The translations under genes and the position numbers were made by a program. Positions 1 through 64,000 of a stretch of 64,000 nt of DNA are shown here, piece after piece (the first letter of the stretch is position 1; the number at the start of each line of letters is the position of its first letter). Origin of the DNA: Escherichia phage vB_EcoM_Lh1B; sequence record OK428535.1. One strand, 5' to 3'. The notes beneath the pieces are model-generated. The model had not been told where the DNA came from. It saw nothing but the letters and a program-made list of their open reading frames with translations, and ran no database searches.

Positions 1-2
1 AA

Positions 3-260
3 ATCTTCATCACCCTCGGCATTGAGCGTCCGAAATCAACCGCATATCCGGTATCGGTTGCCAGCGTTATTCAGGAACTGGGCAAGATGCAGGAGCAGAC
101 CGTCGAAGTGAAAATCGACGAAGAGCAAATGCATATCGTTGCACAGGTACAGAAAACTCTGAACCTGGATAAACTGTACGCGGAAATCCGCAAGCAGCCG
201 AAAAAGAAACGTACTGCTGCCACAATCAAAGCAATGATGCGTGAAATTATCGGCAAGTAA
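3..260 (+). CDS. hypothetical protein, C-terminal fragment (5' end upstream of window)
   Basis: Open frame from window edge (first full codon at 3) to TAA at 258-260, followed by a strong hairpin terminator; absent from ORF track because no in-window start. Confidence 0.5.
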   Translation: MFITLGIERPKSTAYPVSVASVIQELGKMQEQTVEVKIDEEQMHIVAQVQKTLNLDKLYAEIRKQPKKKRTAATIKAMMREIIGK

Positions 261-270
261 TGCGATAAAA

Positions 271-318
271 AATAAAAGCCTACCTACTCCCAAGGGAGTA
301 GGTAGTTCTTTTTTTCTT
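271..318. terminator. bidirectional intrinsic terminator
   Basis: 12-bp stem CTACCTACTCCC / GGGAGTAGGTAG (280-305) flanked by an A-run upstream and T-run downstream, between convergent genes. Confidence 0.6.
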
Positions 319-941
319 TAATTTGTTAACCCGTTATCTTTCAGGATTTTCAACATCGCATCATTCAACGCCTGCAGTTCTTGATTCTGCTTAGTGAGTG
401 TTGCAACTTGTTCTGTCAGAGGAACCTGCTCACGGATTTTGGCTTTACGCACCGCTTCCATTTGCAAGTGTTCTTCTTCCGTCACCGTCCCTTCGTAATC
501 CATCGATGTGATGTCCACACGTGCATCGATTCCTAAACCGCGTTCTAAGATGCTTTTCAGGTCGTTCGTTAGCAGTGTGACATCGACGTATTCGGGTATT
601 AATGCCAGGTCAATAACCACCACATTGCGTCTATAATTTAACCCGTTCAGTCCAGGATACGTCTCAATGTACGTATCAGGCAACTCGTAGACTTGACCGT
701 CCCTCGACTTTAATGTTACAATCGAGGCTTCGACATTAGCGTCGCTGATATAGTCGTCACGAGTTAGGCCGACAGGTTTATAATACTTGTTATAAACGTC
801 AATATTATTACGTTGGAGTTTCGGAAAGTTCTGTACCGCGTCAACACGGTAAATCACTTTATCTGGCAACGTATAAGGTGCCTTAACCTTGAACAACCCC
901 TCAAGGTTAACCTGAGGCGTGTTAGGCAACAGTTGTGCCAT
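318..941 (-). CDS. hypothetical protein
   Basis: 207-aa ORF; GGAGGG SD-like sequence upstream of ATG; directly downstream of the 459-aa ORF on the same strand. Confidence 0.6.
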   Translation of the reverse strand: MAQLLPNTPQVNLEGLFKVKAPYTLPDKVIYRVDAVQNFPKLQRNNIDVYNKYYKPVGLTRDDYISDANVEASIVTLKSRDGQVYELPDTYIETYPGLNGLNYRRNVVVIDLALIPEYVDVTLLTNDLKSILERGLGIDARVDITSMDYEGTVTEEEHLQMEAVRKAKIREQVPLTEQVATLTKQNQELQALNDAMLKILKDNGLTN

Positions 942-951
942 TTAACCCTCC

Positions 952-2331
952 TTAGGCTTCTGGCTCTGCCNCAGGGACATCCCAAACAGCTTTGCGGGCC
1001 AAGACACGATACTCCACGTTATCGAATTCGAAGACGTAGAAGTAAACGTTAGGATCGACGTCGTCTACGAGCTTCACGATATCCAGCGGGGTGGAATGTG
1101 GGTGATACTCTTCCGCTGCGATTAACGCCTGGAAGAACAAGTCCAGCCACTCGGTGGTTTTCTTCGACATTCTCGCAATATCTGCATTGTTAGTGCCGAT
1201 TAATGCGTAGTCGGGAATCGTATCATGCAGGGTCGTTTTGCGTGAATCGTTTTCAGGGCCCGCGATAACTACAGCGTTTAGTGATTTATAGATGGACGGT
1301 AAATCCGTTACATCGGTAGTTGGAGTTGAGATTGCTCCACTATTTTTTTCCGTAATGGTTTGAACAGTCCACTCCCCAAATCGGGAGATTGCTTTGACCC
1401 AGAAATCATATGGGAGAATCGGCGAGTATAATGCCGCAACGTCTTCCTCATTTGGAANCCCACNAATTGACCAACCGGGAACAATTGTGAANTTGGNGGT
1501 CGTAAANATTTCTGGGAACACCTTGACACCCAACGCCACAGNAAAACTGGNGTTTNCCAAAATGTAATCACNNAACNCTTGTTTAATCCTGNTCGGGTTA
1601 CGACCCGCGCGTCCGTAGATGATAGCCGACATCGGTATCGGTAAGGTGGAATCAAAGTCTTCCTGGTCGTGCCAAGTATAGATGTTAGTAATCAGGCTAG
1701 TGTACGGATAACCGTCAGCTAATTCGTTAATCTTATTATGGTGATCCGGAAGGTTGAACCCTTCCATTGCCTTTTCGACTACAGATTTCACAGCCAAGAA
1801 AGTATCAACCGGTAATATCGGCATTTGGACTTCAATTTCAAATCCGGTATAGTCCTGATTGAAATCTTCATCAGCAAACCAGAGAATAATCTGGTTATTC
1901 ACATCAGATGGGTCTTCGACTTTATCTGCTGTGGTTTCAAGTTTCCAACTGACCCAACGTGGGAACCAGTTACTGTTAGTCTGAATCATCGCGCCAGACT
2001 GAACACCGCTGATGACACTATTAAATTGCCCCAACAGCAAACGCTGGAATTCAACTTCGTCGTTTCTTAAGTTGCCCAGGATAGACTGTTGGTAGATCCA
2101 TTGGGAAACAGTAAGAACGTGGTCGCTAAAGACGGCCGGGGTCTTAATAGGCAACTCGTCACGTTTAGAAGTAAAAGCAACCAGTTCCACCTGCAGATTT
2201 TCTTTAGTAAAATACTGCTTGCTTTTAGCGAACGAATATGACAGCTCAGACAACTCACCTACCGGAGCGGTGTTGCCAGGGCCATTATCAATCAGAGCCG
2301 CTATTTGAATAAAGCCTTGTAAATCATACAT
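952..2331 (-). CDS. hypothetical protein (possibly structural)
   Basis: 459-aa ORF with GGAG-like RBS; contains several N-derived ambiguous codons but frame is maintained. Confidence 0.6.
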   Translation of the reverse strand: MYDLQGFIQIAALIDNGPGNTAPVGELSELSYSFAKSKQYFTKENLQVELVAFTSKRDELPIKTPAVFSDHVLTVSQWIYQQSILGNLRNDEVEFQRLLLGQFNSVISGVQSGAMIQTNSNWFPRWVSWKLETTADKVEDPSDVNNQIILWFADEDFNQDYTGFEIEVQMPILPVDTFLAVKSVVEKAMEGFNLPDHHNKINELADGYPYTSLITNIYTWHDQEDFDSTLPIPMSAIIYGRAGRNPXRIKQXXXDYILXNXSFXVALGVKVFPEXFTTXXFTIVPGWSIXGXPNEEDVAALYSPILPYDFWVKAISRFGEWTVQTITEKNSGAISTPTTDVTDLPSIYKSLNAVVIAGPENDSRKTTLHDTIPDYALIGTNNADIARMSKKTTEWLDLFFQALIAAEEYHPHSTPLDIVKLVDDVDPNVYFYVFEFDNVEYRVLARKAVWDVPXAEPEA

Positions 2332-2349
2332 AATTAAAAACTCTCCGAG

Positions 2350-2865
2350 GTGAGCATGATAGCATCAGTTTTCAAACTGCTTCCATTCTTACAAATGCTG
2401 TGGGAAGCATTTAAACCGGGCGAGGGGGAGAAAGTAACACGAGCCGGGAAAATAGTGACACTAGTGATAGTGGCACTGATCGCGTTCTCTGCATTTGTCT
2501 CATACGCCTACATTGTTCAATACCACACACTGGTTAGCGTTCAATCGCGTACTCAGTATCTGGAGATATCCTATAAGGAGCTAAAAGAGAAGTCCGATCA
2601 TGGCGAAGTGGAGAACAATAAGTTGTACGATCGTCTCTTCACGTGCCTGGGTTCTCGACCGCCATATGATGGTACCAAATCTCCAACAGGAACAGGCACT
2701 GAGGCCGCGGTTCCGCCTGTANAAANCAANCCNGTAANNCCNCCGGCNCCGTTNAATCCNTCTANCCCNCCNNCCAAGAAATACCNGGCCNCTTCTCNCC
2801 CGGTAGGGTCGCAGGAGGCAAATGATTTCCGACAGGAGATTATCAGTACGCTTAATAATCCATGA
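2350..2865 (+). CDS. membrane protein, candidate i-spanin-like
   Basis: 171 aa; one hydrophobic segment (IVTLVIVALIAFSAFVSYAYIV) followed by a charged helical stretch and Pro/Gly-rich C-terminus; immediately precedes a lipoprotein gene. Confidence 0.35.
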   Translation: MSMIASVFKLLPFLQMLWEAFKPGEGEKVTRAGKIVTLVIVALIAFSAFVSYAYIVQYHTLVSVQSRTQYLEISYKELKEKSDHGEVENNKLYDRLFTCLGSRPPYDGTKSPTGTGTEAAVPPVXXXXVXXPXPXNXSXXXXKKYXAXSXPVGSQEANDFRQEIISTLNNP

Positions 2866-2874
2866 GGAGCATAC

Positions 2875-3354
2875 ATGAAGTTATTTTTGGTGGCGATACT
2901 GGTGCTATTGTTGACAGGATGCCCTGGAGCCATCCGTCACGTAGACCCAGATTACTCCTCAACCGGAGATTGGCCTTTTCGTCCTTTAGAACACCCACCA
3001 GTTTATGCTGGTGGGAACAGTCCTGAGGCGAAAAAGCTGGCAGGGAAAATGTTTGTTGCGGATGTGAACGCTTATGCTTATTACGTTTATCTGTACGCTA
3101 AGTCGTTGAACAATTACGCAGAAGCTAAGGGGTGGCGCACCCCGATGGCCGCACCGCTTTGTGAAGAGTTTATTCGCCCCACTCTTCATGATATACCCTC
3201 CGGGATATATCTCGACCCTGGTTCTCGTAGCCCTCAAGACATTAGTCGTGATTTGTCACGACAGATTAAGTCNCTCATTCGCAGCTATCGCGAAGACAGA
3301 GAGTCTTTTAATCATGCCTACGAACGGCACAAAAGTAGTTGCCTTGTGCAATGA
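2875..3354 (+). CDS. putative lipoprotein, candidate o-spanin-like
   Basis: N-terminal signal peptide MKLFLVAILVLLLTGC with lipobox L-T-G-C; 159 aa, longer than typical o-spanins. Confidence 0.45.
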   Translation: MKLFLVAILVLLLTGCPGAIRHVDPDYSSTGDWPFRPLEHPPVYAGGNSPEAKKLAGKMFVADVNAYAYYVYLYAKSLNNYAEAKGWRTPMAAPLCEEFIRPTLHDIPSGIYLDPGSRSPQDISRDLSRQIKXLIRSYREDRESFNHAYERHKSSCLVQ

Positions 3355-3358
3355 AAAC

Positions 3359-3397
3359 TCCCTCTTACCTTCGGGTAAGAGGGGATTTCCTTTTTTA
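3359..3397 (+). terminator. intrinsic terminator
   Basis: Stem CCTCTTACC / GGTAAGAGG with TTCG loop followed by T-tract, directly after stop of 2875..3354. Confidence 0.6.
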
Positions 3398-3413
3398 NNT
3401 TAATANTCAATAN

Positions 3414-3426
3414 TGTGATATATAAT
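3414..3426 (+). promoter_or_regulatory. candidate extended -10-like promoter element
   Basis: TGTGATATATAAT about 17 nt upstream of the 3443 start, downstream of a terminator; contains N calls nearby. Confidence 0.3.
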
Positions 3427-3442
3427 CTCNTGGNGAGTTGAA

Positions 3443-4162
3443 ATGACATATCCTAAAATTCTGCCTGTTTTAACGCCCACCGTTGTTGTTGGGACGGACT
3501 TAGAGACCCTGGCTTTACGTCCAGATGCCTACATCTTAACGTTGGCAAACGTGGCATTCGATGTTCCGACAATGAAAATGATCGGTTCATGTTACCACAA
3601 AATCGACCCCAATGATGCAAAAGCAAAAGAAATCTTCTACATCGATCCACAAACGGTCGGTTATTGGGAAGGTAAAGGCGACCCCGAATACGCACCGAGC
3701 GAGAAAGCACGTATTGAAGCGTTTTCTGGGACCACTCCACTGCCAGAAGCACTGTGGGCGGCCAAAAAATGGTTGGATGATCTGGGCAACGTGAAAATGG
3801 TTATCACCATGCGCGGTCCCGATTTCGATGCTCCAATTCTGATGAACGCATTCGCGCAGTGCGATATCCCGCCGGGCAAGTACCGCAAGTTTTCTATATT
3901 GGACTCTGACCGGACTGCAGAACGTATTGCATATGCGTTTGGCCTGGAACCGAACTGGCACGCAGAAGCGCACCATTGGACCCGTGGCAAAGAAGCGTAC
4001 GAGCATAACGCTAGCTTCGATGCTGCGAAGGAAGCGTATTCTACGGCACGCATCTATCATTTGGCCCTGGTCGCGCGTACGTACGGCTTCGAACGCATGT
4101 TAGAAGCCCACCGCGAAATGTGCACAGGTGAATACATTCCACCGCAGTTGCGAGGAGAATAA
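3443..4162 (+). CDS. DnaQ-like DEDDh 3'-5' exonuclease
   Basis: 239 aa; N-terminal VVVGTDLETLA (Exo I D-x-E) and C-terminal HNASFDA (Exo III H-x4-D) in the expected order. Confidence 0.6.
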   Translation: MTYPKILPVLTPTVVVGTDLETLALRPDAYILTLANVAFDVPTMKMIGSCYHKIDPNDAKAKEIFYIDPQTVGYWEGKGDPEYAPSEKARIEAFSGTTPLPEALWAAKKWLDDLGNVKMVITMRGPDFDAPILMNAFAQCDIPPGKYRKFSILDSDRTAERIAYAFGLEPNWHAEAHHWTRGKEAYEHNASFDAAKEAYSTARIYHLALVARTYGFERMLEAHREMCTGEYIPPQLRGE

Positions 4163-5676
4163 TGAAAGACGTCGACGTAGCGGTTATTTATACCGATGGT
4201 AGTCATACTGAGTCCCCGAAAGGTTCGGGGGCTGGTATTCATGGTTATTTATTCAACAACGGAGATTTGGAAGACAGTCAGGCTTATAGCCATCCGGGTG
4301 TTTCANAANGGATTACCACTGTTGGATANAAAAAAGNGCCGCAGGNTGNGAAGTGTCCGGNGTTGCCGGACACCGTTNAATTTNTNGACGCCGTTNTTCC
4401 CGTTCCNAAANAGTTNTNCNCAGATGTGGGNGNGTTAATCNCCTTCATCACGTTNTTTGAGAACGCGCCCTTCCGCGCGAAGAACTATATCATCTACGTG
4501 GATGCCAGTTACGTTGTAAACACTTTTAACGAGTGGATAGACGGCTGGCATAAACGTGGTTGGGTTCGTGCTGACGGTACTCCGCTGGCGAACAAAGAAC
4601 TTATTGTTCGTATCTGGGAAATCAAACAGCAGATGAAAAAAGAAGGACGGGGTGTTAAGGTTATCAAAATCAAAGGACACTCCGGCCACTACGGTAACGA
4701 CCGGGCGGACGAATTGGCTAGAAAAGGTTCAGCCATCACAGCGACCAACGACGGCGTTCCATATCAGCCGTACTGGTCGAAGGATGAGTTGCCTGCATCC
4801 GCGGAACCCGAGCCCATCGCCGCTGGGATGAACCTTGCGGCATATCCGCCTATTTGTACGGTTAAATATTGCTATCCGTTGGTGAACGAGGACCATCCTA
4901 CTGTAAAAGTGAAAGATGAAACTTTCTATTACATGTTTGGTGGCAACCATGCAAAGAACAAGGACGACTTGGTGTTTATTGGGAAAATGATTCCTGATGC
5001 ACACTTTTCCGTAATGTTCACTAAACAACCGTGGGATAACATCTACACGATTGTAAATACCCACGCCGCCCTGGCATGGAAAGATACACCGAAGATGCGG
5101 CAGTATGATCCAATCGGTGTTGTTAACAATGAGTTCGTTAAACGTAAGAAGTTCGTTGATGTGGCAGGTGATGGATTACCGGCAGACAAGATGCATTTCA
5201 GTGGAGAAGATTCCAATGTCTGGTTCTTTGAAGACCTGGCCATCTCCAGAATGCTTCGCCCGCCCTTATTGTCGTACCGTGCGCTGGATATTCGTGATGA
5301 ACTCGCTACAACGTTGCGAGATGTTCTGCATCAGGAAAAGGGTTACGTCTTAAACGACATTACCGACTTGCTATTCGACGACAAAGGTAAACCTGTCAAG
5401 GAATACTACCGTAGCGTCGATAAGTCAATAACGTTAAAGATTGACTTTCCGATGGGTAAACGACCTGTCTCGGTTATTTTGACTCGCGGTATCGATATTC
5501 CATCACGTACGGAAATCAACCGTATTAAAGAACCCGAAGGCCGTTATTACATCGCGGTGTGTCGTCCTGAAAAATACTACATCCGTTACTTCTTAATCTA
5601 TATCGGTAAAGAGTATCATGGGTTGTGGTGTGCGTATTACGCAAACCGTCGCATACTGCGAGAAGAAGAGGTGTAA
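4162..5676 (+). CDS. RNase HI-domain protein with large C-terminal extension
   Basis: 504 aa; N-terminal VAVIYTDGSH...GSGAGIHGYLF and KIKGHSGHYGNDRADELARKG match RNase HI catalytic blocks; about 350 aa of unknown function follow; N calls inside the RNase H domain. Confidence 0.65.
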   Translation: MKDVDVAVIYTDGSHTESPKGSGAGIHGYLFNNGDLEDSQAYSHPGVSXXITTVGXKKXPQXXKCPXLPDTVXFXDAVXPVXKXXXXDVXXLIXFITXFENAPFRAKNYIIYVDASYVVNTFNEWIDGWHKRGWVRADGTPLANKELIVRIWEIKQQMKKEGRGVKVIKIKGHSGHYGNDRADELARKGSAITATNDGVPYQPYWSKDELPASAEPEPIAAGMNLAAYPPICTVKYCYPLVNEDHPTVKVKDETFYYMFGGNHAKNKDDLVFIGKMIPDAHFSVMFTKQPWDNIYTIVNTHAALAWKDTPKMRQYDPIGVVNNEFVKRKKFVDVAGDGLPADKMHFSGEDSNVWFFEDLAISRMLRPPLLSYRALDIRDELATTLRDVLHQEKGYVLNDITDLLFDDKGKPVKEYYRSVDKSITLKIDFPMGKRPVSVILTRGIDIPSRTEINRIKEPEGRYYIAVCRPEKYYIRYFLIYIGKEYHGLWCAYYANRRILREEEV

Positions 5677-5677
5677 C

Positions 5678-6418
5678 ATGTTGCGAGTCGTGAGTGAATC
5701 GCTCACGCTCCACACACAAAGTCTGATTAACTGTGTGGAGCAATACGGATGGATGTCGTGGATGGCAACGAACCGTGAGTTTGGTGCTGCGCCCATGGAA
5801 GATTACGACGTGTTGTACAAGTGGGGATTTGAAGCGGCTTGTGATGTTGTGGCAGAGCTGGTTACCGAAACAATTGCGCGTTACAACGCAAGATGTGATG
5901 AACCGATGCCTAAACAAGTCCCGCCGCAAATACCTCCGCTACCGACAATCGATCGTGAGCATTGTCGAATCTGGACAATGGAAGAGTTGTACGACGAACA
6001 CGTTAGAATGCTGAAACCGAACGAGCTAATAACCGGTGCGTTGAACTGGTTCTTACATCGTTTCTGGACAGAGTTGGTCGATGTGGCGGGTGACGAAGAT
6101 AATTGTTCTCAGGTTATTTGGTACGATCGAGCGATGTTTCATCGCAGTCTTAAAGATCGTAGTCTCTGCAACCTGTATATTGTTGACCCGTGTGAAGACA
6201 TTGTAAAGGTTGCAGAAGGTAACTCTTATTCCGACTTGGTGATGCCCGTGGTAGAAAAACCGATGGGTATTTTCCTGCAGGGNGACGNTTGGGTTTTAAC
6301 GGATGATATCTCGGGCTACCTGCTGGACCCGGATGACATTCACTCGGACGAACCTGATACCATCGAGTATTTTCACTTTACAGAACAGGCAGCACGCTTC
6401 TTGCATCTCTTAAAGTAA
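5678..6418 (+). CDS. hypothetical protein
   Basis: In-frame ATG at 5678 two bases after the upstream stop with GAAGAGG SD-like sequence; preferred over the ORF-track start at 5618, which overlaps the upstream gene. Confidence 0.55.
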   Translation: MLRVVSESLTLHTQSLINCVEQYGWMSWMATNREFGAAPMEDYDVLYKWGFEAACDVVAELVTETIARYNARCDEPMPKQVPPQIPPLPTIDREHCRIWTMEELYDEHVRMLKPNELITGALNWFLHRFWTELVDVAGDEDNCSQVIWYDRAMFHRSLKDRSLCNLYIVDPCEDIVKVAEGNSYSDLVMPVVEKPMGIFLQXDXWVLTDDISGYLLDPDDIHSDEPDTIEYFHFTEQAARFLHLLK

Positions 6419-6421
6419 TCT

Positions 6422-6439
6422 GAGATAGATATTATCTAC
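6422..6439 (+). promoter_or_regulatory. candidate phage promoter motif (AT-rich TATATTAC-like family)
   Basis: GAGATAGATATTATCTAC about 33 nt upstream of 6472 start; related motifs at 14951..14978 and 46607..46634. Confidence 0.35.
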
Positions 6440-6471
6440 AGGGACGTAACCTTAAGGAGAATTTATTCACG

Positions 6472-7206
6472 ATGCTTAAAGTCGAAGTGCCAGTGCTTTT
6501 AAACCTCACGCCCCAGTTCTTTGAAGCGTTGTTCGAAAAGCATTGGCCCGCGTTCGCGAAGAACGAACTAAAGGATAACCCACAGTGGTATCCACTGCGC
6601 GATGAATTCAAGTACACAGCCATCAACGTCTGTATAGAAGTCTTCACTGCGTGGTTACAAGAGATGTACGACTGCATCAACACCGAACGGTTGTTCACGC
6701 TAGAACATGTAGAGATTAATGTTGTTGACGTCTACGAAGGTTACACCTACGAAGAAGGCATTACTGCCACGGGGTTAAGCCAACAAGACGTTGAAGAACA
6801 AATCTTTGCGTGGATCGAGTGGTTCACGGAAAAGTTGATGCTGGCTGATTTTGTCACGCAGGTGGAAGATGTATTCATCCCAATGTACGAGCGGTTAGCT
6901 GAGATACGTCGTAACCATCGTCTGCTCGGTTACTGGTATGACACTTATACCACCTCCTCAACATTGTGGTCTTCCGCTACTGCCGCATTTGGCATAACTG
7001 AAGGCGATTACGATGTCATTCATTCCGGCCCTTGGCAGTATGGTTTCGGCACCCTGTGGCACGAGCTGACCGATGCCATGTGCCTGGACTTTTATCTGTG
7101 TGGAGGTAAGTTTTACACGGATAACTGCGTGAGCCAAATTCCGAATGGTGCGATGGTGGTGATGTGTCGCATCCGTAAAGAAGTCGCTGAGAAACTAAAC
7201 TACTGA
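6472..7206 (+). CDS. hypothetical protein
   Basis: 244-aa ORF with AAGGAG RBS. Confidence 0.6.
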   Translation: MLKVEVPVLLNLTPQFFEALFEKHWPAFAKNELKDNPQWYPLRDEFKYTAINVCIEVFTAWLQEMYDCINTERLFTLEHVEINVVDVYEGYTYEEGITATGLSQQDVEEQIFAWIEWFTEKLMLADFVTQVEDVFIPMYERLAEIRRNHRLLGYWYDTYTTSSTLWSSATAAFGITEGDYDVIHSGPWQYGFGTLWHELTDAMCLDFYLCGGKFYTDNCVSQIPNGAMVVMCRIRKEVAEKLNY

Positions 7207-7219
7207 AGGAGTATTTAAA

Positions 7220-7591
7220 ATGACGCAAGACGAATTTGAAACGATGGTAAAACAGTATTACAAAGAAGGGACTATTCTGTACATAGTCGCACCCGAGAGC
7301 GAAAACTGGTTGACGTTATCGTCGCGGGTAACCACCCTACGCGGCCCAGTTTCTCAAGAAATAAGACAGATGGCTCGTATAGTTCGAGATACCGCCATCC
7401 AGGGCGGTAAAGTCGTCAGCTTCTCCCACCTCTCTCCGATCGGCCACTCTAACTTAGAAACCGAAGTTGATGTCGTTGCTACTGTTGGTTTTGATTTAGA
7501 TGGCTCTCCAGGCTCGAACCTTGTCGTGATTAAGAAATGGCGTGGATACGATGCAATCCCATCGCCAGGGGTGTGGCCGGCAACCAACTAG
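7220..7591 (+). CDS. hypothetical protein
   Basis: 123-aa ORF with AAGGAG RBS. Confidence 0.55.
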   Translation: MTQDEFETMVKQYYKEGTILYIVAPESENWLTLSSRVTTLRGPVSQEIRQMARIVRDTAIQGGKVVSFSHLSPIGHSNLETEVDVVATVGFDLDGSPGSNLVVIKKWRGYDAIPSPGVWPATN

Positions 7592-7601
7592 AGGGGTCGC
7601 T

Positions 7602-8009
7602 ATGTTAAAGGTGTATAGCGAGTCATTGATGGACTTGCAAGAGTATCTAAAGCATGTGGAAATTAACGGCAACCGTGGAATGATATACTCCATGGTTGTC
7701 GAGATTTTAATTAAAATCGTGCTTGTTTCATTCCACGTAGCAGAAAATGGCACTGCTGTACCAGGAGATGTTTATAAAGGCGTTATTAAGCATCTTAGCG
7801 AGCGCTACAGTTGTTTACGTGAACCGGATATCTTTAATGAGGTGCAGCGTGTTGTGTTGCTTATCCTCGACAACCGTGAAGACTTGGCGTACAAGCTTGC
7901 GCATGAATTGGCAGACACGTCACAGCACGGTGGACAACTGAAATATAACGTTGTGGATCTCGTAGCGTGCAGATACTGGTATACGCAGCCCGAGGTAAGT
8001 AACTTTTAA
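7602..8009 (+). CDS. hypothetical protein
   Basis: In-frame ATG at 7602 with AGGGG SD-like sequence just after the upstream stop; preferred over the overlapping ORF-track start at 7542. Confidence 0.5.
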   Translation: MLKVYSESLMDLQEYLKHVEINGNRGMIYSMVVEILIKIVLVSFHVAENGTAVPGDVYKGVIKHLSERYSCLREPDIFNEVQRVVLLILDNREDLAYKLAHELADTSQHGGQLKYNVVDLVACRYWYTQPEVSNF

Positions 8010-8019
8010 GGAGCATTAG

Positions 8020-8559
8020 ATGCAAATCGTAATTGACTTCGCTCTGTCGGAGTCGAGACGTCAGCTAGATGAAATTCTGTTAGGATTAAAACGTGACGTG
8101 GAATTTGAACTTCACGATGCGTTGGCCGTCCACGAAAATCGTTTGTCTGACGAAATAGGTTCGGGTGTAGATGTGGCTATCTGTGACACTGGGGATATGG
8201 TAAATCAGCTTATTGAACGTATGTTCACGCGGCTGCGTAACATTCTGAACTATCCCCATCGTTTTGAACTGGTAGAAGGGACGGACCAAATCACCGACTT
8301 ATTGAGTGAAGCCTTTGATAAGGTTGGTGAATCTCTGGCGGGGTTACATCAAGAGAACCTGGGCGAGACATATGTTGCTGTGGTCATTAACGGGCAAACG
8401 TCGAACGTTACGGATACGGTAACATGGTCCGATATCGTTGACCAGCCAATCATTGACAAAATCACCAAGCTGTATCNTGAGGCGGAGATGAAGGTGCTGG
8501 CTATCTGTCGTCGCGAACTGCTCTATCTCGGCGAGAAATATGGGAAACCTGTTGAATGA
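8020..8559 (+). CDS. hypothetical protein
   Basis: 179-aa ORF with AAGGAG RBS. Confidence 0.55.
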   Translation: MQIVIDFALSESRRQLDEILLGLKRDVEFELHDALAVHENRLSDEIGSGVDVAICDTGDMVNQLIERMFTRLRNILNYPHRFELVEGTDQITDLLSEAFDKVGESLAGLHQENLGETYVAVVINGQTSNVTDTVTWSDIVDQPIIDKITKLYXEAEMKVLAICRRELLYLGEKYGKPVE

Positions 8560-9098
8560 AAATATTCATTGATTTACTCGATGACGAATTTCGTGAAATA
8601 TTTCCAGCGGCGTTGTTCGAGTTTAAGCGTAAGTGTGAAGACTATCTGATACCGAAGAATATCGATCGTCAACACCTCGCTGGACTTATCTCTGCGGCGT
8701 ACGTCAATATCGCGGTAAATGAAGTTCATCAACTCGCGCAACGTATTGCGTGTTTCGAATACAACGACGAAGACATTGAAGACGGCTTCCTGCAGTCTAA
8801 GATGGGTCGCTTCTCACTCGAACTCAAGACCGATGAGGTTATTGATAAGGTCGGTAAAGCCTTTGATGAAATGAAGGACATCGAAATGATGATTAAGATG
8901 TCTGGACCGGAAGCAGGCCCATTGAAAGAAGCGTGGGAACATCTCAACCGCGACGAGTATAAAGAGATGTACATGGGTGAGTTCACCACCATGCTACGTC
9001 ACCTCGAAGCACAGGTCTGGGAGCATATCGTTTCACGTCTGAAAGAAATACTGATTGTGATTGAGCCAATGCAGCCACTCGCTATTAGTAAATTCTAG
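8556..9098 (+). CDS. hypothetical protein
   Basis: 180-aa ORF; start overlaps upstream stop (ATGA), suggesting translational coupling. Confidence 0.55.
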   Translation: MKIFIDLLDDEFREIFPAALFEFKRKCEDYLIPKNIDRQHLAGLISAAYVNIAVNEVHQLAQRIACFEYNDEDIEDGFLQSKMGRFSLELKTDEVIDKVGKAFDEMKDIEMMIKMSGPEAGPLKEAWEHLNRDEYKEMYMGEFTTMLRHLEAQVWEHIVSRLKEILIVIEPMQPLAISKF

Positions 9099-9102
9099 TT
9101 AA

Positions 9103-9137
9103 ACGGACACTCTTCGGGGTGTCCGTAGTTTTATTTT
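9103..9137 (+). terminator. intrinsic terminator
   Basis: Stem ACGGACAC / GTGTCCGT with TTCG-containing loop, then T-tract. Confidence 0.6.
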
Positions 9138-9149
9138 AATCGACCATTA
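9136..9149 (+). promoter_or_regulatory. conserved upstream element TTAATCGACCATTA
   Basis: Same 14-mer (one variant) found at 46657..46670 and 47536..47549, each 17-19 nt upstream of an ATG with AAGGA(G) RBS between. Confidence 0.3.
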
Positions 9150-9166
9150 ATCTAAAGGAGTATTAA

Positions 9167-10090
9167 ATGGACAGCTTTCTTTTTGATTTGGCAGAATCGG
9201 TAAATGTAGATGTAATCGGTATGCGCGAATCCCCGAGTAATTTCTTAAACGGTCTTACTAAAATCGACGAACGTGTGAAATCCAGAAGTGGAGATCCCGC
9301 CATCATCGAGCAATACGCAATAGCCCATTGTGGCGAGATAGGCCAGCACTTTATACCGATTGAGGCGTTCCTAAAGAACTGCTTCGCCGAAGAATGCACC
9401 GCAGACTTCCTGTCTCTTGCCTACGGCTGGCGATACGGGGGTATCCAAATGGAATTTGATCTTAATATTTTTGAACAAGTTCTACTTGGCGACGTTCTCA
9501 CTGAGATACCACGCAGCTGGATAGACAAGATTCCCGGTTGGGCCGTCTCCTTTTCAGTGTGCTATCGCGCTAAAGATATCGGTATCCAAGAAAAGACTTA
9601 CGTTTTCGGTCGGCGAATGTTTAAAGGGAAAGATTGTTTAACAATGATGATTTTTGGAAAACGTATCGAGGGGGAAACCTTTGAAATCGTGGACGTGGGT
9701 GACGGCTTTGTATCCTTGCGTGTGGCGGAAACTGGTACGCCGGCCAATGAGAAAACGTTACGCATTGTCGGCGCTACCATGTTTACATTCTCACTGATCC
9801 CGCACAACCCTACACCCGTCAAACTGAGACAATTAACTGGAAAGAAACGTATCGCCAATTACCACATTGAACCAAAATCTAAACCGACTGTCCTCTCCAC
9901 CGTAAAAGCACAAAGCGAGTATCTTGAAGAATTTGATACTGATACGGAGAAAAGAACACAAGGTAGCAGATGTGCGCATATGCGTCGTGCACACTGGTGT
10001 ACTTACTGGCTCGGTCCACGTGACGGGAATCGGACAAAGATTTTGAAATGGATACCGCCGACATTTGTCAACGGTTCTAAATGCAAATAA
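9167..10090 (+). CDS. hypothetical protein
   Basis: 307-aa ORF with AAGGAG RBS. Confidence 0.6.
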   Translation: MDSFLFDLAESVNVDVIGMRESPSNFLNGLTKIDERVKSRSGDPAIIEQYAIAHCGEIGQHFIPIEAFLKNCFAEECTADFLSLAYGWRYGGIQMEFDLNIFEQVLLGDVLTEIPRSWIDKIPGWAVSFSVCYRAKDIGIQEKTYVFGRRMFKGKDCLTMMIFGKRIEGETFEIVDVGDGFVSLRVAETGTPANEKTLRIVGATMFTFSLIPHNPTPVKLRQLTGKKRIANYHIEPKSKPTVLSTVKAQSEYLEEFDTDTEKRTQGSRCAHMRRAHWCTYWLGPRDGNRTKILKWIPPTFVNGSKCK

Positions 10091-10092
10091 AA

Positions 10093-10141
10093 TAAAGCCT
10101 ACCCACTCCCGTAAGGGGAGTGGGTACTGCTTACTTNNTNT
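10093..10141. terminator. bidirectional intrinsic terminator
   Basis: Stem TACCCACTCCC / GGGAGTGGGTA with GTAAG loop, A-run before and T-run after; near-copy of the 271..318 terminator. Confidence 0.6.
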
Positions 10142-10897
10142 TTATTTTTTGTTTGCTTTCAGGGTCTTGAGGCGATCACCGGTTACGTTCAGACATTCTG
10201 TCAGTTCATTAATCTGTTTCATAAACAGTCCGAACAGCTCAACCCAGTCAGCACCCATGTCAGCCATTTTCACTAACTCTGCCGCCACATTAGGATGGAC
10301 TTGTGAATTAGAGATAATGTCTACAGAGACGTTGATGCTTTCAACTGTACGGTCAATACCTTTCTGGAGTTTCTTAGTCACTTCCAGGTTCAGCGCTTTG
10401 GCACGATTAAACGCAACGTCAATCTCACCTGCACTGTGGTAGGTCTTTTCAATCGCACGCTGGTCGATCACATTGTTGGTGTACGACTTCGCCAGTTTTT
10501 CAACCAGGTCTTTCGGATTGATGTTTTTCAGTGGATAGTTCAGGTCTTTGAACTTAAACCNAATCGNNNGAGTTAACATGCCCNGGTCGTGTGTCATCGC
10601 GCCGAAACGTTTGTCGATGGGACTTAAAACCCCTTCCTGAATCTTCTGGAGCACAGCCCATACAGATTCCAACCGTTCTATGTGGTCCATCACATACGTG
10701 TTGAAGCCCGGTGGTACGGGTACAAGCATTCCGGTAAAGTTTAAAAACTTCTCTTGCTGCATCCACTTGGACACATCAGACATGTCGTCATAGGTGGTCA
10801 GCGCGAGTTCCTGTTGAGAGCCGCTGAAGGCTTTAGGCAGAATCGTGGATGCTTTGGCAACAAAGCCCGACAACGCTGCAAGTGGATTAACATTCAT
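10142..10897 (-). CDS. hypothetical protein
   Basis: 251-aa ORF on the opposite strand to its neighbours, bounded by a bidirectional terminator. Confidence 0.55.
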   Translation of the reverse strand: MNVNPLAALSGFVAKASTILPKAFSGSQQELALTTYDDMSDVSKWMQQEKFLNFTGMLVPVPPGFNTYVMDHIERLESVWAVLQKIQEGVLSPIDKRFGAMTHDXGMLTXXIXFKFKDLNYPLKNINPKDLVEKLAKSYTNNVIDQRAIEKTYHSAGEIDVAFNRAKALNLEVTKKLQKGIDRTVESINVSVDIISNSQVHPNVAAELVKMADMGADWVELFGLFMKQINELTECLNVTGDRLKTLKANKK

Positions 10898-10995
10898 TCT
10901 ATCAACCTCGAATATATAAGGGATTGGGCTACATAGTAAGTCTTTTACGTATCACCCAAACCTTATGTACGAGAACTGCAAAAAGGTAACACCTG

Positions 10996-11295
10996 ATGAA
11001 AATCAAATTACTGACTCGTGCTTTAACCTCTCGTATCGAACCTGAGATTTACACCACCCCGACGAAGAAGAATACCGATGGTAGTCCGATCGTGGTTGGT
11101 AAAATCCTGAACGTGACCACACGTGCTGATGGTCAACGCGTTCTGGAAATCGAAATCGACGAACGTAACCGTAACCGCTTCAAAAGCATTTCTAACATCA
11201 ATCCTAAGGATGACAACCAAGTCACCGAGTGGGCAGAAGTGCATTTCGAAGTTTGGCATAAACGTCGTCTGTTACTCCCACTGAAAAAACGCTAA
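10996..11295 (+). CDS. hypothetical protein
   Basis: 99-aa ORF, basic C-terminus; no clear SD (TAACACCTG precedes ATG). Confidence 0.5.
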   Translation: MKIKLLTRALTSRIEPEIYTTPTKKNTDGSPIVVGKILNVTTRADGQRVLEIEIDERNRNRFKSISNINPKDDNQVTEWAEVHFEVWHKRRLLLPLKKR

Positions 11296-11310
11296 TTGAC
11301 GGNGCGNTAA

Positions 11311-12804
11311 ATGGCAGGTCCAGCTAAACAAGTCATGGGTGAAGTGATTCGCCCTCGTTTTAACGTATATACCATCATGGACCACGCTCTCGGTAACTAC
11401 GAGCGCGGGGAAGATGGTTTGTACTACCTCAACGGTGGTTTTGCCCACATCATGGGCTTCGCAGGTCGTGGGAATACCTTTAAGTCTACCTTATTGGACT
11501 TCTGTATTTTCATGATTCTGCAACGTTATAATGCAGCCTGGGGATCGAAATACGATACCGAAGTTACGGCAGCATTAAGTCGTCTGGAAACGGGGTACAT
11601 TTCCGCAGCGAAAGCAAACGGATTAGAAGTATCGCCAACAGGCGGCGTGCTGGACCTGATCCACGAAGGTCGTTACAACATGGTTGGCTCGGATATCATG
11701 GCGGGTGAGGAGTATTACTCTGCTTATATCCGTGACGAAGTCGAAAAACGTTTCAAAGAGTATATGGCTGGTAAGGCACGTGAAACACCGTTCCCGGACC
11801 CAATCCGTCGCTCTGCGAAAAAGATTCTCGACCCGTGGTTGTACTCGATTGACTCCCTGTCCGAATGGCACACCTCTTCCCTGGAAGAGAAACACGCCAA
11901 ATCAGAAGTCGGTGATTCTGAACAGAACATCCTGAACGCCCACGATGCGCTGCAGAAATCGAACATGATGAGCCGTTGGCCGTCTGCGTTTGCGCGTGGT
12001 GGTTTCTATATGGGCTTCGTTGCTCAGTTGGCCGACGATGCGGGNAAAGCAATGGCGGCAGGTGGCCGGGGTGGACCGAAGGCGAACGGTAAACTGTTGG
12101 ACGATGCAGGCGATGATCTGAAGTTTGCGGGTATCCCGCGCCGTCAGTTGTCGTTCTTAACTAACTCCCTGCTGGTTGCAACCAAGTCTGGTGAGTTGAA
12201 GCAGGATCAGACTTACAACGCGAAGACCGGTGTAAACGAAGAGAAATACCCGACTGCGCGTTCGAAAGCAATGAATGCTTCGGTGAACGACCTGAAAGAA
12301 ATTGTTTTCACGCAGTACCGTGCGAAGGGTGGTCACACAGGCGTTAAGTTCAAAATGGTCTTCTCGCAGGAGATGGGTCTGCTTTATCACCTCTCTCTGT
12401 GGCATTACCTGAGCGACACACTGAAAGATGAATGGGGCTACAAACGTAGTGGTGCTAACTATACCCTCGATTTGCTACCTGGTACATCTTTCATGCGTAC
12501 CACGATTCGCGACATGTGTGACAGCAACCCGCGTTTGCGCCGTGCGTTGGAAATCACCGCCGCACTAGCGTACATGCAGAATAACTACCACCGACTGGAA
12601 ATGAAGTACCATCTCTCACCGGCGGAGCTTTATAAAGTTATCGACGAAAAGTGGGACTGGAATGAAATTCTGGACAATACAGTGGAATACTGGATGTTCA
12701 AGGATCAGGAAGTCAAAGGTGGTAAGCGTTGCTTAACAGCAATGTCATTACTGGCGATGGCCGTGGATGGTCTGGAACCTAAGTTCTTGACTAAGAAGAA
12801 ATAA
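11311..12804 (+). CDS. hypothetical protein
   Basis: 497-aa ORF; GFAGRGNTFKST is not a canonical P-loop, so no function assigned. Confidence 0.6.
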   Translation: MAGPAKQVMGEVIRPRFNVYTIMDHALGNYERGEDGLYYLNGGFAHIMGFAGRGNTFKSTLLDFCIFMILQRYNAAWGSKYDTEVTAALSRLETGYISAAKANGLEVSPTGGVLDLIHEGRYNMVGSDIMAGEEYYSAYIRDEVEKRFKEYMAGKARETPFPDPIRRSAKKILDPWLYSIDSLSEWHTSSLEEKHAKSEVGDSEQNILNAHDALQKSNMMSRWPSAFARGGFYMGFVAQLADDAXKAMAAGGRGGPKANGKLLDDAGDDLKFAGIPRRQLSFLTNSLLVATKSGELKQDQTYNAKTGVNEEKYPTARSKAMNASVNDLKEIVFTQYRAKGGHTGVKFKMVFSQEMGLLYHLSLWHYLSDTLKDEWGYKRSGANYTLDLLPGTSFMRTTIRDMCDSNPRLRRALEITAALAYMQNNYHRLEMKYHLSPAELYKVIDEKWDWNEILDNTVEYWMFKDQEVKGGKRCLTAMSLLAMAVDGLEPKFLTKKK

Positions 12805-12807
12805 GCA

Positions 12808-12834
12808 TGGGCGGGGCAACCCGCCTGTTTTTTC
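12808..12834 (+). terminator. intrinsic terminator
   Basis: Stem GGCGGG / CCCGCC with GCAA loop followed by TGTTTTTT. Confidence 0.5.
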
Positions 12835-12849
12835 CCCTNAGGATTAGCG

Positions 12850-13125
12850 ATGCGTTATCAGAAAGATATTGTAGAGCGTCTGTGTCTGGGTCTCGCTGGT
12901 ATTAGCCAGGAACTTAGCACCGCGTTCCATAACGAGTTCTCAGCACCGCGACATGCACTGTCTGAATTTAGTCATCAGGTAAATGCCCATTACGGCAACC
13001 TGATTAATGATAAACCGAAGGTTGATGCGGTCGGTGTGCCTGAACACAATGAAGATATCCCGTACTGGATTGAAGACCTGGAACGTGTGGTTCTTCCAGT
13101 GCTCCGTGAGAGGATGAAAAAATGA
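12850..13125 (+). CDS. hypothetical protein
   Basis: 91-aa ORF. Confidence 0.45.
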   Translation: MRYQKDIVERLCLGLAGISQELSTAFHNEFSAPRHALSEFSHQVNAHYGNLINDKPKVDAVGVPEHNEDIPYWIEDLERVVLPVLRERMKK

Positions 13126-13790
13126 GATTAGACCCGGCACGGCGAAAAAAAGCAGAAGCTTATGCTTTACAGTTACTGAACTTAGTTGACCCGACCGGGA
13201 TTAACGCGGAAGCTGCCAAGCGCGCTTTCTCACGAATGTCTGACGAAGAGTTCAATCGTCTGCGCGAAGGGTTGCCTGTTTACAACCCAACTGGTGNCAA
13301 GGTCAAAATTGACCATATGCGCAATATTAAAATTTGCGAAGCGATGGGACTGAACTTGTGTCAGCGCCTGTGGCTCACGGAACCGAAAACCGGTATCCTG
13401 CAGCGTACCCGTTACCCCCATTTAGTCTTCCGCCTGCCTGCACGTCGCCAGACGCAGATGCAAGAGAAGAAAATGGCGGTGGCGAAGAACGATAAAGTCC
13501 GCGATAAACTCTCAGGTCAGGTAGTAGGGCCTTCCAAAGCTTCGGGTGTTTCGTTTCCAGAAGCGTACATCATGTACTCGGATGGACACGACTCAACGCT
13601 CCAGGAGTTCCTGTGGGCGCGTGGTGGTAACGATACGTTACAACGTGCGTTCTATCAATCGCTACGGCAAACCGGTAAAGGTCGCATCAACCTGGAAGGG
13701 GCTGAGCGTACCAGTTCAAAAGCGCCGCGTACATGGTCTTCGTACTTTAAAGCAATGCACATCGGTAACAACTTAGGACGCCCGGAATGA
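13122..13790 (+). CDS. hypothetical protein
   Basis: 222-aa ORF; ATGA start/stop overlap with upstream gene. Confidence 0.55.
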   Translation: MRLDPARRKKAEAYALQLLNLVDPTGINAEAAKRAFSRMSDEEFNRLREGLPVYNPTGXKVKIDHMRNIKICEAMGLNLCQRLWLTEPKTGILQRTRYPHLVFRLPARRQTQMQEKKMAVAKNDKVRDKLSGQVVGPSKASGVSFPEAYIMYSDGHDSTLQEFLWARGGNDTLQRAFYQSLRQTGKGRINLEGAERTSSKAPRTWSSYFKAMHIGNNLGRPE

Positions 13791-14515
13791 GATTAGGACG
13801 CCGTTTCTTAGTCGATATCGACACAATCTTCGATACACGAATTGGTTGGGCGAAAGTGTTGCAGCCTGATGTATTAGAGAAGCTTGATTTAGAAGTGTAT
13901 CGGATGCGGTTCACGGATGCGTGGGCCGAAGTGGTAGGAATTCAGGACTGGAATAAAAAGTTCGCGGAGCGTGATAAACGCGCGTTGCAGAACGCGCAGC
14001 CAACAGAAATGTTGCTTACGCTAAAGAACGAAGTACAGGCAATGTTAATGACGATACAGATGCACGCTCCTATCGAGCGACCAGTCTTAACGTTTAACCT
14101 GTGGCCGTACGCCGATCTCGATGATGAAGAACGTCATGCGTTTTTGGAAGAACTGCGTTACTACTATAACGAAGTGCAAGTAGACGTCGTTGTTATTCCT
14201 CACAGCGATCTTACACCAGGACGACTTGCTTCGGCGTGGGACGGTTGGATAATGTACGACTGGTACCCGTGGATAGAACAACACGCGGGCCATTTCCAGA
14301 AACCGATTCCGGACTTCACTATTACCCGACCGAGTATGCTGACCAGCGAATTAACGGAAGAAGCCATCGCGCAAATAAAAAGAGATAAGGTGAACCCCTT
14401 TAAGGAGTCCACCCGTTTTCTTGCTCAGTACGTCGGTACTGACGTAAAGGACACTGCGCTGTTTAGTCTTCGTCGTCATCAGCAGGACGACGACTCGCAA
14501 ACGCAGACGCCATGA
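13787..14515 (+). CDS. hypothetical protein
   Basis: 242-aa ORF; ATGA overlap with upstream gene. Confidence 0.55.
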   Translation: MRLGRRFLVDIDTIFDTRIGWAKVLQPDVLEKLDLEVYRMRFTDAWAEVVGIQDWNKKFAERDKRALQNAQPTEMLLTLKNEVQAMLMTIQMHAPIERPVLTFNLWPYADLDDEERHAFLEELRYYYNEVQVDVVVIPHSDLTPGRLASAWDGWIMYDWYPWIEQHAGHFQKPIPDFTITRPSMLTSELTEEAIAQIKRDKVNPFKESTRFLAQYVGTDVKDTALFSLRRHQQDDDSQTQTP

Positions 14516-14933
14516 TCTGGTCAACGTCAATCTTTTCGCCTACTGGTGCCAACTCACCTTCTTTCGGAGGCCGTACTGCGGCAATCTGTGGGACGGTGGG
14601 TTGGTATCCGTTATTTAAATCTTCTTCATCGTCGTGACGTTTGATACCAACGCCAGCACGGGTCATTAAGAAGCCGTTTAAACTGTTGGCCAAATNTTGA
14701 GTCGCCTCAGCGCCTTTCNCAGCAGCTTTAATTTTCCGCTTCGTCATGACCTGTTTGTCGATGCCGTTGATTAGGCGTTCGATTCGGTCGACGGCTTTTA
14801 AGTCTTTGTGTACTTCACCGTCGTTCACCATATCCGTGACGAGCTTAACGCGTAGCTGTTGTGTTTGGCGGAGAAGCGAATCTTCGTTGTCCACATCTCC
14901 GTCGAACGCTTGGTATTTCACTTCTTCGCTCAT
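14463..14933 (-). CDS. hypothetical acidic protein
   Basis: 156-aa ORF on the minus strand whose 3' end overlaps the 3' end of 13787..14515 by about 50 bp. Confidence 0.45.
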   Translation of the reverse strand: MSEEVKYQAFDGDVDNEDSLLRQTQQLRVKLVTDMVNDGEVHKDLKAVDRIERLINGIDKQVMTKRKIKAAXKGAEATQXLANSLNGFLMTRAGVGIKRHDDEEDLNNGYQPTVPQIAAVRPPKEGELAPVGEKIDVDQIMASAFASRRPADDDED

Positions 14934-14950
14934 GGGATAACCTCATCTCA

Positions 14951-14978
14951 AAAAGAACTCAGACAGATATTATCTATC
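14951..14978 (+). promoter_or_regulatory. candidate phage promoter motif (AT-rich family)
   Basis: AAAAGAACTCAGACAGATATTATCTATC, near-identical in its first half to 46607..46634. Confidence 0.35.
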
Positions 14979-15009
14979 CGAGACAACATCTCATAATAGG
15001 ATAACACCT

Positions 15010-15540
15010 ATGCTTTTTAAATGGCTTTCAACACTCCTGCGTCGTAAGGCTGTAGAAGCTCGCAGACGCTCTTTGGAGGCTGAGTTTCATAAGAATACCC
15101 ATAACACCCTACACAGAGTGATGGTGGGCTTAGAACTCATTACAGAGCCTCTGGAATATAATGGGAAAGAATACCTTCCTTTTTCATTGCGTGGACAACT
15201 CGAATTACGTATTCGAGATTTTGACACGTTGGTGGAGCGATTGGAATTCTTCATTTCTGAGTATAACCGTGTATCCAGTAGCAACATTCCCAATCAACGT
15301 TGGTTAGAGTTGCCTGAGGCAATCGATAGAAAAGGAGAGAGTTCAGAACCACGATGGCTTGATCATTATTTCGGTGCATCCGATCCTGAAGTCGCGCGCG
15401 AAAAACTGCGCACAGTCTTCGCTATGTTAGAACTGTATCAGCGTGCATTTGATAAACAAACACCCGAACAGGATACGCTGTTTAATCAAACCGCACATAT
15501 CTTCCGCGAGTTAGAAGTGATAGTGGAACACTATCTCTAA
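15010..15540 (+). CDS. hypothetical protein
   Basis: 176-aa ORF. Confidence 0.55.
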   Translation: MLFKWLSTLLRRKAVEARRRSLEAEFHKNTHNTLHRVMVGLELITEPLEYNGKEYLPFSLRGQLELRIRDFDTLVERLEFFISEYNRVSSSNIPNQRWLELPEAIDRKGESSEPRWLDHYFGASDPEVAREKLRTVFAMLELYQRAFDKQTPEQDTLFNQTAHIFRELEVIVEHYL

Positions 15541-15573
15541 CTTTTAATCTATTCCCTTGTAACAAGGTGATGT

Positions 15574-16452
15574 ATGGATGATGAGAAAAAGCCGCCGCTG
15601 AATAGCACACGCGAGCAAATTTGGCACGGTACGCCACCGGCGTCAGATTCCAGCTACCCGTTAAGGAAAGCTTATTGGAATCTGGTTAAGTTGATGGGTA
15701 TTAGCGACGGGATATGGAAAGACCTTATCCGTCAACATGTCAACGACCCGGAGTATCTGAAACAGTTTCGCGACAGCAAACTGACCACGATGACCGACCG
15801 CGTTAACCGGCTGAACACCTCACTTACGGGTGGTTCGGTACGTAACCTGACAGTCGATTTTACGTGGAAACGTTTCATCGAGGGATTAGTTATCCTGGAG
15901 ATGCAAACGCTAACAGTCACCCTGCTGACTAAGCGGGGAAGCTTTGACACGAAGTGTTTTGTATTCGACAGTACGTTTGTGCGTGAGGACTTCATTAAGA
16001 ACTTACGTAATGAGAACAGGAAGAAACGTAAAGAGCGTTTCGAGCATCCTGCATCTCACGACGTTAACGAGTATGTCGCGAATATCGACCACACTATCGA
16101 ACATGTGATGAAGCACATTCTCCTGCGTTTAATCTACAAAGTTATTCGTGGGTATAAAATCGATGGTGATAAACTGGAACGGTGGACGACGAACTACGTC
16201 AACAACCCTAAGTTGTGCCCAGGCACATCATCCAAACGTGGGGACAGACGAAACAACATGAAACAGGCGATGCGTCACACCGAGGCAATCACCTGGCGTT
16301 GGTTTCTAATAATCTTACAAGCGCTGGACGTACGTGAGTTCGAAATCACTTTCAAAGTTCGTCATCGTAGTGGTAGAGAATATGAGGTCAGCGACGACGT
16401 TCCGTTAGCGACGTATAGATTCTGGAGTTCCAATGAAACTGAACAACCTTGA
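15574..16452 (+). CDS. hypothetical protein
   Basis: 292-aa ORF with AAGGTGA SD-like sequence. Confidence 0.55.
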   Translation: MDDEKKPPLNSTREQIWHGTPPASDSSYPLRKAYWNLVKLMGISDGIWKDLIRQHVNDPEYLKQFRDSKLTTMTDRVNRLNTSLTGGSVRNLTVDFTWKRFIEGLVILEMQTLTVTLLTKRGSFDTKCFVFDSTFVREDFIKNLRNENRKKRKERFEHPASHDVNEYVANIDHTIEHVMKHILLRLIYKVIRGYKIDGDKLERWTTNYVNNPKLCPGTSSKRGDRRNNMKQAMRHTEAITWRWFLIILQALDVREFEITFKVRHRSGREYEVSDDVPLATYRFWSSNETEQP

Positions 16453-17707
16453 TGGGATTACCAACCAGATAAGCAGCACAACGGGCGCAATAGAGAACAA
16501 AGTTAACGATGTTCAAAACCGTGTCCAGTCAACGATTGGTAATGCCGAGCGCGGTATTGAAAGTGCTCAAAATTTGTACAATAACGTAACCGCCAAAGCA
16601 GGGGAAACTTTCGACAAGATCTCCAACATTGGCAACACGATAAGTGAAAAATTTGGTAACGTGTTCGGGGGCGGCGACCAAGTCACGGTAGGTGGTAAAA
16701 AGGCAGCAGGTTCAGCGGCTTCCGGAGTATCGCCGCCACAACGTGTGCCTACTTTTGCTTCCAACACGAAAGAAGCGCTGCCAGTTATCGATCCACAGAA
16801 GCGCGATGTGTCTGAACCCTTTCAGAAGGTAAACCAGGAAGGGAAAACTGCACTGAGCTATCTCTCACCGGGCGGCGCAGGTAGTCTGTTAAGTAAGGGA
16901 TGGGATACACTGACTGATCTTCGCGATAGTGCTTTAAGCGCGGTCGGGACAGATTATGCGTCAGTGAAAGCTCGCCTGGAGTCCACGATGAACATCGCGG
17001 GACAGCTTGCCAAACTACCTGGTGAGGTACAGCGTGAAATCGGTAACTACGTCGATATGGCCAATAGCGCCAAGTGGCAAGTCACCGCACTGATTGACGA
17101 TGTTACGCACACGTTTGATAGCTTTAAGGACCTGGACGACTTCTTGTCTATCGACGGGATCATTGATAGCTTTACGGGCGGGAGTGGGAATTTCTCCTCG
17201 CTGGATATCAACACCTCGTCTGCGTTGATATACGGTATGTCCACAAAGCTCAATCAATACGGTCTGCCGAATCGCATCGATCCGATGATTCAGGCTATCA
17301 CCGATCCTATTGCACAACAAGCGTTGTACGGCGAACTGATGATACAGGCTGCGGCTGCGGGCAATCTCAATTCTGTTGAGTATTACTTGCCTAAACTACA
17401 GCCAGGTCAAGGTGCTGAGATTGCAGATACTGTTATTCAGAATCTTCTGATGAACCTTAACGTTGAGCCGGGGGTGGGTTACAGCACCTACGGTCAGCGA
17501 CTGTTGACGTTGTTTAATGCGCTTAATCCAAACTGGGATATCTCTAAAACGAATCCTGGAATGGTTGAGCTTAAGCTTTACACGTACGCCAACAGTAATG
17601 CGATTCAAGCACTCCTGACCACCGAGAAACGTCCGTACGTTATCGCCGGTGGTAGTGTCCAATATCAGTCTGCCAGTACGCTGGTGCAGAGCTATTTCGC
17701 CTTGTAA
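16433..17707 (+). CDS. hypothetical protein
   Basis: 424-aa ORF, Gly/Ser-rich middle, overlapping upstream gene end by 20 nt. Confidence 0.55.
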   Translation: MKLNNLDGITNQISSTTGAIENKVNDVQNRVQSTIGNAERGIESAQNLYNNVTAKAGETFDKISNIGNTISEKFGNVFGGGDQVTVGGKKAAGSAASGVSPPQRVPTFASNTKEALPVIDPQKRDVSEPFQKVNQEGKTALSYLSPGGAGSLLSKGWDTLTDLRDSALSAVGTDYASVKARLESTMNIAGQLAKLPGEVQREIGNYVDMANSAKWQVTALIDDVTHTFDSFKDLDDFLSIDGIIDSFTGGSGNFSSLDINTSSALIYGMSTKLNQYGLPNRIDPMIQAITDPIAQQALYGELMIQAAAAGNLNSVEYYLPKLQPGQGAEIADTVIQNLLMNLNVEPGVGYSTYGQRLLTLFNALNPNWDISKTNPGMVELKLYTYANSNAIQALLTTEKRPYVIAGGSVQYQSASTLVQSYFAL

Positions 17708-17716
17708 GGTACCTCT

Positions 17717-18568
17717 ATGTCGAAAGATGAAGGTAAGTTTTTGCGTAGTGCGTTGGAACGTCTACGTGTCGATGGTGCATCGGTGGATGCTTTGGCGGCT
17801 GCTTTTGGGTTTACGTTGCCCGCCTCGGTAGAAGCCACATATCCTGTTTTACGTCCCATCCTACCACCAGAAGAAAAGGAAGCCTTTGTACGCTATTTAC
17901 TGCGTATGGGTTACCAGAGTACCTTGGTGGATATCACGCCGTCTACAGACGGTCTGAATCACTTCAACATCTATTCGCAGGGGCGAACTGAGATAGGTCG
18001 GATGGCGAGTAACTTCTATGCTCGCCCTGGTGAGTATTTTGTTACCCCCCACGGACCTTTCCGGACGCTCGAAGGTTATTATCATTACCTGCGTATTCTG
18101 GATTACTTAATGCGTGAAATTNATAACCGCACTTTGGTGATGGAATTTGATATCATGNNACAGGCAGTGAACACCTGGCCTGATATTGAGAAGTTGCGTG
18201 CACTAGATGGCACCGACTGTATCCGGCTAGGTCGTAATCTGAAAGCGGAAATCTACGGAGGAACCAGTTATAAGCCCGGTTCATTTACCCCGGTTACAGA
18301 AAGCCGCTTTATCCATGCGCTGGTAAATAAACTCTTTATACTGTCGGTCGACGGGACATCGTTAGGTAATGTATTTGCAGAGATTCTGCGAGCACGTATC
18401 CCGCTTAAGCATTATTACATGATGCAAGGGCGTAAGATATTCCCAGCACACTGGGACTGGCTACCAAATCTGATTGAGATGATAGCTGAACATATCGATC
18501 CTGAGGACAGTACGTTTGATCGAACCGAACTTTTGAAGAAACTAGGAATCGATGATGGGACTATTTGA
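17717..18568 (+). CDS. hypothetical protein
   Basis: 283-aa ORF. Confidence 0.55.
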   Translation: MSKDEGKFLRSALERLRVDGASVDALAAAFGFTLPASVEATYPVLRPILPPEEKEAFVRYLLRMGYQSTLVDITPSTDGLNHFNIYSQGRTEIGRMASNFYARPGEYFVTPHGPFRTLEGYYHYLRILDYLMREIXNRTLVMEFDIMXQAVNTWPDIEKLRALDGTDCIRLGRNLKAEIYGGTSYKPGSFTPVTESRFIHALVNKLFILSVDGTSLGNVFAEILRARIPLKHYYMMQGRKIFPAHWDWLPNLIEMIAEHIDPEDSTFDRTELLKKLGIDDGTI

Positions 18569-19214
18569 TATTCTCAAAAACTTAGACGAGCAGCAGGAAA
18601 AAGAAGTCATTACTGTTGCGCGTGAGTCCATCTCTACGGAGAAGGAACGTGAGTATTGCATGTGGGTTAAACCCACTGAAGAAGGTTGGCAATGGCTGTT
18701 TGGTCAGACAGGTGAAACGTTCCTGGATGTGATTATGCCGGTCGTTAACGGCAAACGTCGTGTGCGGTTGTCCACCGATAAAACCGCAGTGTTGACGTTA
18801 AAACGGCAAGCATCTGACGGACGTATCGAAGAGAACTCGGATATCGGGTTTGCTTCGGGTCTGACCTTCTACGAAGATGGCAATCTTGCACATCTCGTGC
18901 GTCGTATCAAACTCGAACCAGGTGAACTGGCAGAGCAAGGTGCGAAGCATTGGGATATTGATCTGTTCTTTAAACTGGCAGGTCACCCAGTTATCGAATC
19001 GCAGGCAGGTTTCGAAGACCTTGTCAACGAACTGCGCGACTCCACGACATTCGGCGAGTGGGTAAAAGTCGAACTGGAAGTTGAGCGATTTGAGCTGACG
19101 TCTATCAAGGACGTATTGCCGTTTGCAGTAGAAGACGCTATTCCAGGCAACCCGTCGGATGCTGAAGCCCAGGAAGTCATTCGGAACTACTGGGATAATG
19201 AAACCCGCATCTAA
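18552..19214 (+). CDS. hypothetical protein
   Basis: 220-aa ORF. Confidence 0.55.
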   Translation: MMGLFDILKNLDEQQEKEVITVARESISTEKEREYCMWVKPTEEGWQWLFGQTGETFLDVIMPVVNGKRRVRLSTDKTAVLTLKRQASDGRIEENSDIGFASGLTFYEDGNLAHLVRRIKLEPGELAEQGAKHWDIDLFFKLAGHPVIESQAGFEDLVNELRDSTTFGEWVKVELEVERFELTSIKDVLPFAVEDAIPGNPSDAEAQEVIRNYWDNETRI

Positions 19215-19218
19215 GTCG

Positions 19219-19255
19219 TGCCCTCTCCTTCGGGAGAGGGTATCTTTATTTTTTA
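19219..19255 (+). terminator. intrinsic terminator
   Basis: Stem CCCTCTCC / GGAGAGGG with TTCG loop followed by T-tract. Confidence 0.6.
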
Positions 19256-19272
19256 TCTTAAGGAGTATGTAA

Positions 19273-19635
19273 ATGCAAATCGGCTTCTTCTTTAATCGTC
19301 ACGGAATCGTGTTTGTTTGTGGTGTTCCGGATAGTGACGGGAGACGTGTACNCANNTTAGAACTCGACGAAACATCTATGGTNGNGTGGAAAGAGAAACT
19401 TGCNCCCTTCGCAGAAGGTAAGTTTCAACTATTGCAACTCTACACGCAAGCTGCGTCGCCACGCGTGGCTTTCTCTAGGCTTGGGGACAGTGAAGACACC
19501 ACACACCTGGTTATCTTCAGTGGGCAGCCTGGTCGTGTATTGAGCGAATTATTGATGGGATTCAACCCGCCTAGCAAGCCCAGGATGAATACGTACAATG
19601 TGCACGACAGTAGTCAAATTCTTATTCTTCGATAA
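19273..19635 (+). CDS. hypothetical protein
   Basis: 120-aa ORF with AAGGAG RBS. Confidence 0.5.
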   Translation: MQIGFFFNRHGIVFVCGVPDSDGRRVXXLELDETSMXXWKEKLXPFAEGKFQLLQLYTQAASPRVAFSRLGDSEDTTHLVIFSGQPGRVLSELLMGFNPPSKPRMNTYNVHDSSQILILR

Positions 19636-19683
19636 TTTACGGCCACGGCTGTACGTATGTAAAAGACCTCAAGGAGAACTATA

Positions 19684-20103
19684 ATGAACAATATCGCGTT
19701 TGAAAAAGGCGTTGGCTTACTTCTGAACAACACCATCGTCGCTGGCACTAATAACGCNAACTGGGAAGCGTTAGCACAACGTCTCAAAGACAAGCCGGTG
19801 AAAATCGTGGTGACGAGCGAGTTACCGTTAAACGGCACAATGGCAAACTGTGGTCCAATGTTTGCAGCGTTTAATGTCGACTATGATTGCGGCTCCGCTT
19901 TCTTACAAAACGCCGCGTTACGTAGCCGTCTGTACAGCTGGCGTTTACTAGGTCCGGTAAGTAAAGCCGCAGGTCAAATGGTTAACCAGGGAACACCGAT
20001 GTCGGGTGTAGAAGACCAGACTATCGCCGTTGTCGTTTCTCGCGCAACCGGCCAGCTTAACTTTGCAATCTGCTACGCGTATCAGGAGGAGGAGTATGTT
20101 TAG
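19684..20103 (+). CDS. hypothetical protein
   Basis: 139-aa ORF with AAGGAGA RBS. Confidence 0.5.
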   Translation: MNNIAFEKGVGLLLNNTIVAGTNNXNWEALAQRLKDKPVKIVVTSELPLNGTMANCGPMFAAFNVDYDCGSAFLQNAALRSRLYSWRLLGPVSKAAGQMVNQGTPMSGVEDQTIAVVVSRATGQLNFAICYAYQEEEYV

Positions 20104-20956
20104 TATCATTCAGCAAGTTCAAGCGGTCGAAGAGTGGTTTCGGCAAGCGGATATTTACCAATACGGGACACGCGAGCAGCAGCTAGCCAAGTTCTATCGC
20201 ACATTAGGCGACGTCGCTGAAGGTGTGCAGAAGATGGACAACTTGAAAGTGGCGGCGGCCATGGGTCGCTCTCTTTGGGCGTTCGTTGGTCTGTTGCACT
20301 TCGGCAAGCACACGAACGTGGGAGATTTCGTTATTCCACTGGATGCAGCTATAAAAGACCGCACCACGGGAAACACCAAAGAGTTCCGTCTTCATAACCT
20401 TTTTGTTGTTGCCACCGAAGTGGTTGGACTCATATTGCAAGATGAGCACGAGCCCCACAGCTACGTTACCGAGCTGCATAGTTTGGCGCGACAATACCGA
20501 ATGTTGGCGCGTATCTGCGGCCTGGAATTCGGCCGTGTAATATACAACGGACATCGTGTGCTAATCAACACGAAAGGTGAAATGAACGGCATCGGGTTGT
20601 TTGTTCCCGCGTCTGATGATTTTACTGGCGATAAATTGCCTGGTTCTAGACAGATGTCTGGGCCAGCCATCTGTCTGATGTTCCAGACTGTCCTGGACAG
20701 TTGTGTCGCTACGCACCTTGCGCCCTATTGCCACCGGCCGTTTAAACGCGACGAGTTGCCGACAATCAATGCTGCACTCGCAACTACGTTAAACGAACTG
20801 CTGGACAAATATGTTCGTGACTCAGTGCGCTGGAATCGTATCCTGTTCGAACGTGTACCTGAAATAACCGCAGCCTACACAGATGGCGGTGTGAATGTGG
20901 TGATGAATGATGATCTACTTTACTTATTTGAAAGCTTAAAGAGGGATAGTATCTAA
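20096..20956 (+). CDS. hypothetical protein, translationally coupled to thymidylate synthase
   Basis: In-frame ATG at 20096 preceded by AGGAGGAGG; its stop overlaps the thyA start (TAATG). Confidence 0.55.
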
Positions 20957-21987
20957 TGAAACAGTATCTTGAAATGATGCAGAATATTCTGGATGAAGGG
21001 CATGTTAAAGGCGATCGTACTGGGACAGGGACGCTCTCCGTCTTTGGTCGCCAAATGCGTTTTGATTTGCGCAAAGGTTTCCCGTTAGTCACGACTAAGA
21101 AACTCCACCTGCGTTCTATTATTCACGAACTGCTGTGGTTCCTTAGTGGCGATACCAACACCAAATATCTGGAAGATAACGGCGTTACCATTTGGCGGGA
21201 GTGGCAAGATGAAAATGGGAACCTTGGCCCCCTGTATGGGGAACAGTGGAGACGTTGGAAAGATGTGAAACTGGTGCCTAAGAAAAATGCAGCTTTACTC
21301 GAGAAACTGCAAGATGCTGGATACGTGGATTATGGCGACGCGGACGACGGTTCACAAATGTTCGATGCGCGTGTACTTCTGAAACTACACGACCAAATCT
21401 CTAAGGTGATTGACCAACTGCGTAACGATCCTGACAGTCGCCGTATTATTGTCAGCGCATGGAATGTGGGTGAGTTGGATCAAATGGCGTTAGCGCCGTG
21501 TCATGCTTTCTTCCAATTTTACACTCGTGAGCTGTCTATCGACGAGCGGGTGAATTGGGCAGAAGATAACGATAACGAACTCTGGTCTGATTATGTCCAC
21601 AGCACGTACGTACCCGCACCTAAGCGATTAGAGTGGTTGGATAAAGCCAACGTGCCAACCCGTATGTTGTCATGTCAGCTGTATGCACGTTCCCAAGACT
21701 TCTTCCTGGGAACACCGTTCAACATCGCGTCTTACGCATTACTCGTACACATGGTAGCTCAGCAAGTTAACATGGTCCCGGGCGATTTCGTTTGGAGTGG
21801 TGGTGACGTACATCTGTACTCCAACCATCTGGAACAGGCTAAATTGCAGCTGACGCGCCAACCTTTACCTTTACCGAAACTGGTCATCAAGCGTAAACCG
21901 GATTCTATCTTCGATTATAAGTTCGAAGATTTCGAAATCCGGGATCACGTATCCCATGAAAAAATATCTGCACCTGTCGCTATCTAA
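20956..21987 (+). CDS. thyA: thymidylate synthase (ThyA-type) with two insertions
   Basis: 343 aa; [15 protein letters not shown]...[48 protein letters not shown], active-site [27 protein letters not shown] and C-terminal KISAPVAI all match bacterial ThyA blocks in order. Confidence 0.95.
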
Positions 21988-21999
21988 TTAGGAGCGTTT

Positions 22000-22536
22000 A
22001 TGGCTGACAACGTCGTTCCATTCAAACCTAAAGTGGCGGTTGCTACGGACGAACCGCCGTTTATTCCTGTCAATGGACAGAAGATCATCGAGTTTCCAGA
22101 CGAACATCGTGGACAATTGCACGTTCCACAACCGGACGGGACGATGAAAGCTATCGGTTTCCCGATAGCTGAACAAGAATGGTGGACGCTTCTGGCCATC
22201 CAGATGATGTCGCGTGGTCTGGGTGTGTCTACGGAACCTGTCGTTCGCATTAATACCGACCCGTATATCCACGAACAAGGCAGTTGGATGGAACGACGTC
22301 GGACAATGGAGATGCAGATTAGCAAAGAAACGCTTTTGCAAATCGCAGAATCCACACCTTTCATCCTGACCTCATCTTTTAACGGGGATATGGATGAAGA
22401 CCTCTACATGCACCTTTCAGGCTTAGCAGCTGAGCACCGTATTGCAGAAGAAGAGCCTATCTATACCGAAGCGATGATTATCCATCCGACCGGCTTAGAA
22501 GGTAATACCTTTAAACTGATTTGGGTGGAGCTATGA
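22000..22536 (+). CDS. hypothetical protein
   Basis: 178-aa ORF. Confidence 0.5.
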   Translation: MADNVVPFKPKVAVATDEPPFIPVNGQKIIEFPDEHRGQLHVPQPDGTMKAIGFPIAEQEWWTLLAIQMMSRGLGVSTEPVVRINTDPYIHEQGSWMERRRTMEMQISKETLLQIAESTPFILTSSFNGDMDEDLYMHLSGLAAEHRIAEEEPIYTEAMIIHPTGLEGNTFKLIWVEL

Positions 22537-22784
22537 CTGACCGACTTACTAAAACAATTCGACTACCACAAGAGCGTAATGTTCGCAAAGGCGTTGTTTT
22601 AACGGGGGAACAACGGGTTGAATTAAAGGCCCTGTTCCCGGAACAAACCGATTATCATGTCGACCAAACGGNATTAAAAGAGTTTGCAAAGAACGCTCCT
22701 GAAATGCTGCTGCGTAAGAAAGAAGAAGAACTGAATATGCTCCGTAACAGCGTAGACGTTCTCTTTAAAACAATGGAGAAATAA
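22521..22784 (+). CDS. hypothetical protein
   Basis: 87-aa ORF. Confidence 0.45.
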   Translation: MGGAMTDRLTKTIRLPQERNVRKGVVLTGEQRVELKALFPEQTDYHVDQTXLKEFAKNAPEMLLRKKEEELNMLRNSVDVLFKTMEK

Positions 22785-22785
22785 G

Positions 22786-23553
22786 ATGATGAAGCTCTTT
22801 GCGTTCTCCGATGAATTCTACACAGTGGAATTCGACGACTACGAATACGGGTTATTAGGGGCCGTCGACATGGAAGACGCTAAACGGCAGCTTCCCACTA
22901 GCGAAATAGAAATCATTGAGATTGGGGAAACTAATCTTAGTGGTATTTTGATGCTGGGGCGGCGACCNCGNCCTGNGGAACCNGNGNNGGAAAAANAGNA
23001 AANGNNANNGNTTTTTTTGGTTTTTGAGCCGAAAGACCCCGCAGCGATAGCGAAGGTAGTCGATACGTTACGGCCACAGATTGGCGTCGCGATTGAAAAT
23101 TATCGNTGGGCTCGTTTCTCAGGCGACACGCCGATATTTTCGAATAAGCACTGGTTGTTATGTATCAACAACGACACGATAATGGTACCGTTAACAGGGG
23201 AGAAGAATTTTGAAGATAACTTCGTCCCTGGCGAAGAGTCTGTTATCTTCGAGTATACCCATGTCATCGGAAAGCCGAGCTTCTACCAAGTTCTGATTGA
23301 TGTCTTGACTCACGTCGGTCGAACCATCGAATACCACTACTGGGCACGCCAGGCGCGTTCTAAATGGTTCTCGTTGACGTACGTCGAAGGTTGGGAACGT
23401 GTTGTTGAAAAGATTGACGGGCGCTATGAGCAGATTTGGTTCCTGAACCCGGCTTTCCGTGAAGAATTACCCGCATGGGTAAAAGAAGAGGCGAGCAAGC
23501 TGACGGTTGGCTTTACTAAGCAGGGCGCGCCGTATATGGTTAACTACAAATAA
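22786..23553 (+). CDS. hypothetical protein
   Basis: 255-aa ORF; contains an N-rich homopolymer-like stretch (22968-23011) without frame loss. Confidence 0.55.
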   Translation: MMKLFAFSDEFYTVEFDDYEYGLLGAVDMEDAKRQLPTSEIEIIEIGETNLSGILMLGRRXXPXEXXXEKXXXXXXFLVFEPKDPAAIAKVVDTLRPQIGVAIENYXWARFSGDTPIFSNKHWLLCINNDTIMVPLTGEKNFEDNFVPGEESVIFEYTHVIGKPSFYQVLIDVLTHVGRTIEYHYWARQARSKWFSLTYVEGWERVVEKIDGRYEQIWFLNPAFREELPAWVKEEASKLTVGFTKQGAPYMVNYK

Positions 23554-23564
23554 GGTGAAAACAG

Positions 23565-24044
23565 ATGTCTATAACTCGGATCGATTATCGTGCCGTAGTA
23601 AAAGAACTGTCCAAAGGTCTTATCGAACTGGACTCCGATGAAGCCCGCAACTGTGGCTTCCTGCCACACATTGCACTGAGTGAGTTCCGTACCATCCGTT
23701 ACGGTGCCGGTCGTCAGAAGGGCGTTACAACACACACCGTTGATATGTCAGCAAAGTTCCACGGCAGCGTTCTGTATCTGGTCCACAATGAATCGTTACG
23801 AAACGAAGTAGTGGAGAAGTTCCATGAAAAGGCTGCCGGGAACGGTTGGTTGACCGTGCACTGTAACTACTTGCCTGAGGGTTGGAAACGCGCGACAGGT
23901 GCTGGTATATCCGGCTACGAGAAATTCGGCTTGGTTATTGTCGACGAAGCGGGTTTCTTCTTCAACAAGTTCAGTTACGATAAAATCTATCGCAGTCTGG
24001 TTGACGTAGTAACGCCAGACGTTGTGATTCACCTGATTAATTAA
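23565..24044 (+). CDS. hypothetical protein
   Basis: 159-aa ORF. Confidence 0.5.
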   Translation: MSITRIDYRAVVKELSKGLIELDSDEARNCGFLPHIALSEFRTIRYGAGRQKGVTTHTVDMSAKFHGSVLYLVHNESLRNEVVEKFHEKAAGNGWLTVHCNYLPEGWKRATGAGISGYEKFGLVIVDEAGFFFNKFSYDKIYRSLVDVVTPDVVIHLIN

Positions 24045-24056
24045 GTAGAGGAAAAT

Positions 24057-24245
24057 ATGGCTGGAGAACTCGGTCGTGGGCAAGCCACAACGTTCATGTA
24101 TCGTGATGGGTTAGGTGCGGATGTAAACATGTCTCCGGATGACGAGATGGTTATCCCTGGACTTGACCCCGACGCAGGTGTGGAAGGTGGCGTTGACCCG
24201 TCGAAAGACGACGACAACTGCACTGGTGGTGCGTGCAAGATTTAA
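24057..24245 (+). CDS. hypothetical small acidic protein
   Basis: 62-aa ORF followed directly by a terminator. Confidence 0.4.
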   Translation: MAGELGRGQATTFMYRDGLGADVNMSPDDEMVIPGLDPDAGVEGGVDPSKDDDNCTGGACKI

Positions 24246-24255
24246 AATACGTATT

Positions 24256-24290
24256 AGGGTGTCCATATGGACACCCTACTTATTTTTTTG
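24256..24290 (+). terminator. intrinsic terminator
   Basis: Stem AGGGTGTCC / GGACACCCT with ATAT loop followed by T-tract. Confidence 0.6.
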
Positions 24291-24307
24291 TTTAAGGAGC
24301 TATCAAA

Positions 24308-25249
24308 ATGGGCGAACGTTTCATTATCCAGATTCCGTATAACGTTATTGTTGAACCTAATCAGTACCTGGCACAGATTAATGAGCTTCTGGCTGGATTC
24401 TGCCAACGTCAGTTTGTTAAACCGNGGTCCTTTGANAAACTNTACACCCTNTGCGNGAACAGNGAAACCGGTCACACTTACGTCGAAGGTAAAGTCTTCA
24501 NAGGCNACCAGCGTTTGGAAANAAATGATTTCGAAATGCCGTGGACGTTGGAGGGTGTCGAATATCGTGGTACGGTTGATCGCCCGCGTTACGTGCCTTT
24601 GTACACCATCCCACAATGTATTACTAACGTTATGGGTTGGTCTAAAGCGCGTGGTATTCTGGATAACGGCGTCTGGTATAGCCAAGCCACCAAACTCTAC
24701 GAAGAAGACGGTGAAGCAGCAACCGGCATCAGCAAAACCAAAGAACGTCTTATCATGGACGGCCTAGGCGATGCAATGGTGGTACTGGTTAACTTGATGG
24801 AACTCATTAAGTTTGACTCAACCGATATCACCACATACGTCAACGACGCACGTTCAAAGAAACCACACGCCGGGAACAGTCATTACCTGTTCCACAAAAT
24901 GCGTTTCCATCTTACTTGTGCAGTTGATTATATCTGGGATCAGGCAGGCATCGACTCAGCTAAGCAACTCGAATATAAACACTTCGAGAACAGCGACGCG
25001 GTAATGATCGAATGTCACTTCGCGCAGATGGTCGAATACGCCAATGCGCTGGCTAATGCGTACAACATTACCCTGGAACAGTGCTTCTCACTGGCTTGGG
25101 ATGAAATCAAAGACCGTAAGGGTTTCCTGAACGCGGACGGTATCTTCGTTAAAGAAGCAGACATGACCGCTGCTGAAATCGAAGTAAACGGTTCCCTTAC
25201 TGTAAAAGATGAGGCGCTTACCGATGGCGAAGAAACTGTTCACGGTTGA
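24308..25249 (+). CDS. hypothetical protein
   Basis: 313-aa ORF with AAGGAG RBS. Confidence 0.55.
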   Translation: MGERFIIQIPYNVIVEPNQYLAQINELLAGFCQRQFVKPXSFXKXYTXCXNXETGHTYVEGKVFXGXQRLEXNDFEMPWTLEGVEYRGTVDRPRYVPLYTIPQCITNVMGWSKARGILDNGVWYSQATKLYEEDGEAATGISKTKERLIMDGLGDAMVVLVNLMELIKFDSTDITTYVNDARSKKPHAGNSHYLFHKMRFHLTCAVDYIWDQAGIDSAKQLEYKHFENSDAVMIECHFAQMVEYANALANAYNITLEQCFSLAWDEIKDRKGFLNADGIFVKEADMTAAEIEVNGSLTVKDEALTDGEETVHG

Positions 25250-25646
25250 TTACGATGAATACGTTGATCGTTTACTGGTCAACAATATCGTCTGGGAAGA
25301 CCACGGTCTAATGCCATGGCATCTGAAACTCCTAGCGGAGCGTTCAGAACAATGCGGTGGTTTGGAGTTCGTACTCACCGACACACCAATTCCGGTACCT
25401 CATATTGCGCCGGTAGAAAATCTGTACTTCTTCGATGCTAATGTGAAGTTATTACAGCAGGTACTCTATACGCATGACTGGCGTGGTGGTTGTCAGTTCC
25501 CAGAGAACGTTCTAAAGCTCTCTGAGCGCTTCGGCACCGACATTGCATACTGTCAAACGTTCCCAAAAGACTTGGGACGAAACAGCGTGGTACTGTGGTA
25601 TTACCCTCCGGTAAAAGACATCGTGAAAGTGATTATCGAACGCTAA
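25209..25646 (+). CDS. hypothetical protein (start may be 25224)
   Basis: 145-aa ORF; a second in-frame ATG at 25224 has a GAGG SD-like sequence. Confidence 0.5.
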   Translation: MRRLPMAKKLFTVDYDEYVDRLLVNNIVWEDHGLMPWHLKLLAERSEQCGGLEFVLTDTPIPVPHIAPVENLYFFDANVKLLQQVLYTHDWRGGCQFPENVLKLSERFGTDIAYCQTFPKDLGRNSVVLWYYPPVKDIVKVIIER

Positions 25647-25701
25647 AAAATAAAAGCAAACGAGTACCCCGTAAGGGGTACTCGCGTTACTTATTTTTTT
25701 T
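25647..25701. terminator. bidirectional intrinsic terminator
   Basis: Stem GAGTACCCC / GGGGTACTC with GTAA loop, A-run before and T-run after, at a convergent junction. Confidence 0.6.
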
Positions 25702-25702
25702 G

Positions 25703-26254
25703 TTACGCTTGAGTCATGTCGGAGATGTCATAAACCAGACCGTTCAACTCAGTAACGGTGATCAGTTTACTGATATCGACACCATCGCTCGGAACTTCGG
25801 TCAAATAAACTTCAACCGTACCCGTCCACGCCAGTGACTTTCCATTGAAACGCAAATTGTGTTTCGTGGAAGACGTCATTGACTCGTTTGCGTAGATCTC
25901 CGATACGTCAATCATCCAGTTATACTTAGCCTGCAATAACGGGACAAGATCAGCAGCAGTAGATGCGCTACTACCGTCCACAGACAGCACCACGTTTTCA
26001 AACAGGTGGGCTACGTCCAATCGACGGTAAGTAAGACCCATCTTACCAAACGTACCTTTCTCAACGATACCAGAAACATCGAGACTGGTGTTCAGTCTGG
26101 TGTACTGTTCTGGGTCAGGATCGGCTGCGGTGATGTGCGACGGGTTACCGAACGACAATTTATCGATGGTCACGCCCTTACCAGTCAGTCCGGGATTCTG
26201 GGACACGATAAGATCGTAAACCAACTCTTTTGCGGTCTTTCCAAATAAACTCAT
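25703..26254 (-). CDS. hypothetical protein, likely virion-associated
   Basis: 183-aa ORF, last gene of the minus-strand block containing the giant SLT protein. Confidence 0.5.
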   Translation of the reverse strand: MSLFGKTAKELVYDLIVSQNPGLTGKGVTIDKLSFGNPSHITAADPDPEQYTRLNTSLDVSGIVEKGTFGKMGLTYRRLDVAHLFENVVLSVDGSSASTAADLVPLLQAKYNWMIDVSEIYANESMTSSTKHNLRFNGKSLAWTGTVEVYLTEVPSDGVDISKLITVTELNGLVYDISDMTQA

Positions 26255-26276
26255 AATGCGCTACCTCTGTGGTGTA

Positions 26277-28499
26277 TTATCGCGCTTGTGGTAGGAAAAT
26301 GTTCGCGATTTGTCGTGCCGGTATGATATCTAACGCGGCGTTGACGATGCTGCCCTGTGACCAGGNACTTGCCCNNTTCTNCGCCCAGATAGACGCGTTG
26401 ATTTTAGCCTGCGCGATACCGTTGGTACGCTCGTAAAGCGTGGCAGCACCCAACACAGACATAAATTCACTGAACTTGTTATCATCATCAAACACACCAA
26501 TATCAGTTACAATCGGCATGTACATAACACGCGACAGGTCGCGAATAGTTACCTGTATATCACACGACAACGGCAGACCGTCAGCACGCCACCCTAACCC
26601 ACCTGTACCAAACTGGAGACTCAAGTTAGTTACCATGGCATTACGCATGGAATAACGACCACGAGAATAACACTCCAGATAGAACGGGTGCGTAAACGAT
26701 TGTTTACCGGTTGCTAACGGGCAAACTGCCGCTAACCAGAACGACAACGGGACAATCAGATCCTGGAACACATCTAAGTCGTTACCCGACCAACAGCGAA
26801 GAGGAATGCTTAGCGAGATATCGTCACCTGAGGTGTCTGAGGAGTCCCACACTTCCGGGAAGTCAATCACTGACGAGTTGTACAGCGACATAATCCCTGA
26901 TAAATGCAAGAAATCGAGTGCGCCTGTAAAGGCGGACTTCAACCCAGTAATGAGACCATCGACTGCGTCGAAACCAGTCTTACCACCAGAGAGGTTTACT
27001 TCCAAAGAACGTGCTTTCTGTGTGGCGGAGTTAACCGTGCCAGAGATTTCAGGTTCTTTGGTGGTGTTGGAGAACGAACGCCCTACGGTATCACGTCCAT
27101 CAACACGCCAAGTAATCCACTGCGAACCATTGCGTATCTCCGAAGCGATGTTCGAAGTTAACCCATCCATAGCGCCTTCTAAAATATCGATATAGTCTTT
27201 GAAGACGCTACCGACAGATTCTTTCTGGCCTTGGTCCATCCAGTTTTCAATCTTCCCAATGTCGAGATTATTCTCATCCATTGAGTTTGCTTCGGTCTGA
27301 CTTTTAGCAACCTGAGCCTGGTTCTTTTCAACCTGTGCCATACGCTCGGCAAGCTCTTTACGTTGCGCATCACCTTCGTTTTCGAAGTTTTCAGCTTTAC
27401 CTCCTTGTGACTGAGCATCCTGAATGCTTCCGTTCATCCCTGCTACCAGTTCGTCTTCTTTGTTATCGACGTTTTCAAAACCGGCATCGTACCCTTTACC
27501 GGCTTTGGCTACGTATTCAAGGTTACGTAAAGAAACCTCGTACTGCGCAGCTTTCTCCAAATGGGTTGTTGAGTACGTCGCTTCCAGATAGAAGTTTCGC
27601 AAACGTCGAGCCATGTCCTCTTCGTTACTCGACTCTTTACGAATTTTATCGATGGTTTTCGCCTGGTAGTTGGCTAATGTTTGGTAGCGGTTAATCATTC
27701 GATAGATATCGAACTCACCATCAGCTGTCCAGATTTCTGGCAGCATGGAGTACCACTCTTTGCGGTCGCCGTTGTACTTATTAGCAGTACCGCCTTTCTC
27801 AGACCCATCTACAGCATTAGCAAGCTGGAAAGTCCCTAACACACCCGTTGGTACCAATCGGCGATAAACTAACTGGGTGTTGACCATATTCTGCACAGCG
27901 CGCAGATACAAGTGCATTGTCGGTTTCACGTAGTAGTAGCGAGAAGTCTGCTTGTTCAGCACCATCTTCAACATACGTGGTGTAATTAGAATAACCGCAA
28001 AGGCAACCGTACCTACCGCGGCCCATATTGCTGCGGCGGCAACATACGTCCCCATCGCACGTAACATACCTGGGTAGTCACCTGTGCGCGCCAGATACGC
28101 TAGGTTGGAATCGTACATATTCGCGAAGAATGCAGCGACCCCGATATATCGAGGTTTACCGAAACGACAATGAAGATAAAAACTGTTTTGGTTAATAGCT
28201 TCGTAATAGAAAGTACCTAGACGATAGGAACCACGTTGGTCTTGACCTTTAACGTACTTTGAGTACGAGCCACGACCTGCATCAGGTTGTGCAAAAGCAC
28301 CTGTTGAACTCGGATCAGCAAACATCGTAAACTGCGGCGGCGCATTTAACGCTTGCGAACCACCCATCGTGGTATCTTCAAACGAGAGCATCGCGTTAGA
28401 GTAACGACGCAAACCCAGGAAACGCTCATCGCGTTGTGCGGTTGTACCGCCAAACAGGCCGGTTACCCANCCNNAATCTTTTAGTTGTCTTGCTTCCAT
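26277..28499 (-). CDS. large membrane-associated protein, probable virion/ejection protein
   Basis: About 740 aa from in-frame ATG at 28497-28499 with GAGAGG RBS (ORF track uses a GTG at 28538); hydrophobic segment TYVAAAAIWAAVGTVAFAVILI and a charged coiled-coil-like middle. Confidence 0.6.
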   Translation of the reverse strand: MEARQLKDXXWVTGLFGGTTAQRDERFLGLRRYSNAMLSFEDTTMGGSQALNAPPQFTMFADPSSTGAFAQPDAGRGSYSKYVKGQDQRGSYRLGTFYYEAINQNSFYLHCRFGKPRYIGVAAFFANMYDSNLAYLARTGDYPGMLRAMGTYVAAAAIWAAVGTVAFAVILITPRMLKMVLNKQTSRYYYVKPTMHLYLRAVQNMVNTQLVYRRLVPTGVLGTFQLANAVDGSEKGGTANKYNGDRKEWYSMLPEIWTADGEFDIYRMINRYQTLANYQAKTIDKIRKESSNEEDMARRLRNFYLEATYSTTHLEKAAQYEVSLRNLEYVAKAGKGYDAGFENVDNKEDELVAGMNGSIQDAQSQGGKAENFENEGDAQRKELAERMAQVEKNQAQVAKSQTEANSMDENNLDIGKIENWMDQGQKESVGSVFKDYIDILEGAMDGLTSNIASEIRNGSQWITWRVDGRDTVGRSFSNTTKEPEISGTVNSATQKARSLEVNLSGGKTGFDAVDGLITGLKSAFTGALDFLHLSGIMSLYNSSVIDFPEVWDSSDTSGDDISLSIPLRCWSGNDLDVFQDLIVPLSFWLAAVCPLATGKQSFTHPFYLECYSRGRYSMRNAMVTNLSLQFGTGGLGWRADGLPLSCDIQVTIRDLSRVMYMPIVTDIGVFDDDNKFSEFMSVLGAATLYERTNGIAQAKINASIWAXXXASXWSQGSIVNAALDIIPARQIANIFLPQAR

Positions 28500-28547
28500 G
28501 TAAAACCTCTCTGTAAGATGATTAGGGGGTGTTGCCACCCCCTACGA

Positions 28548-31500
28548 TTAGCTTGCTTTCCGACTTACGTTTAACGACGGTGTCGGTTGGGTTATTTCCT
28601 GCCTACGTGCAGCTGAGCCCGGAGGAGGCACATTTGCCGCTTGCTGGATACTACCACCCCGTGTGTCGTTTGCCGCTCTTGGATTTGATTTCAAAATATC
28701 ACGAATCTCTTTCAAGTAATCGCGAGACTGAATCAGTACCTTGAGCTGCTGAACATCTATCGGGTCACCATTCAGCGTTGGCGTCGATGCTGTAGCATCA
28801 GAAGTTGGGGCGGCAATTGGACGAGCTGCTGCGTTAACCTGCGCTTCCGCGCCTGCTTTCACTTTAGCAACATCCGTCNCAGACAATCCTTCTGCTGCAG
28901 CTTGCGACGCTACGGTTTCGGCCGTTGTTGAGGCATCGGATGTTCCGGTACCGCCTGTGGTTGGNGTAGGTGCTGCTGGTCCTACATTACCTGCGGCGGT
29001 AGCCATTGCATCTTGTGCCGCCATGGCCCCTTTCTGCGTCAATGCGTCATCACGACGATTAGCATTATCTGCTGGCAGGTTATCTGCNGGCGACAGACTC
29101 GGGTCATTAGCGGCCGGTGCACCCATTGCCGCTGCCGGGTTAGTTGGTGAATTAGGCGACAATCCTGCAACCATATCCTTCGTCTTGCTCGGAACGGCAG
29201 CGACTTCGTTGGCGGAAATTGCGCCCATGCGGCGGTTCAGTTCCTGAATAACCCCGTCTACGCTACGTATACGACCGTTGCTGTAGAAGACGTTGGCATT
29301 CCCTCTCAGTATTGCGGATGTAATCCCAGGAGCACTCGATGCCGCCATATTCGGATTACGCTTCCATGCTTCCAGGAATTTCTTACCGCCGCCTGCACCC
29401 AGGAAGTGGTACAGATAAGCCACGGCTGGNGGNGGTGCTTTACCACCCAGGTCACGTTGTGCTTTTTGGATGTTGTCACGAATGAACTGTACACCCAAAA
29501 TANCATNCNCCCNCGGGNCCNTCTGGTTAACACGCGGAANACCNAACTTCCNCGAANACCCCTTCATCATCCCGTCCCACGNGCCGTTAACAAACTGGAA
29601 CAACCCAGATGCCGAAGCATACGGGTTTTTAGCGGTGTAGTTAAATCCGGACTCCNCCTTAGCCATTGCTAACGCCACTGCAGGTGGCACGCCCATCATG
29701 TTCGCTGCATCGGTAATCAATGCTTTGATATTCGGAACGTTCAACGCACCCTTTCTACCCAACATTTCTATCGGGTATTTTTCAGCCAGTGACTTATAAT
29801 CACCGTCTTTCACTTCACTCAGGTTAATCGAAGACGAACCAGTGGTCATTGCAGCGTAGTTCCGCACACCGCCAACCGCATCGACGACTTGACCCAAGTT
29901 ACCCGGCACACCACCACTCGTACCCGATGGAATGTAGCCTGAGGCGCGAGCACCGTCAGATGACAAAGAATCTCCCGAACTGATGTTCGAGTCTTCTTCA
30001 TCTTCACCGGTAACTTCCAGAGAACTGCGGTTCTTGTTACGATCCTTCCAGCGTGCACGCTTGCCATTATTTTTAATGGCTTTAATCATGTTACGCACGG
30101 CAAGGTCAGCTTCTTTTGACAACAGCTTCAGCGTTTCCAGCTCGGCTTTGATAGACGATGGGTTCGTGTTAGCATCGCCCCCTAGTGGGTTGATGTTCAC
30201 TTCCCACACCGACTGTCTTATACCGCCTTTCAGGCTGTAGGCAGTTGACATCATCAGACTGATTTCGTACAGGTAGCCGCCGGTCAGTTTCAAGTTCAGC
30301 GGATCGGCTGTTGGCAGGTAACGCTTCACCCCAACCAAATACGTCATGAATACCGGTAAGAAGCGGTCAAAGAACCACCGTTTCAAACGATCTTCTTTCG
30401 GTGTGCCGATAGCGTCTGGAACCATCGAGGCGATGGCTTTCTTCCAGTCACCTTTATAGCTTGCGGTTTTCACGTCGATGTCTTTGATGACGTTCTTCTC
30501 GAATACCGTAATCAACGTGCGTGTGGCGTTGTCGATGGTGGTAAAACCATAAGTCTTCCAACGCACCGACTCCATCGCATTCATGTCTTTCTGGTCGAGC
30601 ACCGCGTTCCAGTCTACCTGAATCTGAACCTGCTCTGTTCCGTCTTCCCAACCTTCTACCTTCGCCAGATTTTTATTACGTTCGTTATCCAACTGTCCAA
30701 GTTTGTTGATAGCTTCATCAACACCCGCGGACTTAATCCCCTCCACGGCCGGTGCCATTCCGTACTTACGNGCTTTCTTATCGTCCATTCTGAACTTGAT
30801 TGCACNCNCGACTTCATTCTGCACTTCCATAACCTCTTCACCGCTCAAAAACTCCTTCGGTGTAAAGGTTACAACGTCCCAGGCTTTCGAGAAGAAGCCT
30901 TGGTTGACTTTGCGTGGGTCTGTTAACGAAGAGAACGCTTTTGCATCCTTAGTCATCTTCATTTTGTTGAAGAGTGTCTGCATGTCCTCTTTCGATACTT
31001 TCTTAGCATCGCCGACGTCAGCCAACTGGATACTATTCGGCATTGATTTCAGTGCCGNAATCCAGCGGAGATAAATCGGAATAAAGCGCTGAAGCATAAA
31101 CGCTTGGAAGGCCAACATCTCGCCTTTTTCCTCGACGTTAATACCGAACCCTTCAGCTAACTTCTGAACGTCTTTTCCACCTAGCCCACGGAGACTGGCT
31201 TGGCCATCTTCCGCGTAAGACACATACTCACGCAATGCGTCTTCTAAGTAACGCGCTTTCGCCCCGTCATCCGACGACCACTTATCGTAATCACGGAAAC
31301 CGTACTGAGCTAAACGCATCTTATCCAGGTACTGGGTATAGGTAGTCGTTGCGATCTTGTACNCGGCGTAACCNNCCNCGGNGNNCNCNCCACCGATAAG
31401 AATTGCCGGCCAACCCACCGCAGTCACGACGGCAGAGGCCCCGGTTCCCACNNCGGNCACCNCGGGTGCCNCCAAACGGGTTACTGCGAACTTACCAACA

Positions 31501-34500
31501 TTCCACGCAGCCTTACCTAAAAGACCTACGGGTTTTAACACACCCCATTTCGTGATAGAACCGAGTATATTACCCACAGTTCCCAAGATACTGACGATGG
31601 GGCCGATGATAGGTAAGCCTTTCACCATATCCCACAGACCGCCAGATTTCCCTTTGGAGCCCTGCNCTTTCTCTTTCTTCNCCTTNCNTTTCNCACNCCA
31701 ACNTTTGAAGAAGTTAAAGTAGTCGCGTTTTTCATCACCTTCAGGCGGCTTGTTACGTTTACCGAACTTCGCAAACATGGTACGAATAATACCATCGTCG
31801 CCACCTGCACGGGATACTGATTCGCGCATGGTGTTAAACCACGACATCTCTTGCAAGCCAATCATTCGGTCCAAGCGTTCGAATAACCTTGCACCTGCTG
31901 ACTTGGCGGCATTCTTCCCTTTGTTGATAACCCTCCCTGCTGCATCACGGGCGGTCTCAAGGTCTTCCTTCGCATCGCCGTAGACTTTACGGCCAGAAAG
32001 GCCACCTTTCGCGTTCAAATGGCTGCGATAAAACTCAGCAACATCGTCATCGCGTCCAGCCAACCGACGTTCAACTTCGTAACGTGTAGCAATGTCGTGT
32101 CGTGCTCCACGATATCCATCGAGCATATCCCCAGCCCGGCCTCGGAAACCACTGAACCAACCNCGCAGGCNGTCGCGTCCACGACCAAAGAACGCTTTTG
32201 TTCTTGACCAACGTCCACCAAAACGTTCAGACAATGACGATTTCGCACGATCATACGCCCCGCGTACTGCACGACCGATCGTACTACCGCCACCCCCGAC
32301 GCCCTTCTCCATTTCCTCTGTCCAACTTTCGTCTTCCGGATCTCCCGGTAAACGTTGGTTCAACAGTTTATAGATACGGATAAGGATGTGGTTGGTTTTC
32401 TTGCCGGTTGATGAGAAGAGACTGAAACCACCACCCCCACCATCTTTACGGCCTTTCCACCAACGCGTCAGTGGGTTGTCGGTAANCATGTCTTTCAGAC
32501 GATCGACACCACGTTTCGCAAAACCGAGCACTTTACCCGGTAAGCTCGTTACACGGTTGAACGCTTTCTGGAGACGTGTCTTTTCTTCGCCTTCCGGAAT
32601 CTCGTTCAGCCAGTCCTTAATCTTACCAACGATGCTGCCTGCTTTCGGTGACAGGAAATCCAGGAACCGCTTCGGTAGCTTAGCCACCTTATTAAAGCCT
32701 AAGCCAATCTTACTGGCCAGACCTTGGGTCAGTGCTTGGATTTTCCCGCCTTTATAGTAGCGGAGTTTACCCGCAGCGGCTAAGTCAGCGGCTGCTAATA
32801 CCAGATTACCTGCGGAGTCAACAATATCACTCCCCAGTTTGATGTCGTCCAGCGTTTTCAGCTGAACCATTTTACCATCAATGACCTGATAGTATTCTCC
32901 AGCTTCCAGACGTGCACCTTGCAGAACAACGTTACCGTGGTCATCGTAAACATCGCGGATACCCAGTAGTCCTTTACCGAAGGAACTTACCGCTTCAAAA
33001 CCACCACGGACACTACCACTGATAAGGCCACGCATCCGGGTTAAGAAACCAGGACCTTCGCCACCTCCCATGCCTGCGACTTTACCGCGTGCCCAACCAC
33101 CGAACTGGTTCAGTTTATTCCAGGCACCCTTAACACCACGTTTCGCAAAGCCGCCGATTCCTGCTGCGGTGTCGAACAANACACCGCCCCAACGACGAAT
33201 AAGCCCATCCTCACCGATGATAATACGACGGCGTCTACCGCCACCGCTACCACCACCAGGGCGAGGCGGACCCATTTCTTCATCACCAGAACCAGCACCC
33301 CCTGCTAACGAAGCCAGAAGAACCCCTTCTTCGTCCATACTTCTGACGTGTTCCAGAATTTTCTGGAGGGTGTCACTGTTGTTGTTACCACGAATCGCTT
33401 CGATGATACCGTCAAAGTTATTCCGTGGTGCTTCTTCGCCGCGGTTACGTTGACTCAACAATTCAACAAAGTTAGTCGAGGTTTTACCGTAGAGAACTGC
33501 GGCTAACTGCCGAGGCGACATTCCGCGGCCTTTACCACCGCCACGTAAANCNGGNGGTAACGACGTGTCATCGGCACCACCACTTGCCCCTTGGTTCATT
33601 CGGCGCAGATAGTCGCCTAACGCCGAACCATTTTGCAGCTTACGTTGAATCTCCTGGTCACGAGTCAATGCGCGCCCGCTGCGTGTCTTACCCATCGCCA
33701 AGTCATTAAACAAGGTATAGGGATCGGACAGGTCTTTATCCACGCCGAAGGTGTCACTCTTCGCGTCGTAGTTAAAGATACCCGCATCACGCAACGCTCG
33801 CTCGCCGTAAATATTCACCGCCTCGTCGATAATTGCCTGACGTTGGGTGATAGATGACTGCACTGTGGAGATTTTGCGAGCCAGTTCGTTACTTAATTCG
33901 TTGCTACCACCGAGTAAGCTGTCTGAATGCCCCTGTAACGCTTCCTTAATGCGTTCTGCGGCGTTTCCTGGCATATACCGATGAAGATGCATCGGGTCTT
34001 TCAGAATCGCTTCTACGTCGAATGCGCGGCCCTGCGAGGCACGTGACTCGATATAGTCGGCAAGATGCTGTCGATCCTTCTGCGAGAGCGTTTTGCCACG
34101 GTCAACAAAATCCACAGTGCTGTTAATGGAATTTTGGAGACGCAGGCGCTGCTCATCGTTTGCAACCGCTTTGCGTACACGGTTACCGACCACTTTGCGG
34201 TCTACGAAACCACGACTGGTGATGTCGTATTCCAGATCGGCATGTTCGCCATAGCCACGACGAACAGATTTGTTAATCTCTGCCAGCCAGGCAGGAATAA
34301 CTTCAACCAGGCTAAGATACGCTTTACGGTCAAACTTCGCCGAACGACTTAACGTTTCGCCATTACGCTCATCGAGGAAGGCTTTCTCACGGTTTAACGG
34401 TTGGACAATACCGAGTTCATTCAGTACCCGGAACAAATCCGCCAACGGTCCTTGTGTTTCGCCTGCGATAGCTGAGTTCGAGATAGAGGAAAGATTACCA

Positions 34501-35522
34501 AAGGTGAACGCGCCCTTCTGCAGGCGTTTCATGACCTCTGGATTTTTCTCCATCTCCTCACGAGTCCATTTCTGGAGTTTCTCGATTTGTGGGCCGAGTA
34601 GTTTCTTCGCAAGGAATCCGCTACCCCATGCAGTTGCTTTATCGCGAGCATTTGTTTTGCGACGTTCGGCAGTCAACGAAGAGCTGTCGCTCATGCCGAA
34701 ATCGTCTTCAACACCCATGCCGAGAACAGACTCTAACAAACCACGACCTTCGCCAAATATACCAGAAATTTTCTTCTTGGTATTTTCGCGAATCATGTCC
34801 ATAAACCCGTCAGCATAACGCAANGGGTTCATCCATTCCGCAGCCTGGCGTTTAACGTTTGCCCAACGGACTTCTGAGAAATCTTCCTTCGCGTAGTCTG
34901 GCAGCGCCGTGTTCTTCACGATGGCTTCTAAAGCAGGCGTGTTACGATCGAACTCCGACTGCTTCATCTTCACGATGTCTTGAATGGCGAACAGGGTACG
35001 GTATTGCAATTCGAGTTTCTTACGCTCGATGTTTAAGAATACCCCACGGCTTAACCCGGTTAGCAGGTTAATGTCTTTCGCCATCCCAATCATGGTTTGG
35101 TGCATTGCATCCGCGCGCATCTCTTTGATGCTGTCGCGGAGCTTATCCTCTACCATGCGGTCCTGCAGTTGACGTTGTTCGTCGGCGTCCTTTGGCACGC
35201 CTGAGAAAACGTCGCCCAGTTCACGATCCATCAATGCCTGATTAGGATCGTAATTTTGGTAATCCAACTGGTCAGATTTTGACCACTTGTCGATGCGCTT
35301 AGTAACTGCATCCGGCAAGTATTTCTTCATCGTCGGACCGAGTTGGCGCGCTTGCATCTTCAGCGTGCGCTCGGTCTTCTCAAGCTCCCCTTTCGTATGG
35401 GCGTAAATGTCCTTTGCTGCAGCTGCCGCTGACTGATAACCCTCGTATGCATCAGCTGCCGGCTTAGGCATCCCCTTGAGGATAACTTGGTCGCGTTTCC
35501 CTTCTGGCCAGATAGTTGACAT
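28548..35522 (-). CDS. giant virion protein with lytic transglycosylase (SLT) domain
   Basis: About 2,324 aa from ATG at 35520-35522 (AGGAAG RBS); SLT signature AVALAMAK-x-ESGFNYTAKNPYASASGLFQF at about 29550-29700; Gly-rich linkers, hydrophobic segments and Ala/Pro-rich C-terminal tail. Confidence 0.8.
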   Translation of the reverse strand: MSTIWPEGKRDQVILKGMPKPAADAYEGYQSAAAAAKDIYAHTKGELEKTERTLKMQARQLGPTMKKYLPDAVTKRIDKWSKSDQLDYQNYDPNQALMDRELGDVFSGVPKDADEQRQLQDRMVEDKLRDSIKEMRADAMHQTMIGMAKDINLLTGLSRGVFLNIERKKLELQYRTLFAIQDIVKMKQSEFDRNTPALEAIVKNTALPDYAKEDFSEVRWANVKRQAAEWMNXLRYADGFMDMIRENTKKKISGIFGEGRGLLESVLGMGVEDDFGMSDSSSLTAERRKTNARDKATAWGSGFLAKKLLGPQIEKLQKWTREEMEKNPEVMKRLQKGAFTFGNLSSISNSAIAGETQGPLADLFRVLNELGIVQPLNREKAFLDERNGETLSRSAKFDRKAYLSLVEVIPAWLAEINKSVRRGYGEHADLEYDITSRGFVDRKVVGNRVRKAVANDEQRLRLQNSINSTVDFVDRGKTLSQKDRQHLADYIESRASQGRAFDVEAILKDPMHLHRYMPGNAAERIKEALQGHSDSLLGGSNELSNELARKISTVQSSITQRQAIIDEAVNIYGERALRDAGIFNYDAKSDTFGVDKDLSDPYTLFNDLAMGKTRSGRALTRDQEIQRKLQNGSALGDYLRRMNQGASGGADDTSLXXXLRGGGKGRGMSPRQLAAVLYGKTSTNFVELLSQRNRGEEAPRNNFDGIIEAIRGNNNSDTLQKILEHVRSMDEEGVLLASLAGGAGSGDEEMGPPRPGGGSGGGRRRRIIIGEDGLIRRWGGXLFDTAAGIGGFAKRGVKGAWNKLNQFGGWARGKVAGMGGGEGPGFLTRMRGLISGSVRGGFEAVSSFGKGLLGIRDVYDDHGNVVLQGARLEAGEYYQVIDGKMVQLKTLDDIKLGSDIVDSAGNLVLAAADLAAAGKLRYYKGGKIQALTQGLASKIGLGFNKVAKLPKRFLDFLSPKAGSIVGKIKDWLNEIPEGEEKTRLQKAFNRVTSLPGKVLGFAKRGVDRLKDMXTDNPLTRWWKGRKDGGGGGFSLFSSTGKKTNHILIRIYKLLNQRLPGDPEDESWTEEMEKGVGGGGSTIGRAVRGAYDRAKSSLSERFGGRWSRTKAFFGRGRDXLXGWFSGFRGRAGDMLDGYRGARHDIATRYEVERRLAGRDDDVAEFYRSHLNAKGGLSGRKVYGDAKEDLETARDAAGRVINKGKNAAKSAGARLFERLDRMIGLQEMSWFNTMRESVSRAGGDDGIIRTMFAKFGKRNKPPEGDEKRDYFNFFKXWXXKXKXKKEKXQGSKGKSGGLWDMVKGLPIIGPIVSILGTVGNILGSITKWGVLKPVGLLGKAAWNVGKFAVTRLXAPXVXXVGTGASAVVTAVGWPAILIGXXXXXXGYAXYKIATTTYTQYLDKMRLAQYGFRDYDKWSSDDGAKARYLEDALREYVSYAEDGQASLRGLGGKDVQKLAEGFGINVEEKGEMLAFQAFMLQRFIPIYLRWIXALKSMPNSIQLADVGDAKKVSKEDMQTLFNKMKMTKDAKAFSSLTDPRKVNQGFFSKAWDVVTFTPKEFLSGEEVMEVQNEVXXAIKFRMDDKKXRKYGMAPAVEGIKSAGVDEAINKLGQLDNERNKNLAKVEGWEDGTEQVQIQVDWNAVLDQKDMNAMESVRWKTYGFTTIDNATRTLITVFEKNVIKDIDVKTASYKGDWKKAIASMVPDAIGTPKEDRLKRWFFDRFLPVFMTYLVGVKRYLPTADPLNLKLTGGYLYEISLMMSTAYSLKGGIRQSVWEVNINPLGGDANTNPSSIKAELETLKLLSKEADLAVRNMIKAIKNNGKRARWKDRNKNRSSLEVTGEDEEDSNISSGDSLSSDGARASGYIPSGTSGGVPGNLGQVVDAVGGVRNYAAMTTGSSSINLSEVKDGDYKSLAEKYPIEMLGRKGALNVPNIKALITDAANMMGVPPAVALAMAKXESGFNYTAKNPYASASGLFQFVNGXWDGMMKGXSXKXGXPRVNQXXPXXXXILGVQFIRDNIQKAQRDLGGKAXXPAVAYLYHFLGAGGGKKFLEAWKRNPNMAASSAPGITSAILRGNANVFYSNGRIRSVDGVIQELNRRMGAISANEVAAVPSKTKDMVAGLSPNSPTNPAAAMGAPAANDPSLSXADNLPADNANRRDDALTQKGAMAAQDAMATAAGNVGPAAPXPTTGGTGTSDASTTAETVASQAAAEGLSXTDVAKVKAGAEAQVNAAARPIAAPTSDATASTPTLNGDPIDVQQLKVLIQSRDYLKEIRDILKSNPRAANDTRGGSIQQAANVPPPGSAARRQEITQPTPSLNVSRKAS

Positions 35523-35698
35523 CGCCGACTTCCTGGCAACATTCAGGGTACTGAGTATCGGGCTTCGTTTTTTCTCGTCTTTGGGACGGGGNGGTTCNCC
35601 NAAANCNTCCCANTCGTCGANTNTATCTAAATCNATATCATCNAAACCNTCTTTNCCTCTTTTTGCCNTAANNTTTNTTCCAATTNAGGAGNTTAAAA

Positions 35699-37312
35699 AT
35701 GACAAAGCTAAAATGGGTTNACTTTTACTTGTTAAACNNCAACAAGTCCCTGGTGTCGCATTTAAAACCAGTTACAACAACAGACACCTTTCAGGGACTG
35801 ACGAAAAACTTTCACCCTGAAGGACTGTATTCAACCGAAATTTTTGGCCTCACAGGGAGCGAAGCACGAGACTCAACGTTCTCGTACATTGATATCAAAC
35901 TGGATATCATTTCGCCGACCGTTTGTTTGGCATTGTTCCAGCTGAAACAGCTGTACGAAGAAATCTGTTCCGGGAAGCGATTCGCTATCTGGAATGAGAA
36001 AGAAAAAGATTTCGAGCCGGCTCTGCCCAGTGATAAAGGTGCAGACACCGGCTTCAACTTCTTCCTACGCTACTACGAACAACTGACACCGGGACGCAAC
36101 GAATCGATGCGTCGCGACGAGACAGTCGATTTCTTCAATAAGTTCCGTCCGGTCAGTCTCAGCCGCTATGTGCTGGTTCTGCCTGCGGGATTACGTGATT
36201 TGGTCATTCGTCAGGATGGCCGCGACCAAGAAGAAGAGATTGGCGGACTCTACCGTCGTCTGATTTCTCTGGCGCGTGCAATCCCCGACCGCAGTACGCG
36301 AACGGAACTGACTGACCCGGTTCGCTGGAAGCTCCAACAAACCTTTAATGATATCTGGATGTACTTCTTCAACATCCAGGATGGTAAAGGTGGTTTTGCA
36401 CGTCGTAAAGTGACGTCACGTAAGTTAATGAACGGTACGCGTAACGTACTGTCTTCATTCTCAACCGGTTCCAAGGTCATGGGTCGCGAAGATGCGATTC
36501 GTCCAACGGATACCCGTATCGGTTTGTACCAAACCCTGAAGGCATTACTGCCTGTGGCTCAATACCACATCCGTGAACGTTACCTCAGTAACATCCGGGC
36601 AGGGGACGGCAACTTATACGGCGTTAACACCAAAACACTCAAGCGTGAGTTCCTGGAAGTCTCCGGGCGGGTGTATGACCTTTTCACTACCGACGATGGC
36701 ATCGAAACACTCATCAACAGAATGGAAGCGCGCGAGCTTCGACATAAACCGCTGATGATTGATCCGGACCATTACGTGGCATTAATCTACCAGGACAAAC
36801 GCAGCTTCAAAATCTTTTACGATATTGAAGACCTGCCGGAAGGACGTGACCGCAAGCTTGTCCGCGGACTGAGCTTAGCAGAACTCCTCTATTTGTCAGG
36901 TTACGATATTTGGAATGACTACTTCTCGTTCATCACGCGTTATCCGGTTACGGGACGCGGTTCGACTTACTCCTCGACCATAAGATTGGAGACCACCACC
37001 TCTTCCCTCTATTTGCATGAACTGGAAGACGATTGGGNCACGTTAAAAGANAAGGGNGCAATTNGNTTCCCTGACCGTACCGTGAAAACNTTTGTGGAAT
37101 CCATGGCACCACATCCANCCCNATTAGGGGGNTTGGGNGGNGACNACGANGGNGACACCGGCNCANCAAANAGCCCGATGTCAACCGAAGCGCTCGNGGA
37201 AAATCGGAAGTGGGTCAGTTCGAAAAACTACTGGTTTGCAACAGACGGCAGTTTCAAAATCAATCCGGTTAACAACGTGATTAAAAGAACGACTGCTGCG
37301 CTGTTGAAATGA
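35699..37312 (+). CDS. RNA polymerase beta-prime-like subunit, N-terminal-half homologue
   Basis: 537 aa; ordered blocks VLVLPAGLRDLV, GGLYRRLI, GKGGFARRKVTSRKLMNGTRNVL, ITRYPVTGRGS, K.AI.FP and GGD-x-[D/E]-GDTG (37142..37156) match beta-prime lid/rudder/DPBB/catalytic-loop blocks; AGGAG RBS. Confidence 0.6.
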   Translation: MTKLKWVXFYLLNXNKSLVSHLKPVTTTDTFQGLTKNFHPEGLYSTEIFGLTGSEARDSTFSYIDIKLDIISPTVCLALFQLKQLYEEICSGKRFAIWNEKEKDFEPALPSDKGADTGFNFFLRYYEQLTPGRNESMRRDETVDFFNKFRPVSLSRYVLVLPAGLRDLVIRQDGRDQEEEIGGLYRRLISLARAIPDRSTRTELTDPVRWKLQQTFNDIWMYFFNIQDGKGGFARRKVTSRKLMNGTRNVLSSFSTGSKVMGREDAIRPTDTRIGLYQTLKALLPVAQYHIRERYLSNIRAGDGNLYGVNTKTLKREFLEVSGRVYDLFTTDDGIETLINRMEARELRHKPLMIDPDHYVALIYQDKRSFKIFYDIEDLPEGRDRKLVRGLSLAELLYLSGYDIWNDYFSFITRYPVTGRGSTYSSTIRLETTTSSLYLHELEDDWXTLKXKXAIXFPDRTVKXFVESMAPHPXXLGXLXXDXXXDTGXXXSPMSTEALXENRKWVSSKNYWFATDGSFKINPVNNVIKRTTAALLK

Positions 37313-37330
37313 TACCCATAAGGCACATGT

Positions 37331-40300
37331 ATGATTTTTCTGAAACAGTTTAACCAGCGCTTTACCGTGCGCAAGACCGATGAGTTCGGTCGTCCGCGTA
37401 TTATCCCGCTGGAGAAGCTCCAGCTCCCACGTGGTTCTATCTACCACACCATCGATTTAGACCAGGTGGTTTTAGCACCACCGTTAACTACACCGTNTTT
37501 TGNCCNGGTGGAAAAACCGGCGATGATTCGCCACCACTTCCAGCTGCCTGAAGACGGCATTATTGGCCACCCGCGTAAGAAACCGGTTGTTGGCCAAGAA
37601 CGTCAAATCTTCCAGTACCATCGTAACAATCGTCGTATTCGTCGCATGATTGAAGACGGCGTGGTACGTTCCGATCCGAAAGTGCTGCTCATCGAAAACT
37701 ACACCCCGATGCTGCCGCATTATTTCTACCCTGATACTCTGATGTCCTGGTACGAACGTCTGCACAACATTCAGCTGCTGATAACTAACCAGATGAAAAC
37801 TGACTCACGTGAGTACATGCGTCAGAACTACTACATCATCGAACTGGGTAACGTACTGCCTTCTTTCGATCGTTTTAAAATGACGTATAACGATCGTGTT
37901 AAAACCAAACTGGAGCGCTTTAAAGACTTTAACCTGCTGTGGTTACTGGAGTTGTTCGGTTGGGTGTACGGCGATCAGCAAGCAACACTGTTTGACGGTA
38001 TGGACATGAACCAGCTGTCACGTGTGAACTTTATCTTCACACACAACGGTGGTTTTACATCCATGAACATGGGTGTAATTGAAAGAATGCGTAAGTCTGC
38101 CGGTGGTCGTTTGACTGACGTGCAGATGGGCAGAATGTTCTACCGTACACTGACTACTGTGATGACCACACCGCCGTCTACCGACTACGAAGATGACGAG
38201 TTCGTTACACCGGAAGGGGATGAACGCGTACATCTGGGAGAGGACGACGATGCTGTTGAAACCGTTGCCAGTAAACCGGAAGAAAGCCTCGATATCGTCG
38301 ACGATGAAGCAACACAAAGCGACAACGTTGACGATACATTGAACGATCATGAGTTCGATGAGAAAGAAGATCTGGTCATCGAAGCGCCGAAAGAAGATGT
38401 CAAACCAACCACCATCGTCGTAGAACGCACCATCCCACACGATGCTGTGATTAAACAAGAAGTTGAGCGCCTGGCNGAAGCGGGCCGCGTCACCGCCAAA
38501 GCGTATCAGTTCCTGAACGAATCTTCTAAACGTTTCGTAAACTTACCCAACCCGTACAATCCTAAAGAGACGTACGGCGAAGGTCTGACCATCGATCCGA
38601 AGAAACTCGAAGTTAAAGCCGAGCCTAAGAAGATTGAACGCTTAGTTACGGATGAAGCCTGGGCGGAAAATACCACCGACCAAATCATTCGTCAGTACAA
38701 CCAGGAAATCTTCCCGAAAGATATTCTGGGGGCAGTAGCGTCATCTCAGCGTCTCGGTTTGGCGATTCACAATCACACTGTTNAGAAAGAGATTTCCGTT
38801 ACCGGGAATATCGAACACCACACGTTGCGTATTCAGCCGATTGGCGGAGAACCAACCACGGTACGTTTCTCAATTCCTGCATTAACCGAAGACGGTACTT
38901 GGGTTGCGAATGGTGTGGAATATACAATGCGTCGTCAGCGTGTTGATCTTCCCATCCGTAAAGTGTCCCACGATACTGTAGCGTTAACCACTGCCTACGG
39001 GAAGAACTTTGTCCGTCGCAGTGATAAAGTCGTCAATGATTACGGACGTTGGCTCACTAACGCGATTATTACTCGCGCGGTCGATCCAAAGAACACCGAA
39101 ATCACTGATGCAAAACTGGCGAATGTGTTCGATCCGCTGTCTAAACTGCCGCGTCAGTACACCGAGGTGGCACGTCGTGTAGCAGCATTCAACGCAATTG
39201 GGTACCAATGGAACTTTGACATTAAACAGAAAGCGGCATTCTTTAACGAAGGGCAACTGGCAGATGCGGACCGTGTCGAGCTGGTACCTGTGGCGAAGAA
39301 ACCGCGGAGTCATGTCATCGTCGGTATGGATAAAAACTCCCAGCTTTATCGAGTGGATAAGGATAAGACCGAACCACTGGGTACACTCGCCGAGGTCTTT
39401 GGCGTGGACACCTCTAAGGCTCCACGTGAAATGACCGAACTGTCACTGATGGGCAAATCAATCTCGCTGGGCTTTGTGTTTGCGTACTATCTCGGATTAA
39501 CCGGGATGTTGAAACACTTTGGTATCAGTTACGAGGTTCTCTCTGTCGGACAACGTATCGATAAAGGTCAGTTCGACTCCATTATTCGTCTCCAGGATGC
39601 GAAAATTGCAATTGTCTGCGAGAACGATCAACAGAGGATGATTGTCAACGGCTTAGACCGTTACATTAAACACTTTACCACGTATACCGAGTCGGAAGTT
39701 GACCGGGAAGACATTTACCTGAACCTGTTACGTGATGCAGATGGGCTAACACCACGCTACATCAAAGAGCTGAAACTGATGCGGACCGCATTTGTTGACG
39801 ACATGCACGCGCGTATCCTCAGGAAAATGGGCGAGCCGGNAACCTTTATCGGCTTACTGGAGCGTTCTAACGAACTGCTGCAGACGGACCACACGTTACC
39901 GGAAATTAACGGTGACGAAATGATGTTCATCGGGAACCAACGTATTTCGTATCACATCTACACCGCGATGGTGCGGGCGATGCGTAACTACAACAACGCG
40001 CCTAACTCGAATCGTAAGTTTGAGTTGACGCAGGACATGGTCTGGGGTGCAATTAACTCCGACCCGTCTGTTCTACTGGCTCCTGGTGCAAACCCGGTAC
40101 AGAACATCAAAGAAAAAGATGTTGTTACCATGGGCGGTACAGGTGGTCGTAACCGCAAGACCATGGTCTACAGTACCCGTGAATTCCAACCGAGCGACCT
40201 GGGGATTGTCTCCGGTAACACGGTCGATAACGGCGATGTAGGTATCACCGCCTTTGCAACAAACAATCCGCGTTACGACACCGTGGACGGCACGACCTTT

Positions 40301-41536
40301 AAAAAGGACCTCGATAAACTGAAGCCAGGTGAGGCACTGTCATTTATTGATGGCTTGGTGCCGGATACCCTGATGGACGATGCTAAGCGTCAGAACTTCG
40401 TTGGGATTCAATTCGGTTCTGCGACCAGTTGTGTTGGCGCAACCACCACACCGTATCGTACCGAGCAAGAAAAGTTCGTGGCACACCGTACTTCTGTGAA
40501 GCACGCACGCGTAATCGATAAACCTGGCAAGATTGTGGAGGTTCTTAACGACCACGTTAAAATCAAATACGACGACGGAGAGGAAGAAGCTTTCCCACTG
40601 GGCCGTTGGTTCGGTCCGCACGAAGGGACTTACTACCCACACACCCTGGTAACGAAATGGAAGCGCGGAGATAAACTCCCTGCCGGTGCCGTTATCACGT
40701 ACAACGAACAACACTTTGAACCAGACATCTACGATCCAACGCAGGTCAGTTTTAAAAACGGGATACTGGCAACTGTCGCTTTGATTGAAGGGGAAGAAGT
40801 AATTGAGGACTCCAACGCCATTAGTGAGCGGTTCGCTGCTAAGGCTGAAGCCGATGTTACCAAACTCAAAGAAGTCACAATGACGTTTACCCAGAACCTG
40901 TTGGAGATGGTAAAAGAAGGGGACCACGTAGACGTGGATTCAATTCTATGCACCTTCACCGACAACCTGACCGGCGATATGAGCGGGTTCAGTAAAGAAG
41001 CAGCGGAAACGCTGCGTGAGTTAAGCTCCTTTGCACCACGCTCTGGTGTTCGTGGGTTTATCGACAAAATCGAAGTGGTTTACCACGGCGAGGTGGAAGA
41101 TATGACCCCGTCTTTGGCGGAGATGGTTCGTAAATACGACCGTATACGTCGGAAGACTGCGCTGGCTCTCAAACGTGACGAGCCGAAGGATGGTCGAGTC
41201 AACGGTGATTTTCGTGTTGAGGGGGTGCCGTTAGCGTACAATAGCCTGTGTGTCCGATTCTACATCACACACCGGGTAGAGATGGCAGCAGCGGATAAGA
41301 TGGTTATTGCTAACCAGCTGAAAACGACGGTTCAGGAAGTGATGTATGGAACCAACAAAACGGAAGACGGGCAGGAACTCGACATTATCTTTGGTCGTGA
41401 TTCCGTCGACGCACGTATCGTAGGTTCTATCATGCGCATCGGAACCACCAACGCTGTCGGGTATCGTGGTGGGGAGAATATCGGACGCATCTTAGATGGT
41501 GAAGACGTCCCAGCCTTGCCGGCTAAAATCAACTAA
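37331..41536 (+). CDS. large protein, possible partner RNAP subunit (unconfirmed)
   Basis: 1,401-aa ORF in the same frame as the upstream gene, separated by TGA and TAA; only weak RNAP-like blocks (GAVASSQRLG, VVTMGGTGGRNRKTMV); acidic low-complexity insert. Confidence 0.55.
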   Translation: MIFLKQFNQRFTVRKTDEFGRPRIIPLEKLQLPRGSIYHTIDLDQVVLAPPLTTPXFXXVEKPAMIRHHFQLPEDGIIGHPRKKPVVGQERQIFQYHRNNRRIRRMIEDGVVRSDPKVLLIENYTPMLPHYFYPDTLMSWYERLHNIQLLITNQMKTDSREYMRQNYYIIELGNVLPSFDRFKMTYNDRVKTKLERFKDFNLLWLLELFGWVYGDQQATLFDGMDMNQLSRVNFIFTHNGGFTSMNMGVIERMRKSAGGRLTDVQMGRMFYRTLTTVMTTPPSTDYEDDEFVTPEGDERVHLGEDDDAVETVASKPEESLDIVDDEATQSDNVDDTLNDHEFDEKEDLVIEAPKEDVKPTTIVVERTIPHDAVIKQEVERLXEAGRVTAKAYQFLNESSKRFVNLPNPYNPKETYGEGLTIDPKKLEVKAEPKKIERLVTDEAWAENTTDQIIRQYNQEIFPKDILGAVASSQRLGLAIHNHTVXKEISVTGNIEHHTLRIQPIGGEPTTVRFSIPALTEDGTWVANGVEYTMRRQRVDLPIRKVSHDTVALTTAYGKNFVRRSDKVVNDYGRWLTNAIITRAVDPKNTEITDAKLANVFDPLSKLPRQYTEVARRVAAFNAIGYQWNFDIKQKAAFFNEGQLADADRVELVPVAKKPRSHVIVGMDKNSQLYRVDKDKTEPLGTLAEVFGVDTSKAPREMTELSLMGKSISLGFVFAYYLGLTGMLKHFGISYEVLSVGQRIDKGQFDSIIRLQDAKIAIVCENDQQRMIVNGLDRYIKHFTTYTESEVDREDIYLNLLRDADGLTPRYIKELKLMRTAFVDDMHARILRKMGEPXTFIGLLERSNELLQTDHTLPEINGDEMMFIGNQRISYHIYTAMVRAMRNYNNAPNSNRKFELTQDMVWGAINSDPSVLLAPGANPVQNIKEKDVVTMGGTGGRNRKTMVYSTREFQPSDLGIVSGNTVDNGDVGITAFATNNPRYDTVDGTTFKKDLDKLKPGEALSFIDGLVPDTLMDDAKRQNFVGIQFGSATSCVGATTTPYRTEQEKFVAHRTSVKHARVIDKPGKIVEVLNDHVKIKYDDGEEEAFPLGRWFGPHEGTYYPHTLVTKWKRGDKLPAGAVITYNEQHFEPDIYDPTQVSFKNGILATVALIEGEEVIEDSNAISERFAAKAEADVTKLKEVTMTFTQNLLEMVKEGDHVDVDSILCTFTDNLTGDMSGFSKEAAETLRELSSFAPRSGVRGFIDKIEVVYHGEVEDMTPSLAEMVRKYDRIRRKTALALKRDEPKDGRVNGDFRVEGVPLAYNSLCVRFYITHRVEMAAADKMVIANQLKTTVQEVMYGTNKTEDGQELDIIFGRDSVDARIVGSIMRIGTTNAVGYRGGENIGRILDGEDVPALPAKIN

Positions 41537-41583
41537 TGTAGGGCGGGTCGCTCCCGCCCGGTAAATAAACTCCGGAGTTAATA

Positions 41584-41877
41584 ATGGGAATTTTAGATAC
41601 GCTCAAGCAGCAGCATGGGATTCCGGTGGGTCGTAATAGCACGAATCCGGAAACGGAAGGTTATTCCCCACAGCAACGCATGAACTTTGTTGTTCTGGGC
41701 AATGCGGTTGAATTGGCCACCGAAATTATTCACGGACTGCTGAAGGGCAGCAATGGCCTGTCTGACCGCATGGGCGATCAGCGTTTGCTGAAACGAGACA
41801 TCGCTGATATGGTGGGTGCGCGTATTACTGGTCGCATCCAGGATTCTATCAGCACCAAAAACGGGGGTCAGGCATGA
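41584..41877 (+). CDS. hypothetical protein
   Basis: 97-aa ORF. Confidence 0.45.
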   Translation: MGILDTLKQQHGIPVGRNSTNPETEGYSPQQRMNFVVLGNAVELATEIIHGLLKGSNGLSDRMGDQRLLKRDIADMVGARITGRIQDSISTKNGGQA

Positions 41878-43349
41878 TCAACTTATATTCACTTAATGCT
41901 GTCACCAACGCAATGAAACTGGCGAAACAACACCAGGTTCGTTTGGAAGCTGACGTTGACAGTCCTGTTGGTCTACTGACAAAAGCGACTACGCAGCAGA
42001 GCGTTTTCGATACGCAGATAACTGACGAAGAGTTCTTCCAGTCTCTGCCGGATATCACTGCACTGAAAACACCACAATCTGGCACGGGCGAAGCGTCTGT
42101 AATCGCAGATACTGCAGCGGGTCCAGAAACGCTGAACGTCGAAGACCACGAACCGACACTGTTCGAACTGAAACGTATGGCTATCCAACGTTGTCAGGGT
42201 ATGCTTGACTTTGCCCGTAACGTTATTCAGCCGTTTGTTCAACTGGTTATCCAAAACAACCAGGGTATTGAAAACCNGGCNGTTNGNGAANAATGGGNAC
42301 TTGTGCCTGCAGGTATGGACCCGGCGTTGAACTCCCCGGTGGTACAGGCATTAATTGATTCGGTAGAAAACCCGCTGGGCAATGGTACTACGCACCCTGC
42401 AGTTAAAGCCAACGTCCCTGCTGATATCGAACTGCCAGAAACCGGCAGCAAAGCTTACGACGATCTGGTTAAAGAACTGTTGAATGCGCTGGGTTGGAAT
42501 ATCAACGAAGCCGTTCGCAACATGCTCGAAGGGAACATGCTCTCTCCGGTAAGCGACCAGGCACCACACAACCTGAAACGCAACATTCTGTTTATGCTNC
42601 TTTCTGGCTNCTACCTGGAAATGCCGTGGAAAGACTCTGGTCTGAATAGCGGGCAGTGGAAAGCACAGATGCTGCCGTTGCATTACAGCTATATCGGTTG
42701 GGTTTACGCCTACACCCAGAACATCGTTACCCGCATCAAGACCGGTAACATTGTCTTCGGATACGACAACGTTGAGAAGAAAGTGTATATCTGTCAGGAA
42801 GTGATGGACGACTATCTGGAAAAAGGCGGTAGCGTTGAAGCGTTACTGGGCGCTATCTACCAGCTGGACGAAGGTGACACCAATGTCTCCACGCGTGTAG
42901 CTTCACTGTTGGAAAAACAGAAAGACTACATCGCTGCCTGGGGCCACCGTTCTGCGATTCAGCGTGCTAAGCTCGACAGCAGTTGGGTAACACGCAATCG
43001 CCAGTCACTGAAACAAGCGTTTAACGTGGCTATCGATGCGACCGATCCTGAACTGTTCTGGCGTGGACAGGACGGTCAGGTAGCAACGCCGGAGTTCGTT
43101 AAGAAATCAACGGCAAGCTTCATCGATTCGTTCTTCACCACCGACACCACAGACATCACTGAGTTCGTTATCAAGGTCTCCGCGACTGAGGTCTTCGGTG
43201 AATACGAACTGTCCAAGCTGATGCTGGATATTCATCGTGGTATGATTGCTAACCGTCAACCTGACGAGGTGGCAACCGACTGGATGATTAACTACGTCCT
43301 GGATTGGATTTGTGGCGGTGTGGTTATTTCTGTACCGAGCAAAGTTTAA
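41874..43349 (+). CDS. hypothetical protein
   Basis: 491-aa ORF; ATGA overlap with upstream gene. Confidence 0.55.
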   Translation: MINLYSLNAVTNAMKLAKQHQVRLEADVDSPVGLLTKATTQQSVFDTQITDEEFFQSLPDITALKTPQSGTGEASVIADTAAGPETLNVEDHEPTLFELKRMAIQRCQGMLDFARNVIQPFVQLVIQNNQGIENXXVXEXWXLVPAGMDPALNSPVVQALIDSVENPLGNGTTHPAVKANVPADIELPETGSKAYDDLVKELLNALGWNINEAVRNMLEGNMLSPVSDQAPHNLKRNILFMXLSGXYLEMPWKDSGLNSGQWKAQMLPLHYSYIGWVYAYTQNIVTRIKTGNIVFGYDNVEKKVYICQEVMDDYLEKGGSVEALLGAIYQLDEGDTNVSTRVASLLEKQKDYIAAWGHRSAIQRAKLDSSWVTRNRQSLKQAFNVAIDATDPELFWRGQDGQVATPEFVKKSTASFIDSFFTTDTTDITEFVIKVSATEVFGEYELSKLMLDIHRGMIANRQPDEVATDWMINYVLDWICGGVVISVPSKV

Positions 43350-43358
43350 TAAAGAGAG

Positions 43359-44087
43359 GTGGTCATGAGCGCCATTGAAACAGCACGTCGTGACGCGACG
43401 AAAATTCATGCAGATTTAGTGGACCAAGGCACGGCCACCATCACCAAAGGGGGATGTTACATTTACATCCCTGTTGGCTTCGTGGCTAAAGAGCTGGCGG
43501 TAATTTCTTCGCAAGTCGAAATCGTCGGCATTTTCGCTATCTCCACTGACCGCAAAACCTACGGGGTATCGAACGTCACGACGTTCATTGAAATTACCCC
43601 GTCGGCGTTTGAGGAAATTGACGTTCAGGGTGTGCCGTATTACGAGTTCCGTTTTGACCCCGGCACGGTGGTGTTCCCCAACCGAATGCTGCAAGTGCTA
43701 TCCTCGCCAGTCTACAACATCGCTTCGTACATCTACGACTTCGGAAACCGGCCTTTCTGGTACACCGCAGTAGATGACGCTGAGCTATTGTCTGACACTA
43801 AGACGTGGAACGGCTTTACGGTCTTTAACGACCAGATCACCGCTGACTGTTATGCTGCCCACACACAGCGTAAGGTTGGCGACCCGCGGACGTATTTCCG
43901 CTACACCCTGAAAAAAGACAGCGATTTGATGAATCGGGTGCAGTTTATTCCGCTGCGTTCAGGTTCATTGAACAAAACTTCCCGGTTGGCCAAGATTGCA
44001 GATGTGGAACTGAAACAGGGTATCCGTTCTGCACTCCAGGTCGATCCGGTACGTGCAGAGCCACTCGAGGATTTGTATATGAGGTAA
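43359..44087 (+). CDS. hypothetical protein
   Basis: 242-aa ORF with GAGAGG RBS. Confidence 0.55.
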   Translation: MVMSAIETARRDATKIHADLVDQGTATITKGGCYIYIPVGFVAKELAVISSQVEIVGIFAISTDRKTYGVSNVTTFIEITPSAFEEIDVQGVPYYEFRFDPGTVVFPNRMLQVLSSPVYNIASYIYDFGNRPFWYTAVDDAELLSDTKTWNGFTVFNDQITADCYAAHTQRKVGDPRTYFRYTLKKDSDLMNRVQFIPLRSGSLNKTSRLAKIADVELKQGIRSALQVDPVRAEPLEDLYMR

Positions 44088-44149
44088 CTGAGGTAGGGTT
44101 ATTGTACGTCCCCAATAACCCGCTTCGGTAATAACAACTGGGGAAACCA

Positions 44150-44953
44150 ATGGAAAACTTGTCACTACGTTATAACTGCGTGGCACTCGCTGGGGTCAAT
44201 AAAGGGGCAACGCTAAAGAAAGATGCGGACGGATATTACTACGTCCTGTTAGGTGCATTGAATATTTTCAACTCTGAGAATATTTACTACGCCTATAACG
44301 AGTCAAAACATGTCTTCGAGCGCTCTAACGTTTTCATGCGTAAAGTTTTGGCGGGGAATCTCTTCGGTGAAGAAGACCATCCGCAATACGAACAAGGCAT
44401 GAGCGAAGCCCAGTGGATCGAACGTAACGAATGGATCGAAACGCGTAACGTGTGTATGCACATTCGCGAAGTAGAAGTGAAGCCGACCGACCAGATGTGT
44501 AACGGTCTGCCGGTGATGGAAATTTGGGGTTGGATTAAACCTAACCGTGAACGTGGTCCGCTTCTGGCGGAAGCACTAGAGAACCCACATCAGAACGTGT
44601 GTTTCTCACTGCGTGCTATCGTTCGTGAAGGTCGTCTGGGTACGACAATCGTACGCCGCATCGATAAACTGGTCACCTTTGACTGGGTTATTGAAGATGG
44701 TCTGCAAATCTGTAACAAATACTCTGCGATTCAACGCGGTAGTAAAGTGGCACAGGAATCCACTCGCACTTACGTCGACCGTCCTATTAGTCGTCAGGTG
44801 CTGGAAGACATCCTGTACAATCCGACAACGACCAGCGCTGTTGCCACTGAGTCCCGTCGTGGCGCTCTCCAGCAACTCGCGCAGGAATACCTGCAGCTGG
44901 CTCCGAAAGTGTCCAATCTGCGGGTAATGGGCATGGGTGTAAGGAGCTGGTAA
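44150..44953 (+). CDS. hypothetical protein
   Basis: 267-aa ORF. Confidence 0.55.
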   Translation: MENLSLRYNCVALAGVNKGATLKKDADGYYYVLLGALNIFNSENIYYAYNESKHVFERSNVFMRKVLAGNLFGEEDHPQYEQGMSEAQWIERNEWIETRNVCMHIREVEVKPTDQMCNGLPVMEIWGWIKPNRERGPLLAEALENPHQNVCFSLRAIVREGRLGTTIVRRIDKLVTFDWVIEDGLQICNKYSAIQRGSKVAQESTRTYVDRPISRQVLEDILYNPTTTSAVATESRRGALQQLAQEYLQLAPKVSNLRVMGMGVRSW

Positions 44954-44956
44954 AAA

Positions 44957-45586
44957 ATGGCAGAACATGTCGACCCGTCATTAGAGCGGTGGTGTGAACG
45001 CCAGATGCCGCACGTCGCCAAAAAGTTGACGTTACGTAAACTGACTGAACAGCCGCTGCATTTAAGCAAGTGTAAGATACCGACGTTTTCGCCGCGTATC
45101 CCACTTTCGTGCGCGCCAGATGAAGACAAGACCGTGCCCAGGATTTGCTGCTCGGTAGATTTAGAGCGAGCGATTAAGGGTGCACGTCACAACTTCTCTG
45201 CAATCGAAATACCCACACGATTGTATCTTTACGGTTTTGATGAACGTGATGTAGCGCAGCCTTCGGTCAACCTGACACAGGAACCGAATCGGGCGGGTGA
45301 AGTATGGATTGTACCACACCGCATGTCGAACTGGGATATCAAACCGATTTACCTGGGCGAGATGCGATTGTCAGAACTTCGCAACGGTGGTCATGTTTTT
45401 GTCTATCACTTAAGTTTCGGACAAGATGTGCGCCTGTCTACCAGTCAACTGCTGAAAGCCGGCGAGTTTTATCGGCTGATTATCAGCGTCAACTGGGAGC
45501 GCGGTGAAGTTAAGGTCTCGGAGGCGGTCGCCACTGCGCGTACTGCTTTTGATAACGCACTGAACGAATACGTCGTTTCACCGTAG
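44957..45586 (+). CDS. hypothetical protein
   Basis: 209-aa ORF with AAGGAG RBS. Confidence 0.5.
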   Translation: MAEHVDPSLERWCERQMPHVAKKLTLRKLTEQPLHLSKCKIPTFSPRIPLSCAPDEDKTVPRICCSVDLERAIKGARHNFSAIEIPTRLYLYGFDERDVAQPSVNLTQEPNRAGEVWIVPHRMSNWDIKPIYLGEMRLSELRNGGHVFVYHLSFGQDVRLSTSQLLKAGEFYRLIISVNWERGEVKVSEAVATARTAFDNALNEYVVSP

Positions 45587-45641
45587 TGCCTAGTTCGTGG
45601 TCTGCAAATCACAACTAAAAACCACTACAGTAGGGGGACGC

Positions 45642-45941
45642 ATGAAGGTCGTTAACATCGCAATACCTCCGACCCTTCGTTGTTTGACGCCGGAAGAACT
45701 GAAAGCGTTAGCGATCTACGCTATCCAAGGAAAGGCTGGTAAAGAAGTGCTTGCCGAAATCTTATCGAAACGTTTTGATACAAAACGCAAGGTTAATAAC
45801 ATTATCTCCGGAATCGCGTCGCTAGATATCATGGCACTCTATTGCGACATTAAAGAGGCTGGAGTGACAATCGACTATCGCCGTACTTACTTTCTACTCA
45901 CTGAGCCGTATCGTTCGAATATGGCAATAAAGCAGATGTAA
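45642..45941 (+). CDS. hypothetical protein
   Basis: In-frame ATG at 45642 preceded by AGGGGGA; preferred over the ORF-track start at 45597. Confidence 0.45.
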   Translation: MKVVNIAIPPTLRCLTPEELKALAIYAIQGKAGKEVLAEILSKRFDTKRKVNNIISGIASLDIMALYCDIKEAGVTIDYRRTYFLLTEPYRSNMAIKQM

Positions 45942-45994
45942 TTTTTTACATGACGTTGGTTTCATGTGTTGGGGAACAAAATAAGGACAAGAAA

Positions 45995-46543
45995 ATGTTT
46001 TATCTGGATAGCGATGGCGTTTTTGCACGCTGGCGTAAATACGTTTTATCCACACATTTTCCCGGAANGACGATTAAAGAGTTTAACGCATTACCTGAAC
46101 TCCGCCGTCGTAGTTTGGTTCGTTCGATGTATCAGAACGATCCTGACTTGTTTTACAAACTCGAACCAATTGAGGGTGTAGAGCGAATCCTGGAAACGGT
46201 AGATAGACTTTGCGACAGTTGGGCAATACTCACCTCTGGGTCAGAAGATCACTACGACCACCAATTGGTTGTGGATTCAAAACAACGGTGGTTCATGAAG
46301 CACTTTGGGGTACCAGCTGACAAAGTCATCGTCACCGAAAGTTCAGGGCAGAAGAAAGCTTACGCCTCGCGAGGTAATTTGCTTGTCGACGATTATGGTC
46401 GTAACTGTCGAGAATGGATTTTGCAAGGTGGTGCGGCGATATGGTCGCGAACTGAAGAACCGAACATTGATGGCATTTGCCTCCAGTGTGAAGCGTTCTA
46501 CAATGACCCGATTACTCACTCGGGGACACTACTGCAAGTCTAA
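45995..46543 (+). CDS. HAD-superfamily nucleotidase-like protein (candidate 5'(3')-deoxyribonucleotidase)
   Basis: N-terminal FYLDSDGV matches HAD motif I (hhhDxDG[TV]); in-frame ATG at 45995 with AAGGA RBS. Confidence 0.45.
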   Translation: MFYLDSDGVFARWRKYVLSTHFPGXTIKEFNALPELRRRSLVRSMYQNDPDLFYKLEPIEGVERILETVDRLCDSWAILTSGSEDHYDHQLVVDSKQRWFMKHFGVPADKVIVTESSGQKKAYASRGNLLVDDYGRNCREWILQGGAAIWSRTEEPNIDGICLQCEAFYNDPITHSGTLLQV

Positions 46544-46552
46544 GCTCTACTA

Positions 46553-46596
46553 GGCTCATCCTATCTTCGGATACGGGTGAGCCTTTTTATTTTATT
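46553..46596 (+). terminator. intrinsic terminator
   Basis: Long hairpin GGCTCATCC-TATC-TTCG-GATA-C-GGGTGAGCC followed by TTTTTATTTTATT. Confidence 0.6.
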
Positions 46597-46606
46597 AATT
46601 GCATTC

Positions 46607-46634
46607 AAAAAGAACTGAGATATATATTACTTAG
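46607..46634 (+). promoter_or_regulatory. candidate phage promoter motif containing TATATTAC
   Basis: AAAAAGAACTGAGATATATATTACTTAGG between a terminator and the next gene. Confidence 0.4.
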
Positions 46635-46656
46635 GTGAGCGTTACACGTTAACGCT

Positions 46657-46670
46657 TTAATCGACTATTA
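46657..46670 (+). promoter_or_regulatory. conserved upstream element TTAATCGACTATTA
   Basis: Variant of the 14-mer at 9136 and 47536; 19 nt upstream of ATG with AAGGAG between. Confidence 0.3.
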
Positions 46671-46689
46671 CCCAGAAGGAGTATTTACA

Positions 46690-47088
46690 ATGACTAACCA
46701 ACTACGCCAAGACCCGTTTGTTGCCATGATGCTTTGTGCTAAAGCCGAGAGCAACGAAGCCGATTTAATTCGTCTGTTGACTGATGACGAATACCTTATC
46801 TCTGAACGTGATAAACGTTTAGAAGAACTCTATAAGCCAGAAACCGGTGAATCGCTCGGTAATCAAAACGCCTGGAAATTTCTTATTCTCGTAGCTGATG
46901 AAAAATGGCGAGCAGAAAATCCCATCGTCTGCGATATTACAGACTTACCGTACAAATACGGCGGACTCATCACTAGCGACCTGCATCTTAAAGCGTTCTT
47001 TGCTGGTGAAGCAATTCAAGAACTGCAAGATGTTCTTGTTACAGCAACAAACACTTTGAGACGTTTACGCGCTGAGCAGCTAATCTGA
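46690..47088 (+). CDS. hypothetical protein
   Basis: 132-aa ORF with AAGGAG RBS. Confidence 0.5.
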   Translation: MTNQLRQDPFVAMMLCAKAESNEADLIRLLTDDEYLISERDKRLEELYKPETGESLGNQNAWKFLILVADEKWRAENPIVCDITDLPYKYGGLITSDLHLKAFFAGEAIQELQDVLVTATNTLRRLRAEQLI

Positions 47089-47142
47089 TCCCTCAAAAAT
47101 AACGAATCGTACAAATCCTTTGACTGTGTAGGAAGGAATAAA

Positions 47143-47532
47143 ATGAAAATCGCAGAGGGGTTAGTAGATGCGTGCAGAGACCCATTCACGCTATGGGTTC
47201 TTTGTGGCTTGCGCCGAGACGATCGTTTCGGTGAGTTTGTTCGAAATCCAGATGCTTTACTAAGCTTCGTAGAAAGCGAGGAGAAGCGTTTAGAGGAGAT
47301 TAAAGAGGAAAGTAGTACCCTTACACCAGATATGGTGGTTTATAGCCGTATGACGTCACACAGGTGGCGTACGACCCATCGGCTGAAGGGAACCTCAATG
47401 AAGGAATTGATTGAAGGGTTATCAAAGGCGCTTTCGTCTGATAACATTATCTGGCCGGTGGTGTATACCAACGAAGACCATTCTGATAACGTGAAGGTTA
47501 CACTGACACGTTGTTATCACACATTCTCGTAG
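47143..47532 (+). CDS. hypothetical protein
   Basis: 129-aa ORF. Confidence 0.5.
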   Translation: MKIAEGLVDACRDPFTLWVLCGLRRDDRFGEFVRNPDALLSFVESEEKRLEEIKEESSTLTPDMVVYSRMTSHRWRTTHRLKGTSMKELIEGLSKALSSDNIIWPVVYTNEDHSDNVKVTLTRCYHTFS

Positions 47533-47535
47533 TAG

Positions 47536-47549
47536 TTAATCGACCATTA
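47536..47549 (+). promoter_or_regulatory. conserved upstream element TTAATCGACCATTA
   Basis: Identical 14-mer to 9136..9149; 17 nt upstream of ATG. Confidence 0.3.
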
Positions 47550-47566
47550 TCGTAAGGAATATTTAC

Positions 47567-48238
47567 ATGCAGGGCACTGAACTCAACAAACTTTGGGAAA
47601 AACTGGTTCGTCAATTCCGCGACTTCTATCGTTATACCGATAGTGCGCATCGCATGGATCACATCAACTCAGTTAAATCAAATGCGATTCGTATCGCGTA
47701 TATGCTTGGGCAAACCGAACACCTGAAGCTGATACTGATTGCGGTGGCAGCTCACGATATCTTCTCTACCAAAGAAGACCGTGCGTCGCACCACATCAAA
47801 GGGTATAGCTGGATACTGGATAACAAGCCAGTGCTCAAACGTAAGTATAAACTTACCGATGATGAATGTTTGACGATTGCCCATGCAGTCTTAGAACACC
47901 GCAGTTCTCACAAAGGGAACTACAACGGGATTGTCTCTGAGATAGTTGCCGCAGCTGACCGTGGCATACCGTCTGTAGATGACGTGAGTAATTACATGCA
48001 CCGTTCTTATCTGTTTGCCCGTGAACAGGGTAAAAGTAAAGGCGATGCAAAATTCCATGCCGTTGGTCACGTCCAACAGAAGTTCGGACGCAACGGTGTT
48101 AGTAATATCCCTAGTTGGTACGGTACGCTCTTCGCAGAGCGCATTCTGGAACGCAGGGATTTCGTGGAGCAGCTAGATATTAGCTATTTCACAGATACCA
48201 TTATCGATGACCTCGAAGCTCGTCTTTCTCATAACTGA
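47567..48238 (+). CDS. HD-domain phosphohydrolase
   Basis: 223 aa; H...HD...H...D pattern (HRMDHINSV, AVAAHDIFS, AHAVLEHR, AAADRG). Confidence 0.5.
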   Translation: MQGTELNKLWEKLVRQFRDFYRYTDSAHRMDHINSVKSNAIRIAYMLGQTEHLKLILIAVAAHDIFSTKEDRASHHIKGYSWILDNKPVLKRKYKLTDDECLTIAHAVLEHRSSHKGNYNGIVSEIVAAADRGIPSVDDVSNYMHRSYLFAREQGKSKGDAKFHAVGHVQQKFGRNGVSNIPSWYGTLFAERILERRDFVEQLDISYFTDTIIDDLEARLSHN

Positions 48239-48258
48239 TCATAGGGAGTTTACCGAAA

Positions 48259-48753
48259 ATGAAAATGGCACAAGTAACATCTATTAAAGAATTGAACAAA
48301 ATGATTGCTGAATTAGAATCTCCGGCAGCAACTCTTTCAGACGATCTTGCGCTCAATGCTGAGCCGCTCGTCGAGCTATATACTTCCACGCTCCCCGTAA
48401 CGAAAGTGGGCGATGTGGACTATCGTTTCACGCTGGAAGACGCGGATGCGCTGCGTCAGCACGACGCAAACTTCACTGAACTGTTTGGTGGTGTTGCCGG
48501 TGGTCTGATTGCCGAACGTGCAAAAGCGGACAGCGATGTCGGTGCACTGGACTTAACGCTCGATATCGGCAACGCAGCATTCTCTACCGTGTTCTCTCGC
48601 CCGGTTACTGAAAACCCAACTCAGAAAGAATGGGCAGCGTCCATCTCTTACGGTTTCGGTTCTCCGAAGNNTAAGGNGTTGGAAGGCAAACNGCGTAAAG
48701 AGTTTGCCAAATCCATGATGGCAACTGATGAAGAAGACGAAGACGACGAATAA
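48259..48753 (+). CDS. hypothetical protein with acidic C-terminus
   Basis: 164-aa ORF with AGGGAG RBS. Confidence 0.5.
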   Translation: MKMAQVTSIKELNKMIAELESPAATLSDDLALNAEPLVELYTSTLPVTKVGDVDYRFTLEDADALRQHDANFTELFGGVAGGLIAERAKADSDVGALDLTLDIGNAAFSTVFSRPVTENPTQKEWAASISYGFGSPKXKXLEGKXRKEFAKSMMATDEEDEDDE

Positions 48754-48956
48754 TGATTCCGTCCAGCCCAAAGGAACTCGCTGAGCTACTCGGGGCTAAA
48801 GTGGAGTGCCATCCTAATGTGAATCCGGCTACTGGGTTACGTTGGGATGGTACCATTGCGCCACACGAGGAAATCGGTCTCACCGTCACCTTCCCTAAAC
48901 CCATGCCGAAGCCGCTGCAGTTAGAAGGGCTTGCTTCGCTATACGGTCGGAAGTAG
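48753..48956 (+). CDS. hypothetical small protein
   Basis: 67-aa ORF overlapping upstream stop. Confidence 0.4.
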   Translation: MIPSSPKELAELLGAKVECHPNVNPATGLRWDGTIAPHEEIGLTVTFPKPMPKPLQLEGLASLYGRK

Positions 48957-48964
48957 TAAACAAT

Positions 48965-48998
48965 GGGGTGGTCTTATGACTGCCCTATTTTTTTTTTG
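48965..48998 (+). terminator. probable intrinsic terminator
   Basis: Imperfect hairpin with two wobble pairs followed by a 10-nt T-run. Confidence 0.45.
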
Positions 48999-49012
48999 AT
49001 TTTGGAGCTACA

Positions 49013-49555
49013 ATGAAGCAACTTAATACTCTCGGTCAGGATGATATCAAACCGATTCCATCTGATATGAAACGTGAAGACATTATTCGCCACATCAATC
49101 AGATCGGTGACGTGTTTACGTTGTCCATGAAAGCTATACTGGAAGATGCTTTCGAAACCATTGCCGAATATCCGGTTGAGATTATTCCGCACACCATCAA
49201 CGGCTACCAGCGTTTTCTCGACACGATCACCAAAGGTAGTAGCGGTCGTATTATCGCGGGCTTTATCATCCGCTTTAAGTGCCTGTTGCAAGTAGAGCTG
49301 GGTGACGATGTACTCCGTCGGCTGGAACACGAACTCATTAGCATGTCCGCCAACGACATTCTCGCGGCAGAATCAGGACAAGGTTATAAAGACGGGATGT
49401 CTCTCTGGAAGATTGCCCACCCTGACTTGGGCGATGTTCAACCGCCGTCTGAATTCGATGTGCTTGTAACTTATCTGTTATTGCTGCAAATCAAGAACTT
49501 GTTGATTCGTGCCAATGCGCAGCGTGAAATCGATGCTGGTCAACCGAAAAAATAA
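49013..49555 (+). CDS. hypothetical protein
   Basis: 180-aa ORF. Confidence 0.5.
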   Translation: MKQLNTLGQDDIKPIPSDMKREDIIRHINQIGDVFTLSMKAILEDAFETIAEYPVEIIPHTINGYQRFLDTITKGSSGRIIAGFIIRFKCLLQVELGDDVLRRLEHELISMSANDILAAESGQGYKDGMSLWKIAHPDLGDVQPPSEFDVLVTYLLLLQIKNLLIRANAQREIDAGQPKK

Positions 49556-49603
49556 AACGTACCTCTCTCCAAATGGAGAGAGGTAACGCTTGTTTTTTTT
49601 TTG
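49556..49603. terminator. bidirectional intrinsic terminator
   Basis: Perfect 10-bp stem ACCTCTCTCC / GGAGAGAGGT with AAAT loop, A-run before and 11-nt T-run after. Confidence 0.65.
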
Positions 49604-49605
49604 TC

Positions 49606-50481
49606 TTAGCGCATCTGGTTGGCCATCTGCTCGTCGGAGACAGAGTTGTAGCCACCTGGGGTTGCGTTGACGTCCGGGTTGATACCATCGGTCTGCTGAG
49701 ACGGAGTAAGCCACAGTTTGCGTTCGTAAGGACGCAGACCGTACAGCTTCATACGATCCAGCTCTTTCGCAGCGGCCTGCATCGGACCCCAACCTGTCCA
49801 TTGCTGGGNGGTAAAGGCGATTGACAGTTCGTTAATCTGCGGACCGGTGTTGGTTTCACGCTCACCNATATCCTGGCCAGCGGTTTCCGGAATCATGTTC
49901 GTTAACCACCACGCGTTCTGCGGTTTACGCTGATACGCATCTGGCTCGATGAACAGCACGGTCATGCTGTACATATCCGGCAGGTGGTCAGGAACGTTCG
50001 GGTTGATTGCGGCCAGGCCTGGGTGACCAGTCTGGGGATCACAAACACCGTAAACCAGCCACGCCCACAGCATGTTTTGGTACACCTTCCCGAGTTTATC
50101 CGGGGTGGTGAAGGTAACAGAGGACAGTGCTTCCGTTACCAGACCAGCTTCATACTGGGTACGGTTGTTACGACCCTGCTGAGTTTCAACAGCCGCATGG
50201 CTCAGGGTTTTATCCAGGCCAGTAATCTCGGAGTGAACCTCGATAAAGGACTTGATAGCCTGACGCCACATCTGCGGGTTCGGCATGTAATCCACCCAAC
50301 GAGGGAATTCCATGACGCGCGCGATGACGTTACGACGCAGACGAGAGGCGTTAGTAACGAACTTGCCAACCTGTCCAACCGGGCCGTTTTGGCCCGAGGA
50401 GAACGCGTTGACCATATCGTACTGGCCGCCGTCGACGTGCAGACCCTGATCAGGCAAAATGAGACGATCTTTGATTGCCAT
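49606..50481 (-). CDS. structural protein, possibly tail tube-like
   Basis: 291-aa ORF immediately downstream of the 681-aa major structural gene; assignment is by gene order and size only. Confidence 0.55.
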   Translation of the reverse strand: MAIKDRLILPDQGLHVDGGQYDMVNAFSSGQNGPVGQVGKFVTNASRLRRNVIARVMEFPRWVDYMPNPQMWRQAIKSFIEVHSEITGLDKTLSHAAVETQQGRNNRTQYEAGLVTEALSSVTFTTPDKLGKVYQNMLWAWLVYGVCDPQTGHPGLAAINPNVPDHLPDMYSMTVLFIEPDAYQRKPQNAWWLTNMIPETAGQDXGERETNTGPQINELSIAFTXQQWTGWGPMQAAAKELDRMKLYGLRPYERKLWLTPSQQTDGINPDVNATPGGYNSVSDEQMANQMR

Positions 50482-50484
50482 CTA

Positions 50485-52530
50485 TTAGCTCTCCCGACGG
50501 TAAACTTTGATAGTGGTGTTGAACTGGGTGAGCAGCACACCGCCTTCAGCGATCAGGTCCAGCGTCACAGAGTAACCATTGGATTTATCGTCTGCAGTGA
50601 AGTACGCCTTCGGAGTGACGACAGCAACGTTATCGAGACGGCCTTCCAGACGTTCGATAATTTTGTTCTCAATCATCTTCGCACGTTCATCATCCGTCAT
50701 GGCCGCTTCGCCAGACATGTCCGCCCATACACGGTCGGAAACACGATAGACGTAGGTCATCATGAAGTTGAACAGGGCGTTGTTCAGTACAGAACGATCT
50801 TCGCTGTAGATTGACTGAATCGCCGGAATGAACAAGCGATAGTAGTCGTAGGAACGGGCAGTGATCAGCGACACATCCCAGTCAGACGCATACACTTCGT
50901 TGCCTTTCCACGGCATACTCAGGTCAGTCAGATCTTCGATAATCGTCAGTTCGCCACGGCTGAAACGATAAGCCGGTTTTGCACGACCGTCGCCTGCACC
51001 CAGGTACTTCGAGAAGAAGTTCGCCAGGGAGTAGTTCATCGGAACAGGCTTCTTGTAGGAAGAGTTCTTGATGAACGCCGATTGGCCGGTGACCATACCA
51101 CGTGCAGCCGGAGTGCCGTAATAGGCAGATTCCGGTACCGCTGTGATCAATTCGATCAGGGCGATTTTTGNACTTTCTTCTGTCTGCTCATCGTTACGGC
51201 CTTGGCTGTAAACGTGAGTCGCCAGCGTCAAGAAGGTGTTACGTGAACGACCGATGAAGTTCACGAGCGCAGCTTTAGTATCGAAGCTAAAGCCAGAGTC
51301 CCAGAAACAACCCAGCGAGTATTTCAGCTCGTTGTCGTAACGGACTTTACCGCCATCCGGGAACAGCAGCATTTCACGGCGAACGAGTTCGTCGTAAACG
51401 TCGTTGTTCATGGTACCATCGCTACCACCTTGCAGGTAGTGGATGTTGGATGCGGAGAACACAACTTTACCGGTTTCAGTAGCCGGGTTTACCTGAAGAC
51501 CATCGTAAGGCTGGCCCAGTAAATCATAGCCGCCAAAGATGTCAACCATATACGGGTCAGCAGGCGCATCAGTTGTGATAGCGGCCTGAGCCAAGCCCAG
51601 TACAGTTTCCAGGTTCTCGCGATACAGATAGAACTGCTCGAAAGGACCATAATCTGGCAGCTCGCCAATGTCAGGCATCGTCTGACGATATGCATCCGCA
51701 ACAACAACTTCGAAGTCGAGTTGCGTTCTCATCGGCTGATAGTATGCATCGGGCTTAAAGCTAAAATTGATGCTACTCATGCCAGTGAGAGTTTTCCACA
51801 CTACCGGAGAAGTCACGCCTGCCAGGGTTTCGAACCATTGCAGGGTGTAAACACGACCACCGACTTCATTTTGATAGGAGGAGGTCAGAGCCGGGCTGGA
51901 TTTCTCGCTGAGTGGGATCAGTTTGAAACCGAAACCGTTGACGTCAGCACCCGCATACGGGCCTGCGATATCGAACAACGGATACAGCTTCGATTTCGTG
52001 CCGCCTTCGCCAGTCATCGTCCCCTCGATAACCACACCTGCGCCGATGGCCGGGGTAGTTTCGTCGATTACGACAGAACGGAAGACGATTACCAAACCGT
52101 CAACTTGTTCTTTGATCTTGGGCTTGCCCGAGTTGTCGTACTGAACGATCCCGTTGCTGTCGCGTTCGTAGGACGGAACTTTCGTTTCGAGTACGTCGGC
52201 GAATACGCGAACACTTGCGGTTTTCGCATCTTCAGGGATCAAGCGCTGATACATACACTCGTTTGCGTTAGCGTTGAACATCGCCTGATAGGGCGTGTTG
52301 AACGTCGCGTAGGGGCCTCGCAAGTCAAAGACATTGCGACCAAGCAGAGACAGTGCATTATCCCCGGTTAACGGGAACGCCTCGTTGTCTACCCCGCGCG
52401 CGGCAAAGGTGAAGATCAGCGGCTTATGAATTGCGTCACCCGTAGGGGTACGCNCAAGCTCGGGGACAGAGTTATCCTGCCAACCTTGCTTGTTATTCAA
52501 CGGCGCGCCGTTTCGTGGAATAAAAGTCAT
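50485..52530 (-). CDS. major structural protein, possibly tail sheath-like (or capsid)
   Basis: 681-aa ORF, no enzyme motifs, followed by a ~290-aa partner as in sheath/tube pairs; sheath versus capsid not resolved. Confidence 0.6.
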   Translation of the reverse strand: MTFIPRNGAPLNNKQGWQDNSVPELXRTPTGDAIHKPLIFTFAARGVDNEAFPLTGDNALSLLGRNVFDLRGPYATFNTPYQAMFNANANECMYQRLIPEDAKTASVRVFADVLETKVPSYERDSNGIVQYDNSGKPKIKEQVDGLVIVFRSVVIDETTPAIGAGVVIEGTMTGEGGTKSKLYPLFDIAGPYAGADVNGFGFKLIPLSEKSSPALTSSYQNEVGGRVYTLQWFETLAGVTSPVVWKTLTGMSSINFSFKPDAYYQPMRTQLDFEVVVADAYRQTMPDIGELPDYGPFEQFYLYRENLETVLGLAQAAITTDAPADPYMVDIFGGYDLLGQPYDGLQVNPATETGKVVFSASNIHYLQGGSDGTMNNDVYDELVRREMLLFPDGGKVRYDNELKYSLGCFWDSGFSFDTKAALVNFIGRSRNTFLTLATHVYSQGRNDEQTEESXKIALIELITAVPESAYYGTPAARGMVTGQSAFIKNSSYKKPVPMNYSLANFFSKYLGAGDGRAKPAYRFSRGELTIIEDLTDLSMPWKGNEVYASDWDVSLITARSYDYYRLFIPAIQSIYSEDRSVLNNALFNFMMTYVYRVSDRVWADMSGEAAMTDDERAKMIENKIIERLEGRLDNVAVVTPKAYFTADDKSNGYSVTLDLIAEGGVLLTQFNTTIKVYRRES

Positions 52531-52587
52531 GGAACGTCTCCATATATTCGTCTTAAAGACCTGATGGTCATACTAAGGATCATACTC

Positions 52588-53493
52588 ATGGCACTCGAAA
52601 ACGCTTACAGCGGTAATCCCTTTAATGCACTTGACCTTACTCGCACCAAGGCAGACCTGGAATTAGCCCGTAAACTTAACCAAACTGTCGCACAGTCCGA
52701 TGAAGTTCATTACGTTGTTGAGACCGCTGATGTAAAACCGTTTCCTTTGCCGATTGTTATCGGCGACGACGTTTATGTATACGCAGCCACGTTTACCACG
52801 CTGGATAAGACCAACGAGCTAAAAATACGAAACCCAGTCGAACACGCATTGCGTCTCGACCAGGCTCGCTGGGAATTGGTGTGGAAACGGAGTAATGGTA
52901 AGCTTGCTGCACTGATGGCACAGATGCCCTACCACCATGAGATTTTCAGCAAATGGGTGTCGGATGCGATTACCCACACGTTTGCACTTGCTCCATATCA
53001 AAGTGGGCAAATCAAAGCGTTGGCTGCATTGTTCTCTGTGGGACAGTTCTATAATCACGTCGAAGATGATGTGAAAGCTTTACGTTTGCAGCAGATGCTG
53101 GAGCAACAATTAGGCTTACCTGCGGAACTGTTTGAATCAGTGACAGGCCACACAGAATATCTTTTCCCGCGTAATATCGCAGAATTCGTCGAAATGGTGC
53201 AGGCTGCAGATATCACTCCGCGGGTGCGTGACCTGAGCATTCTGTCTCTGCAGCAGATGTTGAATACCAGCTTCTTCGGGGTGAGTTATGAAAAACAACT
53301 CGCTACTAGCGCCATCGAATATCCGCCTAGTCTCTTCGTTATGATTAAGGCTTGTCTGGATAATAACATGTTTAACCGCAGTCGGTTAGGTGGGATTGTG
53401 AAGAAGTCAGACACCGCTAAGAAACGCGATAAGTTTGAATTCACCTACAACCTTCTGATGAATCAAAACACCAAACCACTGAACATCAAGTAA
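52588..53493 (+). CDS. hypothetical protein
   Basis: In-frame ATG at 52588 with AAGGA RBS; the ORF-track start at 52426 would overlap the divergent gene. Confidence 0.5.
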   Translation: MALENAYSGNPFNALDLTRTKADLELARKLNQTVAQSDEVHYVVETADVKPFPLPIVIGDDVYVYAATFTTLDKTNELKIRNPVEHALRLDQARWELVWKRSNGKLAALMAQMPYHHEIFSKWVSDAITHTFALAPYQSGQIKALAALFSVGQFYNHVEDDVKALRLQQMLEQQLGLPAELFESVTGHTEYLFPRNIAEFVEMVQAADITPRVRDLSILSLQQMLNTSFFGVSYEKQLATSAIEYPPSLFVMIKACLDNNMFNRSRLGGIVKKSDTAKKRDKFEFTYNLLMNQNTKPLNIK

Positions 53494-53503
53494 GAGGCCC
53501 ACT

Positions 53504-56017
53504 ATGGAGAACTGGCTGGTCGCTCACGCCGTTAAAAATGCGTGGCAGCGTCCGTACCTCGATGGGGTGTTGAACATTGCGCCTTTTCGATTAACTGAAA
53601 AGACCGGAGCGATCGGGTTTTTCAAGCACGGGCGTAATCCGATTCCTTNACNGGGCGNGGGGTGGTGGNACGCGTTTGTAATTGACAAGCTCCACCTCAA
53701 CTACGGCAACTTGAGTATCCCTCCTGAGCGCTGGAAGAAACTTACTACGTGTGTAAATAACTTCCATGCGTGGATGCAGGTGTACAACGAAGATGGGACA
53801 ATTATCCCGTCGAACTCTGTGTATTTCTGGCGGACACTCTCTGGTCAGATTTACATGGCGATTCCGCAAACGGAACGCTACAAGTGGTTAGACGACACGC
53901 CGTGTTATCTACGCATTTATGCTGGTAATGATGGCGGCGAAAACGCTCCTGTTGTTAAACCGACGTTCATCGAACCGTATAATCCGCCGAACCCACAACA
54001 GATCCAGATCGTCTTAGACCGTTATAATCTGTTGAAAGGCCAGAAAATCGGCTATGTCGATTTCTGGGTAAACGGAAAGATGATTGCTGATCCTAAGCCC
54101 GCGGATATCAAAGCATGGGATGATGTTGAAATTCGTGTCGACGGCCGCATTCGTCGTGTAATTGAATACCGTTGTGGGGATTTGCAAACGTTCTACTCAA
54201 CGCTTGACCAAACACGAAAATACCTGCTGCACATTCCAAAAGGGGATGGCATTTGGATTTTCAACAACGACTGTGAAATTCAGTTGTTGTGGAAAGGCGA
54301 AGGGCGTTACTACCACCGCCACCGTCATCAGGCCGTGCGTCAATTGACGTGGAACGATATATCGATTCCGTCGATGCGGATTTCGAAATACCGCACCGCT
54401 TTCACTAACCCAATGAATGATATCGACGAACTAACGATTCGTTTATTGATACGTGACGATTTCCTTGACCTGAAGCCGTTGTATAACTCCACCCACACAC
54501 ATGACCTCTATCGTCTTAGTGACGAGCAGATCATCGGTGCGATGGTGGGGGCAAACTCCAACGTACCAGAGTGGACCGCAGCAGCGCTCGAGGAATCGGC
54601 AGCGAATCGGTTAGCGGCAGCCAAACTCCGGAACATCACACGCGATCTCTGCACTGATGCGTACGGCTACAATGCCGCCGCACGTTACAGTGCCGACACT
54701 CCACAGCGTCTGGAACTTACATCCGGTGGCTATCGCGGTACTTTGCCCGACTTACTGGCAACGCTGTCAACTGTATACGAGTACGATGCCGATGGGTTGC
54801 TGTTAGAACATCACCGTAATGCAGGCTACGATGTTTACATCCCTCGCAATCCAGAAGCACGAATCATCGAGGCTATTGCGGGTGAAGTCTCGGATGCGGT
54901 GAAGATTGTTGACAACGCTCCTGACTTTGAAATTGAGCCAGGTTCAAACGTTGGGTTGTGGATTCGAATGGTCATCGGGGAAGTTCCAACCAACGACTAC
55001 TACAAAGCCGAGGAAGGAACGGATTATACTCGCGACGGAAATAAAATCACCTGGACCGTAGATCGGACACGACGTCACCCGACAGTGATTTACGACGACT
55101 TCCATCTGTTCTTCGAAGTGGATGTTAAGGTGTCGGAAGGTCAGATACGTATTCCGATTGTAGCACGCAACCAAGACGGGCAGCAGCGCACGCTGTGGCT
55201 ACCGATGGAAACGGTTGAAGTGTGGTTGAACAACCACCCACTGGTGCACGGTATCGATTACCACACCCGCTGGCCGGAAATTGTGGNGGTTTGTAAAGCG
55301 TGGATGGCGGACGGGGATACAAATAAAGTCTCAGTGCGTTGTCGTGGCGTGACCGGTGAACTCCGTATTCCTAAACATGGTTTCGTGTCAAGCGGACTGC
55401 TGTCTAATAACAGCCAGTTTGATTGCCGTGACGACAAAGTGATTCGTGTCGTGGGTGGCGGCTCACTGCTATTGCGTGACGAAGTCGTGTTCCGTGAAGA
55501 CAACACTGTAGGTGTTGACATCGTGCAAGACGGGTTCCCATACTCGGTCGACGATCCGACTATTCCGTTGCGGACGCTGGTAAGCGGCGATACGTACGAC
55601 TTGCGCGACACNNCCCGTNNTTTNGNCACNCNCGTCGAGGCTTACCTGTCTAACTGGTTCCCGACACCTCCGCCGGTTAACCCGGTACCGTTGCCGTATC
55701 TGTATCACCTCTATTCGCCAACCCTGAACAAAATCTTGTGGGACTACTTGCAAGGTATTCTGATTCTGCGGGAAGACGATCCGGAGTATCGTATCTCGAC
55801 ATCACAGCTGGATGACATCATGGAGCGTTATAAAGACCTCCTGCCGTTTGACCCGGCCTATATCGGTTACGATAAAGCGTTTGTGAAACTGCATCCGCAT
55901 GTGAAGTACGAAACGGTAGAAATCAACGAACTTGGCTTTGCCTTCTTAGACCGCGTCAATGAACGTTATCTGAATGGCGAAGTGCAGCTTAATCAGTATC
56001 TGATAATCAAGGGTTAA
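53504..56017 (+). CDS. hypothetical large protein, likely structural
   Basis: 837-aa ORF with AAGAGG RBS. Confidence 0.6.
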   Translation: MENWLVAHAVKNAWQRPYLDGVLNIAPFRLTEKTGAIGFFKHGRNPIPXXGXGWWXAFVIDKLHLNYGNLSIPPERWKKLTTCVNNFHAWMQVYNEDGTIIPSNSVYFWRTLSGQIYMAIPQTERYKWLDDTPCYLRIYAGNDGGENAPVVKPTFIEPYNPPNPQQIQIVLDRYNLLKGQKIGYVDFWVNGKMIADPKPADIKAWDDVEIRVDGRIRRVIEYRCGDLQTFYSTLDQTRKYLLHIPKGDGIWIFNNDCEIQLLWKGEGRYYHRHRHQAVRQLTWNDISIPSMRISKYRTAFTNPMNDIDELTIRLLIRDDFLDLKPLYNSTHTHDLYRLSDEQIIGAMVGANSNVPEWTAAALEESAANRLAAAKLRNITRDLCTDAYGYNAAARYSADTPQRLELTSGGYRGTLPDLLATLSTVYEYDADGLLLEHHRNAGYDVYIPRNPEARIIEAIAGEVSDAVKIVDNAPDFEIEPGSNVGLWIRMVIGEVPTNDYYKAEEGTDYTRDGNKITWTVDRTRRHPTVIYDDFHLFFEVDVKVSEGQIRIPIVARNQDGQQRTLWLPMETVEVWLNNHPLVHGIDYHTRWPEIVXVCKAWMADGDTNKVSVRCRGVTGELRIPKHGFVSSGLLSNNSQFDCRDDKVIRVVGGGSLLLRDEVVFREDNTVGVDIVQDGFPYSVDDPTIPLRTLVSGDTYDLRDXXRXXXXXVEAYLSNWFPTPPPVNPVPLPYLYHLYSPTLNKILWDYLQGILILREDDPEYRISTSQLDDIMERYKDLLPFDPAYIGYDKAFVKLHPHVKYETVEINELGFAFLDRVNERYLNGEVQLNQYLIIKG

Positions 56018-56019
56018 TC

Positions 56020-57663
56020 ATGGCGAAGATTGCGTCCAAATTAATCGACAAGGATCGCGGGTTCGAAGTCTGGGACCCGAGTGAATTGTACGAACCAAAC
56101 AAACCAACAGGTTACGTACCTAACCCACGTGACCTTATCGTGAACGACATGACCTCCGGCTTTGACCGCGTGGTTAGCGTAAACTATTCGGTACCGTCGT
56201 GGGAAACAGAACCGTTCGGTGGCGTTGGTGTGGCAAACCAAGACGGGCGTCTTAATGGTCACTACCCACTACGCTCTGACAGATATCGCGTCTACGTGGA
56301 CAGCACCAAACTTCCACCGACGATGGTTATCGATGATGCCGTCACTTTCAACGGTCCCGATATCGACGGTGTGCGTATCCTGCGTGGGTCATCTGTAAAC
56401 GATGATGCGGAAATCCTGTCTGGTTATTACAAAGACGGGGTTCTGAAAAAGAACTATCTGCCGGTGCAGACTATCAGTGCGGCTGACGCAGAAACTGTGG
56501 TGAAACAAGCGATTCCTGGGAGCTGTCTGGCTGAAGTCAGTAACGGTGAAGAGTGTACTTTCCTGGTTTACTCTGACACCGGTAACGTTGTTCAGATCGC
56601 CCACGGTCACATCATCAAGACCAATCTGGTGATGGCGCAAGAGACTCCGTCTCGCACTGTGCTAGGTATTAAACTGGTTTCACCGTTCCTGGTAGACGAC
56701 AATGGTACTACGCTGACGCTGCCGATTAACATCCCGCTGGAATCTATTCCGCTGTGGTGTGACATCCAGTACAGCGACGGAACCAAACGCCTACCTATCG
56801 ATGGTTCGCGTGTGAAGTTTAACGGTCTGCGTAACTCTGGTGCACATGACACGTTTTACATCGCTTCAAATGCCGGTAATGAGTTACCTTGCCAGTTAAG
56901 CTATCAGTTGGCTCGCGGTGAAACCTACGGTGGTACTGACATTGTTAAAGATACAATTGTCAAAGACTACACCGCTGTAACCGAAACAGTCGATGGTGCT
57001 TATTCCATGAAGCTGTTTGTGGTTCCGCGTTGGTTGGATGCGAACCGTGGTTATCGTCTGTCGTTCCTGCTGTACAACCTGACACGCGGCCAAGTCTACG
57101 ACGCGACCGCAAACATCCAGTACACCACAGGGACTACATTCGACCCACTATTGATGGGTGTGAAACAGCGTCTGAATGTGCAGGTGGATATCAGCAAAGT
57201 AAATCCACAATTCCGCGCTTTCATCCAGGCGCAGTCTTTCGCCATCACGTTAGTGAACCCAGGTAACGAGTTGAATACCAACTTCCTTATCGAATACCTG
57301 CCTGATGGGCTGGTCTACGGTAATGAAATTTGGGCGGAGTTCAAATACTCTAACGTCAACTACTCCACGCTGAACCTTCGTTGTGGTTGTGCCTCTAAAG
57401 CCGAGTGGCTTAAAGCGTTGTACGAGCCGATTTATCCGCTCTACGATCGTCGTAATGAATCTGAGGCTCCCGAGCCTACACACTTTGAGGTGCATGTCGG
57501 TGGTAAGGTTTACACCCACAGCATCGATGAGTGGTTAAATGAGCAAACGGTAGATTATCGTATCGCTCTGGACGATTCGTTAGTTATTCGCTGGATTCGT
57601 CGCACTCCTACGGATACGCTTAACCTCGCGGCTACGCCAATGCTGGCGCACCACATCGAGTAA
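56020..57663 (+). CDS. hypothetical protein, likely structural
   Basis: 547-aa ORF directly upstream of terminase large subunit. Confidence 0.6.
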   Translation: MAKIASKLIDKDRGFEVWDPSELYEPNKPTGYVPNPRDLIVNDMTSGFDRVVSVNYSVPSWETEPFGGVGVANQDGRLNGHYPLRSDRYRVYVDSTKLPPTMVIDDAVTFNGPDIDGVRILRGSSVNDDAEILSGYYKDGVLKKNYLPVQTISAADAETVVKQAIPGSCLAEVSNGEECTFLVYSDTGNVVQIAHGHIIKTNLVMAQETPSRTVLGIKLVSPFLVDDNGTTLTLPINIPLESIPLWCDIQYSDGTKRLPIDGSRVKFNGLRNSGAHDTFYIASNAGNELPCQLSYQLARGETYGGTDIVKDTIVKDYTAVTETVDGAYSMKLFVVPRWLDANRGYRLSFLLYNLTRGQVYDATANIQYTTGTTFDPLLMGVKQRLNVQVDISKVNPQFRAFIQAQSFAITLVNPGNELNTNFLIEYLPDGLVYGNEIWAEFKYSNVNYSTLNLRCGCASKAEWLKALYEPIYPLYDRRNESEAPEPTHFEVHVGGKVYTHSIDEWLNEQTVDYRIALDDSLVIRWIRRTPTDTLNLAATPMLAHHIE

Positions 57664-57671
57664 CAAACCTT

Positions 57672-57695
57672 CCTCCACCCCTTCGGGGGTGGAGG
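57672..57695 (+). promoter_or_regulatory. GC-rich stem-loop occluding the terL Shine-Dalgarno
   Basis: Perfect 10-bp stem CCTCCACCCC / GGGGTGGAGG with TTCG loop, no T-tract; right arm contains the GGAGG 12 nt before the terL ATG. Confidence 0.4.
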
Positions 57696-57707
57696 TATGG
57701 AGATTGT

Positions 57708-59819
57708 ATGATACTGCGAAAAAACGATTGGCGACACTATCCGGGGGCGATTGTTGACGACGTCACACCAAACGTGCACTTCCTTCAATTCGCCACAACA
57801 CTACAAGGATTAGGTGTCCAGCATTGGTACGTCCACCTGGCATTACACAATCCCGAACTCCGTGGTGTTGATCCGTTTAGCCCGGATTTAACACTCGAAC
57901 AAAAAGCGATGATTGTTACGGAGTGTGCGGAAAACCCATGGTACTTCTTCCGTGAGTGTGTCCGGGTCCCTGCGGATGGTGTAAAGAACGGGATGCCGTT
58001 TCGTCTAGACCGCGGTAACTTTTCGATGTATTGGATTTTCTTCAACAACATCGACGCCGCTATCGAGTTTCTCCGTCAGCATGGTAAGACTGTCGGGATG
58101 TCCGCATTGCTATTGTGGCTGATGCGCTTCCTGGAGAACTCACGTACGATTCTTATCACGAAGGGTCCTGCCCTGCGTGAAGAAACTATCAACAAAATGA
58201 AACAACTGCGTAACGCGTTACCGGATTATCTCTGGCCTCATCACCCGGACGATCCTGATAACCGTGAGACATTTGCATGTCTAGCGNAGGGTAACAAACT
58301 TATCACCGGCATCGGTCAAAACGATAAGGAAGCTGCGAACGGGGTAGGCCGTGGACTCACAGCCGGACGCCTGTTCTCGGATGAAGGACCGTTTACCAAC
58401 AACATCCACCATATCCTCCCTGCTGCACTAGCATCGGGTACCGCGGCGCGTCGTATTAACGAAGCCGAAGGTGTTCCATACGGCAACGTCTTCGCAACAA
58501 CGCCTGGGGATTTGGCGACAGAAGAAGGCGAGTACATGTACAGCCTGATGACGTCGGGGATTTCGTGGGATGAACGGTATATCGACATTCCGACTCGTGC
58601 ACAACTGATTGACATGATTCGCAAAGGCTCTACTGCGAAGATTCCACGTATCATGTTCTACGTGAAATACAACCACCGCCAACTCGGTACCACGGACGAA
58701 GAACTCGCAGATATGATTGCGAACGCCCCAGGTACACCAGACCAAATCCGCCGTGACTTCGGTGGTGAATGGACAACCGGTGGTTACAACAAACCGTTCT
58801 CAGGCGATGATGCAAGACGTATGAACGCCTCGCGTATTCGGGCAGCACAGAAAATTATCTCTGCTTCCAACTACGTAACGGATTGGTATTACACCGAAGA
58901 ACAGATGCTGGTTAAAATGCAAGACCGCCACATCATCGGTTTGGATACTTCCGAAGCCGTGGGACGTGACGCCATTGCCATGTCAATCGTCAACTCTGTC
59001 ACTGCCGAATATGCCGGCAAGCTCACCGTGAACGAAACAAACGTCATCGGGTTTGCGATTCACCTAGCAGACTTCATGATCGAATATCCGAACACGGTAC
59101 TCATTCTGGAACGACGGTCTACCGGCTCCTCGGTAGCAGATGCCATCATACTGCAGCTGCAATCTAAGGTTCGCGATTTGCATCGTCGTTTGTACGTGAA
59201 AGTGACCCAGGATTACTCAAGGAACGATGAACTTTACAAAGAGTTCCATCGTGGCCCTGTGGGCAGTCCAGAGCGCTTCTGGGACAAATTCCGTAAATAC
59301 ATCGGTTTCTCAACCGACCAGGATAAACGCCGTAAGTTGTATGGTGAAGTATTTACCACGGCGTTGCGTCTTTCTGCGGACTTACTGCGGTCAGGCGAAT
59401 TGATCGACCAAATCCTCGGTCTCGTCGAACGAAACGGGCGCATAGACCACCGTGCATCCGGTCACGATGACCTGGTAATATCCTGGCTCCTGGCAATGTG
59501 GTTACTTCTGTTCGGCAACAACTTAGGCCACTACGGTATAAGTAACAGCCGACTGATGATGCGCAACCGCAATATGCTCGGGGGCACGGCAGGTGAATTC
59601 GATGAAGAGGCTGCAGTCGAGGAAGAAGAAAAGCAACAACAACTGATGGGGCAAATTGAAACGATGATTAGGCAGAGTCAAGTTGTAGCCGACCCGGTAC
59701 AACAGCTCATGTACAAGAATCGTATTCAAGCGCTCGTCTCTCAACTCAACACTGACGTTCGTAACGTCGCATCGATGGAAAGCTTGAAAGAGCTAATCCA
59801 ACGACAGAGGATGAAGTGA
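57708..59819 (+). CDS. terminase large subunit
   Basis: 703 aa; deviant Walker A LRQHGKT (as I recall, T4 gp17 has SRQLGKT), C-terminal RNase H-like nuclease blocks IIGLDTSEAVGRDAIAMSIV and GHDDLVISWLLA. Confidence 0.8.
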   Translation: MILRKNDWRHYPGAIVDDVTPNVHFLQFATTLQGLGVQHWYVHLALHNPELRGVDPFSPDLTLEQKAMIVTECAENPWYFFRECVRVPADGVKNGMPFRLDRGNFSMYWIFFNNIDAAIEFLRQHGKTVGMSALLLWLMRFLENSRTILITKGPALREETINKMKQLRNALPDYLWPHHPDDPDNRETFACLAXGNKLITGIGQNDKEAANGVGRGLTAGRLFSDEGPFTNNIHHILPAALASGTAARRINEAEGVPYGNVFATTPGDLATEEGEYMYSLMTSGISWDERYIDIPTRAQLIDMIRKGSTAKIPRIMFYVKYNHRQLGTTDEELADMIANAPGTPDQIRRDFGGEWTTGGYNKPFSGDDARRMNASRIRAAQKIISASNYVTDWYYTEEQMLVKMQDRHIIGLDTSEAVGRDAIAMSIVNSVTAEYAGKLTVNETNVIGFAIHLADFMIEYPNTVLILERRSTGSSVADAIILQLQSKVRDLHRRLYVKVTQDYSRNDELYKEFHRGPVGSPERFWDKFRKYIGFSTDQDKRRKLYGEVFTTALRLSADLLRSGELIDQILGLVERNGRIDHRASGHDDLVISWLLAMWLLLFGNNLGHYGISNSRLMMRNRNMLGGTAGEFDEEAAVEEEEKQQQLMGQIETMIRQSQVVADPVQQLMYKNRIQALVSQLNTDVRNVASMESLKELIQRQRMK

Positions 59820-60058
59820 TGACTCAACTCTACTACGCAATCGTGCTGGTAATGTGGATTTGCCTATACTTTGGCTTACGCCACACCATCGAAGTAATAC
59901 GCATACACGCACAAAGCCACGATGTCTGCACACGCACAATGCGGCTCGGACAGATTATCTGTAGCTTTGGCGTATTGCTTATCGGTGGACTATCAACCGC
60001 GGGGCTACACGTTGTGTATACCCTACATCAAGTTGCCGTATCGGGAGCACTCGCCTGA
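59816..60058 (+). CDS. small two-pass membrane protein
   Basis: 80 aa with two hydrophobic segments; start overlaps terL stop (ATGA). Confidence 0.4.
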   Translation: MMTQLYYAIVLVMWICLYFGLRHTIEVIRIHAQSHDVCTRTMRLGQIICSFGVLLIGGLSTAGLHVVYTLHQVAVSGALA

Positions 60059-60071
60059 ATCAACTTTAACT

Positions 60072-60130
60072 CGAAAAAATACGACGTAGCCACCTCTCCG
60101 AAACTGGAGAGGTGGCATTTTATTTTATTT
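60072..60130. terminator. bidirectional intrinsic terminator
   Basis: 11-bp stem GCCACCTCTCC / GGAGAGGTGGC with GAAACT loop, A-run before and ATTTTATTTTATTT after. Confidence 0.65.
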
Positions 60131-61501
60131 CTGCAAAGAGCGGATCAAGAAGTACAACAGTAACGCATTACGTAAGGCAGCCAGAGCGGCCTCATGACGG
60201 ATGTGTGTTTCCCGTGCGGCCAGTTTCTCAATCCGTTCACGCAACGATAACACGTATGGGTTAGGGGACTTCGAAGCCTGGTACAACGAACGCATACGCA
60301 GTAGAACCGTACTCGCATCGTTAAAGTTCAGACGAGAGGTAACAATTTCATCGAACGCGTGCGATAGCGTGTCCTCCATGATAGCGTTAATCTCATCACG
60401 CTTTTTGCCAAGCGGTAGACTTGCAATATACGCCAGCAAAGTTTTCAGTGCCGCGGGAGATGCTTTGGGTACTAGCTCCAACACCACTTTTGCTAATTGC
60501 TCTTTGTAAAGATTGTTGATATCGTAAGACGCATCGAACAGATTCTGCTTAGCGATATCCAGCGCACCCACTTTGTCACGAATAATCGATTCGCCGTCTA
60601 ACTCTATACGAGTTGACTGCGTAATCACACGGCTATTATCGCGACGTACTTTGTCCAGTACCGCGTAATAGTCCTTCACGGTTTGTTTGGTACGGGTGTT
60701 CAAGTCGGTGATGAAGCGCAGCACCAAATCCGGCGTATCGAAGCGTTTAACCGCATCGTAGTTTGGGTACTCTGGGGAACAGAAGTATTCTGAACGCTCC
60801 TGCATGTGCAAGCCCCAGTTACCTAAACGTCGAATATCGAACTTTAACGACAGCATTGAATACGCAGCGTCGGCGGCGGCCATGTCGACCGGCTTGGGGA
60901 AGAAGTGGTAATATATACTGGAGTAGAATTTGAATTGCAGAAGCGTTACTAACGATACAGCCGCGGCGTGGATTTCACGATCGGCGAATTTCGACATCAT
61001 TCGATGTAGAGTATACACCGTAGAGAGGTTATACGGATCACCCGCCACTGCCCAGTCGGTGTTAATCGTGCCCGATTCTTTAATCATCTCGAACAGATAG
61101 TCTTCGTCGACTTTCAAGACATCTTCAAAAAAGCGGTTACGGTCAGAATCGTAGAAACGAATGGTGTGGACGCCTAATAGATTAGACCCTAGCCACTCCA
61201 CATTGCCTTCACGTTTAAGGATGTTGTCTACGTGAAGTTGAATTTGCTTTGCAAAACGACGATCGATGACGACGTGTTTAAAGCATTCGTCAAACACTTT
61301 ACGTAATCGGTCATTCTTCATGGCTTCTGCAGCAACCACCAGTCCCATCGGGACGTAGCCGCCAAAACCATAGTCGTAATACAAGCCCGTAGAATACGTG
61401 TCATCGTCGAAGAATGGGTCACGTCCGAATGATTCGACGGCAACCTTCACTCCGGTATCACGATAACAACCGGCACTGAAATCATAAACCAGTTCAGACA
61501 T
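60125..61501 (-). CDS. hypothetical protein
   Basis: 458-aa ORF on minus strand. Confidence 0.6.
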   Translation of the reverse strand: MSELVYDFSAGCYRDTGVKVAVESFGRDPFFDDDTYSTGLYYDYGFGGYVPMGLVVAAEAMKNDRLRKVFDECFKHVVIDRRFAKQIQLHVDNILKREGNVEWLGSNLLGVHTIRFYDSDRNRFFEDVLKVDEDYLFEMIKESGTINTDWAVAGDPYNLSTVYTLHRMMSKFADREIHAAAVSLVTLLQFKFYSSIYYHFFPKPVDMAAADAAYSMLSLKFDIRRLGNWGLHMQERSEYFCSPEYPNYDAVKRFDTPDLVLRFITDLNTRTKQTVKDYYAVLDKVRRDNSRVITQSTRIELDGESIIRDKVGALDIAKQNLFDASYDINNLYKEQLAKVVLELVPKASPAALKTLLAYIASLPLGKKRDEINAIMEDTLSHAFDEIVTSRLNFNDASTVLLRMRSLYQASKSPNPYVLSLRERIEKLAARETHIRHEAALAALRNALLLYFLIRSLQK

Positions 61502-61573
61502 GGCACTAAACCTCTAAAAATTTACGGATATATGTTATCATACTGAGAGTATACCTGAAGGAGATTTTACCCA

Positions 61574-62707
61574 ATGATGAACTATGAACGTAAGCACGCG
61601 TGGCAAGAAAAGCTACGCACGGGGCAGATACATTCTGCCCAACAAGTGAAGATGTGGGTGCTGCCGCACGGCGTCATCTGCGAAATGGTCCAGGTCGGGG
61701 GATTACCTATTCTTCGAAATGGCAAATACGATTCGATGAACACGGTACTCGCGCGCTTGCTGGCCGATGCAGGCATAATGGGTACCGTGATTTTATATTC
61801 AACCGCAACGATTCCTCAGAACCTTTCTCGCTGGTTAACACATTGGCTTTCCAATGACCCTAGCGAGGACGATCCGTGGCTACGTTCGATGACAGTGACA
61901 ACAATGGGTCAACGGCCGACGAAACCCCTCCCATTCCAGGTCAATGTAATTGAACCAGCTATTCTGGAAGCGGGTGAAGTGTTTGAAGCAATCAAACATC
62001 GATCTCGCGATGTTAGCATCAGTCAGTTTCTTATCGAAGCGAATGATGTGACTTACCGGCTGGAGCCTGTACGACGTATGGACGCTCGTATCGTCGACTG
62101 CACAGAGTTCGGTTATGTCTTGCGTACACAGGGCAACCATACCTTCCTGGCATCGATGCTCTCTCGCCGCGTGCAGGGACAGTTAGCACACTACAAAGTG
62201 TCCCCTGCTGACCTCGTCGGTACCGACGTTAAGGTCGAATACACAATGTTTACCGAAGGGAATCGACTGTGTAATTTTAAGTCTCCGGTAGTCTATCGGA
62301 GTAAGGCACTTGATGCCTTAGGCGACCAGAATGTCCCGACATACGATGGCCCCTATCCGTTTAAATCGCAAGCATCTGCAAACCGTGCGCTCCTTACGGT
62401 AACTCGGTGTAAACGCGCAGCGATCACGCGGACCGACGGGGAAATTTATGGTAAGGACACTGAGTCTGACGCAAAACTCTTTTCGTTCCGGCGTGGTGTG
62501 AAACCTGGATTGTATGCCGCGACGTTTGAAAAGGGGGATGACGTCGAGTTCTGGCAGTTCGACAGCGATTTTGCAGTAGATGCGATTGACCCAGATGCGT
62601 TAGTGAGTGTCATCACAGACCAAATCTTTTACGCGACGGGTATGAGCCTGCTGGAAATCTTTTTAATGTACGATGCCAGATTACCTTCACAGTCAGTCAA
62701 AACGTAA
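61574..62707 (+). CDS. hypothetical protein
   Basis: 377-aa ORF with GAAGGAG RBS. Confidence 0.55.
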   Translation: MMNYERKHAWQEKLRTGQIHSAQQVKMWVLPHGVICEMVQVGGLPILRNGKYDSMNTVLARLLADAGIMGTVILYSTATIPQNLSRWLTHWLSNDPSEDDPWLRSMTVTTMGQRPTKPLPFQVNVIEPAILEAGEVFEAIKHRSRDVSISQFLIEANDVTYRLEPVRRMDARIVDCTEFGYVLRTQGNHTFLASMLSRRVQGQLAHYKVSPADLVGTDVKVEYTMFTEGNRLCNFKSPVVYRSKALDALGDQNVPTYDGPYPFKSQASANRALLTVTRCKRAAITRTDGEIYGKDTESDAKLFSFRRGVKPGLYAATFEKGDDVEFWQFDSDFAVDAIDPDALVSVITDQIFYATGMSLLEIFLMYDARLPSQSVKT

Positions 62708-62717
62708 GGAGCCTCCT

Positions 62718-63227
62718 ATGTTTACTGCGCCAACCGTGCAGGTGGGGCAAGGTCTTAACCTGGTGGTACACGACCAGCGGTTAATCGACCTCTGCGACAC
62801 AAGCATAATTACTGCGATGATGGACCATAACCCTTTAGGTGACTACGGAAATACCAGCGAGATTTTGGCTGTTGCTGCCGTCCTCCGTCGTATTTACGGT
62901 CAAATAACCATCGTAGATCTCTGTAACTTCATTGACAACCACAGAGATTTAACTAAAGGGTTGGTCGCACTTACTCAAGATGGGGTGTCAAGTTTTGACA
63001 GTTCTCTTGGTAATTTCCTAGACATCGGTTCCGGGTTCGACTCCGGGCTAATGTTCATCACTCGTGAACGCTACGTCGCCGTCTGGGAATTTCTGCAACG
63101 CATGGGTGTGCATGTTCCTGCAAAGATCATGCATTACCAAACTTACGACCTGAATATTTTCGGGGAGCCAGGGTTATGGATAAAACCAGTACACCTTGGC
63201 CTTGATGGCTACACCATCAAGTGTTAA
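62718..63227 (+). CDS. hypothetical protein
   Basis: In-frame ATG at 62718 with AAGGAG RBS; preferred over ORF-track start 62673. Confidence 0.5.
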   Translation: MFTAPTVQVGQGLNLVVHDQRLIDLCDTSIITAMMDHNPLGDYGNTSEILAVAAVLRRIYGQITIVDLCNFIDNHRDLTKGLVALTQDGVSSFDSSLGNFLDIGSGFDSGLMFITRERYVAVWEFLQRMGVHVPAKIMHYQTYDLNIFGEPGLWIKPVHLGLDGYTIKC

Positions 63228-63236
63228 GTCACTAGG

Positions 63237-63290
63237 CGTACTCTCTTCGGGGAGTACNCCAATNTTNTTTTTTTTGTTTTTTTAACCAAC
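63237..63290 (+). terminator. intrinsic terminator
   Basis: Stem GTACTCTC / GGGAGTAC with TTCG loop followed by a long T-tract (contains N calls). Confidence 0.55.
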
Positions 63291-63872
63291 CGGTTAAAGG
63301 GGTCTGGGAAGCATCAGAAAACGATTAGGTGGTATCGACGTAGGGTAGCTCGTTTTTGGCAGTTTATCGTTTTCTAGGGTCAGTTACGTGCGTTTTAGAG
63401 GGGGTTATGTATCGAGACAGAGAATTTATTTTTGTCGGGGCGAGGAAATTCAGGGAATGGGGATTCAGGATTGTATGTTTTTTAACCAGTTATTAAAAAC
63501 GCTCTAGAAAGCGCTAGAACGAGATTTGTACCAGACCCAGTACACTTGGGTTCCCCCTACCGGAAAATCGCGCCAGCGGGCCGCTGAGAGCGCGAGAGTG
63601 CCATTCCCGTTTCGGTTCCGAGGTGACGGTCGCGGCCGGCGACGACGATCACACGTTGGGTAGCACTTCGTGCCATGTCTGGGTGAAAACTGGATCGTTC
63701 TGTAACCGACACACACTGTCGGTTACTTACGAGTTCTTTGGGTTGTTTAACTCGCTCTAAAATCCCCCTTAGGGGATAATTTAATCTAATTCTCAAAATT
63801 TCTTTTTAAAACAATCACTTAGATTGTTTTTTAGATTGATCCTGTGGATCGGGTCGAAGACCCTTTCCTTAT

Positions 63873-64000
63873 ACGCGTGCGCGTGCGCACACCCGTATCC
63901 TCCAGGATCTTTTAAAATATATAATAATATTAAATATAATAATACCTTTAGGTATTATATTTAATTATTATAATTATTTATATAAATAAATATATTAATA
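63873..64000. other. alternating purine-pyrimidine tract followed by an extremely AT-rich region
   Basis: ACGCGTGCGCGTGCGCACAC (63873-63892) then about 85 bp almost entirely A/T with short inverted repeats, running to the window edge; no coding potential. Confidence 0.4.

Follow-up and report, generated by a model that had tools for sequence, protein, structure and literature searches.

Two inserted segments in the thymidylate synthase of Escherichia phage vB_EcoM_Lh1B, one of them a small module recurring in jumbo-phage enzymes

The thyA gene of Escherichia phage vB_EcoM_Lh1B (record OK428535.1) encodes a thymidylate synthase (TS) in which blocks close to E. coli ThyA are separated by segments that the E. 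coli enzyme does not have, and this raises the question of where the segments came from and what they do. A sequence-only reading of the window, that is, of the stretch of 64,000 nucleotides analysed here, had described the product as a host-like ThyA with two lineage-specific insertions. The answer reached below, to which a probability of roughly 70% is given, is that the gene encodes the phage's own dTMP-making, cytoplasmic ThyA, that both insertions are folded additions of its clade, and that the second one (Ins2) is a module recently swapped as a cassette. The features concerned are collected in Table 1.

Table 1. Features of the thyA region, in positions of the window (Ec, numbering of E. 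coli ThyA)
Feature	Position	Strand	Description	Basis
Upstream ORF	20030..20956	+	308 aa; N-terminal region weakly like MazG nucleotide pyrophosphohydrolase	ORF list, PHROG
thyA CDS	20956..21987	+	343 aa + stop	ORF list, translation, Pfam, PDB, nucleotide match
Ins1	21262..21390	+	residues 103-145, replacing loop Ec103-109	phmmer boundaries, AF2
Catalytic Cys182 codon	21499..21501	+	PCH motif	alignment to E. coli C146
Ins2 plus stalk	21523-21669	+	TRELS...TRML	coordinates checked on sequence
Ins2	21529..21663	+	residues 192-236, in beta-hairpin Ec155-158	phmmer boundaries, AF2
Recombinant tract	21544..21684	+	codons ~197-243, close to DNA of Erwinia phage Caitlin	codon alignment
Variant patch	21685..21714	+	Ec165-174 (Q165A, C168Q, L174T); overlies the group I intron position of relatives	codon alignment

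First of all, the ORF is real: it starts with ATG and continues in one contiguous frame with zero ambiguous bases. Pfam PF00303 covers the product end to end (residues 2-343 on all 266 profile positions; 368.3 bits, with the cut-off at 24.3, E 2.3e-110) and the top PDB match by phmmer is E. coli ThyA (406 bits), so that the assignment as a classical ThyA is confirmed; the product also matches phrog_160 (1e-114). The homologues of the gene include SPN3US_0229 and MGA_227 of Escherichia phage vB_EcoM_EC001, whose 'thymidylate synthase' has 95% nucleotide identity to it; it is already annotated as TS in Seoulvirus, and the enzyme itself is ordinary. Seoulvirus, the SPN3US-like group to which the window belongs, has been placed in Chimalliviridae (10.1101/2024.12.31.630880). 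A second TS in SPN3US, gp100, which is called 'thymidylate synthase' in PMC5694885, was rejected, since GenBank lists it as thymidylate kinase, and SPN3US therefore has one ThyA only. The TAA stop of the upstream ORF overlaps the ATG of thyA (TAATG), and its PHROG matches are phrog_10269 (8e-79) and phrog_7855 mazG (1.5e-8).

The enzyme is predicted to convert dUMP and methylene-tetrahydrofolate into dTMP in the cytoplasm of the infected cell, supplying a nucleus-forming jumbo phage of the SPN3US-like kind. In PhiPA3, TS-GFP is kept out of the phage nucleus (bioRxiv 10.1101/2021.04.26.441357), and knockdown of the phiKZ TS gave a weak phenotype only (PMC12571901), so that TS may be dispensable in the laboratory.

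When the product is aligned by phmmer with E. coli ThyA (264 aa; PDB 2TSC, 1AOB), three blocks are obtained, in which residues 1-102 correspond to Ec1-102, residues 146-191 to Ec110-155 and residues 237-343 to Ec158-264. Ins1 has 43 residues in place of 7 in E. coli (net +36) and Ins2 has 45 in place of 2 (net +43), which together account for the whole difference in length (36+43 = 79 = 343-264). It was also checked whether such segments are ordinary in bacterial ThyA: a search of species-representative genomes gave 431 bacterial relatives, the segments are absent from all bacterial relatives retrieved, and of the best 80 of these 431, 77 could be parsed and 74 are exactly 264 aa long. With the three-block alignment and these lengths, the two insertions claimed from the sequence are borne out, and all the peptides quoted for that claim occur in the translation; the size suggested for Ins2 (about 40 aa) was about right, and that for Ins1 (about 25 aa) was too small. 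The word 'lineage-specific' holds in that neither bacterial ThyA nor T-even Td has the segments, but the lineage in question is a broad one that takes in phiKZ-like Pseudomonas phages. Td of T4 and T2 (286 aa) is likewise a phage ThyA with lineage-specific surface additions; T2 Td carries its additions in the small domain and close to the C-terminus, and neither Ins1 nor Ins2 is among them. Judged from sequence and models, both insertions are probably folded additions inherited within the TS clade of jumbo phages of the Chimalliviridae type. Literature searches for a published description of them found nothing relevant; what is new here is that these 'extra' segments are a conserved TS signature of nucleus-forming jumbo phages, and they offer a marker by which TS of the chimallivirus type can be recognised in metagenomic sequence.

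The AF2 models are of moderate quality (mean pLDDT 72 and 76, pTM 0.67, for the window TS and its relative P0060). Ins1 is predicted as strand-helix-strand-strand (E101-108, H112-120, E124-130, E137-145; block pLDDT 72-89). It is found in most relatives, including the phiKZ-like, CR5-like and Caitlin-like enzymes, and is missing from P0056, P0073, Ea35-70, FBKp24 and PCH45. It evolves fast, with an amino acid identity of 16-28% to CR5 and Caitlin.

Ins2 is predicted as three short helices (H195-204, H208-214, H221-230) between the strands E184-192 and E236-244, and would thus form a self-contained module on a two-strand stalk at the tip of the hairpin between the catalytic-Cys strand and the LSCQLY strand. 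Its motif is TRELSxxER..W..N...(W/F)LDxxGVPxR, with a length of ~45-60 aa, and E197, P234 and R236 do not vary among 33 diverse sequences. All 110 parseable homologues among the top 120 have it, and it sits at the identical hairpin in the TS of nucleus-forming jumbo phages (phiKZ gp235, 201phi2-1, OMKO1, PCH45, Ea35-70, FBKp24, CR5, Caitlin) as well as in the phiKZ-like, Viktualia, Joad and Erwinia phage enzymes; with Ins2 alone as the query, nearly all tblastn matches are to annotated jumbo-phage TS genes, among them those of phiKZ-like phages. The window Ins2 scores 71.8 bits with the Ins2 HMM and 62 bits with the combined HMM, values to be read with the close relatives of the window in the training set. 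None of the solved TS structures carries an insertion at the Ec155-158 hairpin, and no PDB target covers Ins2 (TMq <= 0.64). In Pfam, the Ins2, InsA (see below) and Viktualia module sequences match no family even at E <= 10, the HeH, SAP, LEM and Ish1 profiles included. There is some likeness to HeH/SAP/Ish1, in that the end of the module, its final helix with the turn (WLDxxG[VI]P), resembles the first half of an Ish1/HeH repeat, and the Ish1 protein P0145 gives a weak multi-repeat match to the module profile; however, the match extends over ~15 residues only, and at the place of the second HeH helix the module goes back into a beta strand. The conserved residues of the module look structural and point to no ligand or partner.

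The module is not confined to this hairpin. Four insertion sites for it were mapped in jumbo-phage TS enzymes, the further ones, found in relatives, being InsA after Ec84, InsB before the catalytic Cys and one after the SNH helix. Profiles of InsA and Ins2 match with an hhalign probability of 96% (P 3e-9), which is support independent of models containing the window; the Ins2 HMM scores 34.5 bits on the InsA of FBKp24 against a maximum of 10.6 bits over 2400 shuffles; and in the P0060 model a strand followed by three helices and a strand is seen in both InsA and Ins2. In other lineages, insertions are tolerated both behind Ec84, where InsA sits, and in loop Ec103-109, where Ins1 sits, as the enzymes of Lactobacillus casei and of eukaryotes show; L. 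casei TS (316-aa chains) has a 50-residue insertion in the small domain, and its sequence showed no relationship to the module. Free-standing copies also exist: one in Viktualia (L007, 1977-2327, E 1.4e-9) adjoins thyA, and P0125, P0126, P0133, P0137 and P0138 were found at E 3.5e-8 to 1e-4 among 1.84 billion proteins searched. Three short metagenomic contigs have no free-standing module gene beside thyA, and the module HMM found no further copy in six-frame translations of the window. The module is a previously undescribed, uncharacterised small domain, which recurs at several TS loops and is met both within other proteins and as a free-standing unit.

The N- and C-termini of the module would meet in the stalk, so that it could be dropped into loops. 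It is tentatively suggested, as a view more likely wrong than right, that Ins2 is a mobile plug-in domain colonising TS loops and other small phage proteins, that the TS of nucleus-forming phages gains from it a new property open to selection, such as a surface for docking or self-association, and that both its spread and its cassette exchange are driven by the homing of flanking inteins and introns. From the strand register, the modules would face away from the active site and provide an additional surface for protein-protein contacts. Such a surface could serve contacts between subunits, either additional ones or ones specific to the homodimer, or could dock a phage partner in nucleotide synthesis. 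For the inserts of T4 Td, the paper on its structure reportedly proposed a role as surfaces that contact the dNTP-synthesising complex. Should the modules described here turn out to serve in docking, an organised machinery for nucleotide supply outside the phage nucleus would be indicated.

The history of Ins2 in the window differs from that of the gene around it. Between the window and SPN3US, nucleotide identity is 94-96% up to codon ~198 and 40% in Ins2b; between the window and Caitlin it is 92-98% across Ins2 (98% over a tract of ~140 nt) and 67-78% in the flanks, and dS in Ins2 is 0.054 while that of the core is saturated. One Ins2 type has moved between the Erwinia-phage and Salmonella/E. 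coli-phage lineages, and the codon alignment shows that, in the lineage of the window, a cassette of ~140 nt from a Caitlin-like phage has recently taken the place of the former Ins2. Within one type, Ins2 is under purifying selection as strong as that on the core: from the window to CR5, dN is 0.23 and dS 2.8 (dN/dS ~0.08), with 17 silent changes in 45 codons.

As had been stated from the sequence, the window gene has no intron or intein: the ORF is uninterrupted, Pfam finds the TS domain only, and an Rfam scan of 19000-24000 gave zero matches even at E <= 1. Caitlin likewise has neither element. Some jumbo-phage relatives differ from the window TS not only in further module copies but also in such elements. 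P0127 and P0136 have a LAGLIDADG intein immediately before the catalytic Cys (Pfam Intein_splicing, Hint, LAGLIDADG), 10 codons upstream of Ins2, and in others a group I intron bearing a GIY-YIG endonuclease follows YQR, 8-9 codons downstream of Ins2. The exon ends of Joad and OMKO1 place this intron between R245 and S246 (nt 21690|21691), and in OMKO1 Rfam Intron_gpI scores 69 bits. The canonical sequence at the putative target of the intron endonuclease (Joad or phiKZ type) is ...CAGCTGTATCAGCGTAGTGCGGAT... and the window allele is ...CAGCTGTATGCACGTTCCCAAGAC.... T4 Td has a comparable group I intron with the GIY-YIG enzyme I-TevI, and that of the relatives of the window lies in the same YQRS..FLG.PFN region; taking the T4 site to be FLG|LPFN, the jumbo-phage intron is ~7 codons upstream of it. 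Cassette exchange may have been helped by the strong conservation of the codons around Ins2 and by the homing elements that bracket it in relatives; the link between these elements and the exchange of Ins2 is circumstantial, since the window and Caitlin both lack them. It is also new that the thyA region joins cassette exchange across phages of different host genera with nearby intein and intron sites, and it may serve as a compact natural system for the entry and movement of in-frame modules within an essential, highly conserved enzyme. The sequence-only reading had missed the recurrence of the module, its recent swap and the flanking elements in relatives.

The same facts could be read in another way, namely that the insertions are functionless passengers, a selfish or neutral in-frame element that entered permissive loops, is now structurally entrenched and is moved by recombination and by gene conversion linked to homing, with no new property for the enzyme. 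The presence of one module at up to four loops and in unrelated small proteins speaks for this, as do the varying presence of InsA, InsB and Ins1 among close relatives, the hypervariable middle of Ins2 between types, the position of thyA as a hub of selfish elements (intein, intron), and the likeness of the conserved ER, W, N, LD, GVP and R to a folding framework. Against it, Ins2 is kept in every member of the clade examined, where loss or decay in some lineages would otherwise be expected, and its core-like dN/dS within one type indicates constraint, which entrenchment could nevertheless mimic. Such a passenger origin is considered unlikely.

An arms race is an improbable explanation. It would have the insertions diversify or swap so that the enzyme escapes a host defence or a factor of a competitor phage, or would have them keep the phage subunits from forming mixed dimers with host ThyA, which is 75% identical. 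Ins2 lies immediately before the LSCQLY strand, a strand of the dimer interface in TS structures. Ins2 types are sharply different between genes otherwise 94% identical, one type has crossed lineages, Ins1 of the window differs from that of SPN3US non-synonymously only (0 silent changes in 43 codons), and TS codons 89 and 92 are listed as positively selected in SPFM phages (PMC6614189). However, these codon counts are small, Ins2 within a type is under purifying rather than diversifying selection, and the analysis brought to light no defence system or inhibitor directed against phage TS.

As for the origin of the core, the window TS has 74.9% identity to E. coli ThyA over 255 core positions, and the E. 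coli enzyme is its best relative of solved structure; to this extent the 'host-like' reading is partly right, and it is the ground on which the gene might be taken for a recent capture from an enterobacterial host with two private insertions arising afterwards. Nevertheless, non-enterobacterial enzymes are equally or more similar (Corallincola 78.4%, Aeromonas and Gilliamella 75-76%), and enzymes of the 264-aa type from Bacteroidota and Bacillota reach 71-74%. In the NJ tree the insertion-bearing phage enzymes, phiKZ-like Pseudomonas phages included, are monophyletic in 126 of 200 bootstraps (63%) and sister to a broad gammaproteobacterial cluster, and a clade of phage, E. coli and Pantoea enzymes is found in 1 of 200. 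The TS cores of the jumbo-phage relatives are 39% to 96% identical, and phiKZ-like phages of Pseudomonas and further jumbo phages share the insertions although their TS cores are only 39-55% identical. A recent host capture is therefore very improbable, and an enterobacterial origin does not follow from the likeness of the core. Because the insertion-bearing phage enzymes cluster, phiKZ-like ones included, the insertions are read as old jumbo-phage traits, and since Ins2 is present in phiKZ-like and Erwinia phages, Klebsiella phage FBKp24 and Serratia phage PCH45, they would long predate the association with Salmonella and E. coli.

Finally, the phage-owned, dTMP-making ThyA of the preferred reading is in keeping with the residues of the core. 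C182-H183 (E. coli C146-H147) is invariant across 33 relatives, and the dUMP phosphate-binding residues R21, R162/R163 (Ec126/127), R245 and S246 are present and invariant in the 33 diverse sequences; E58, W80, W83, Y94, D248 (Ec169), N256 (Ec177), H286 (Ec207) and Y288 (Ec209) are kept too. The termini, MKQYL... and ...APVAI, are those of E. coli ThyA, and the catalytic residues are shared with it but for one. The AF2 model has the same fold as E. coli TS (TM 0.81, TMq 0.64), the top BFVD structural match is the TS of 201phi2-1 (TMq 0.81), and the catalytic core is accordingly modelled as intact and folded like the E. coli enzyme. Asn at Ec177 confers uracil specificity, and Asp stands there in dCMP hydroxymethylases. 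The exception is the conserved Gln at Ec165 (YQRS), the only residue tested that is missing: the window TS has YARS, with A244. Although this Gln is conserved, it is not known to take part in the chemical mechanism, and a literature search on the role of TS Q165 gave nothing relevant. A paralogue within the TS family whose chemistry has changed, for instance to that of a dUMP hydroxymethylase for thymidine hypermodification, might be suspected from Q165A and the neighbouring changes in the nucleotide-binding strand, and from the commonness of TS-family hydroxymethylases in phages (PMC7824862), but N256, the full TS catalytic set and the C-terminal APVAI are kept, the nearest relatives show the canonical YQRS(A/C)D, and a dihydrofolate reductase, needed only after true TS turnover, is reported in these phages (PMC6614189), so that this reading is rejected on residue evidence as having next to no probability. 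Among the top 120 matches, Ec165 is mostly Q and in some M, and the variant patch is limited to the EC001-like subclade, with P0057 similar; the DNA of the patch is unlike that of both SPN3US and Caitlin.

The thyA product of phage vB_EcoM_Lh1B is an enzyme of a known kind, annotated before now, and matches the Pfam family Thymidylat_synt over the full length (368 bits, E 2e-110), with E. coli ThyA as its top solved relative in phmmer (406 bits). The two proteins are aligned in three blocks, namely residues 1-102, 146-191 and 237-343 of the phage protein with residues 1-102, 110-155 and 158-264 of E. coli ThyA (Ec), and two segments, Ins1 and Ins2, fall between them. The net gains of 36 and 43 residues sum to the 79-residue excess over E. 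coli ThyA, which, together with the blocks, confirms the two insertions claimed in the sequence-only reading; the first is real, and with a net gain of 36 it is larger than the approximately 25 aa proposed there. The anatomy of the gene is richer than was first described. The best reading is a working cytoplasmic thymidylate synthase (TS), in which the insertions would be outward-facing folded additions.

Coordinates of the thyA gene, its insertions and related features
Feature	Sequence	Position	Strand	Remarks
thyA ORF	window	20956-21987	+	1032 nt, 343 aa, no ambiguous bases
Upstream ORF	window	20030-20956	+	weak MazG-like N-terminal nucleotide pyrophosphohydrolase region, phrog_7855, E 1.5e-8
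Ins1	window	residues 103-145, nt 21262-21390	+	unaligned in phmmer; 43 aa vs 7 in E. coli
Ins2	window	residues 192-236, nt 21529-21663	+	unaligned in phmmer; 45 aa vs 2 in E. coli
Caitlin-like tract	window	codons ~197-243, nt 21544-21684	+	98% identity to Erwinia phage Caitlin
Variant patch	window	nt 21685-21714	+	ten codons after Caitlin tract; matches neither SPN3US nor Caitlin
N patches (examples)	window	1458-1592, 2722-2798, 4306-4455, 22968-23106, 35592-35739, 37038-37197		
Split thyA	OMKO1 (L003)	1653-1890, 1821-2711		
Split thyA	Joad (L004)	1710-2776		
Intein	P0127 (796 aa)	residues ~277-613		junctions ...TP|C...HN|CH...
Intein	P0136 (821 aa)	residues ~320-658		junctions ...TP|C...HN|CH...
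Module ORF	Viktualia (L007)	1977-2327		116 aa, two tandem modules, E 1.4e-9
Small module genes	metagenome contig L091	2080-2424, 2417-2902		adjacent, paralogous; one vs two module copies

Ins2 is a single copy of a module that recurs. In some relatives another insertion of about 60 aa stands after Ec84 (InsA), FBKp24-type enzymes carry a third before the catalytic Cys (InsB), and the metagenomic TS P0132 has a partial module match after the SNH helix; the pattern common to these and Ins2 starts with (T)RELSxxER..W..N and ends with (W/F)LDxxG(V/I)P(R/T). The Ins2 and InsA profiles are aligned by hhalign over 47 columns (probability 96%, P 3e-9), and the Ins2 HMM scores 34.5 bits on FBKp24 InsA against a maximum of 10.6 bits in 2400 shuffled controls. 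The AF2 models are moderate overall (pLDDT 72 for the window protein and 76 for the related protein P0060), with the insertions among the better-predicted parts. In the former, Ins2 consists of three helices (195-204, 208-214, 221-230) flanked by extended strands (184-192, 236-244); in the latter, three helices lie between strands 89-94 and 141-146 in InsA and between strands 247-255 and 299-311 in Ins2, and the architecture of the two insertions thus appears alike. Ins1 is modelled as strand-helix-strand-strand (101-108, 112-120, 124-130, 137-145) and is a different unit. The module has no match among Pfam, PHROG and PDB sequence families, and no description of it or of these insertions was found in the literature searched.

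The module also occurs outside TS. Its profile gave just 26 matches at E <= 1e-3 among 1.84 billion representative proteins, most of them jumbo-phage-type TS; a few weak ones are repeat proteins (Ish1/HeH, a PG-binding-like repeat, ankyrin) that share the WLDxxGIP half-motif only. Five of the matches are small proteins of 49-161 aa (P0125, P0126, P0133, P0137 and P0138). On the contig of P0125, which is 3 kb long and holds no TS, the module copies (ERELSLEER...PTKLIT) are placed between WGLKIE and ...ESYE. The module HMM, run on six-frame translations, found in Pseudomonas phage Viktualia a 'hypothetical protein' directly after thyA, whose start overlaps the thyA stop. Its first module copy has an extra beta-rich insert similar to a stretch of the large InsA in phiKZ.

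Among the 120 best homologues in 5.8 billion clustered proteins (274-406 aa, many on 210-245-kb contigs), Ins2 is present in 110 of the 110 parsed and Ins1 in most. The 48-aa Ins2 peptide alone matched in tblastn almost only annotated jumbo-phage thymidylate synthase genes, including those of phiKZ-like Pseudomonas phages, Erwinia phages Joad, RisingSun and Ea35-70, Klebsiella phage FBKp24 and Viktualia; when these were read, Ins2 was at the identical hairpin, as also in Serratia phage PCH45. Since the cores of these enzymes are just 39-55% identical to the window protein, Ins2 is old. The window model gives a TMq of 0.81 with the predicted 201phi2-1 TS and 0.64 with the best solved TS, so that the extra parts superpose as well.

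Between the window and CR5, which have the Ins2 type in common, Ins2 has a dN of 0.23 and a dS of 2.8 (17 silent changes in 45 codons), a regime equal to that of the core (dN/dS ~0.1), and it is thus a constrained part of the protein. It is unlikely that the insertions are a functionless, entrenched passenger. That they form an arms-race surface is a good deal less probable still. Ins1 diverges fast outside a conserved G(Y/F). PMC6614189 lists two codons of TS, 89 and 92, as being under positive selection; in the window (nt 21220-21222, 21229-21231) they encode N89 and P92, the latter canonical, and relatives of the EC001-like and SPN3US-like kinds carry E92 together with A96 (GNLGELYGAQ, GDLGEIYGAQ). 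In Ins1 (43 codons), the window and SPN3US differ by 5 nt and 3 amino-acid changes, none of the differences being synonymous; these numbers are small, and the dS of the flanking core is 0.50. This silent-site deficit could be due to recent homogenisation, nucleotide-level selection or diversifying change.

The thyA DNA of the window is 94-96% identical to that of SPN3US up to codon ~198, and then falls to 40% across the second portion of Ins2. As the flanks of the Caitlin-like tract are just 67-78% identical to Caitlin, and the dS between the two phages is 0.054 in Ins2 and saturated in the core, a cassette of ~140 nt has recently passed between a Machinavirus-like and a Seoulvirus lineage. 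The short segment of the variant patch also varies in CR5-like genes that are nearly identical, being either QRSADVFLGVPFN or QRSCDIFLGLPFN.

In window numbering, an intein site lies 10 codons upstream of Ins2 and an intron site 8-9 codons downstream. A LAGLIDADG intein directly precedes the catalytic Cys in P0127 and P0136, both metagenomic jumbo-phage-type TS. In the phiKZ-like OMKO1 and in Joad, thyA is interrupted after ...LSCQLYQR by a sequence encoding a GIY-YIG endonuclease, and exon 2 restarts at S(A/V)D.FLG.PFN; the OMKO1 junction matches the Rfam group I intron Intron_gpI (69 bits, E 1.5e-16), and several metagenomic matches are exon-1 products ending in YQR plus read-through. The endonuclease is of GIY-YIG/NUMOD type, and in both records the exons stand as two genes, each called 'thymidylate synthase'. 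Neither element was found in the window thyA, as had been noted from the sequence. Homing-associated gene conversion, together with very conserved flanking codons, could make Ins2 an exchangeable cassette, and such conversion may also underlie the unusual variability of the intron-site codons.

Over 255 core columns, with both loop positions taken out, the window protein is 74.9% identical to E. coli ThyA, 78.4% to Corallincola, 75-76% to Aeromonas and Gilliamella, and 71-74% to the 264-aa type of Bacteroidota and Bacillota. In the neighbour-joining tree of cores, every insertion-bearing phage enzyme falls in one clade (126/200 bootstraps), whose sister is a broad gammaproteobacterial cluster; the phage clade is joined by E. 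coli and Pantoea alone in 1/200 replicates. Exactly 264 aa were found in 74 of the 77 bacterial relatives parsed (from the best 80 of 431 in species-representative genomes), and T2 Td lacks both insertions. The core is of the widespread gammaproteobacterial type, so the 'host-like' description holds only loosely, and the proposed enterobacterial origin is not supported; these identities, tree and lengths give no hint that the gene was taken up recently from an enterobacterium, and such recent host capture is very improbable.

All the known residues of TS chemistry are kept, namely R21, E58, W80/W83, Y94, R162/R163, C182-H183, R245-S246, D248, N256, H286, Y288 and the APVAI C-terminus. One exception, Q165A, is accompanied by C168Q and L174T a few residues away; close relatives are canonical at these positions. 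With Asn at Ec177 the substrate is more probably dUMP than dCMP, and a TS-family enzyme with altered chemistry is hardly credible. A DHFR reported in SPN3US-like phages (PMC6614189) is consistent with true TS turnover, and in PhiPA3 TS-GFP is excluded from the phage nucleus (bioRxiv 10.1101/2021.04.26.441357). The strand register places Ins2 at the tip of a hairpin, with the catalytic Cys strand running out and the LSCQLY strand back, and some ten residues of strand would thus separate it from the active site. The LSCQLY strand adjoining Ins2 forms the dimer interface in known TS structures. Subunit or partner contacts would be the most economical guess at what the insertions serve. In P0075-P0120, a large set of relatives from phage contigs of ~220-226 kb labelled Salmonella/Shigella, the nucleotide-binding strand is LSCFYMMRSNDYLLGAPFNV in place of LSCQLYQRSADxFLGVPFNI, with Q163F, L164Y, Y→M just before Q165, and Q165M; R166, S167, D169 and N177 are retained.

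By megablast, the gene falls among SPN3US-like Salmonella/E. coli jumbo phages (Seoulvirus), with Escherichia phage vB_EcoM_EC001 on top (95% nt identity); Seoulvirus is a member of the nucleus-forming Chimalliviridae (10.1101/2024.12.31.630880; PMC13282480). These phages label the gene 'thymidylate synthase' throughout, and SPN3US has one ThyA, SPN3US_0229. Its gp100, named a predicted thymidylate synthase in PMC5694885, was rejected as a second TS, SPN3US_0100 being a putative thymidylate kinase in GenBank JN641803. The homologous start of SPN3US_0229, a GTG opposite the ATG of the window gene in the alignment, is 7 codons upstream of the one given in GenBank (12000 vs 12021 in L001), hence the 337/339-aa variants among database proteins.

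The window thyA is part of a long block of rightward genes, most of which are hypothetical. The upstream ORF ends in a TAA that overlaps the thyA start codon (TAATG), so that two putative nucleotide-metabolism genes may be translationally coupled, and EC001 has a second MazG-like gene ~2.3 kb downstream of thyA. In the SPLA3 record, the homologue of the upstream ORF is labelled 'restriction endonuclease'. The window also contains 247 single-base N positions, none within thyA, scattered yet clustered in ~50 short patches, which do not look like assembly gaps but like mixed-population consensus or polymorphic/mosaic patches.

Follow-up and report, generated by a model that had tools for sequence, protein, structure and literature searches.

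The best described counterpart of the locus studied here is the gp237–gp241 region of the Salmonella jumbo phage SPN3US (Thomas et al. 2016, PMC5105663; Ali et al. 2017, PMC5694885). By mass spectrometry, gp240 and gp241 were found both in SPN3US virions and in heads that lack tails (PMC5105663, text and Table S4), and gp237, gp238 and gp239 are tail proteins, present in virions and absent from tailless particles (PMC5105663). In a gp241 amber mutant, gp240, gp241, gp42, gp218 and gp244 are lost together; gp241 is essential, and all subunits of the virion RNA polymerase (vRNAP) need it for incorporation (PMC5105663). The spectral counts, listed as am11 sup+/sup- and then am27 sup+/sup- (PMC5105663, Table S4), are 14/0 and 56/38 for gp240 and 110/0 and 203/152 for gp241. 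Both proteins are in heads, and both depend on gp241. The corresponding counts are 40/32 and 32/0 for gp237, 32/29 and 55/0 for gp238, and 5/6 and 100/0 for gp239 (PMC5105663). None of the five vRNAP subunits is incorporated until all of them have assembled (PMC5694885). As for the other genes, gp238 is essential and tail-associated, gp242 and gp243 occur in tailless heads (PMC5105663), gp243 is needed to load the abundant ejection proteins, and gp239 was named the tape measure protein by the SPN3US authors (PMC5694885).

In phiKZ, labelled gp180 is present in virions at about 10 copies and was seen entering infected cells; gp180 is a middle-gene product (PMC10612078). The general strategy of using a virion and a non-virion RNAP (vRNAP and nvRNAP) is reviewed in PMC7598289, as is the assignment of gp244 as a subunit. 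According to a review that cites Briers 2008 (PMC5380687), phiKZ gp181 was shown to degrade murein, and this older review places gp181 in the cell-puncturing device; the protein goes unmentioned in the text of the 2026 phiKZ structural atlas. In the virions of Goslar, an E. coli phage of the Chimalliviridae, all five vRNAP subunits were detected, including gp205, gp207 and gp210 next to gp203, and DUF7941 proteins are abundant (bioRxiv 10.64898/2026.04.21.720040). The solved baseplates of phiKZ and Goslar are described as T4-like, and phiKZ gp182 and Goslar gp203 have the structural role of a spacer or second ring (PMC13250141; bioRxiv 10.64898/2026.04.21.720040). Herein, we describe how a 64,000-nucleotide stretch of the genome of Escherichia phage vB_EcoM_Lh1B (OK428535.1; the window) compares with these systems, in which the region has already been characterized and the packaged vRNAP is already known.

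Organization of the region

At the DNA level, the window is 97–99% identical to SPFM4 and SPN3US, and by its sequence the phage is assigned to Seoulvirus, as an SPN3US-like Salmonella jumbo phage related to phiKZ. Positions 25703–41536 hold three minus-strand open reading frames (ORFs), namely 25703–26254 (183 aa), 26277–28499 or 28538 (740 or 753 aa) and a giant ORF from 28548, facing two plus-strand ORFs, 35699–37312 (537 aa) and 37331–41536 (1401 aa), just as a preliminary description of this DNA had reported. ORFs of these lengths with homologues at E = 0 are far beyond what chance would produce. The five genes are one-to-one orthologues of SPN3US gp237–gp241 (92–99% amino acid identity) in the same order and orientation, with the same 29-bp spacer between gp239 and gp240, and the one-to-one orthology continues through gp245 (92–100% identity for gp237–gp245). 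The genes are called by their SPN3US names below. The differences from SPN3US are at the strain level only, and Ns are scattered in the window sequence. The start codon of gp240 is ATG in the window and GTG in SPN3US, gp239 has Met in place of Leu at residue 50, the greatest divergence is that of gp237 (92% identity), and the window has an extra ORF of 307 aa at 9167–10090 that SPN3US lacks.

With high confidence, positions 25703–41536 can be described as the junction of a leftward tail and baseplate unit and a rightward head unit of an SPN3US-like jumbo phage. The same confidence applies to this explanation as a whole, in which the leftward unit comprises a tape-measure-like protein with a lytic transglycosylase domain (gp239), a spacer or tube-initiator ring of the baseplate (gp238) and a baseplate-associated DUF7941 protein (gp237), and the rightward unit opens with the N-terminal parts of the RNAP beta' (gp240) and beta (gp241) subunits, followed by gp242–gp245. 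Divergent transcription of the two units is suggested by the orientation of their genes. All functional data come from orthologues, which are 97–99% identical in SPN3US and about 30% identical in phiKZ. We found nothing that contradicts an SPN3US-type assignment of the region.

The leftward genes

The gp239 orthologue (28548–35669, minus strand, 2373 aa) is 97.1% identical to SPN3US gp239 over 2372 aa and belongs to PHROG 3201. [quoted passage not shown] The SLT lytic transglycosylase domain that had been noticed in the giant protein is indeed found near its C-terminus: Pfam PF01464 gives 23.9 bits, above its cut-off of 21.3, and the domain matches the phiKZ gp144 lytic transglycosylase (3bkh, E 7e-13) with the catalytic Glu-Ser kept (AMAKxESGFNY aligned to TFASIESAFDY). 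With these features the domain is classified as a family 23 lytic transglycosylase, and murein-degrading activity is predicted. Hydrophobic, Gly-rich segments occupy aa 1351–1425. No homologue of gp239 was found among PDB sequences, and its role as a tape measure, assigned by the SPN3US authors, is putative here. Just past the gp239 stop codon lies a G+C-rich stable hairpin without a T-run (28525–28542, minus strand; -18.1 kcal/mol, z = -5.3, with 0 of 200 shuffles as stable), which may act as an attenuator or an RNA-stabilizing element.

The gp239 gene is followed by gp238 (26277–28499, minus strand, 740 aa), whose ORF may begin further upstream, with a GTG at 28538. The protein is 98.8% identical to SPN3US gp238, and it matches the solved phiKZ gp182 (9xqs_K, E 2e-62; blastp to phiKZ gp182, E 1e-39) and its homologue in Goslar, the solved gp203 of the “tail tube initiator complex” (11lx_H, E 1e-57). 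From these structural matches, gp238 is assigned as the spacer, or second tube-initiator ring, of the baseplate centre. The one strongly hydrophobic helix reported earlier for this protein is present at aa 164–190 of the 753-aa ORF (TYVAAAAIWAAVGTVAFAVILITPRML).

The last gene, gp237 (25703–26254, minus strand, 183 aa), belongs to PHROG 2935, a virion structural protein, and matches Pfam DUF7941 (PF25613) with an E-value of 2.3e-26 and 93.3 bits against a cut-off of 27. The match covers profile positions 1–178 of 276; thus the C-terminal part of the model is unmatched in gp237. [quoted passage not shown] We assign gp237 to the chimallivirus-specific DUF7941 family, a peripheral baseplate or fibre-cloud family for which a filament model comes from the Goslar preprint (bioRxiv 10.64898/2026.04.21.720040). 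Between the convergent genes gp236 and gp237, a terminator-like bidirectional hairpin is found on both strands (25660–25685), with an 11-bp stem containing 7 G-C pairs and folding energies of -25.0 and -20.5 kcal/mol (z = -6.0 and -4.8). Its likely function is to end the leftward tail transcription unit.

The three leftward proteins are tail and baseplate parts and not “ejection proteins” of the head. Functional analogues in T4 are gp29 (tape measure) and gp5 (cell-puncturing lysozyme) for gp239, which is tail-associated, murein-cutting and tape-measure-like, and the tube initiators gp48/gp54 for gp238, a ring between hub and tube; no sequence similarity of gp239 or gp238 to these T4 proteins was found. 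The murein hydrolase resides within a protein of >2000 aa in the jumbo phages, whereas in T4 it is part of the spike.

The junction between gp239 and gp240

The two units are separated by a divergent spacer of 29 bp (35670–35698). Both Shine-Dalgarno sequences are inside it (GGAA for gp239 and AGGAG for gp240), and since they fill the spacer there is no room for two conventional promoters. None of the other five divergent spacers of the window, which measure 57–98 bp, is as short. Across the SPN3US/Erwinia clade the gp239/gp240 spacer ranges from 12 to 32 bp, and elsewhere it is mostly under 100 bp. A homologue of gp239 was upstream and divergent in all 78 informative IMG/VR loci and immediately adjacent in 77 of them. 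Vibrio phage Aphrodite1 has the same head-to-head layout with a 22-bp spacer, and so does phiKZ (gp180<- ->gp181).

The likeness to phiKZ extends to both sides of the junction. The N-terminal part of beta' and the giant SLT protein diverge, the latter is followed by the spacer-ring protein gp182, and the downstream head cluster includes gp177, gp176 (the equivalent of gp244) and the protease gp175 (the equivalent of gp245). However, amino acid identity is only 20–35%, the phiKZ spacer is 75 bp, gp179 lies between the two RNAP genes, and phiKZ gp180 stops just short of the DxDGD position (aa 482 in SPN3US gp240). In addition, the phiKZ gene after gp182 has no detectable similarity to gp237; the DUF7941 proteins of phiKZ are gp126, gp127 and gp143. 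Goslar is a distant relative, its gp241 counterpart being about 28% identical, and its layout is deduced from gene numbering. The head-to-head placement is an ancient conserved synteny and not evidence of a dedicated operon for ejection plus transcription.

In a corrected form of the block idea of the preliminary description, the adjacency would itself be functional: the genes of the tail lysin/tape-measure protein and the vRNAP beta' subunit would be co-regulated via a compact bidirectional promoter region or an obligatory antisense 5' overlap, and the entry enzyme and the injected polymerase would be made in step. The invariance of the junction in the 78 loci, phiKZ and Aphrodite1 argues for this, as do the shortness of the spacer, here and in the clade, and its being the shortest of its kind in the window. 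Because the ribosome-binding sites fill the spacer, promoters or transcription starts would have to lie in or right beside the partner's coding sequence, and the phiKZ late promoter, which consists only of a TATG motif at the start site, indicates that very compact promoters are possible (PMC7598289). However, an alignment of the spacers of 20 relatives showed no conserved promoter motif, TATG or other, the 201phi2-1 paper reports no transcription start data for this junction, and the products of gp239 and gp240 reside in different parts of the virion (tail and head, respectively) and have different spectral counts. Stoichiometry does not require co-location, since the remaining vRNAP genes are scattered (gp218 lies at a distance of 22 kb), and conserved synteny alone is expected of a vertically inherited core genome. 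On balance, we consider a functional adjacency unlikely. More doubtful still is the specific proposal that the promoter and start of each unit lie inside the coding sequence of its partner, where overlapping antisense 5' ends would couple or limit the expression of gp239 versus the vRNAP; such overlapping ends at gp239/gp240 are undescribed for phiKZ-like phages in the accessible literature.

Conserved synteny is the reading we retain for the junction. A scan for sigma-70-like promoters yielded none there, and 12 sites against 17.5 expected overall; the scan is uninformative, as would be expected of a phage independent of the host RNAP. The window is enriched in AGATATTATCTA, an AT-rich candidate motif of which no copy was found near the gp239/gp240 junction. 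The absence of AGATATTATCTA from the junction fits, weakly, with genes that are not early.

Most of what had been described as a single intergenic region of ~175 bp (35523–35698) is coding. That description took the giant protein to start at an ATG at 35522, leaving a non-coding control region between the units, and the letters allow it: window positions 35520–35522 read CAT (ATG on the minus strand) and, with the Ns, no intact ATG is visible upstream. However, SPN3US and SPFM4 have TTG (Leu) in place of the ATG at 35522, and the 49 codons upstream of it are in frame, stop-free and conserved as protein. Residues 1–150 of gp239 have 75% identity in the Erwinia phages phiEaH2 and Asesino, residues 25–150 still have 53% identity in Cronobacter phage CR5, and the N-terminal conservation extends partly to phiKZ gp181. 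Window position 35669 is where the annotated start of every relative aligns, and the start codon there has an N at its middle base alone (35668, in a segment with 21 N bases within 35592–35739); the plus strand reads CNT in the window and CAT in both SPN3US and SPFM4, so that the two relatives supply the base that makes an ATG. The M-A-K-K start of the protein is kept across the clade with synonymous changes. A control region of 175 bp at this place is highly improbable, and the true gp239 gene is assigned to 28548–35669, with a predicted product of 2373 aa.

We also considered whether the Ns mark polymorphic or wobble sites, a pattern that would have argued that 35523–35669 is coding, and rejected this; the Ns are plain ambiguity. 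Within 25703–41536, SPFM4 and SPN3US differ at 3 of 102 N sites, which is the background rate, and the Ns fall on codon positions 1, 2 and 3 in 27, 32 and 38 cases. Since Ns fall on both the gp239 start codon and the DxDGD motif of gp240, the intactness of both is assumed from the relatives.

The RNA polymerase genes and their packaging

The gp240 orthologue (35699–37312, plus strand, 537 aa; PHROG 2986) is 97.2% identical to SPN3US gp240 and 33% identical to phiKZ gp180 (E 9e-76). The gp241 orthologue (37331–41536, plus strand, 1401 aa; PHROG 3148) is 98.6% identical to SPN3US gp241 and, along its entire length, 29% identical to phiKZ gp178 (E 0), and it carries a phage-specific N-terminal extension. 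Neither protein gave a Pfam (E up to 10), NCBIfam or direct PDB sequence match. Because the direct family and structure searches gave nothing useful, profile-profile comparison was needed, and the RNAP nature of both proteins rests on this comparison, on motifs and on the literature. Using hhalign, a profile of 33 gp240 sequences (columns 148–263) aligned with E. coli RpoC 218–357 (probability 91%, E 1e-6), the aligned region of RpoC being LPPDLRP...DLNDLYRR...GKQGRFRQNLLGKR. The sequence (N)ADFDGD is the universal Mg2+-binding motif of the beta' double-psi beta-barrel. Its counterpart is GGDYDGD at aa 482–488 of SPN3US gp240 and GADFDGD in the consensus of the 33 homologues; in the window it reads GGDXXGD owing to two Ns, which is consistent with (N)ADFDGD and not fully readable. 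For gp241, a 30-sequence profile aligned with E. coli RpoB 515–1107 (probability 84%, E 7e-6), and the beta active-site GDK...KG motif aligned VGDKgVfxNQmKTV of gp241 to GDKMAGRHGNKGV of RpoB. By these comparisons, gp240 is classified as the beta' N-terminal fragment of a jumbo-phage multisubunit vRNAP, of the gp240/phiKZ gp180 type, and gp241 as the N-terminal (major) beta fragment of the gp241/phiKZ gp178 type.

Downstream, gp242 and gp243 (41584–43349, plus strand; 100% and 96% identical to their SPN3US counterparts) extend the rightward head and ejection cluster. They are followed by gp244 (43365–44087, plus strand), the fifth vRNAP subunit and C-terminal part of beta', with 99.6% identity to its SPN3US counterpart and 31% to phiKZ gp176. 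Next comes gp245 (44150–44953, plus strand), the prohead protease according to RefSeq annotation (100% identity to SPN3US, 35% to phiKZ gp175), whose presence marks the right-hand cluster as a head-assembly module. The C-terminal fragment of the vRNAP beta subunit, gp218 (13122–13790, plus strand), is identical to its SPN3US counterpart at 220 of 222 residues. As gp218 lies 22 kb from the block and gp42 lies outside the region analysed, the vRNAP genes are dispersed.

The preliminary description had proposed that the RNAP is packaged and ejected with the DNA. For phiKZ-like phages, this is supported by experiments on the orthologues, both in phiKZ and in SPN3US (97–99% identical). Its call for virion proteomics is answered by the published SPN3US mass spectrometry, which found gp240 and gp241 in virions (PMC5105663), and the outcome named as counting against packaging, an RNAP absent from virions and made early only, is contradicted by published data. 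Packaging and ejection of the window's gp240 are carried over from SPN3US gp240 and phiKZ gp180 and are supported to that extent. This conclusion does not depend on the proximity of the SLT giant, since the other vRNAP genes are scattered and the leftward genes encode tail and baseplate parts. The comparison with other phages held in part: the likeness to phiKZ stands, and that to N4 and crAss-like phages is one of strategy only. In N4 and crAss-like phages, an RNAP carried in the capsid is delivered with the DNA and transcribes early genes independently of the host. However, the N4 vRNAP is one giant single-subunit T7-like polymerase and that of crAss-like phages is one giant protein, whereas the vRNAP of the window is a five-polypeptide split homologue of cellular beta/beta', outside both families; no N4-like single-subunit RNAP family was found among the Pfam or PHROG matches.

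That the plus-strand genes encode the non-virion RNAP, made early, staying in the cell and transcribing late genes, is extremely improbable: phages of the phiKZ group do have two sets of beta/beta' fragments (PMC7598289), and the product names “RNA polymerase beta subunit 4/5” are silent on which set is meant, but proteomics places SPN3US gp240 and gp241 (97–99% identical) in virions and heads, the best phiKZ matches (gp180 and gp178) are annotated as structural head proteins and were shown to be vRNAP subunits, and both genes belong, like those of gp244 and the prohead protease, to a conserved head cluster.

Discussion

The life of the packaged polymerase in this phage may be pictured in five steps. 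Both units would be expressed at middle or late times by the non-virion RNAP, as the vRNAP subunits of phiKZ, which are middle-gene products, suggest. Then gp240, gp241, gp42, gp218 and gp244 would form a complex in the cytoplasm, and this complex would enter the prohead in dependence on gp241, as amber-mutant proteomics showed for SPN3US (PMC5105663). At infection, the tail would contract and the SLT domain of gp239 would cut peptidoglycan locally; the activity was shown for phiKZ gp181, and the role in entry is deduced. The DNA and the head ejection proteins, including about 10 vRNAP complexes, would subsequently enter the cell, as injection of phiKZ gp180 indicates. Finally, the vRNAP would transcribe early genes from AT-rich promoters without the host RNAP, as shown for phiKZ and AR9.

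The practical outcome is a corrected annotation, with the gp239 start and the 29-bp spacer fixed and current structural roles given to the three leftward genes. Beyond correct annotation the importance is small, since a packaged multisubunit RNAP is already established for the near-identical SPN3US proteins and for phiKZ. The head-to-head junction is a very stable synteny marker for phiKZ-like phages, in which a packaged and injected RNAP lets early transcription run without the host enzyme.

Gene layout and the divergent spacer

The window DNA is 97–99% identical to that of Seoulvirus jumbo phages of Salmonella (98.7% for SPFM4 and 97.4% for SPN3US). The orthology of five genes was set by SPN3US annotations and pairwise BLASTP, and SPN3US gene names are used throughout. 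In the ORF map, three minus-strand genes, gp237 (25703–26254; 92% amino acid identity to the SPN3US protein), gp238 (ORF 26277–28538; 98.8%) and gp239 (28548–35669; 97.1%), face two plus-strand genes, gp240 (35699–37312; 97.2%) and gp241 (37331–41536; 98.6%), which is the layout given in the preliminary description. Orthologues of gp242 to gp245 follow gp241 with 96–100% amino acid identity to SPN3US. Elsewhere in the window (9099–10141), an extra plus-strand ORF of 307 aa (9167–10090) lies between the gp213 and gp214 orthologues, a gap of only 62 bp in SPN3US. It belongs to PHROG 6160 (function unknown), has no Pfam match and, of 33 related phage records, is present in just two (EC001 and JN03); it is a variable accessory gene.

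The start of gp239 had been placed at 35522, leaving an intergenic region of ~175 bp; both had to be revised. The ATG at 35522 is a Leu codon in SPN3US and SPFM4, and the SPN3US-annotated start codon aligns to window positions 35669–35667, where the middle base (35668) is an N; both SPN3US and SPFM4 carry the ATG-making base at this position. The 49 codons between 35522 and 35669 are in frame and conserved at the protein level. Residues 1–150 of gp239 share 75% identity with the proteins of Erwinia phages phiEaH2 and Asesino, residues 25–150 share 53% identity with that of Cronobacter phage CR5, and residues 14–267 align with residues 26–297 of phiKZ gp181. The M-A-K-(K/R) start is invariant across 20 relatives, with synonymous DNA differences. 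Given the start alignment, the conserved upstream codons and the invariant start, gp239 spans 28548–35669 (2373 aa), and the divergent spacer is 35670–35698. These 29 bp carry the ribosome-binding sites of both gp239 and gp240. The window has five further divergent spacers, all of them longer (57–98 bp). Two features here are strain-specific: gp239 residue 50 (35520–35522) is Met in the window and Leu in SPN3US and SPFM4, and gp240 starts with ATG (35699–35701; MTKLKW) in the window and with GTG (VRKLNW) in relatives.

The window contains 247 N bases, single and scattered in ~50 clusters (e.g., 35592–35739, which holds 21 of them, 37038–37197 and 31363–31703), and they obscure the start codon of gp239 as well as two catalytic-motif residues in gp240. 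Within 25703–41536 they have no codon-position bias (27/32/38). The possibility that they mark sites variable between SPFM4 and SPN3US was rejected, as 3 of 102 such positions differ, which is no enrichment. The N bases look like base-call ambiguity.

gp240 and gp241 as RNA polymerase subunits

The PHROGs families of gp240 and gp241 are both annotated “RNA polymerase beta subunit.” Because searches of Pfam, NCBIfam and PDB sequences gave no match for either protein, the assignment was tested independently with profiles. The gp240 profile (33 homologues) has the consensus GADFDGD and matched residues 218–357 of E. coli beta′ (probability 91%, E = 1e-6); the catalytic motif is GGDYDGD in SPN3US and, owing to N bases, GGDXXGD in the window. 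The gp241 profile (30 homologues) matched residues 515–1107 of E. coli beta (probability 84%, E = 7e-6), in an alignment that takes in the active-site GDK...KG motif. The top phiKZ matches were gp180 for gp240 (33%, E = 9e-76) and gp178 for gp241 (29% over the full length), both annotated as structural head proteins.

The virion RNA polymerase (vRNAP) has five polypeptides (gp240, gp241, gp42, gp218 and gp244), and the window includes four of their genes, all but gp42, which falls outside the region analysed. The gp218 orthologue (13122–13790; 99% identical), which is the C-terminal part of beta, lies 22 kb from the block, and the gp244 orthologue (43365–44087; 99.6% identical) is the C-terminal part of beta′. 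Beyond the block, vRNAP genes are not clustered. The gp241 gene of the window is uninterrupted. In many related viral contigs its homologue is split into 2–3 ORFs, ~0.3–1.9 kb apart (loci L019, L020, L023, L026, L043, L047, L050, L056 and L074–L082), and in some cases an insert additionally separates gp240 from gp241; the split homologues fit introns or homing-endonuclease insertions.

The leftward genes encode tail and baseplate proteins

Spectral counts have been published for particles of two SPN3US mutants, the gp241 amber mutant am11 and the tailless gp64 mutant am27, each with and without suppressor (sup+/sup−; PMC5105663 Table S4). The counts in am11 and am27, respectively, were 40/32 and 32/0 for gp237, 32/29 and 55/0 for gp238, and 5/6 and 100/0 for gp239. 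All three proteins were found in virions and were missing from tailless particles; they belong to the tail and baseplate and are not ejection proteins of the head. The SPN3US group names gp239 the tape measure protein (PMC5105663, PMC5694885); its homologues in this analysis are 1930 to 3277 aa long. The SLT domain of gp239 (29073–29825), already noted in the preliminary description, passes the Pfam threshold and, in an alignment with the solved structure of phiKZ gp144, a lytic transglycosylase, keeps the catalytic Glu-Ser. In phiKZ, the orthologue gp181 is known to be a structural protein that hydrolyses peptidoglycan (PMC5380687); the text of the 2026 phiKZ structural atlas (PMC13250141) does not mention gp181. 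The protein of ~740 aa described as having a hydrophobic helix is gp238, and the helix is real. Among solved structures, gp238 matched chains of phiKZ gp182 (E = 2e-62) and Goslar gp203 (E = 1e-57), which form a spacer or second tube-initiator ring at the interface of hub and tail tube (PMC13250141; 2026 Goslar preprint). The gp237 protein matched DUF7941 (E = 2.3e-26) over profile positions 1–178 of 276, leaving the C-terminal part of the model unmatched; this family is proposed to form filaments on the peripheral baseplate (2026 Goslar preprint).

Packaging and injection of the polymerase

Thomas et al. (2016; PMC5105663) analysed the particles of both mutants and found gp241 to be essential. 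The counts in am11 and am27 were 14/0 and 56/38 for gp240, and 110/0 and 203/152 for gp241 (Table S4); therefore, both proteins are present in virions and in tailless heads. When gp241 is missing, gp240, gp42, gp218 and gp244 are all lost (PMC5105663), and prohead incorporation of any vRNAP subunit needs prior assembly of all five (Ali et al. 2017; PMC5694885). In phiKZ, each virion holds ~10 vRNAP molecules, and labelled gp180 is built into virions and, together with the injected DNA, turns up in cells that have just been infected (Antonova et al. 2023; PMC10612078). The earlier proposal that the polymerase is packaged and ejected is thus borne out, by published experiments on SPN3US and phiKZ and not by gene order; virion proteomics, suggested there as a check, was already available for SPN3US and places gp240 and gp241 in virions. 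The packaged RNA polymerase region is already known.

Transcription signals

The vRNAP subunits of phiKZ are described as middle-gene products (PMC10612078), and a review assigns early genes with AT-rich promoters to the virion polymerase and middle and late genes to the non-virion polymerase (PMC7598289). We infer transcription units around gp237–gp241. A strong bidirectional terminator-like hairpin occupies the convergent gp236–gp237 gap (25660–25685; −25.0 and −20.5 kcal/mol, z = −6.0 and −4.8), and another stable one lies past the stop codon of gp239 (28525–28542; −18.1 kcal/mol, z = −5.3); a third, G+C-rich and located after gp241 (41541–41559), was insignificant against shuffles. G+C-rich hairpins like that at 25660–25685 also occur in many same-strand gaps (e.g., 3355–3442, 19215–19272, 24246–24307 and 57664–57707).

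Sigma-70-like sites were not enriched, and none was found at the gp239/gp240 junction. Since the two start codons are only 29 bp apart, each promoter must lie at least partly within the opposite gene; no conserved motif was visible in aligned gp239/gp240 spacers. The AT-rich near-palindrome AGATATTATCTA had 10 matches with up to 2 mismatches in the window (including 6427–6438, 14965–14976, 48175–48186 and 10312–10323), against 2.9 expected, and 0 of 100 shuffles reached this number. Two exact copies are intergenic, and the motif sits between genes at 6427 and 14965. AGATATTATCTA is a candidate early-promoter or operator motif. Looser AT-rich variants lie in other intergenic gaps (46544–46689 and 61502–61573). 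The motif is absent near 35.5 kb, which is weakly consistent with the junction genes not being early genes.

Conservation of the head-to-head junction

A scan of viral contigs with the gp240/gp180 alignment yielded 80 loci (34–100% identity). Of these, 78 include sufficient sequence upstream, where each has a gp239 homologue on the opposite strand. This homologue directly adjoined that of gp240 in 77 of the 78; in the remaining locus (L069, IMGVR_UViG_3300008643_000001), ~2.8 kb separate the two. In most loci with enough flank, gp238 lies beyond gp239, and gp241, gp244 and gp245 lie downstream. The same junction is present in phiKZ, with a spacer of 75 bp, and in Vibrio phage Aphrodite1, with a spacer of 22 bp. 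It was absent around the gp241-like genes, which may be of either polymerase set, of the uracil-DNA-type jumbo phages Staphylococcus S6 and Bacillus Goe21.

One public record, that of Salmonella phage SPFM20 (LR535917.1; L084, 30118–33358), is scrambled: relative to the window, consecutive 60-nt blocks appear in reversed order and unchanged orientation, as would result from inverting the line order of a sequence file without complementing it. The same fragmented pattern (35–38 pieces) is seen in about ten further SPFM records, and gene calls in the scrambled records are therefore unreliable.

Co-location with the giant SLT protein had been taken to suggest packaging. Packaging itself stands; gene order as evidence for it does not, and gp239/gp240 adjacency is by itself no evidence for packaging. 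Since the layout is conserved and the vRNAP genes are otherwise unclustered, the adjacency marks a stable border at which a tail module meets a head module.

What the first reader, a model, noticed from the sequence alone, without database searches (positions are those of the whole stretch)
35699..41536. Divergent multisubunit-type RNA polymerase beta-prime homologue, split from a 1,401-aa partner ORF
The 537-aa product of 35699..37312 carries, in canonical order but with expanded spacing, blocks resembling the N-terminal half of bacterial beta-prime: VLVLPAGLRDLV (cf. LPVLPPDLRPLV), GGLYRRLI (cf. DLYRRVI), GKGGFARRKVTSRKLMNGTRNVL (cf. [23 protein letters not shown]), ITRYPVTGRGS (cf. NRAPTLHRLG), K.AI.FP (cf. 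KAIQLHP) and GGD-x-[D/E]-GDTG at 37142..37156 (cf. the NADFDGD Mg-binding loop). A phage-encoded, highly diverged msRNAP-like enzyme would mean transcription independent of host RNAP, as in phiKZ-like and AR9-like jumbo phages. The 1,401-aa ORF has only weak candidate blocks, so whether it is the partner subunit is open. The second residue of the DxDGD loop and nearby codons are N in this assembly.
Basis: partly seen in the sequence, partly recalled or inferred. Interest (0 to 1): 0.85.

Follow-up and report, generated by a model that had tools for sequence, protein, structure and literature searches.

The report
Known jumbo-phage virion RNA polymerase genes

Summary
The window comes from a Seoulvirus, an SPN3US-like Salmonella jumbo phage (98.8% nt identity to SPFM4, 97.5% to SPN3US). 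[quoted passage not shown] A profile of its family hits AR9 nvRNAP beta-prime (E 2.5e-12) and E. coli beta-prime (5e-7). An AlphaFold model retrieves only beta-prime chains (E 1e-12 to 1e-15). The N-masked catalytic loop reads DYDGD in near-identical relatives, and DxDGD is present in 34 of 35 family members (the other is truncated).

ORF 37331..41536 (1401 aa) is the orthologue of SPN3US gp241 and phiKZ gp178. It is not the other half of beta-prime. It is about 80% of a beta subunit behind a family-specific N-terminal extension of about 420 aa. Its profile hits Thermus beta at E 9e-12, and Foldseek gives 5.7e-27 (TM 0.5).

Two more vRNAP genes lie in the window: beta-C (13122..13790) and the beta-prime-C candidate (43365..44087).

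Published amber mutants and virion mass spectrometry already establish this enzyme in SPN3US. Verdict: real, correctly read, already known, low interest.

The parts
35699..37312 (+). vRNAP beta-prime N-terminal subunit (537 aa), orthologue of SPN3US gp240 and phiKZ gp180
   Evidence: ORF. phrog_2986 at E 7e-226. 97.5-98.8% nt identity to SPN3US and SPFM4, annotated as an RNAP subunit. Family profile versus PDB beta-prime, E 2.5e-12 to 5e-7. AF2 model with pLDDT 81. Foldseek top hits are all beta-prime, E 4.7e-15 to 1e-11.
36170..36202 (+). VLVLPAGLRDL block (aa 158-168), equivalent to the beta-prime VLPPxLRP motif
   Evidence: Aligned to PVLPPELRPI of plastid beta-prime. PAGLRD is nearly invariant in the 35 homologues.
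36383..36451 (+). GKGGFARRKVTSRKLMNGTRNVL block (aa 229-251), equivalent to beta-prime [23 protein letters not shown]
   Evidence: Aligned. G229, K230, R241, G246, T247, R248 and V250 are invariant.
36935..36964 (+). TRYPVTGRGS (aa 413-422), probable equivalent of beta-prime NRAPTLHRLG and first strand of the double-psi beta-barrel
   Evidence: R414 and P416 are invariant. The model has strand 409-415 here. No HMM alignment covered this block, so the equivalence is inferred.
37103..37156 (+). MAPHPSRLGGLGGDYDGD (aa 469-486), the catalytic Mg-binding loop; DxDGD lies at 37142..37156
   Evidence: The window reads GAC NAC GAN GGN GAC. Relatives resolve it to DYDGD. DxDGD is present in 34 of 35 homologues; the remaining one is truncated. 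Aligned to LHPLVCKGFNADFDGD. It lies between model strands 469-471 and 487-491.
37331..41536 (+). vRNAP beta-like subunit 'beta-N' (1401 aa), orthologue of SPN3US gp241 and phiKZ gp178
   Evidence: phrog_3148 at E 0. Family profile versus Thermus beta at E 9e-12, with four collinear blocks covering beta residues 118-880 of 1119. AF2 model of aa 420-1401 with pLDDT 86 and pTM 0.82. Foldseek top hits are all bacterial beta, E 5.7e-27, TM 0.5. 29% identity over the full length to the KTN4 (phiKZ) homologue.
37331..38590 (+). Family-specific N-terminal extension of beta-N (aa 1-420) with no detectable cellular beta counterpart; it includes an acidic linker at aa 281-360 (38171..38410, 39% D+E)
   Evidence: No PDB or Pfam match. 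In one search, 493 cluster representatives match at E<=0.001; in nearly all of the 150 listed the match starts near the protein's N-terminus, and the listed proteins include groups of about 540-630, 1000-1100 and 1350-1500 aa. Composition. Thomas et al. 2016 note about 400 N-terminal residues without beta homology.
41294..41323 (+). DKMVIANQLK (aa 1322-1331), equivalent to beta GDKxxxRHGNKG, the two conserved lysines of the beta double-psi beta-barrel
   Evidence: Aligned to Thermus beta GDKLANRHGNKG. D1322, K1323, Q1329 and K1331 are invariant in the 17 homologues.
13122..13790 (+). vRNAP beta C-terminal subunit (222 aa), orthologue of SPN3US gp218
   Evidence: 99.0% nt identity to the SPN3US CDS at 189763..190431, annotated 'RNA polymerase beta subunit'. 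phrog_3233 at E 1.2e-93. The role comes from PMC5105663 and PMC5694885.
43365..44087 (+). Candidate vRNAP beta-prime C-terminal subunit (240 aa), orthologue of SPN3US gp244 and phiKZ gp176
   Evidence: 99.0% nt identity to SPN3US. phrog_2926 'virion structural protein' at E 1.2e-94. The assignment as fifth vRNAP subunit comes from the literature only; I did not test its beta-prime homology.

Best explanation
The two ORFs encode two of the five polypeptides of the virion-packaged multisubunit RNA polymerase (vRNAP) of an SPN3US-like (Seoulvirus) jumbo phage. The 537-aa protein is the N-terminal third of a beta-prime subunit. It carries the clamp-side motifs and the catalytic double-psi beta-barrel, whose DYDGD loop binds the active-site Mg2+. 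The 1401-aa protein is the beta subunit from its N-terminal lobes through its own double-psi beta-barrel (the DK...K lysines). It is preceded by a family-specific module of about 420 aa and lacks the last ~240 residues of beta, which are supplied by the gp218 homologue at 13122..13790. The rest of beta-prime comes from gp42, encoded outside this window, and the gp244 homologue at 43365..44087. The steps that follow are taken from work on SPN3US and phiKZ and are not shown here. The subunits are made in the middle or late phase and assemble into a complex in the cytoplasm. The complex is packaged into the prohead only if every subunit is present, at roughly ten copies per phiKZ virion. It is ejected with the DNA and transcribes the early genes without host RNAP, sigma, alpha or omega, so the infection is rifampicin-resistant.
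For: Identity and orthology: 97.5-98.8% nt identity to SPN3US and SPFM4 across 35699..41536, and gene-for-gene synteny with SPN3US and with phiKZ-type KTN4 (peptidoglycan hydrolase, beta-prime-N, beta-N, small ORF, two head proteins, head protease). Family: phrog_2986 at 7e-226 and phrog_3148 at E 0. Beta-prime homology: profile versus PDB at 2.5e-12 (AR9 nvRNAP beta-prime-N) and 5e-7 (E. coli beta-prime), aligning the canonical motifs; hhalign across the DxDGD region; Foldseek returns only beta-prime chains. Catalytic loop: DYDGD in relatives, and conserved in every full-length homologue. Beta homology of the 1401-aa protein: profile at E 9e-12 with four collinear blocks and Foldseek at 5.7e-27, TM 0.5. 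Partner genes. Function, from the literature: SPN3US gp240 and gp241 were detected in virions by mass spectrometry; a gp241 amber mutant is lethal and its particles lack gp42, gp218, gp240, gp241 and gp244 (PMC5105663); gp218 and gp244 mutants give the same result (PMC5694885); phiKZ gp180 carries DFDGD, is packaged at about 10 copies per virion and is injected (PMC10612078); early transcription is rifampicin-insensitive (PMC13282480).
Against: Nothing contradicts this explanation. There are four caveats. In the window itself two of the five catalytic-loop codons are ambiguous (NAC, GAN), so the full DxDGD is inferred from near-identical genomes. Single-sequence Pfam and PDB searches find nothing, so homology to cellular RNAP is visible only with profiles or structure. 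Foldseek TM-scores for the beta-prime fragment are low (about 0.3), as expected for an isolated multi-domain fragment. No enzymatic activity of any Seoulvirus vRNAP has been measured as far as I found, and no solved structure of a phiKZ-type vRNAP appeared in the PDB copy searched.
Confidence: 0.95

Rival explanations
1. The two ORFs belong to the second, non-virion RNA polymerase (nvRNAP), which transcribes middle and late genes, rather than to the packaged vRNAP.
For: The closest solved structure by sequence and by fold is a non-virion enzyme, AR9 nvRNAP beta-prime-N. That may simply reflect the fact that no vRNAP structure turned up in the PDB copy searched.
Against: The ORFs are near-identical orthologues of SPN3US gp240 and gp241, which were found in purified virions and heads. 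The SPN3US nvRNAP candidates lie elsewhere in that genome (29014..33356) and have no match in this window. The genes sit in the conserved head-gene cluster, as phiKZ gp180 and gp178 do. tblastn finds a single place per phiKZ-type genome, and it is annotated as virion-associated.
Confidence: 0.02
2. The proteins are catalytically dead RNAP-derived head or ejection proteins that kept the fold but serve only a structural or packaging role.
For: Divergence is extreme: 12-14% identity to cellular subunits. The N-terminal region has only two cysteines (C76, C90) and no CxC...CxxC pattern of a zinc ribbon (sequence). There are large lineage-specific insertions and extensions. I found no direct enzymology for Seoulvirus.
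Against: Every catalytic signature is under strong conservation: DxDGD in all full-length homologues, the beta DK...K lysines invariant, and the GKxG..GTRNV and PAGLRD blocks nearly invariant. phiKZ infection is independent of host RNAP, and early genes are transcribed by the injected vRNAP.
Confidence: 0.03
3. The motif resemblance is a chance match in an unrelated phage protein.
For: No Pfam hit and no single-sequence PDB hit.
Against: Profile E-values of 1e-12 to 1e-7 with collinear motifs. Foldseek probability 1.00 for more than 500 beta-prime chains. PF04997 (Rpb1 domain 1) hits in 5 of 35 homologues.
Confidence: 0

Closest known systems
Salmonella phage SPN3US gp240 (vRNAP beta-prime-N) and gp241 (vRNAP beta-N); Thomas et al. 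2016 J Virol (PMC5105663), Ali et al. 2017 Front Microbiol (PMC5694885)
   Same: Same genes: same lengths (537 and 1401 aa in RefSeq), same order and neighbours, 97.5% nt identity. The protein is identical to the SPN3US product at every unmasked position after the first five residues except one (S492 inferred from SPFM4 versus C in SPN3US).
   Different: The window has an ATG start where SPN3US and SPFM4 have GTG, and the first residues differ (MTKLK versus VRKLN). There are scattered synonymous or near-synonymous differences, and N-masked bases. No functional difference is apparent.
Pseudomonas phage phiKZ vRNAP subunits gp180 (beta-prime-N, DFDGD) and gp178 (beta-N)
   Same: Same family, same split architecture and same head-gene synteny. 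The beta-N proteins align over their full length, including the N-terminal extension. Both are packaged and injected.
   Different: Only about 33% (beta-prime-N) and 29% (beta-N) identity. The loop is DYDGD here and DFDGD in phiKZ. The 201phi2-1 beta-N homologue loses an N-terminal propeptide, whereas SPN3US gp241 is not processed.
Bacillus phage AR9 nvRNAP beta-prime-N (PDB 7S00/7S01 chain d) and phiKZ nvRNAP gp55 (structure paper PMC8287921)
   Same: Split beta-prime N-terminal fragment ending shortly after the DxDGD barrel, and no alpha or omega. AR9 is the best solved match by sequence profile (2.5e-12) and by fold (4.7e-15).
   Different: These are the non-virion paralogues, with 13% identity. 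The nvRNAPs have a dedicated fifth promoter-specificity subunit (phiKZ gp68). No such factor is known for the vRNAP. The protein here has an extra domain of roughly 95 aa between the GKxGF block and the barrel.
Bacterial RNAP beta-prime (rpoC) and beta (rpoB), and the naturally split cyanobacterial and plastid gamma/beta-prime
   Same: Conserved motif order, two double-psi beta-barrels, DxDGD and the beta lysines; the fold is recovered by Foldseek. A split beta-prime also occurs in cyanobacteria and plastids, which rank among the best hits (8qma_T, 8w9z_C).
   Different: 12-14% identity. Beta-prime is split into three pieces and beta into two. There are only two cysteines (C76, C90) in the N-terminal region and no CxC...CxxC zinc-ribbon pattern. 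Beta carries an N-terminal extension of about 420 aa. The complex is packaged in a capsid.

Membership tests
phiKZ-like jumbo-phage vRNAP beta-prime-N (phrog_2986; SPN3US gp240 / phiKZ gp180) | Full-length sequence membership in the family | tested here: met
   phrog_2986 at E 7e-226, covering aa 5-536 of 537. 321 phage records hold a homologue. 899 proteins match at E<=1e-3.
phiKZ-like jumbo-phage vRNAP beta-prime-N (phrog_2986; SPN3US gp240 / phiKZ gp180) | Catalytic DxDGD loop with three aspartates | tested here: met
   The window reads D-[NAC]-[GAN]-G-D. It resolves to DYDGD in SPFM4 and SPN3US. It is conserved in 34 of 35 homologues; the other is truncated. Direct confirmation in this isolate needs resequencing.
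phiKZ-like jumbo-phage vRNAP beta-prime-N (phrog_2986; SPN3US gp240 / phiKZ gp180) | Beta-prime fold including the double-psi beta-barrel | tested here: met
   AF2 model with pLDDT 81; six strands span aa 409-491, with DxDGD between the fifth and sixth. 586 Foldseek matches have E<=0.001, and the top 50 are all RNAP beta-prime/gamma chains.
phiKZ-like jumbo-phage vRNAP beta-prime-N (phrog_2986; SPN3US gp240 / phiKZ gp180) | Conserved position in the head-gene cluster next to beta-N and the virion peptidoglycan hydrolase | tested here: met
   The window order (gp239 on the minus strand, then gp240, gp241, gp242, gp243, gp244) matches SPN3US and KTN4/phiKZ.
phiKZ-like jumbo-phage vRNAP beta-prime-N (phrog_2986; SPN3US gp240 / phiKZ gp180) | Physical presence in the virion and ejection with the DNA | not testable with these tools
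   Shown for the SPN3US orthologues by mass spectrometry of virions and tailless heads and for phiKZ gp180 by western blot and fluorescence.
phiKZ-like jumbo-phage vRNAP (whole five-subunit enzyme) | Complete set of subunit genes: beta-N, beta-C, beta-prime-N, beta-prime-M, beta-prime-C | tested here: inconclusive
   Four of the five genes are in the window (35699..37312, 37331..41536, 13122..13790, 43365..44087). The beta-prime-M gene (SPN3US gp42, at 39365..40660 of that genome) has no match in the window. It is expected to lie outside these 64 kb.
Multisubunit RNAP beta subunit (rpoB-like), for the 1401-aa ORF | Collinear beta motifs, beta fold, and the conserved barrel lysines | tested here: met
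   Profile versus Thermus beta at E 9e-12, with blocks at beta 118-139, 396-464, 530-655 and 822-880. Foldseek at 5.7e-27, TM 0.5. D1322, K1323 and K1331 are invariant.
Multisubunit RNAP beta subunit (rpoB-like), for the 1401-aa ORF | Full-length beta in one polypeptide | tested here: not met
   Homology stops at about Thermus beta residue 880 of 1119. The remainder is encoded separately by the gp218 homologue at 13122..13790. The protein is therefore a beta fragment ('beta-N') plus an N-terminal extension of about 420 aa.
C-terminal half of beta-prime (the reading implied by 'split from a partner ORF') | Bridge helix and trigger loop, or any similarity to beta-prime, in the 1401-aa ORF | tested here: not met
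   All significant PDB profile hits and all of the top 50 Foldseek hits are beta chains, and none is a beta-prime chain.
phiKZ/AR9 non-virion RNAP (nvRNAP) | Orthology to nvRNAP subunits and absence from virions | tested here: not met
   Orthology and synteny are with the vRNAP genes. The SPN3US nvRNAP candidate genes have no match in the window.

The most novel reading that the evidence does not exclude
The N-terminal module of about 420 aa on the beta-like subunit consists of a domain of about 280 aa, a linker with 39% acidic residues and a helical region. It has no cellular counterpart, and in nearly all of the listed matches among 493 cluster representatives it sits at the protein's N-terminus. 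It might be the still-unidentified element that does what alpha, sigma or a capsid-targeting sequence does elsewhere: nucleating assembly of the five fragments, directing the complex into the prohead, or contributing to early-promoter recognition, for which no vRNAP specificity factor is known. Thomas et al. 2016 already hypothesised the head-targeting role, so only its demonstration or a promoter-recognition role would be new.
Probability: 0.3. Interest if true: 0.4.

Novelty: already known. Interest (0 to 1): 0.1.

Why it matters
For this window it settles the annotation. The two ORFs, together with 13122..13790 and 43365..44087, encode four of the five subunits of the packaged, host-independent RNA polymerase that defines phiKZ-related jumbo phages. 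That marks the source as a Seoulvirus expected to rely on its own RNA polymerases. In general the enzyme is remarkable: a bacterial-type RNAP cut into five pieces, lacking alpha, omega and sigma, and threaded through a phage tail. That has been recognised since 2008-2016, so the finding adds no new biology. The questions that remain open are the vRNAP structure, its promoter-recognition mechanism and the role of the beta-N extension, and this window does not make them more tractable than the published SPN3US genetic system already does.

Tried and rejected
- Single-sequence Pfam scans of both proteins gave no family beyond one chance hit (Helicase_Sgs1, E 0.088). Single-sequence PDB phmmer searches gave nothing for the 537-aa protein and one chance hit at E 0.81 for the 1401-aa protein. 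Homology needs profiles.
- Per-member Pfam scans were weak. PF04997 matched 5 of 35 beta-prime-N homologues (best E 1e-5), and PF00562 matched 1 of 17 beta-N homologues (E 0.043).
- Weak TPR and designed-repeat hits to beta-N aa 377-441 (E 0.07-0.7) were rejected as helical, low-complexity noise.
- The sigma70-promoter and intrinsic-terminator scan of 35000..44500 found no more than shuffled sequence gives: 6 versus 9.1 and 12 versus 9.9. This is uninformative, and expected for a phage that does not use host RNAP.
- I searched the window for the beta-prime-M gene (gp42) and for the nvRNAP genes. There were no matches.
- Odd SPFM7/8/9/12 'RNAP' proteins had high HMMER scores but 3-12% BLAST coverage. 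They turned out to have 20-aa blocks in reversed order, a record artefact and not a variant architecture.
I did not test them further.

Full report
**Observation**

The quoted sequence blocks are all present. The window carries 247 N in 58 clusters, 18 of them in 37038..37197, so the putative catalytic loop reads GAC NAC GAN GGN GAC at 37142..37156.

**Source of the window**

Megablast of 35699..41536 against phage genomes gives full-length matches at 98.8% identity to Salmonella phage SPFM4 and its siblings, and 97.5% to SPN3US (genus Seoulvirus). At non-N positions the identity to SPFM4 is 99.3%. In those records the two genes are annotated as RNA polymerase beta subunits. Translating the relatives resolves the masked loop to GGLGGDYDGDTGS, so the DxDGD motif is complete.

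**The 537-aa protein is a beta-prime N-terminal fragment**

- Searched as a single sequence, the protein is invisible to Pfam and to PDB phmmer. It matches phrog_2986 at E 7e-226.
- A profile built from 35 homologues at 37-100% identity hits AR9 nvRNAP beta-prime-N (7S01_d, E 2.5e-12), plastid and cyanobacterial beta-prime/gamma (about 1e-9) and E. coli beta-prime (5e-7).
  - VLPAGLRD with VLPPELRP
  - LYRRL with LYRRVI
  - GKxGF.R.K...GTRNV with [22 protein letters not shown]
  - APHPSRL.GLGaDfDGD with LHPLVCKGFNADFDGD
The protein therefore ends a few dozen residues after the catalytic loop.
The KAIQLHP equivalent is ESMAPHP (aa 467-473).
- DxDGD is present in every full-length homologue.
- An AlphaFold2 model (mean pLDDT 81) has six strands between aa 409 and 491, with DYDGD between the fifth and sixth. 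This is the arrangement described for phiKZ gp55.
- Foldseek against the PDB returns only beta-prime/gamma chains in the top 50, with E 4.7e-15 to 1e-11.
- The 'expanded spacing' reflects a confidently modelled extra domain at about aa 271-400.

**The 1401-aa protein is beta, not the rest of beta-prime**

- It matches phrog_3148 at E 0.
- A 17-sequence profile hits Thermus beta at E 9e-12, with four collinear blocks:
  - aa 509-530 with beta 118-139
  - aa 909-976 with beta 396-464
  - aa 984-1113 with beta 530-655
  - aa 1298-1354 with beta 822-880. This last block contains DKMVIANQLK opposite GDKLANRHGNKG.
- D1322, K1323 and K1331 are invariant.
- An AlphaFold2 model of aa 420-1401 (pLDDT 86, pTM 0.82) retrieves only bacterial beta chains, with best E 5.7e-27 and TM 0.5.
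- Homology ends at about residue 880 of the 1119-residue Thermus beta.
- The first ~420 aa have no cellular counterpart. They include a stretch of 39% D+E at aa 281-360. The module is conserved: 493 cluster representatives match it, near the protein's N-terminus in nearly all of those listed. The phiKZ-type homologue aligns over this region too.

**Other subunits and gene context**

- The window also holds the beta-C gene (13122..13790; 99% identity to the SPN3US gene annotated as RNAP beta; phrog_3233) and the gp244 homologue (43365..44087; phrog_2926).
- The beta-prime-M gene (SPN3US gp42) and the nvRNAP genes have no match in the window.
- The gene order is: virion peptidoglycan hydrolase on the minus strand, then beta-prime-N, beta-N, a small ORF, two head proteins and, in SPN3US and KTN4, the head protease next. 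It is the same in SPN3US and in phiKZ-type KTN4.

**What is already published**

- Thomas et al. 2016 (PMC5105663) assign SPN3US gp240 as vRNAP beta-prime-N, carrying the catalytic motif and the barrel, and gp241 as beta-N with about 400 non-homologous N-terminal residues.
- They show that both proteins are in virions. A gp241 amber mutant is lethal and yields particles lacking gp42, gp218, gp240, gp241 and gp244.
- Ali et al. 2017 (PMC5694885) show the same for gp218 and gp244 mutants, and show that gp241 is not proteolytically processed.
- For phiKZ, gp180 (DFDGD) is packaged at about 10 copies per virion and is injected (PMC10612078).
- Early transcription by the injected vRNAP is rifampicin-insensitive (PMC13282480).
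- The nvRNAP structure confirms the split beta/beta-prime architecture (PMC8287921).
- No solved structure of a phiKZ-type vRNAP appeared in any PDB search here.

**Mechanism**

- Shown here: homology, fold, conserved catalytic residues, the gene set and synteny.
- Inferred from orthologues: assembly of the five fragments before packaging, incorporation into the prohead, ejection with the DNA, and host-independent early transcription.
- Rivals (nvRNAP, a dead structural derivative, chance resemblance) are each at or below a few per cent.

**Verdict**

The partner ORF is beta-like rather than the other half of beta-prime, and one motif block was misaligned. The feature is already known and well characterised in a 97.5%-identical phage, so interest is low. 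The only part with residual novelty potential is the function of the beta-N N-terminal module.

Noticed in passing
Public records of Salmonella phages SPFM12, SPFM9, SPFM8 and SPFM7 (also SPFM1 and SPFM6 for the beta gene); proteins P0101, P0102, P0104, P0155, P0156, P0158: Their 'RNAP beta' proteins match gp240 and gp241 only as perfect 20-aa blocks arranged in reverse order (for example aa 509-529 to 5-25, 490-509 to 26-45, 450-469 to 66-85). This suggests that the 60-nt sequence lines of those records are in reversed order, which would be a database artefact. It explains the high HMMER scores with 3-12% BLAST coverage.
   Followed up: partly
window, whole length; e.g. 35592..35739 (21 N) and 37038..37197 (18 N): There are 247 isolated N bases in 58 clusters. 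They are scattered singly within codons rather than forming assembly gaps. One cluster sits on the catalytic loop and another on the divergent gp239/gp240 starts. The non-N bases agree 99.3% with SPFM4 over 35699..41536.
   Followed up: partly
window 35669..35699: By homology, the start codon of the 2373-aa minus-strand gene is at 35669. The beta-prime-N start on the plus strand is at 35699, only 29 nt away. Both promoters must therefore lie inside the neighbouring coding sequence. No sigma70-like site is found there, which fits transcription by phage RNAPs.
   Followed up: no
window 35699..35713: The beta-prime-N start is ATG here but GTG in SPFM4 and SPN3US. There are 3 nt differences in the first 15 nt (MTKLK versus VRKLN). 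The 2016 paper lists gp240 as 519 aa, so the start site has been annotated differently over time.
   Followed up: no
window 28551..35669 (-): A 2373-aa protein annotated 'tail fiber protein' (phrog_3201) carries a transglycosylase region at about aa 1978-2256 (phrog_4067, E 9.5e-23). It is syntenic with the KTN4/phiKZ 'structural peptidoglycan hydrolase'. The public 'tail fiber' label is probably imprecise.
   Followed up: partly
window 38171..38410 (beta-N aa 281-360): This stretch is extremely acidic (39% D+E, 6% K+R). It lies between the conserved N-terminal domain of about 280 aa and the beta body.
   Followed up: partly
Proteins P0165-P0309: Homologues of the beta-N N-terminal module occur in proteins of three length classes: about 540-630, 1000-1100 and 1350-1500 aa. 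This suggests that the beta-like subunit is split at further, lineage-specific sites in other jumbo phages. Some of the shorter ones may instead be truncated on short contigs.
   Followed up: no
window 41874..43349 (+): This 491-aa ORF (phrog_3841, unknown function) is the homologue of SPN3US gp243. Ali et al. 2017 report that gp243 is essential for incorporating the abundant ejection proteins into the prohead. It lies between the beta-N gene and the beta-prime-C candidate gene.
   Followed up: no
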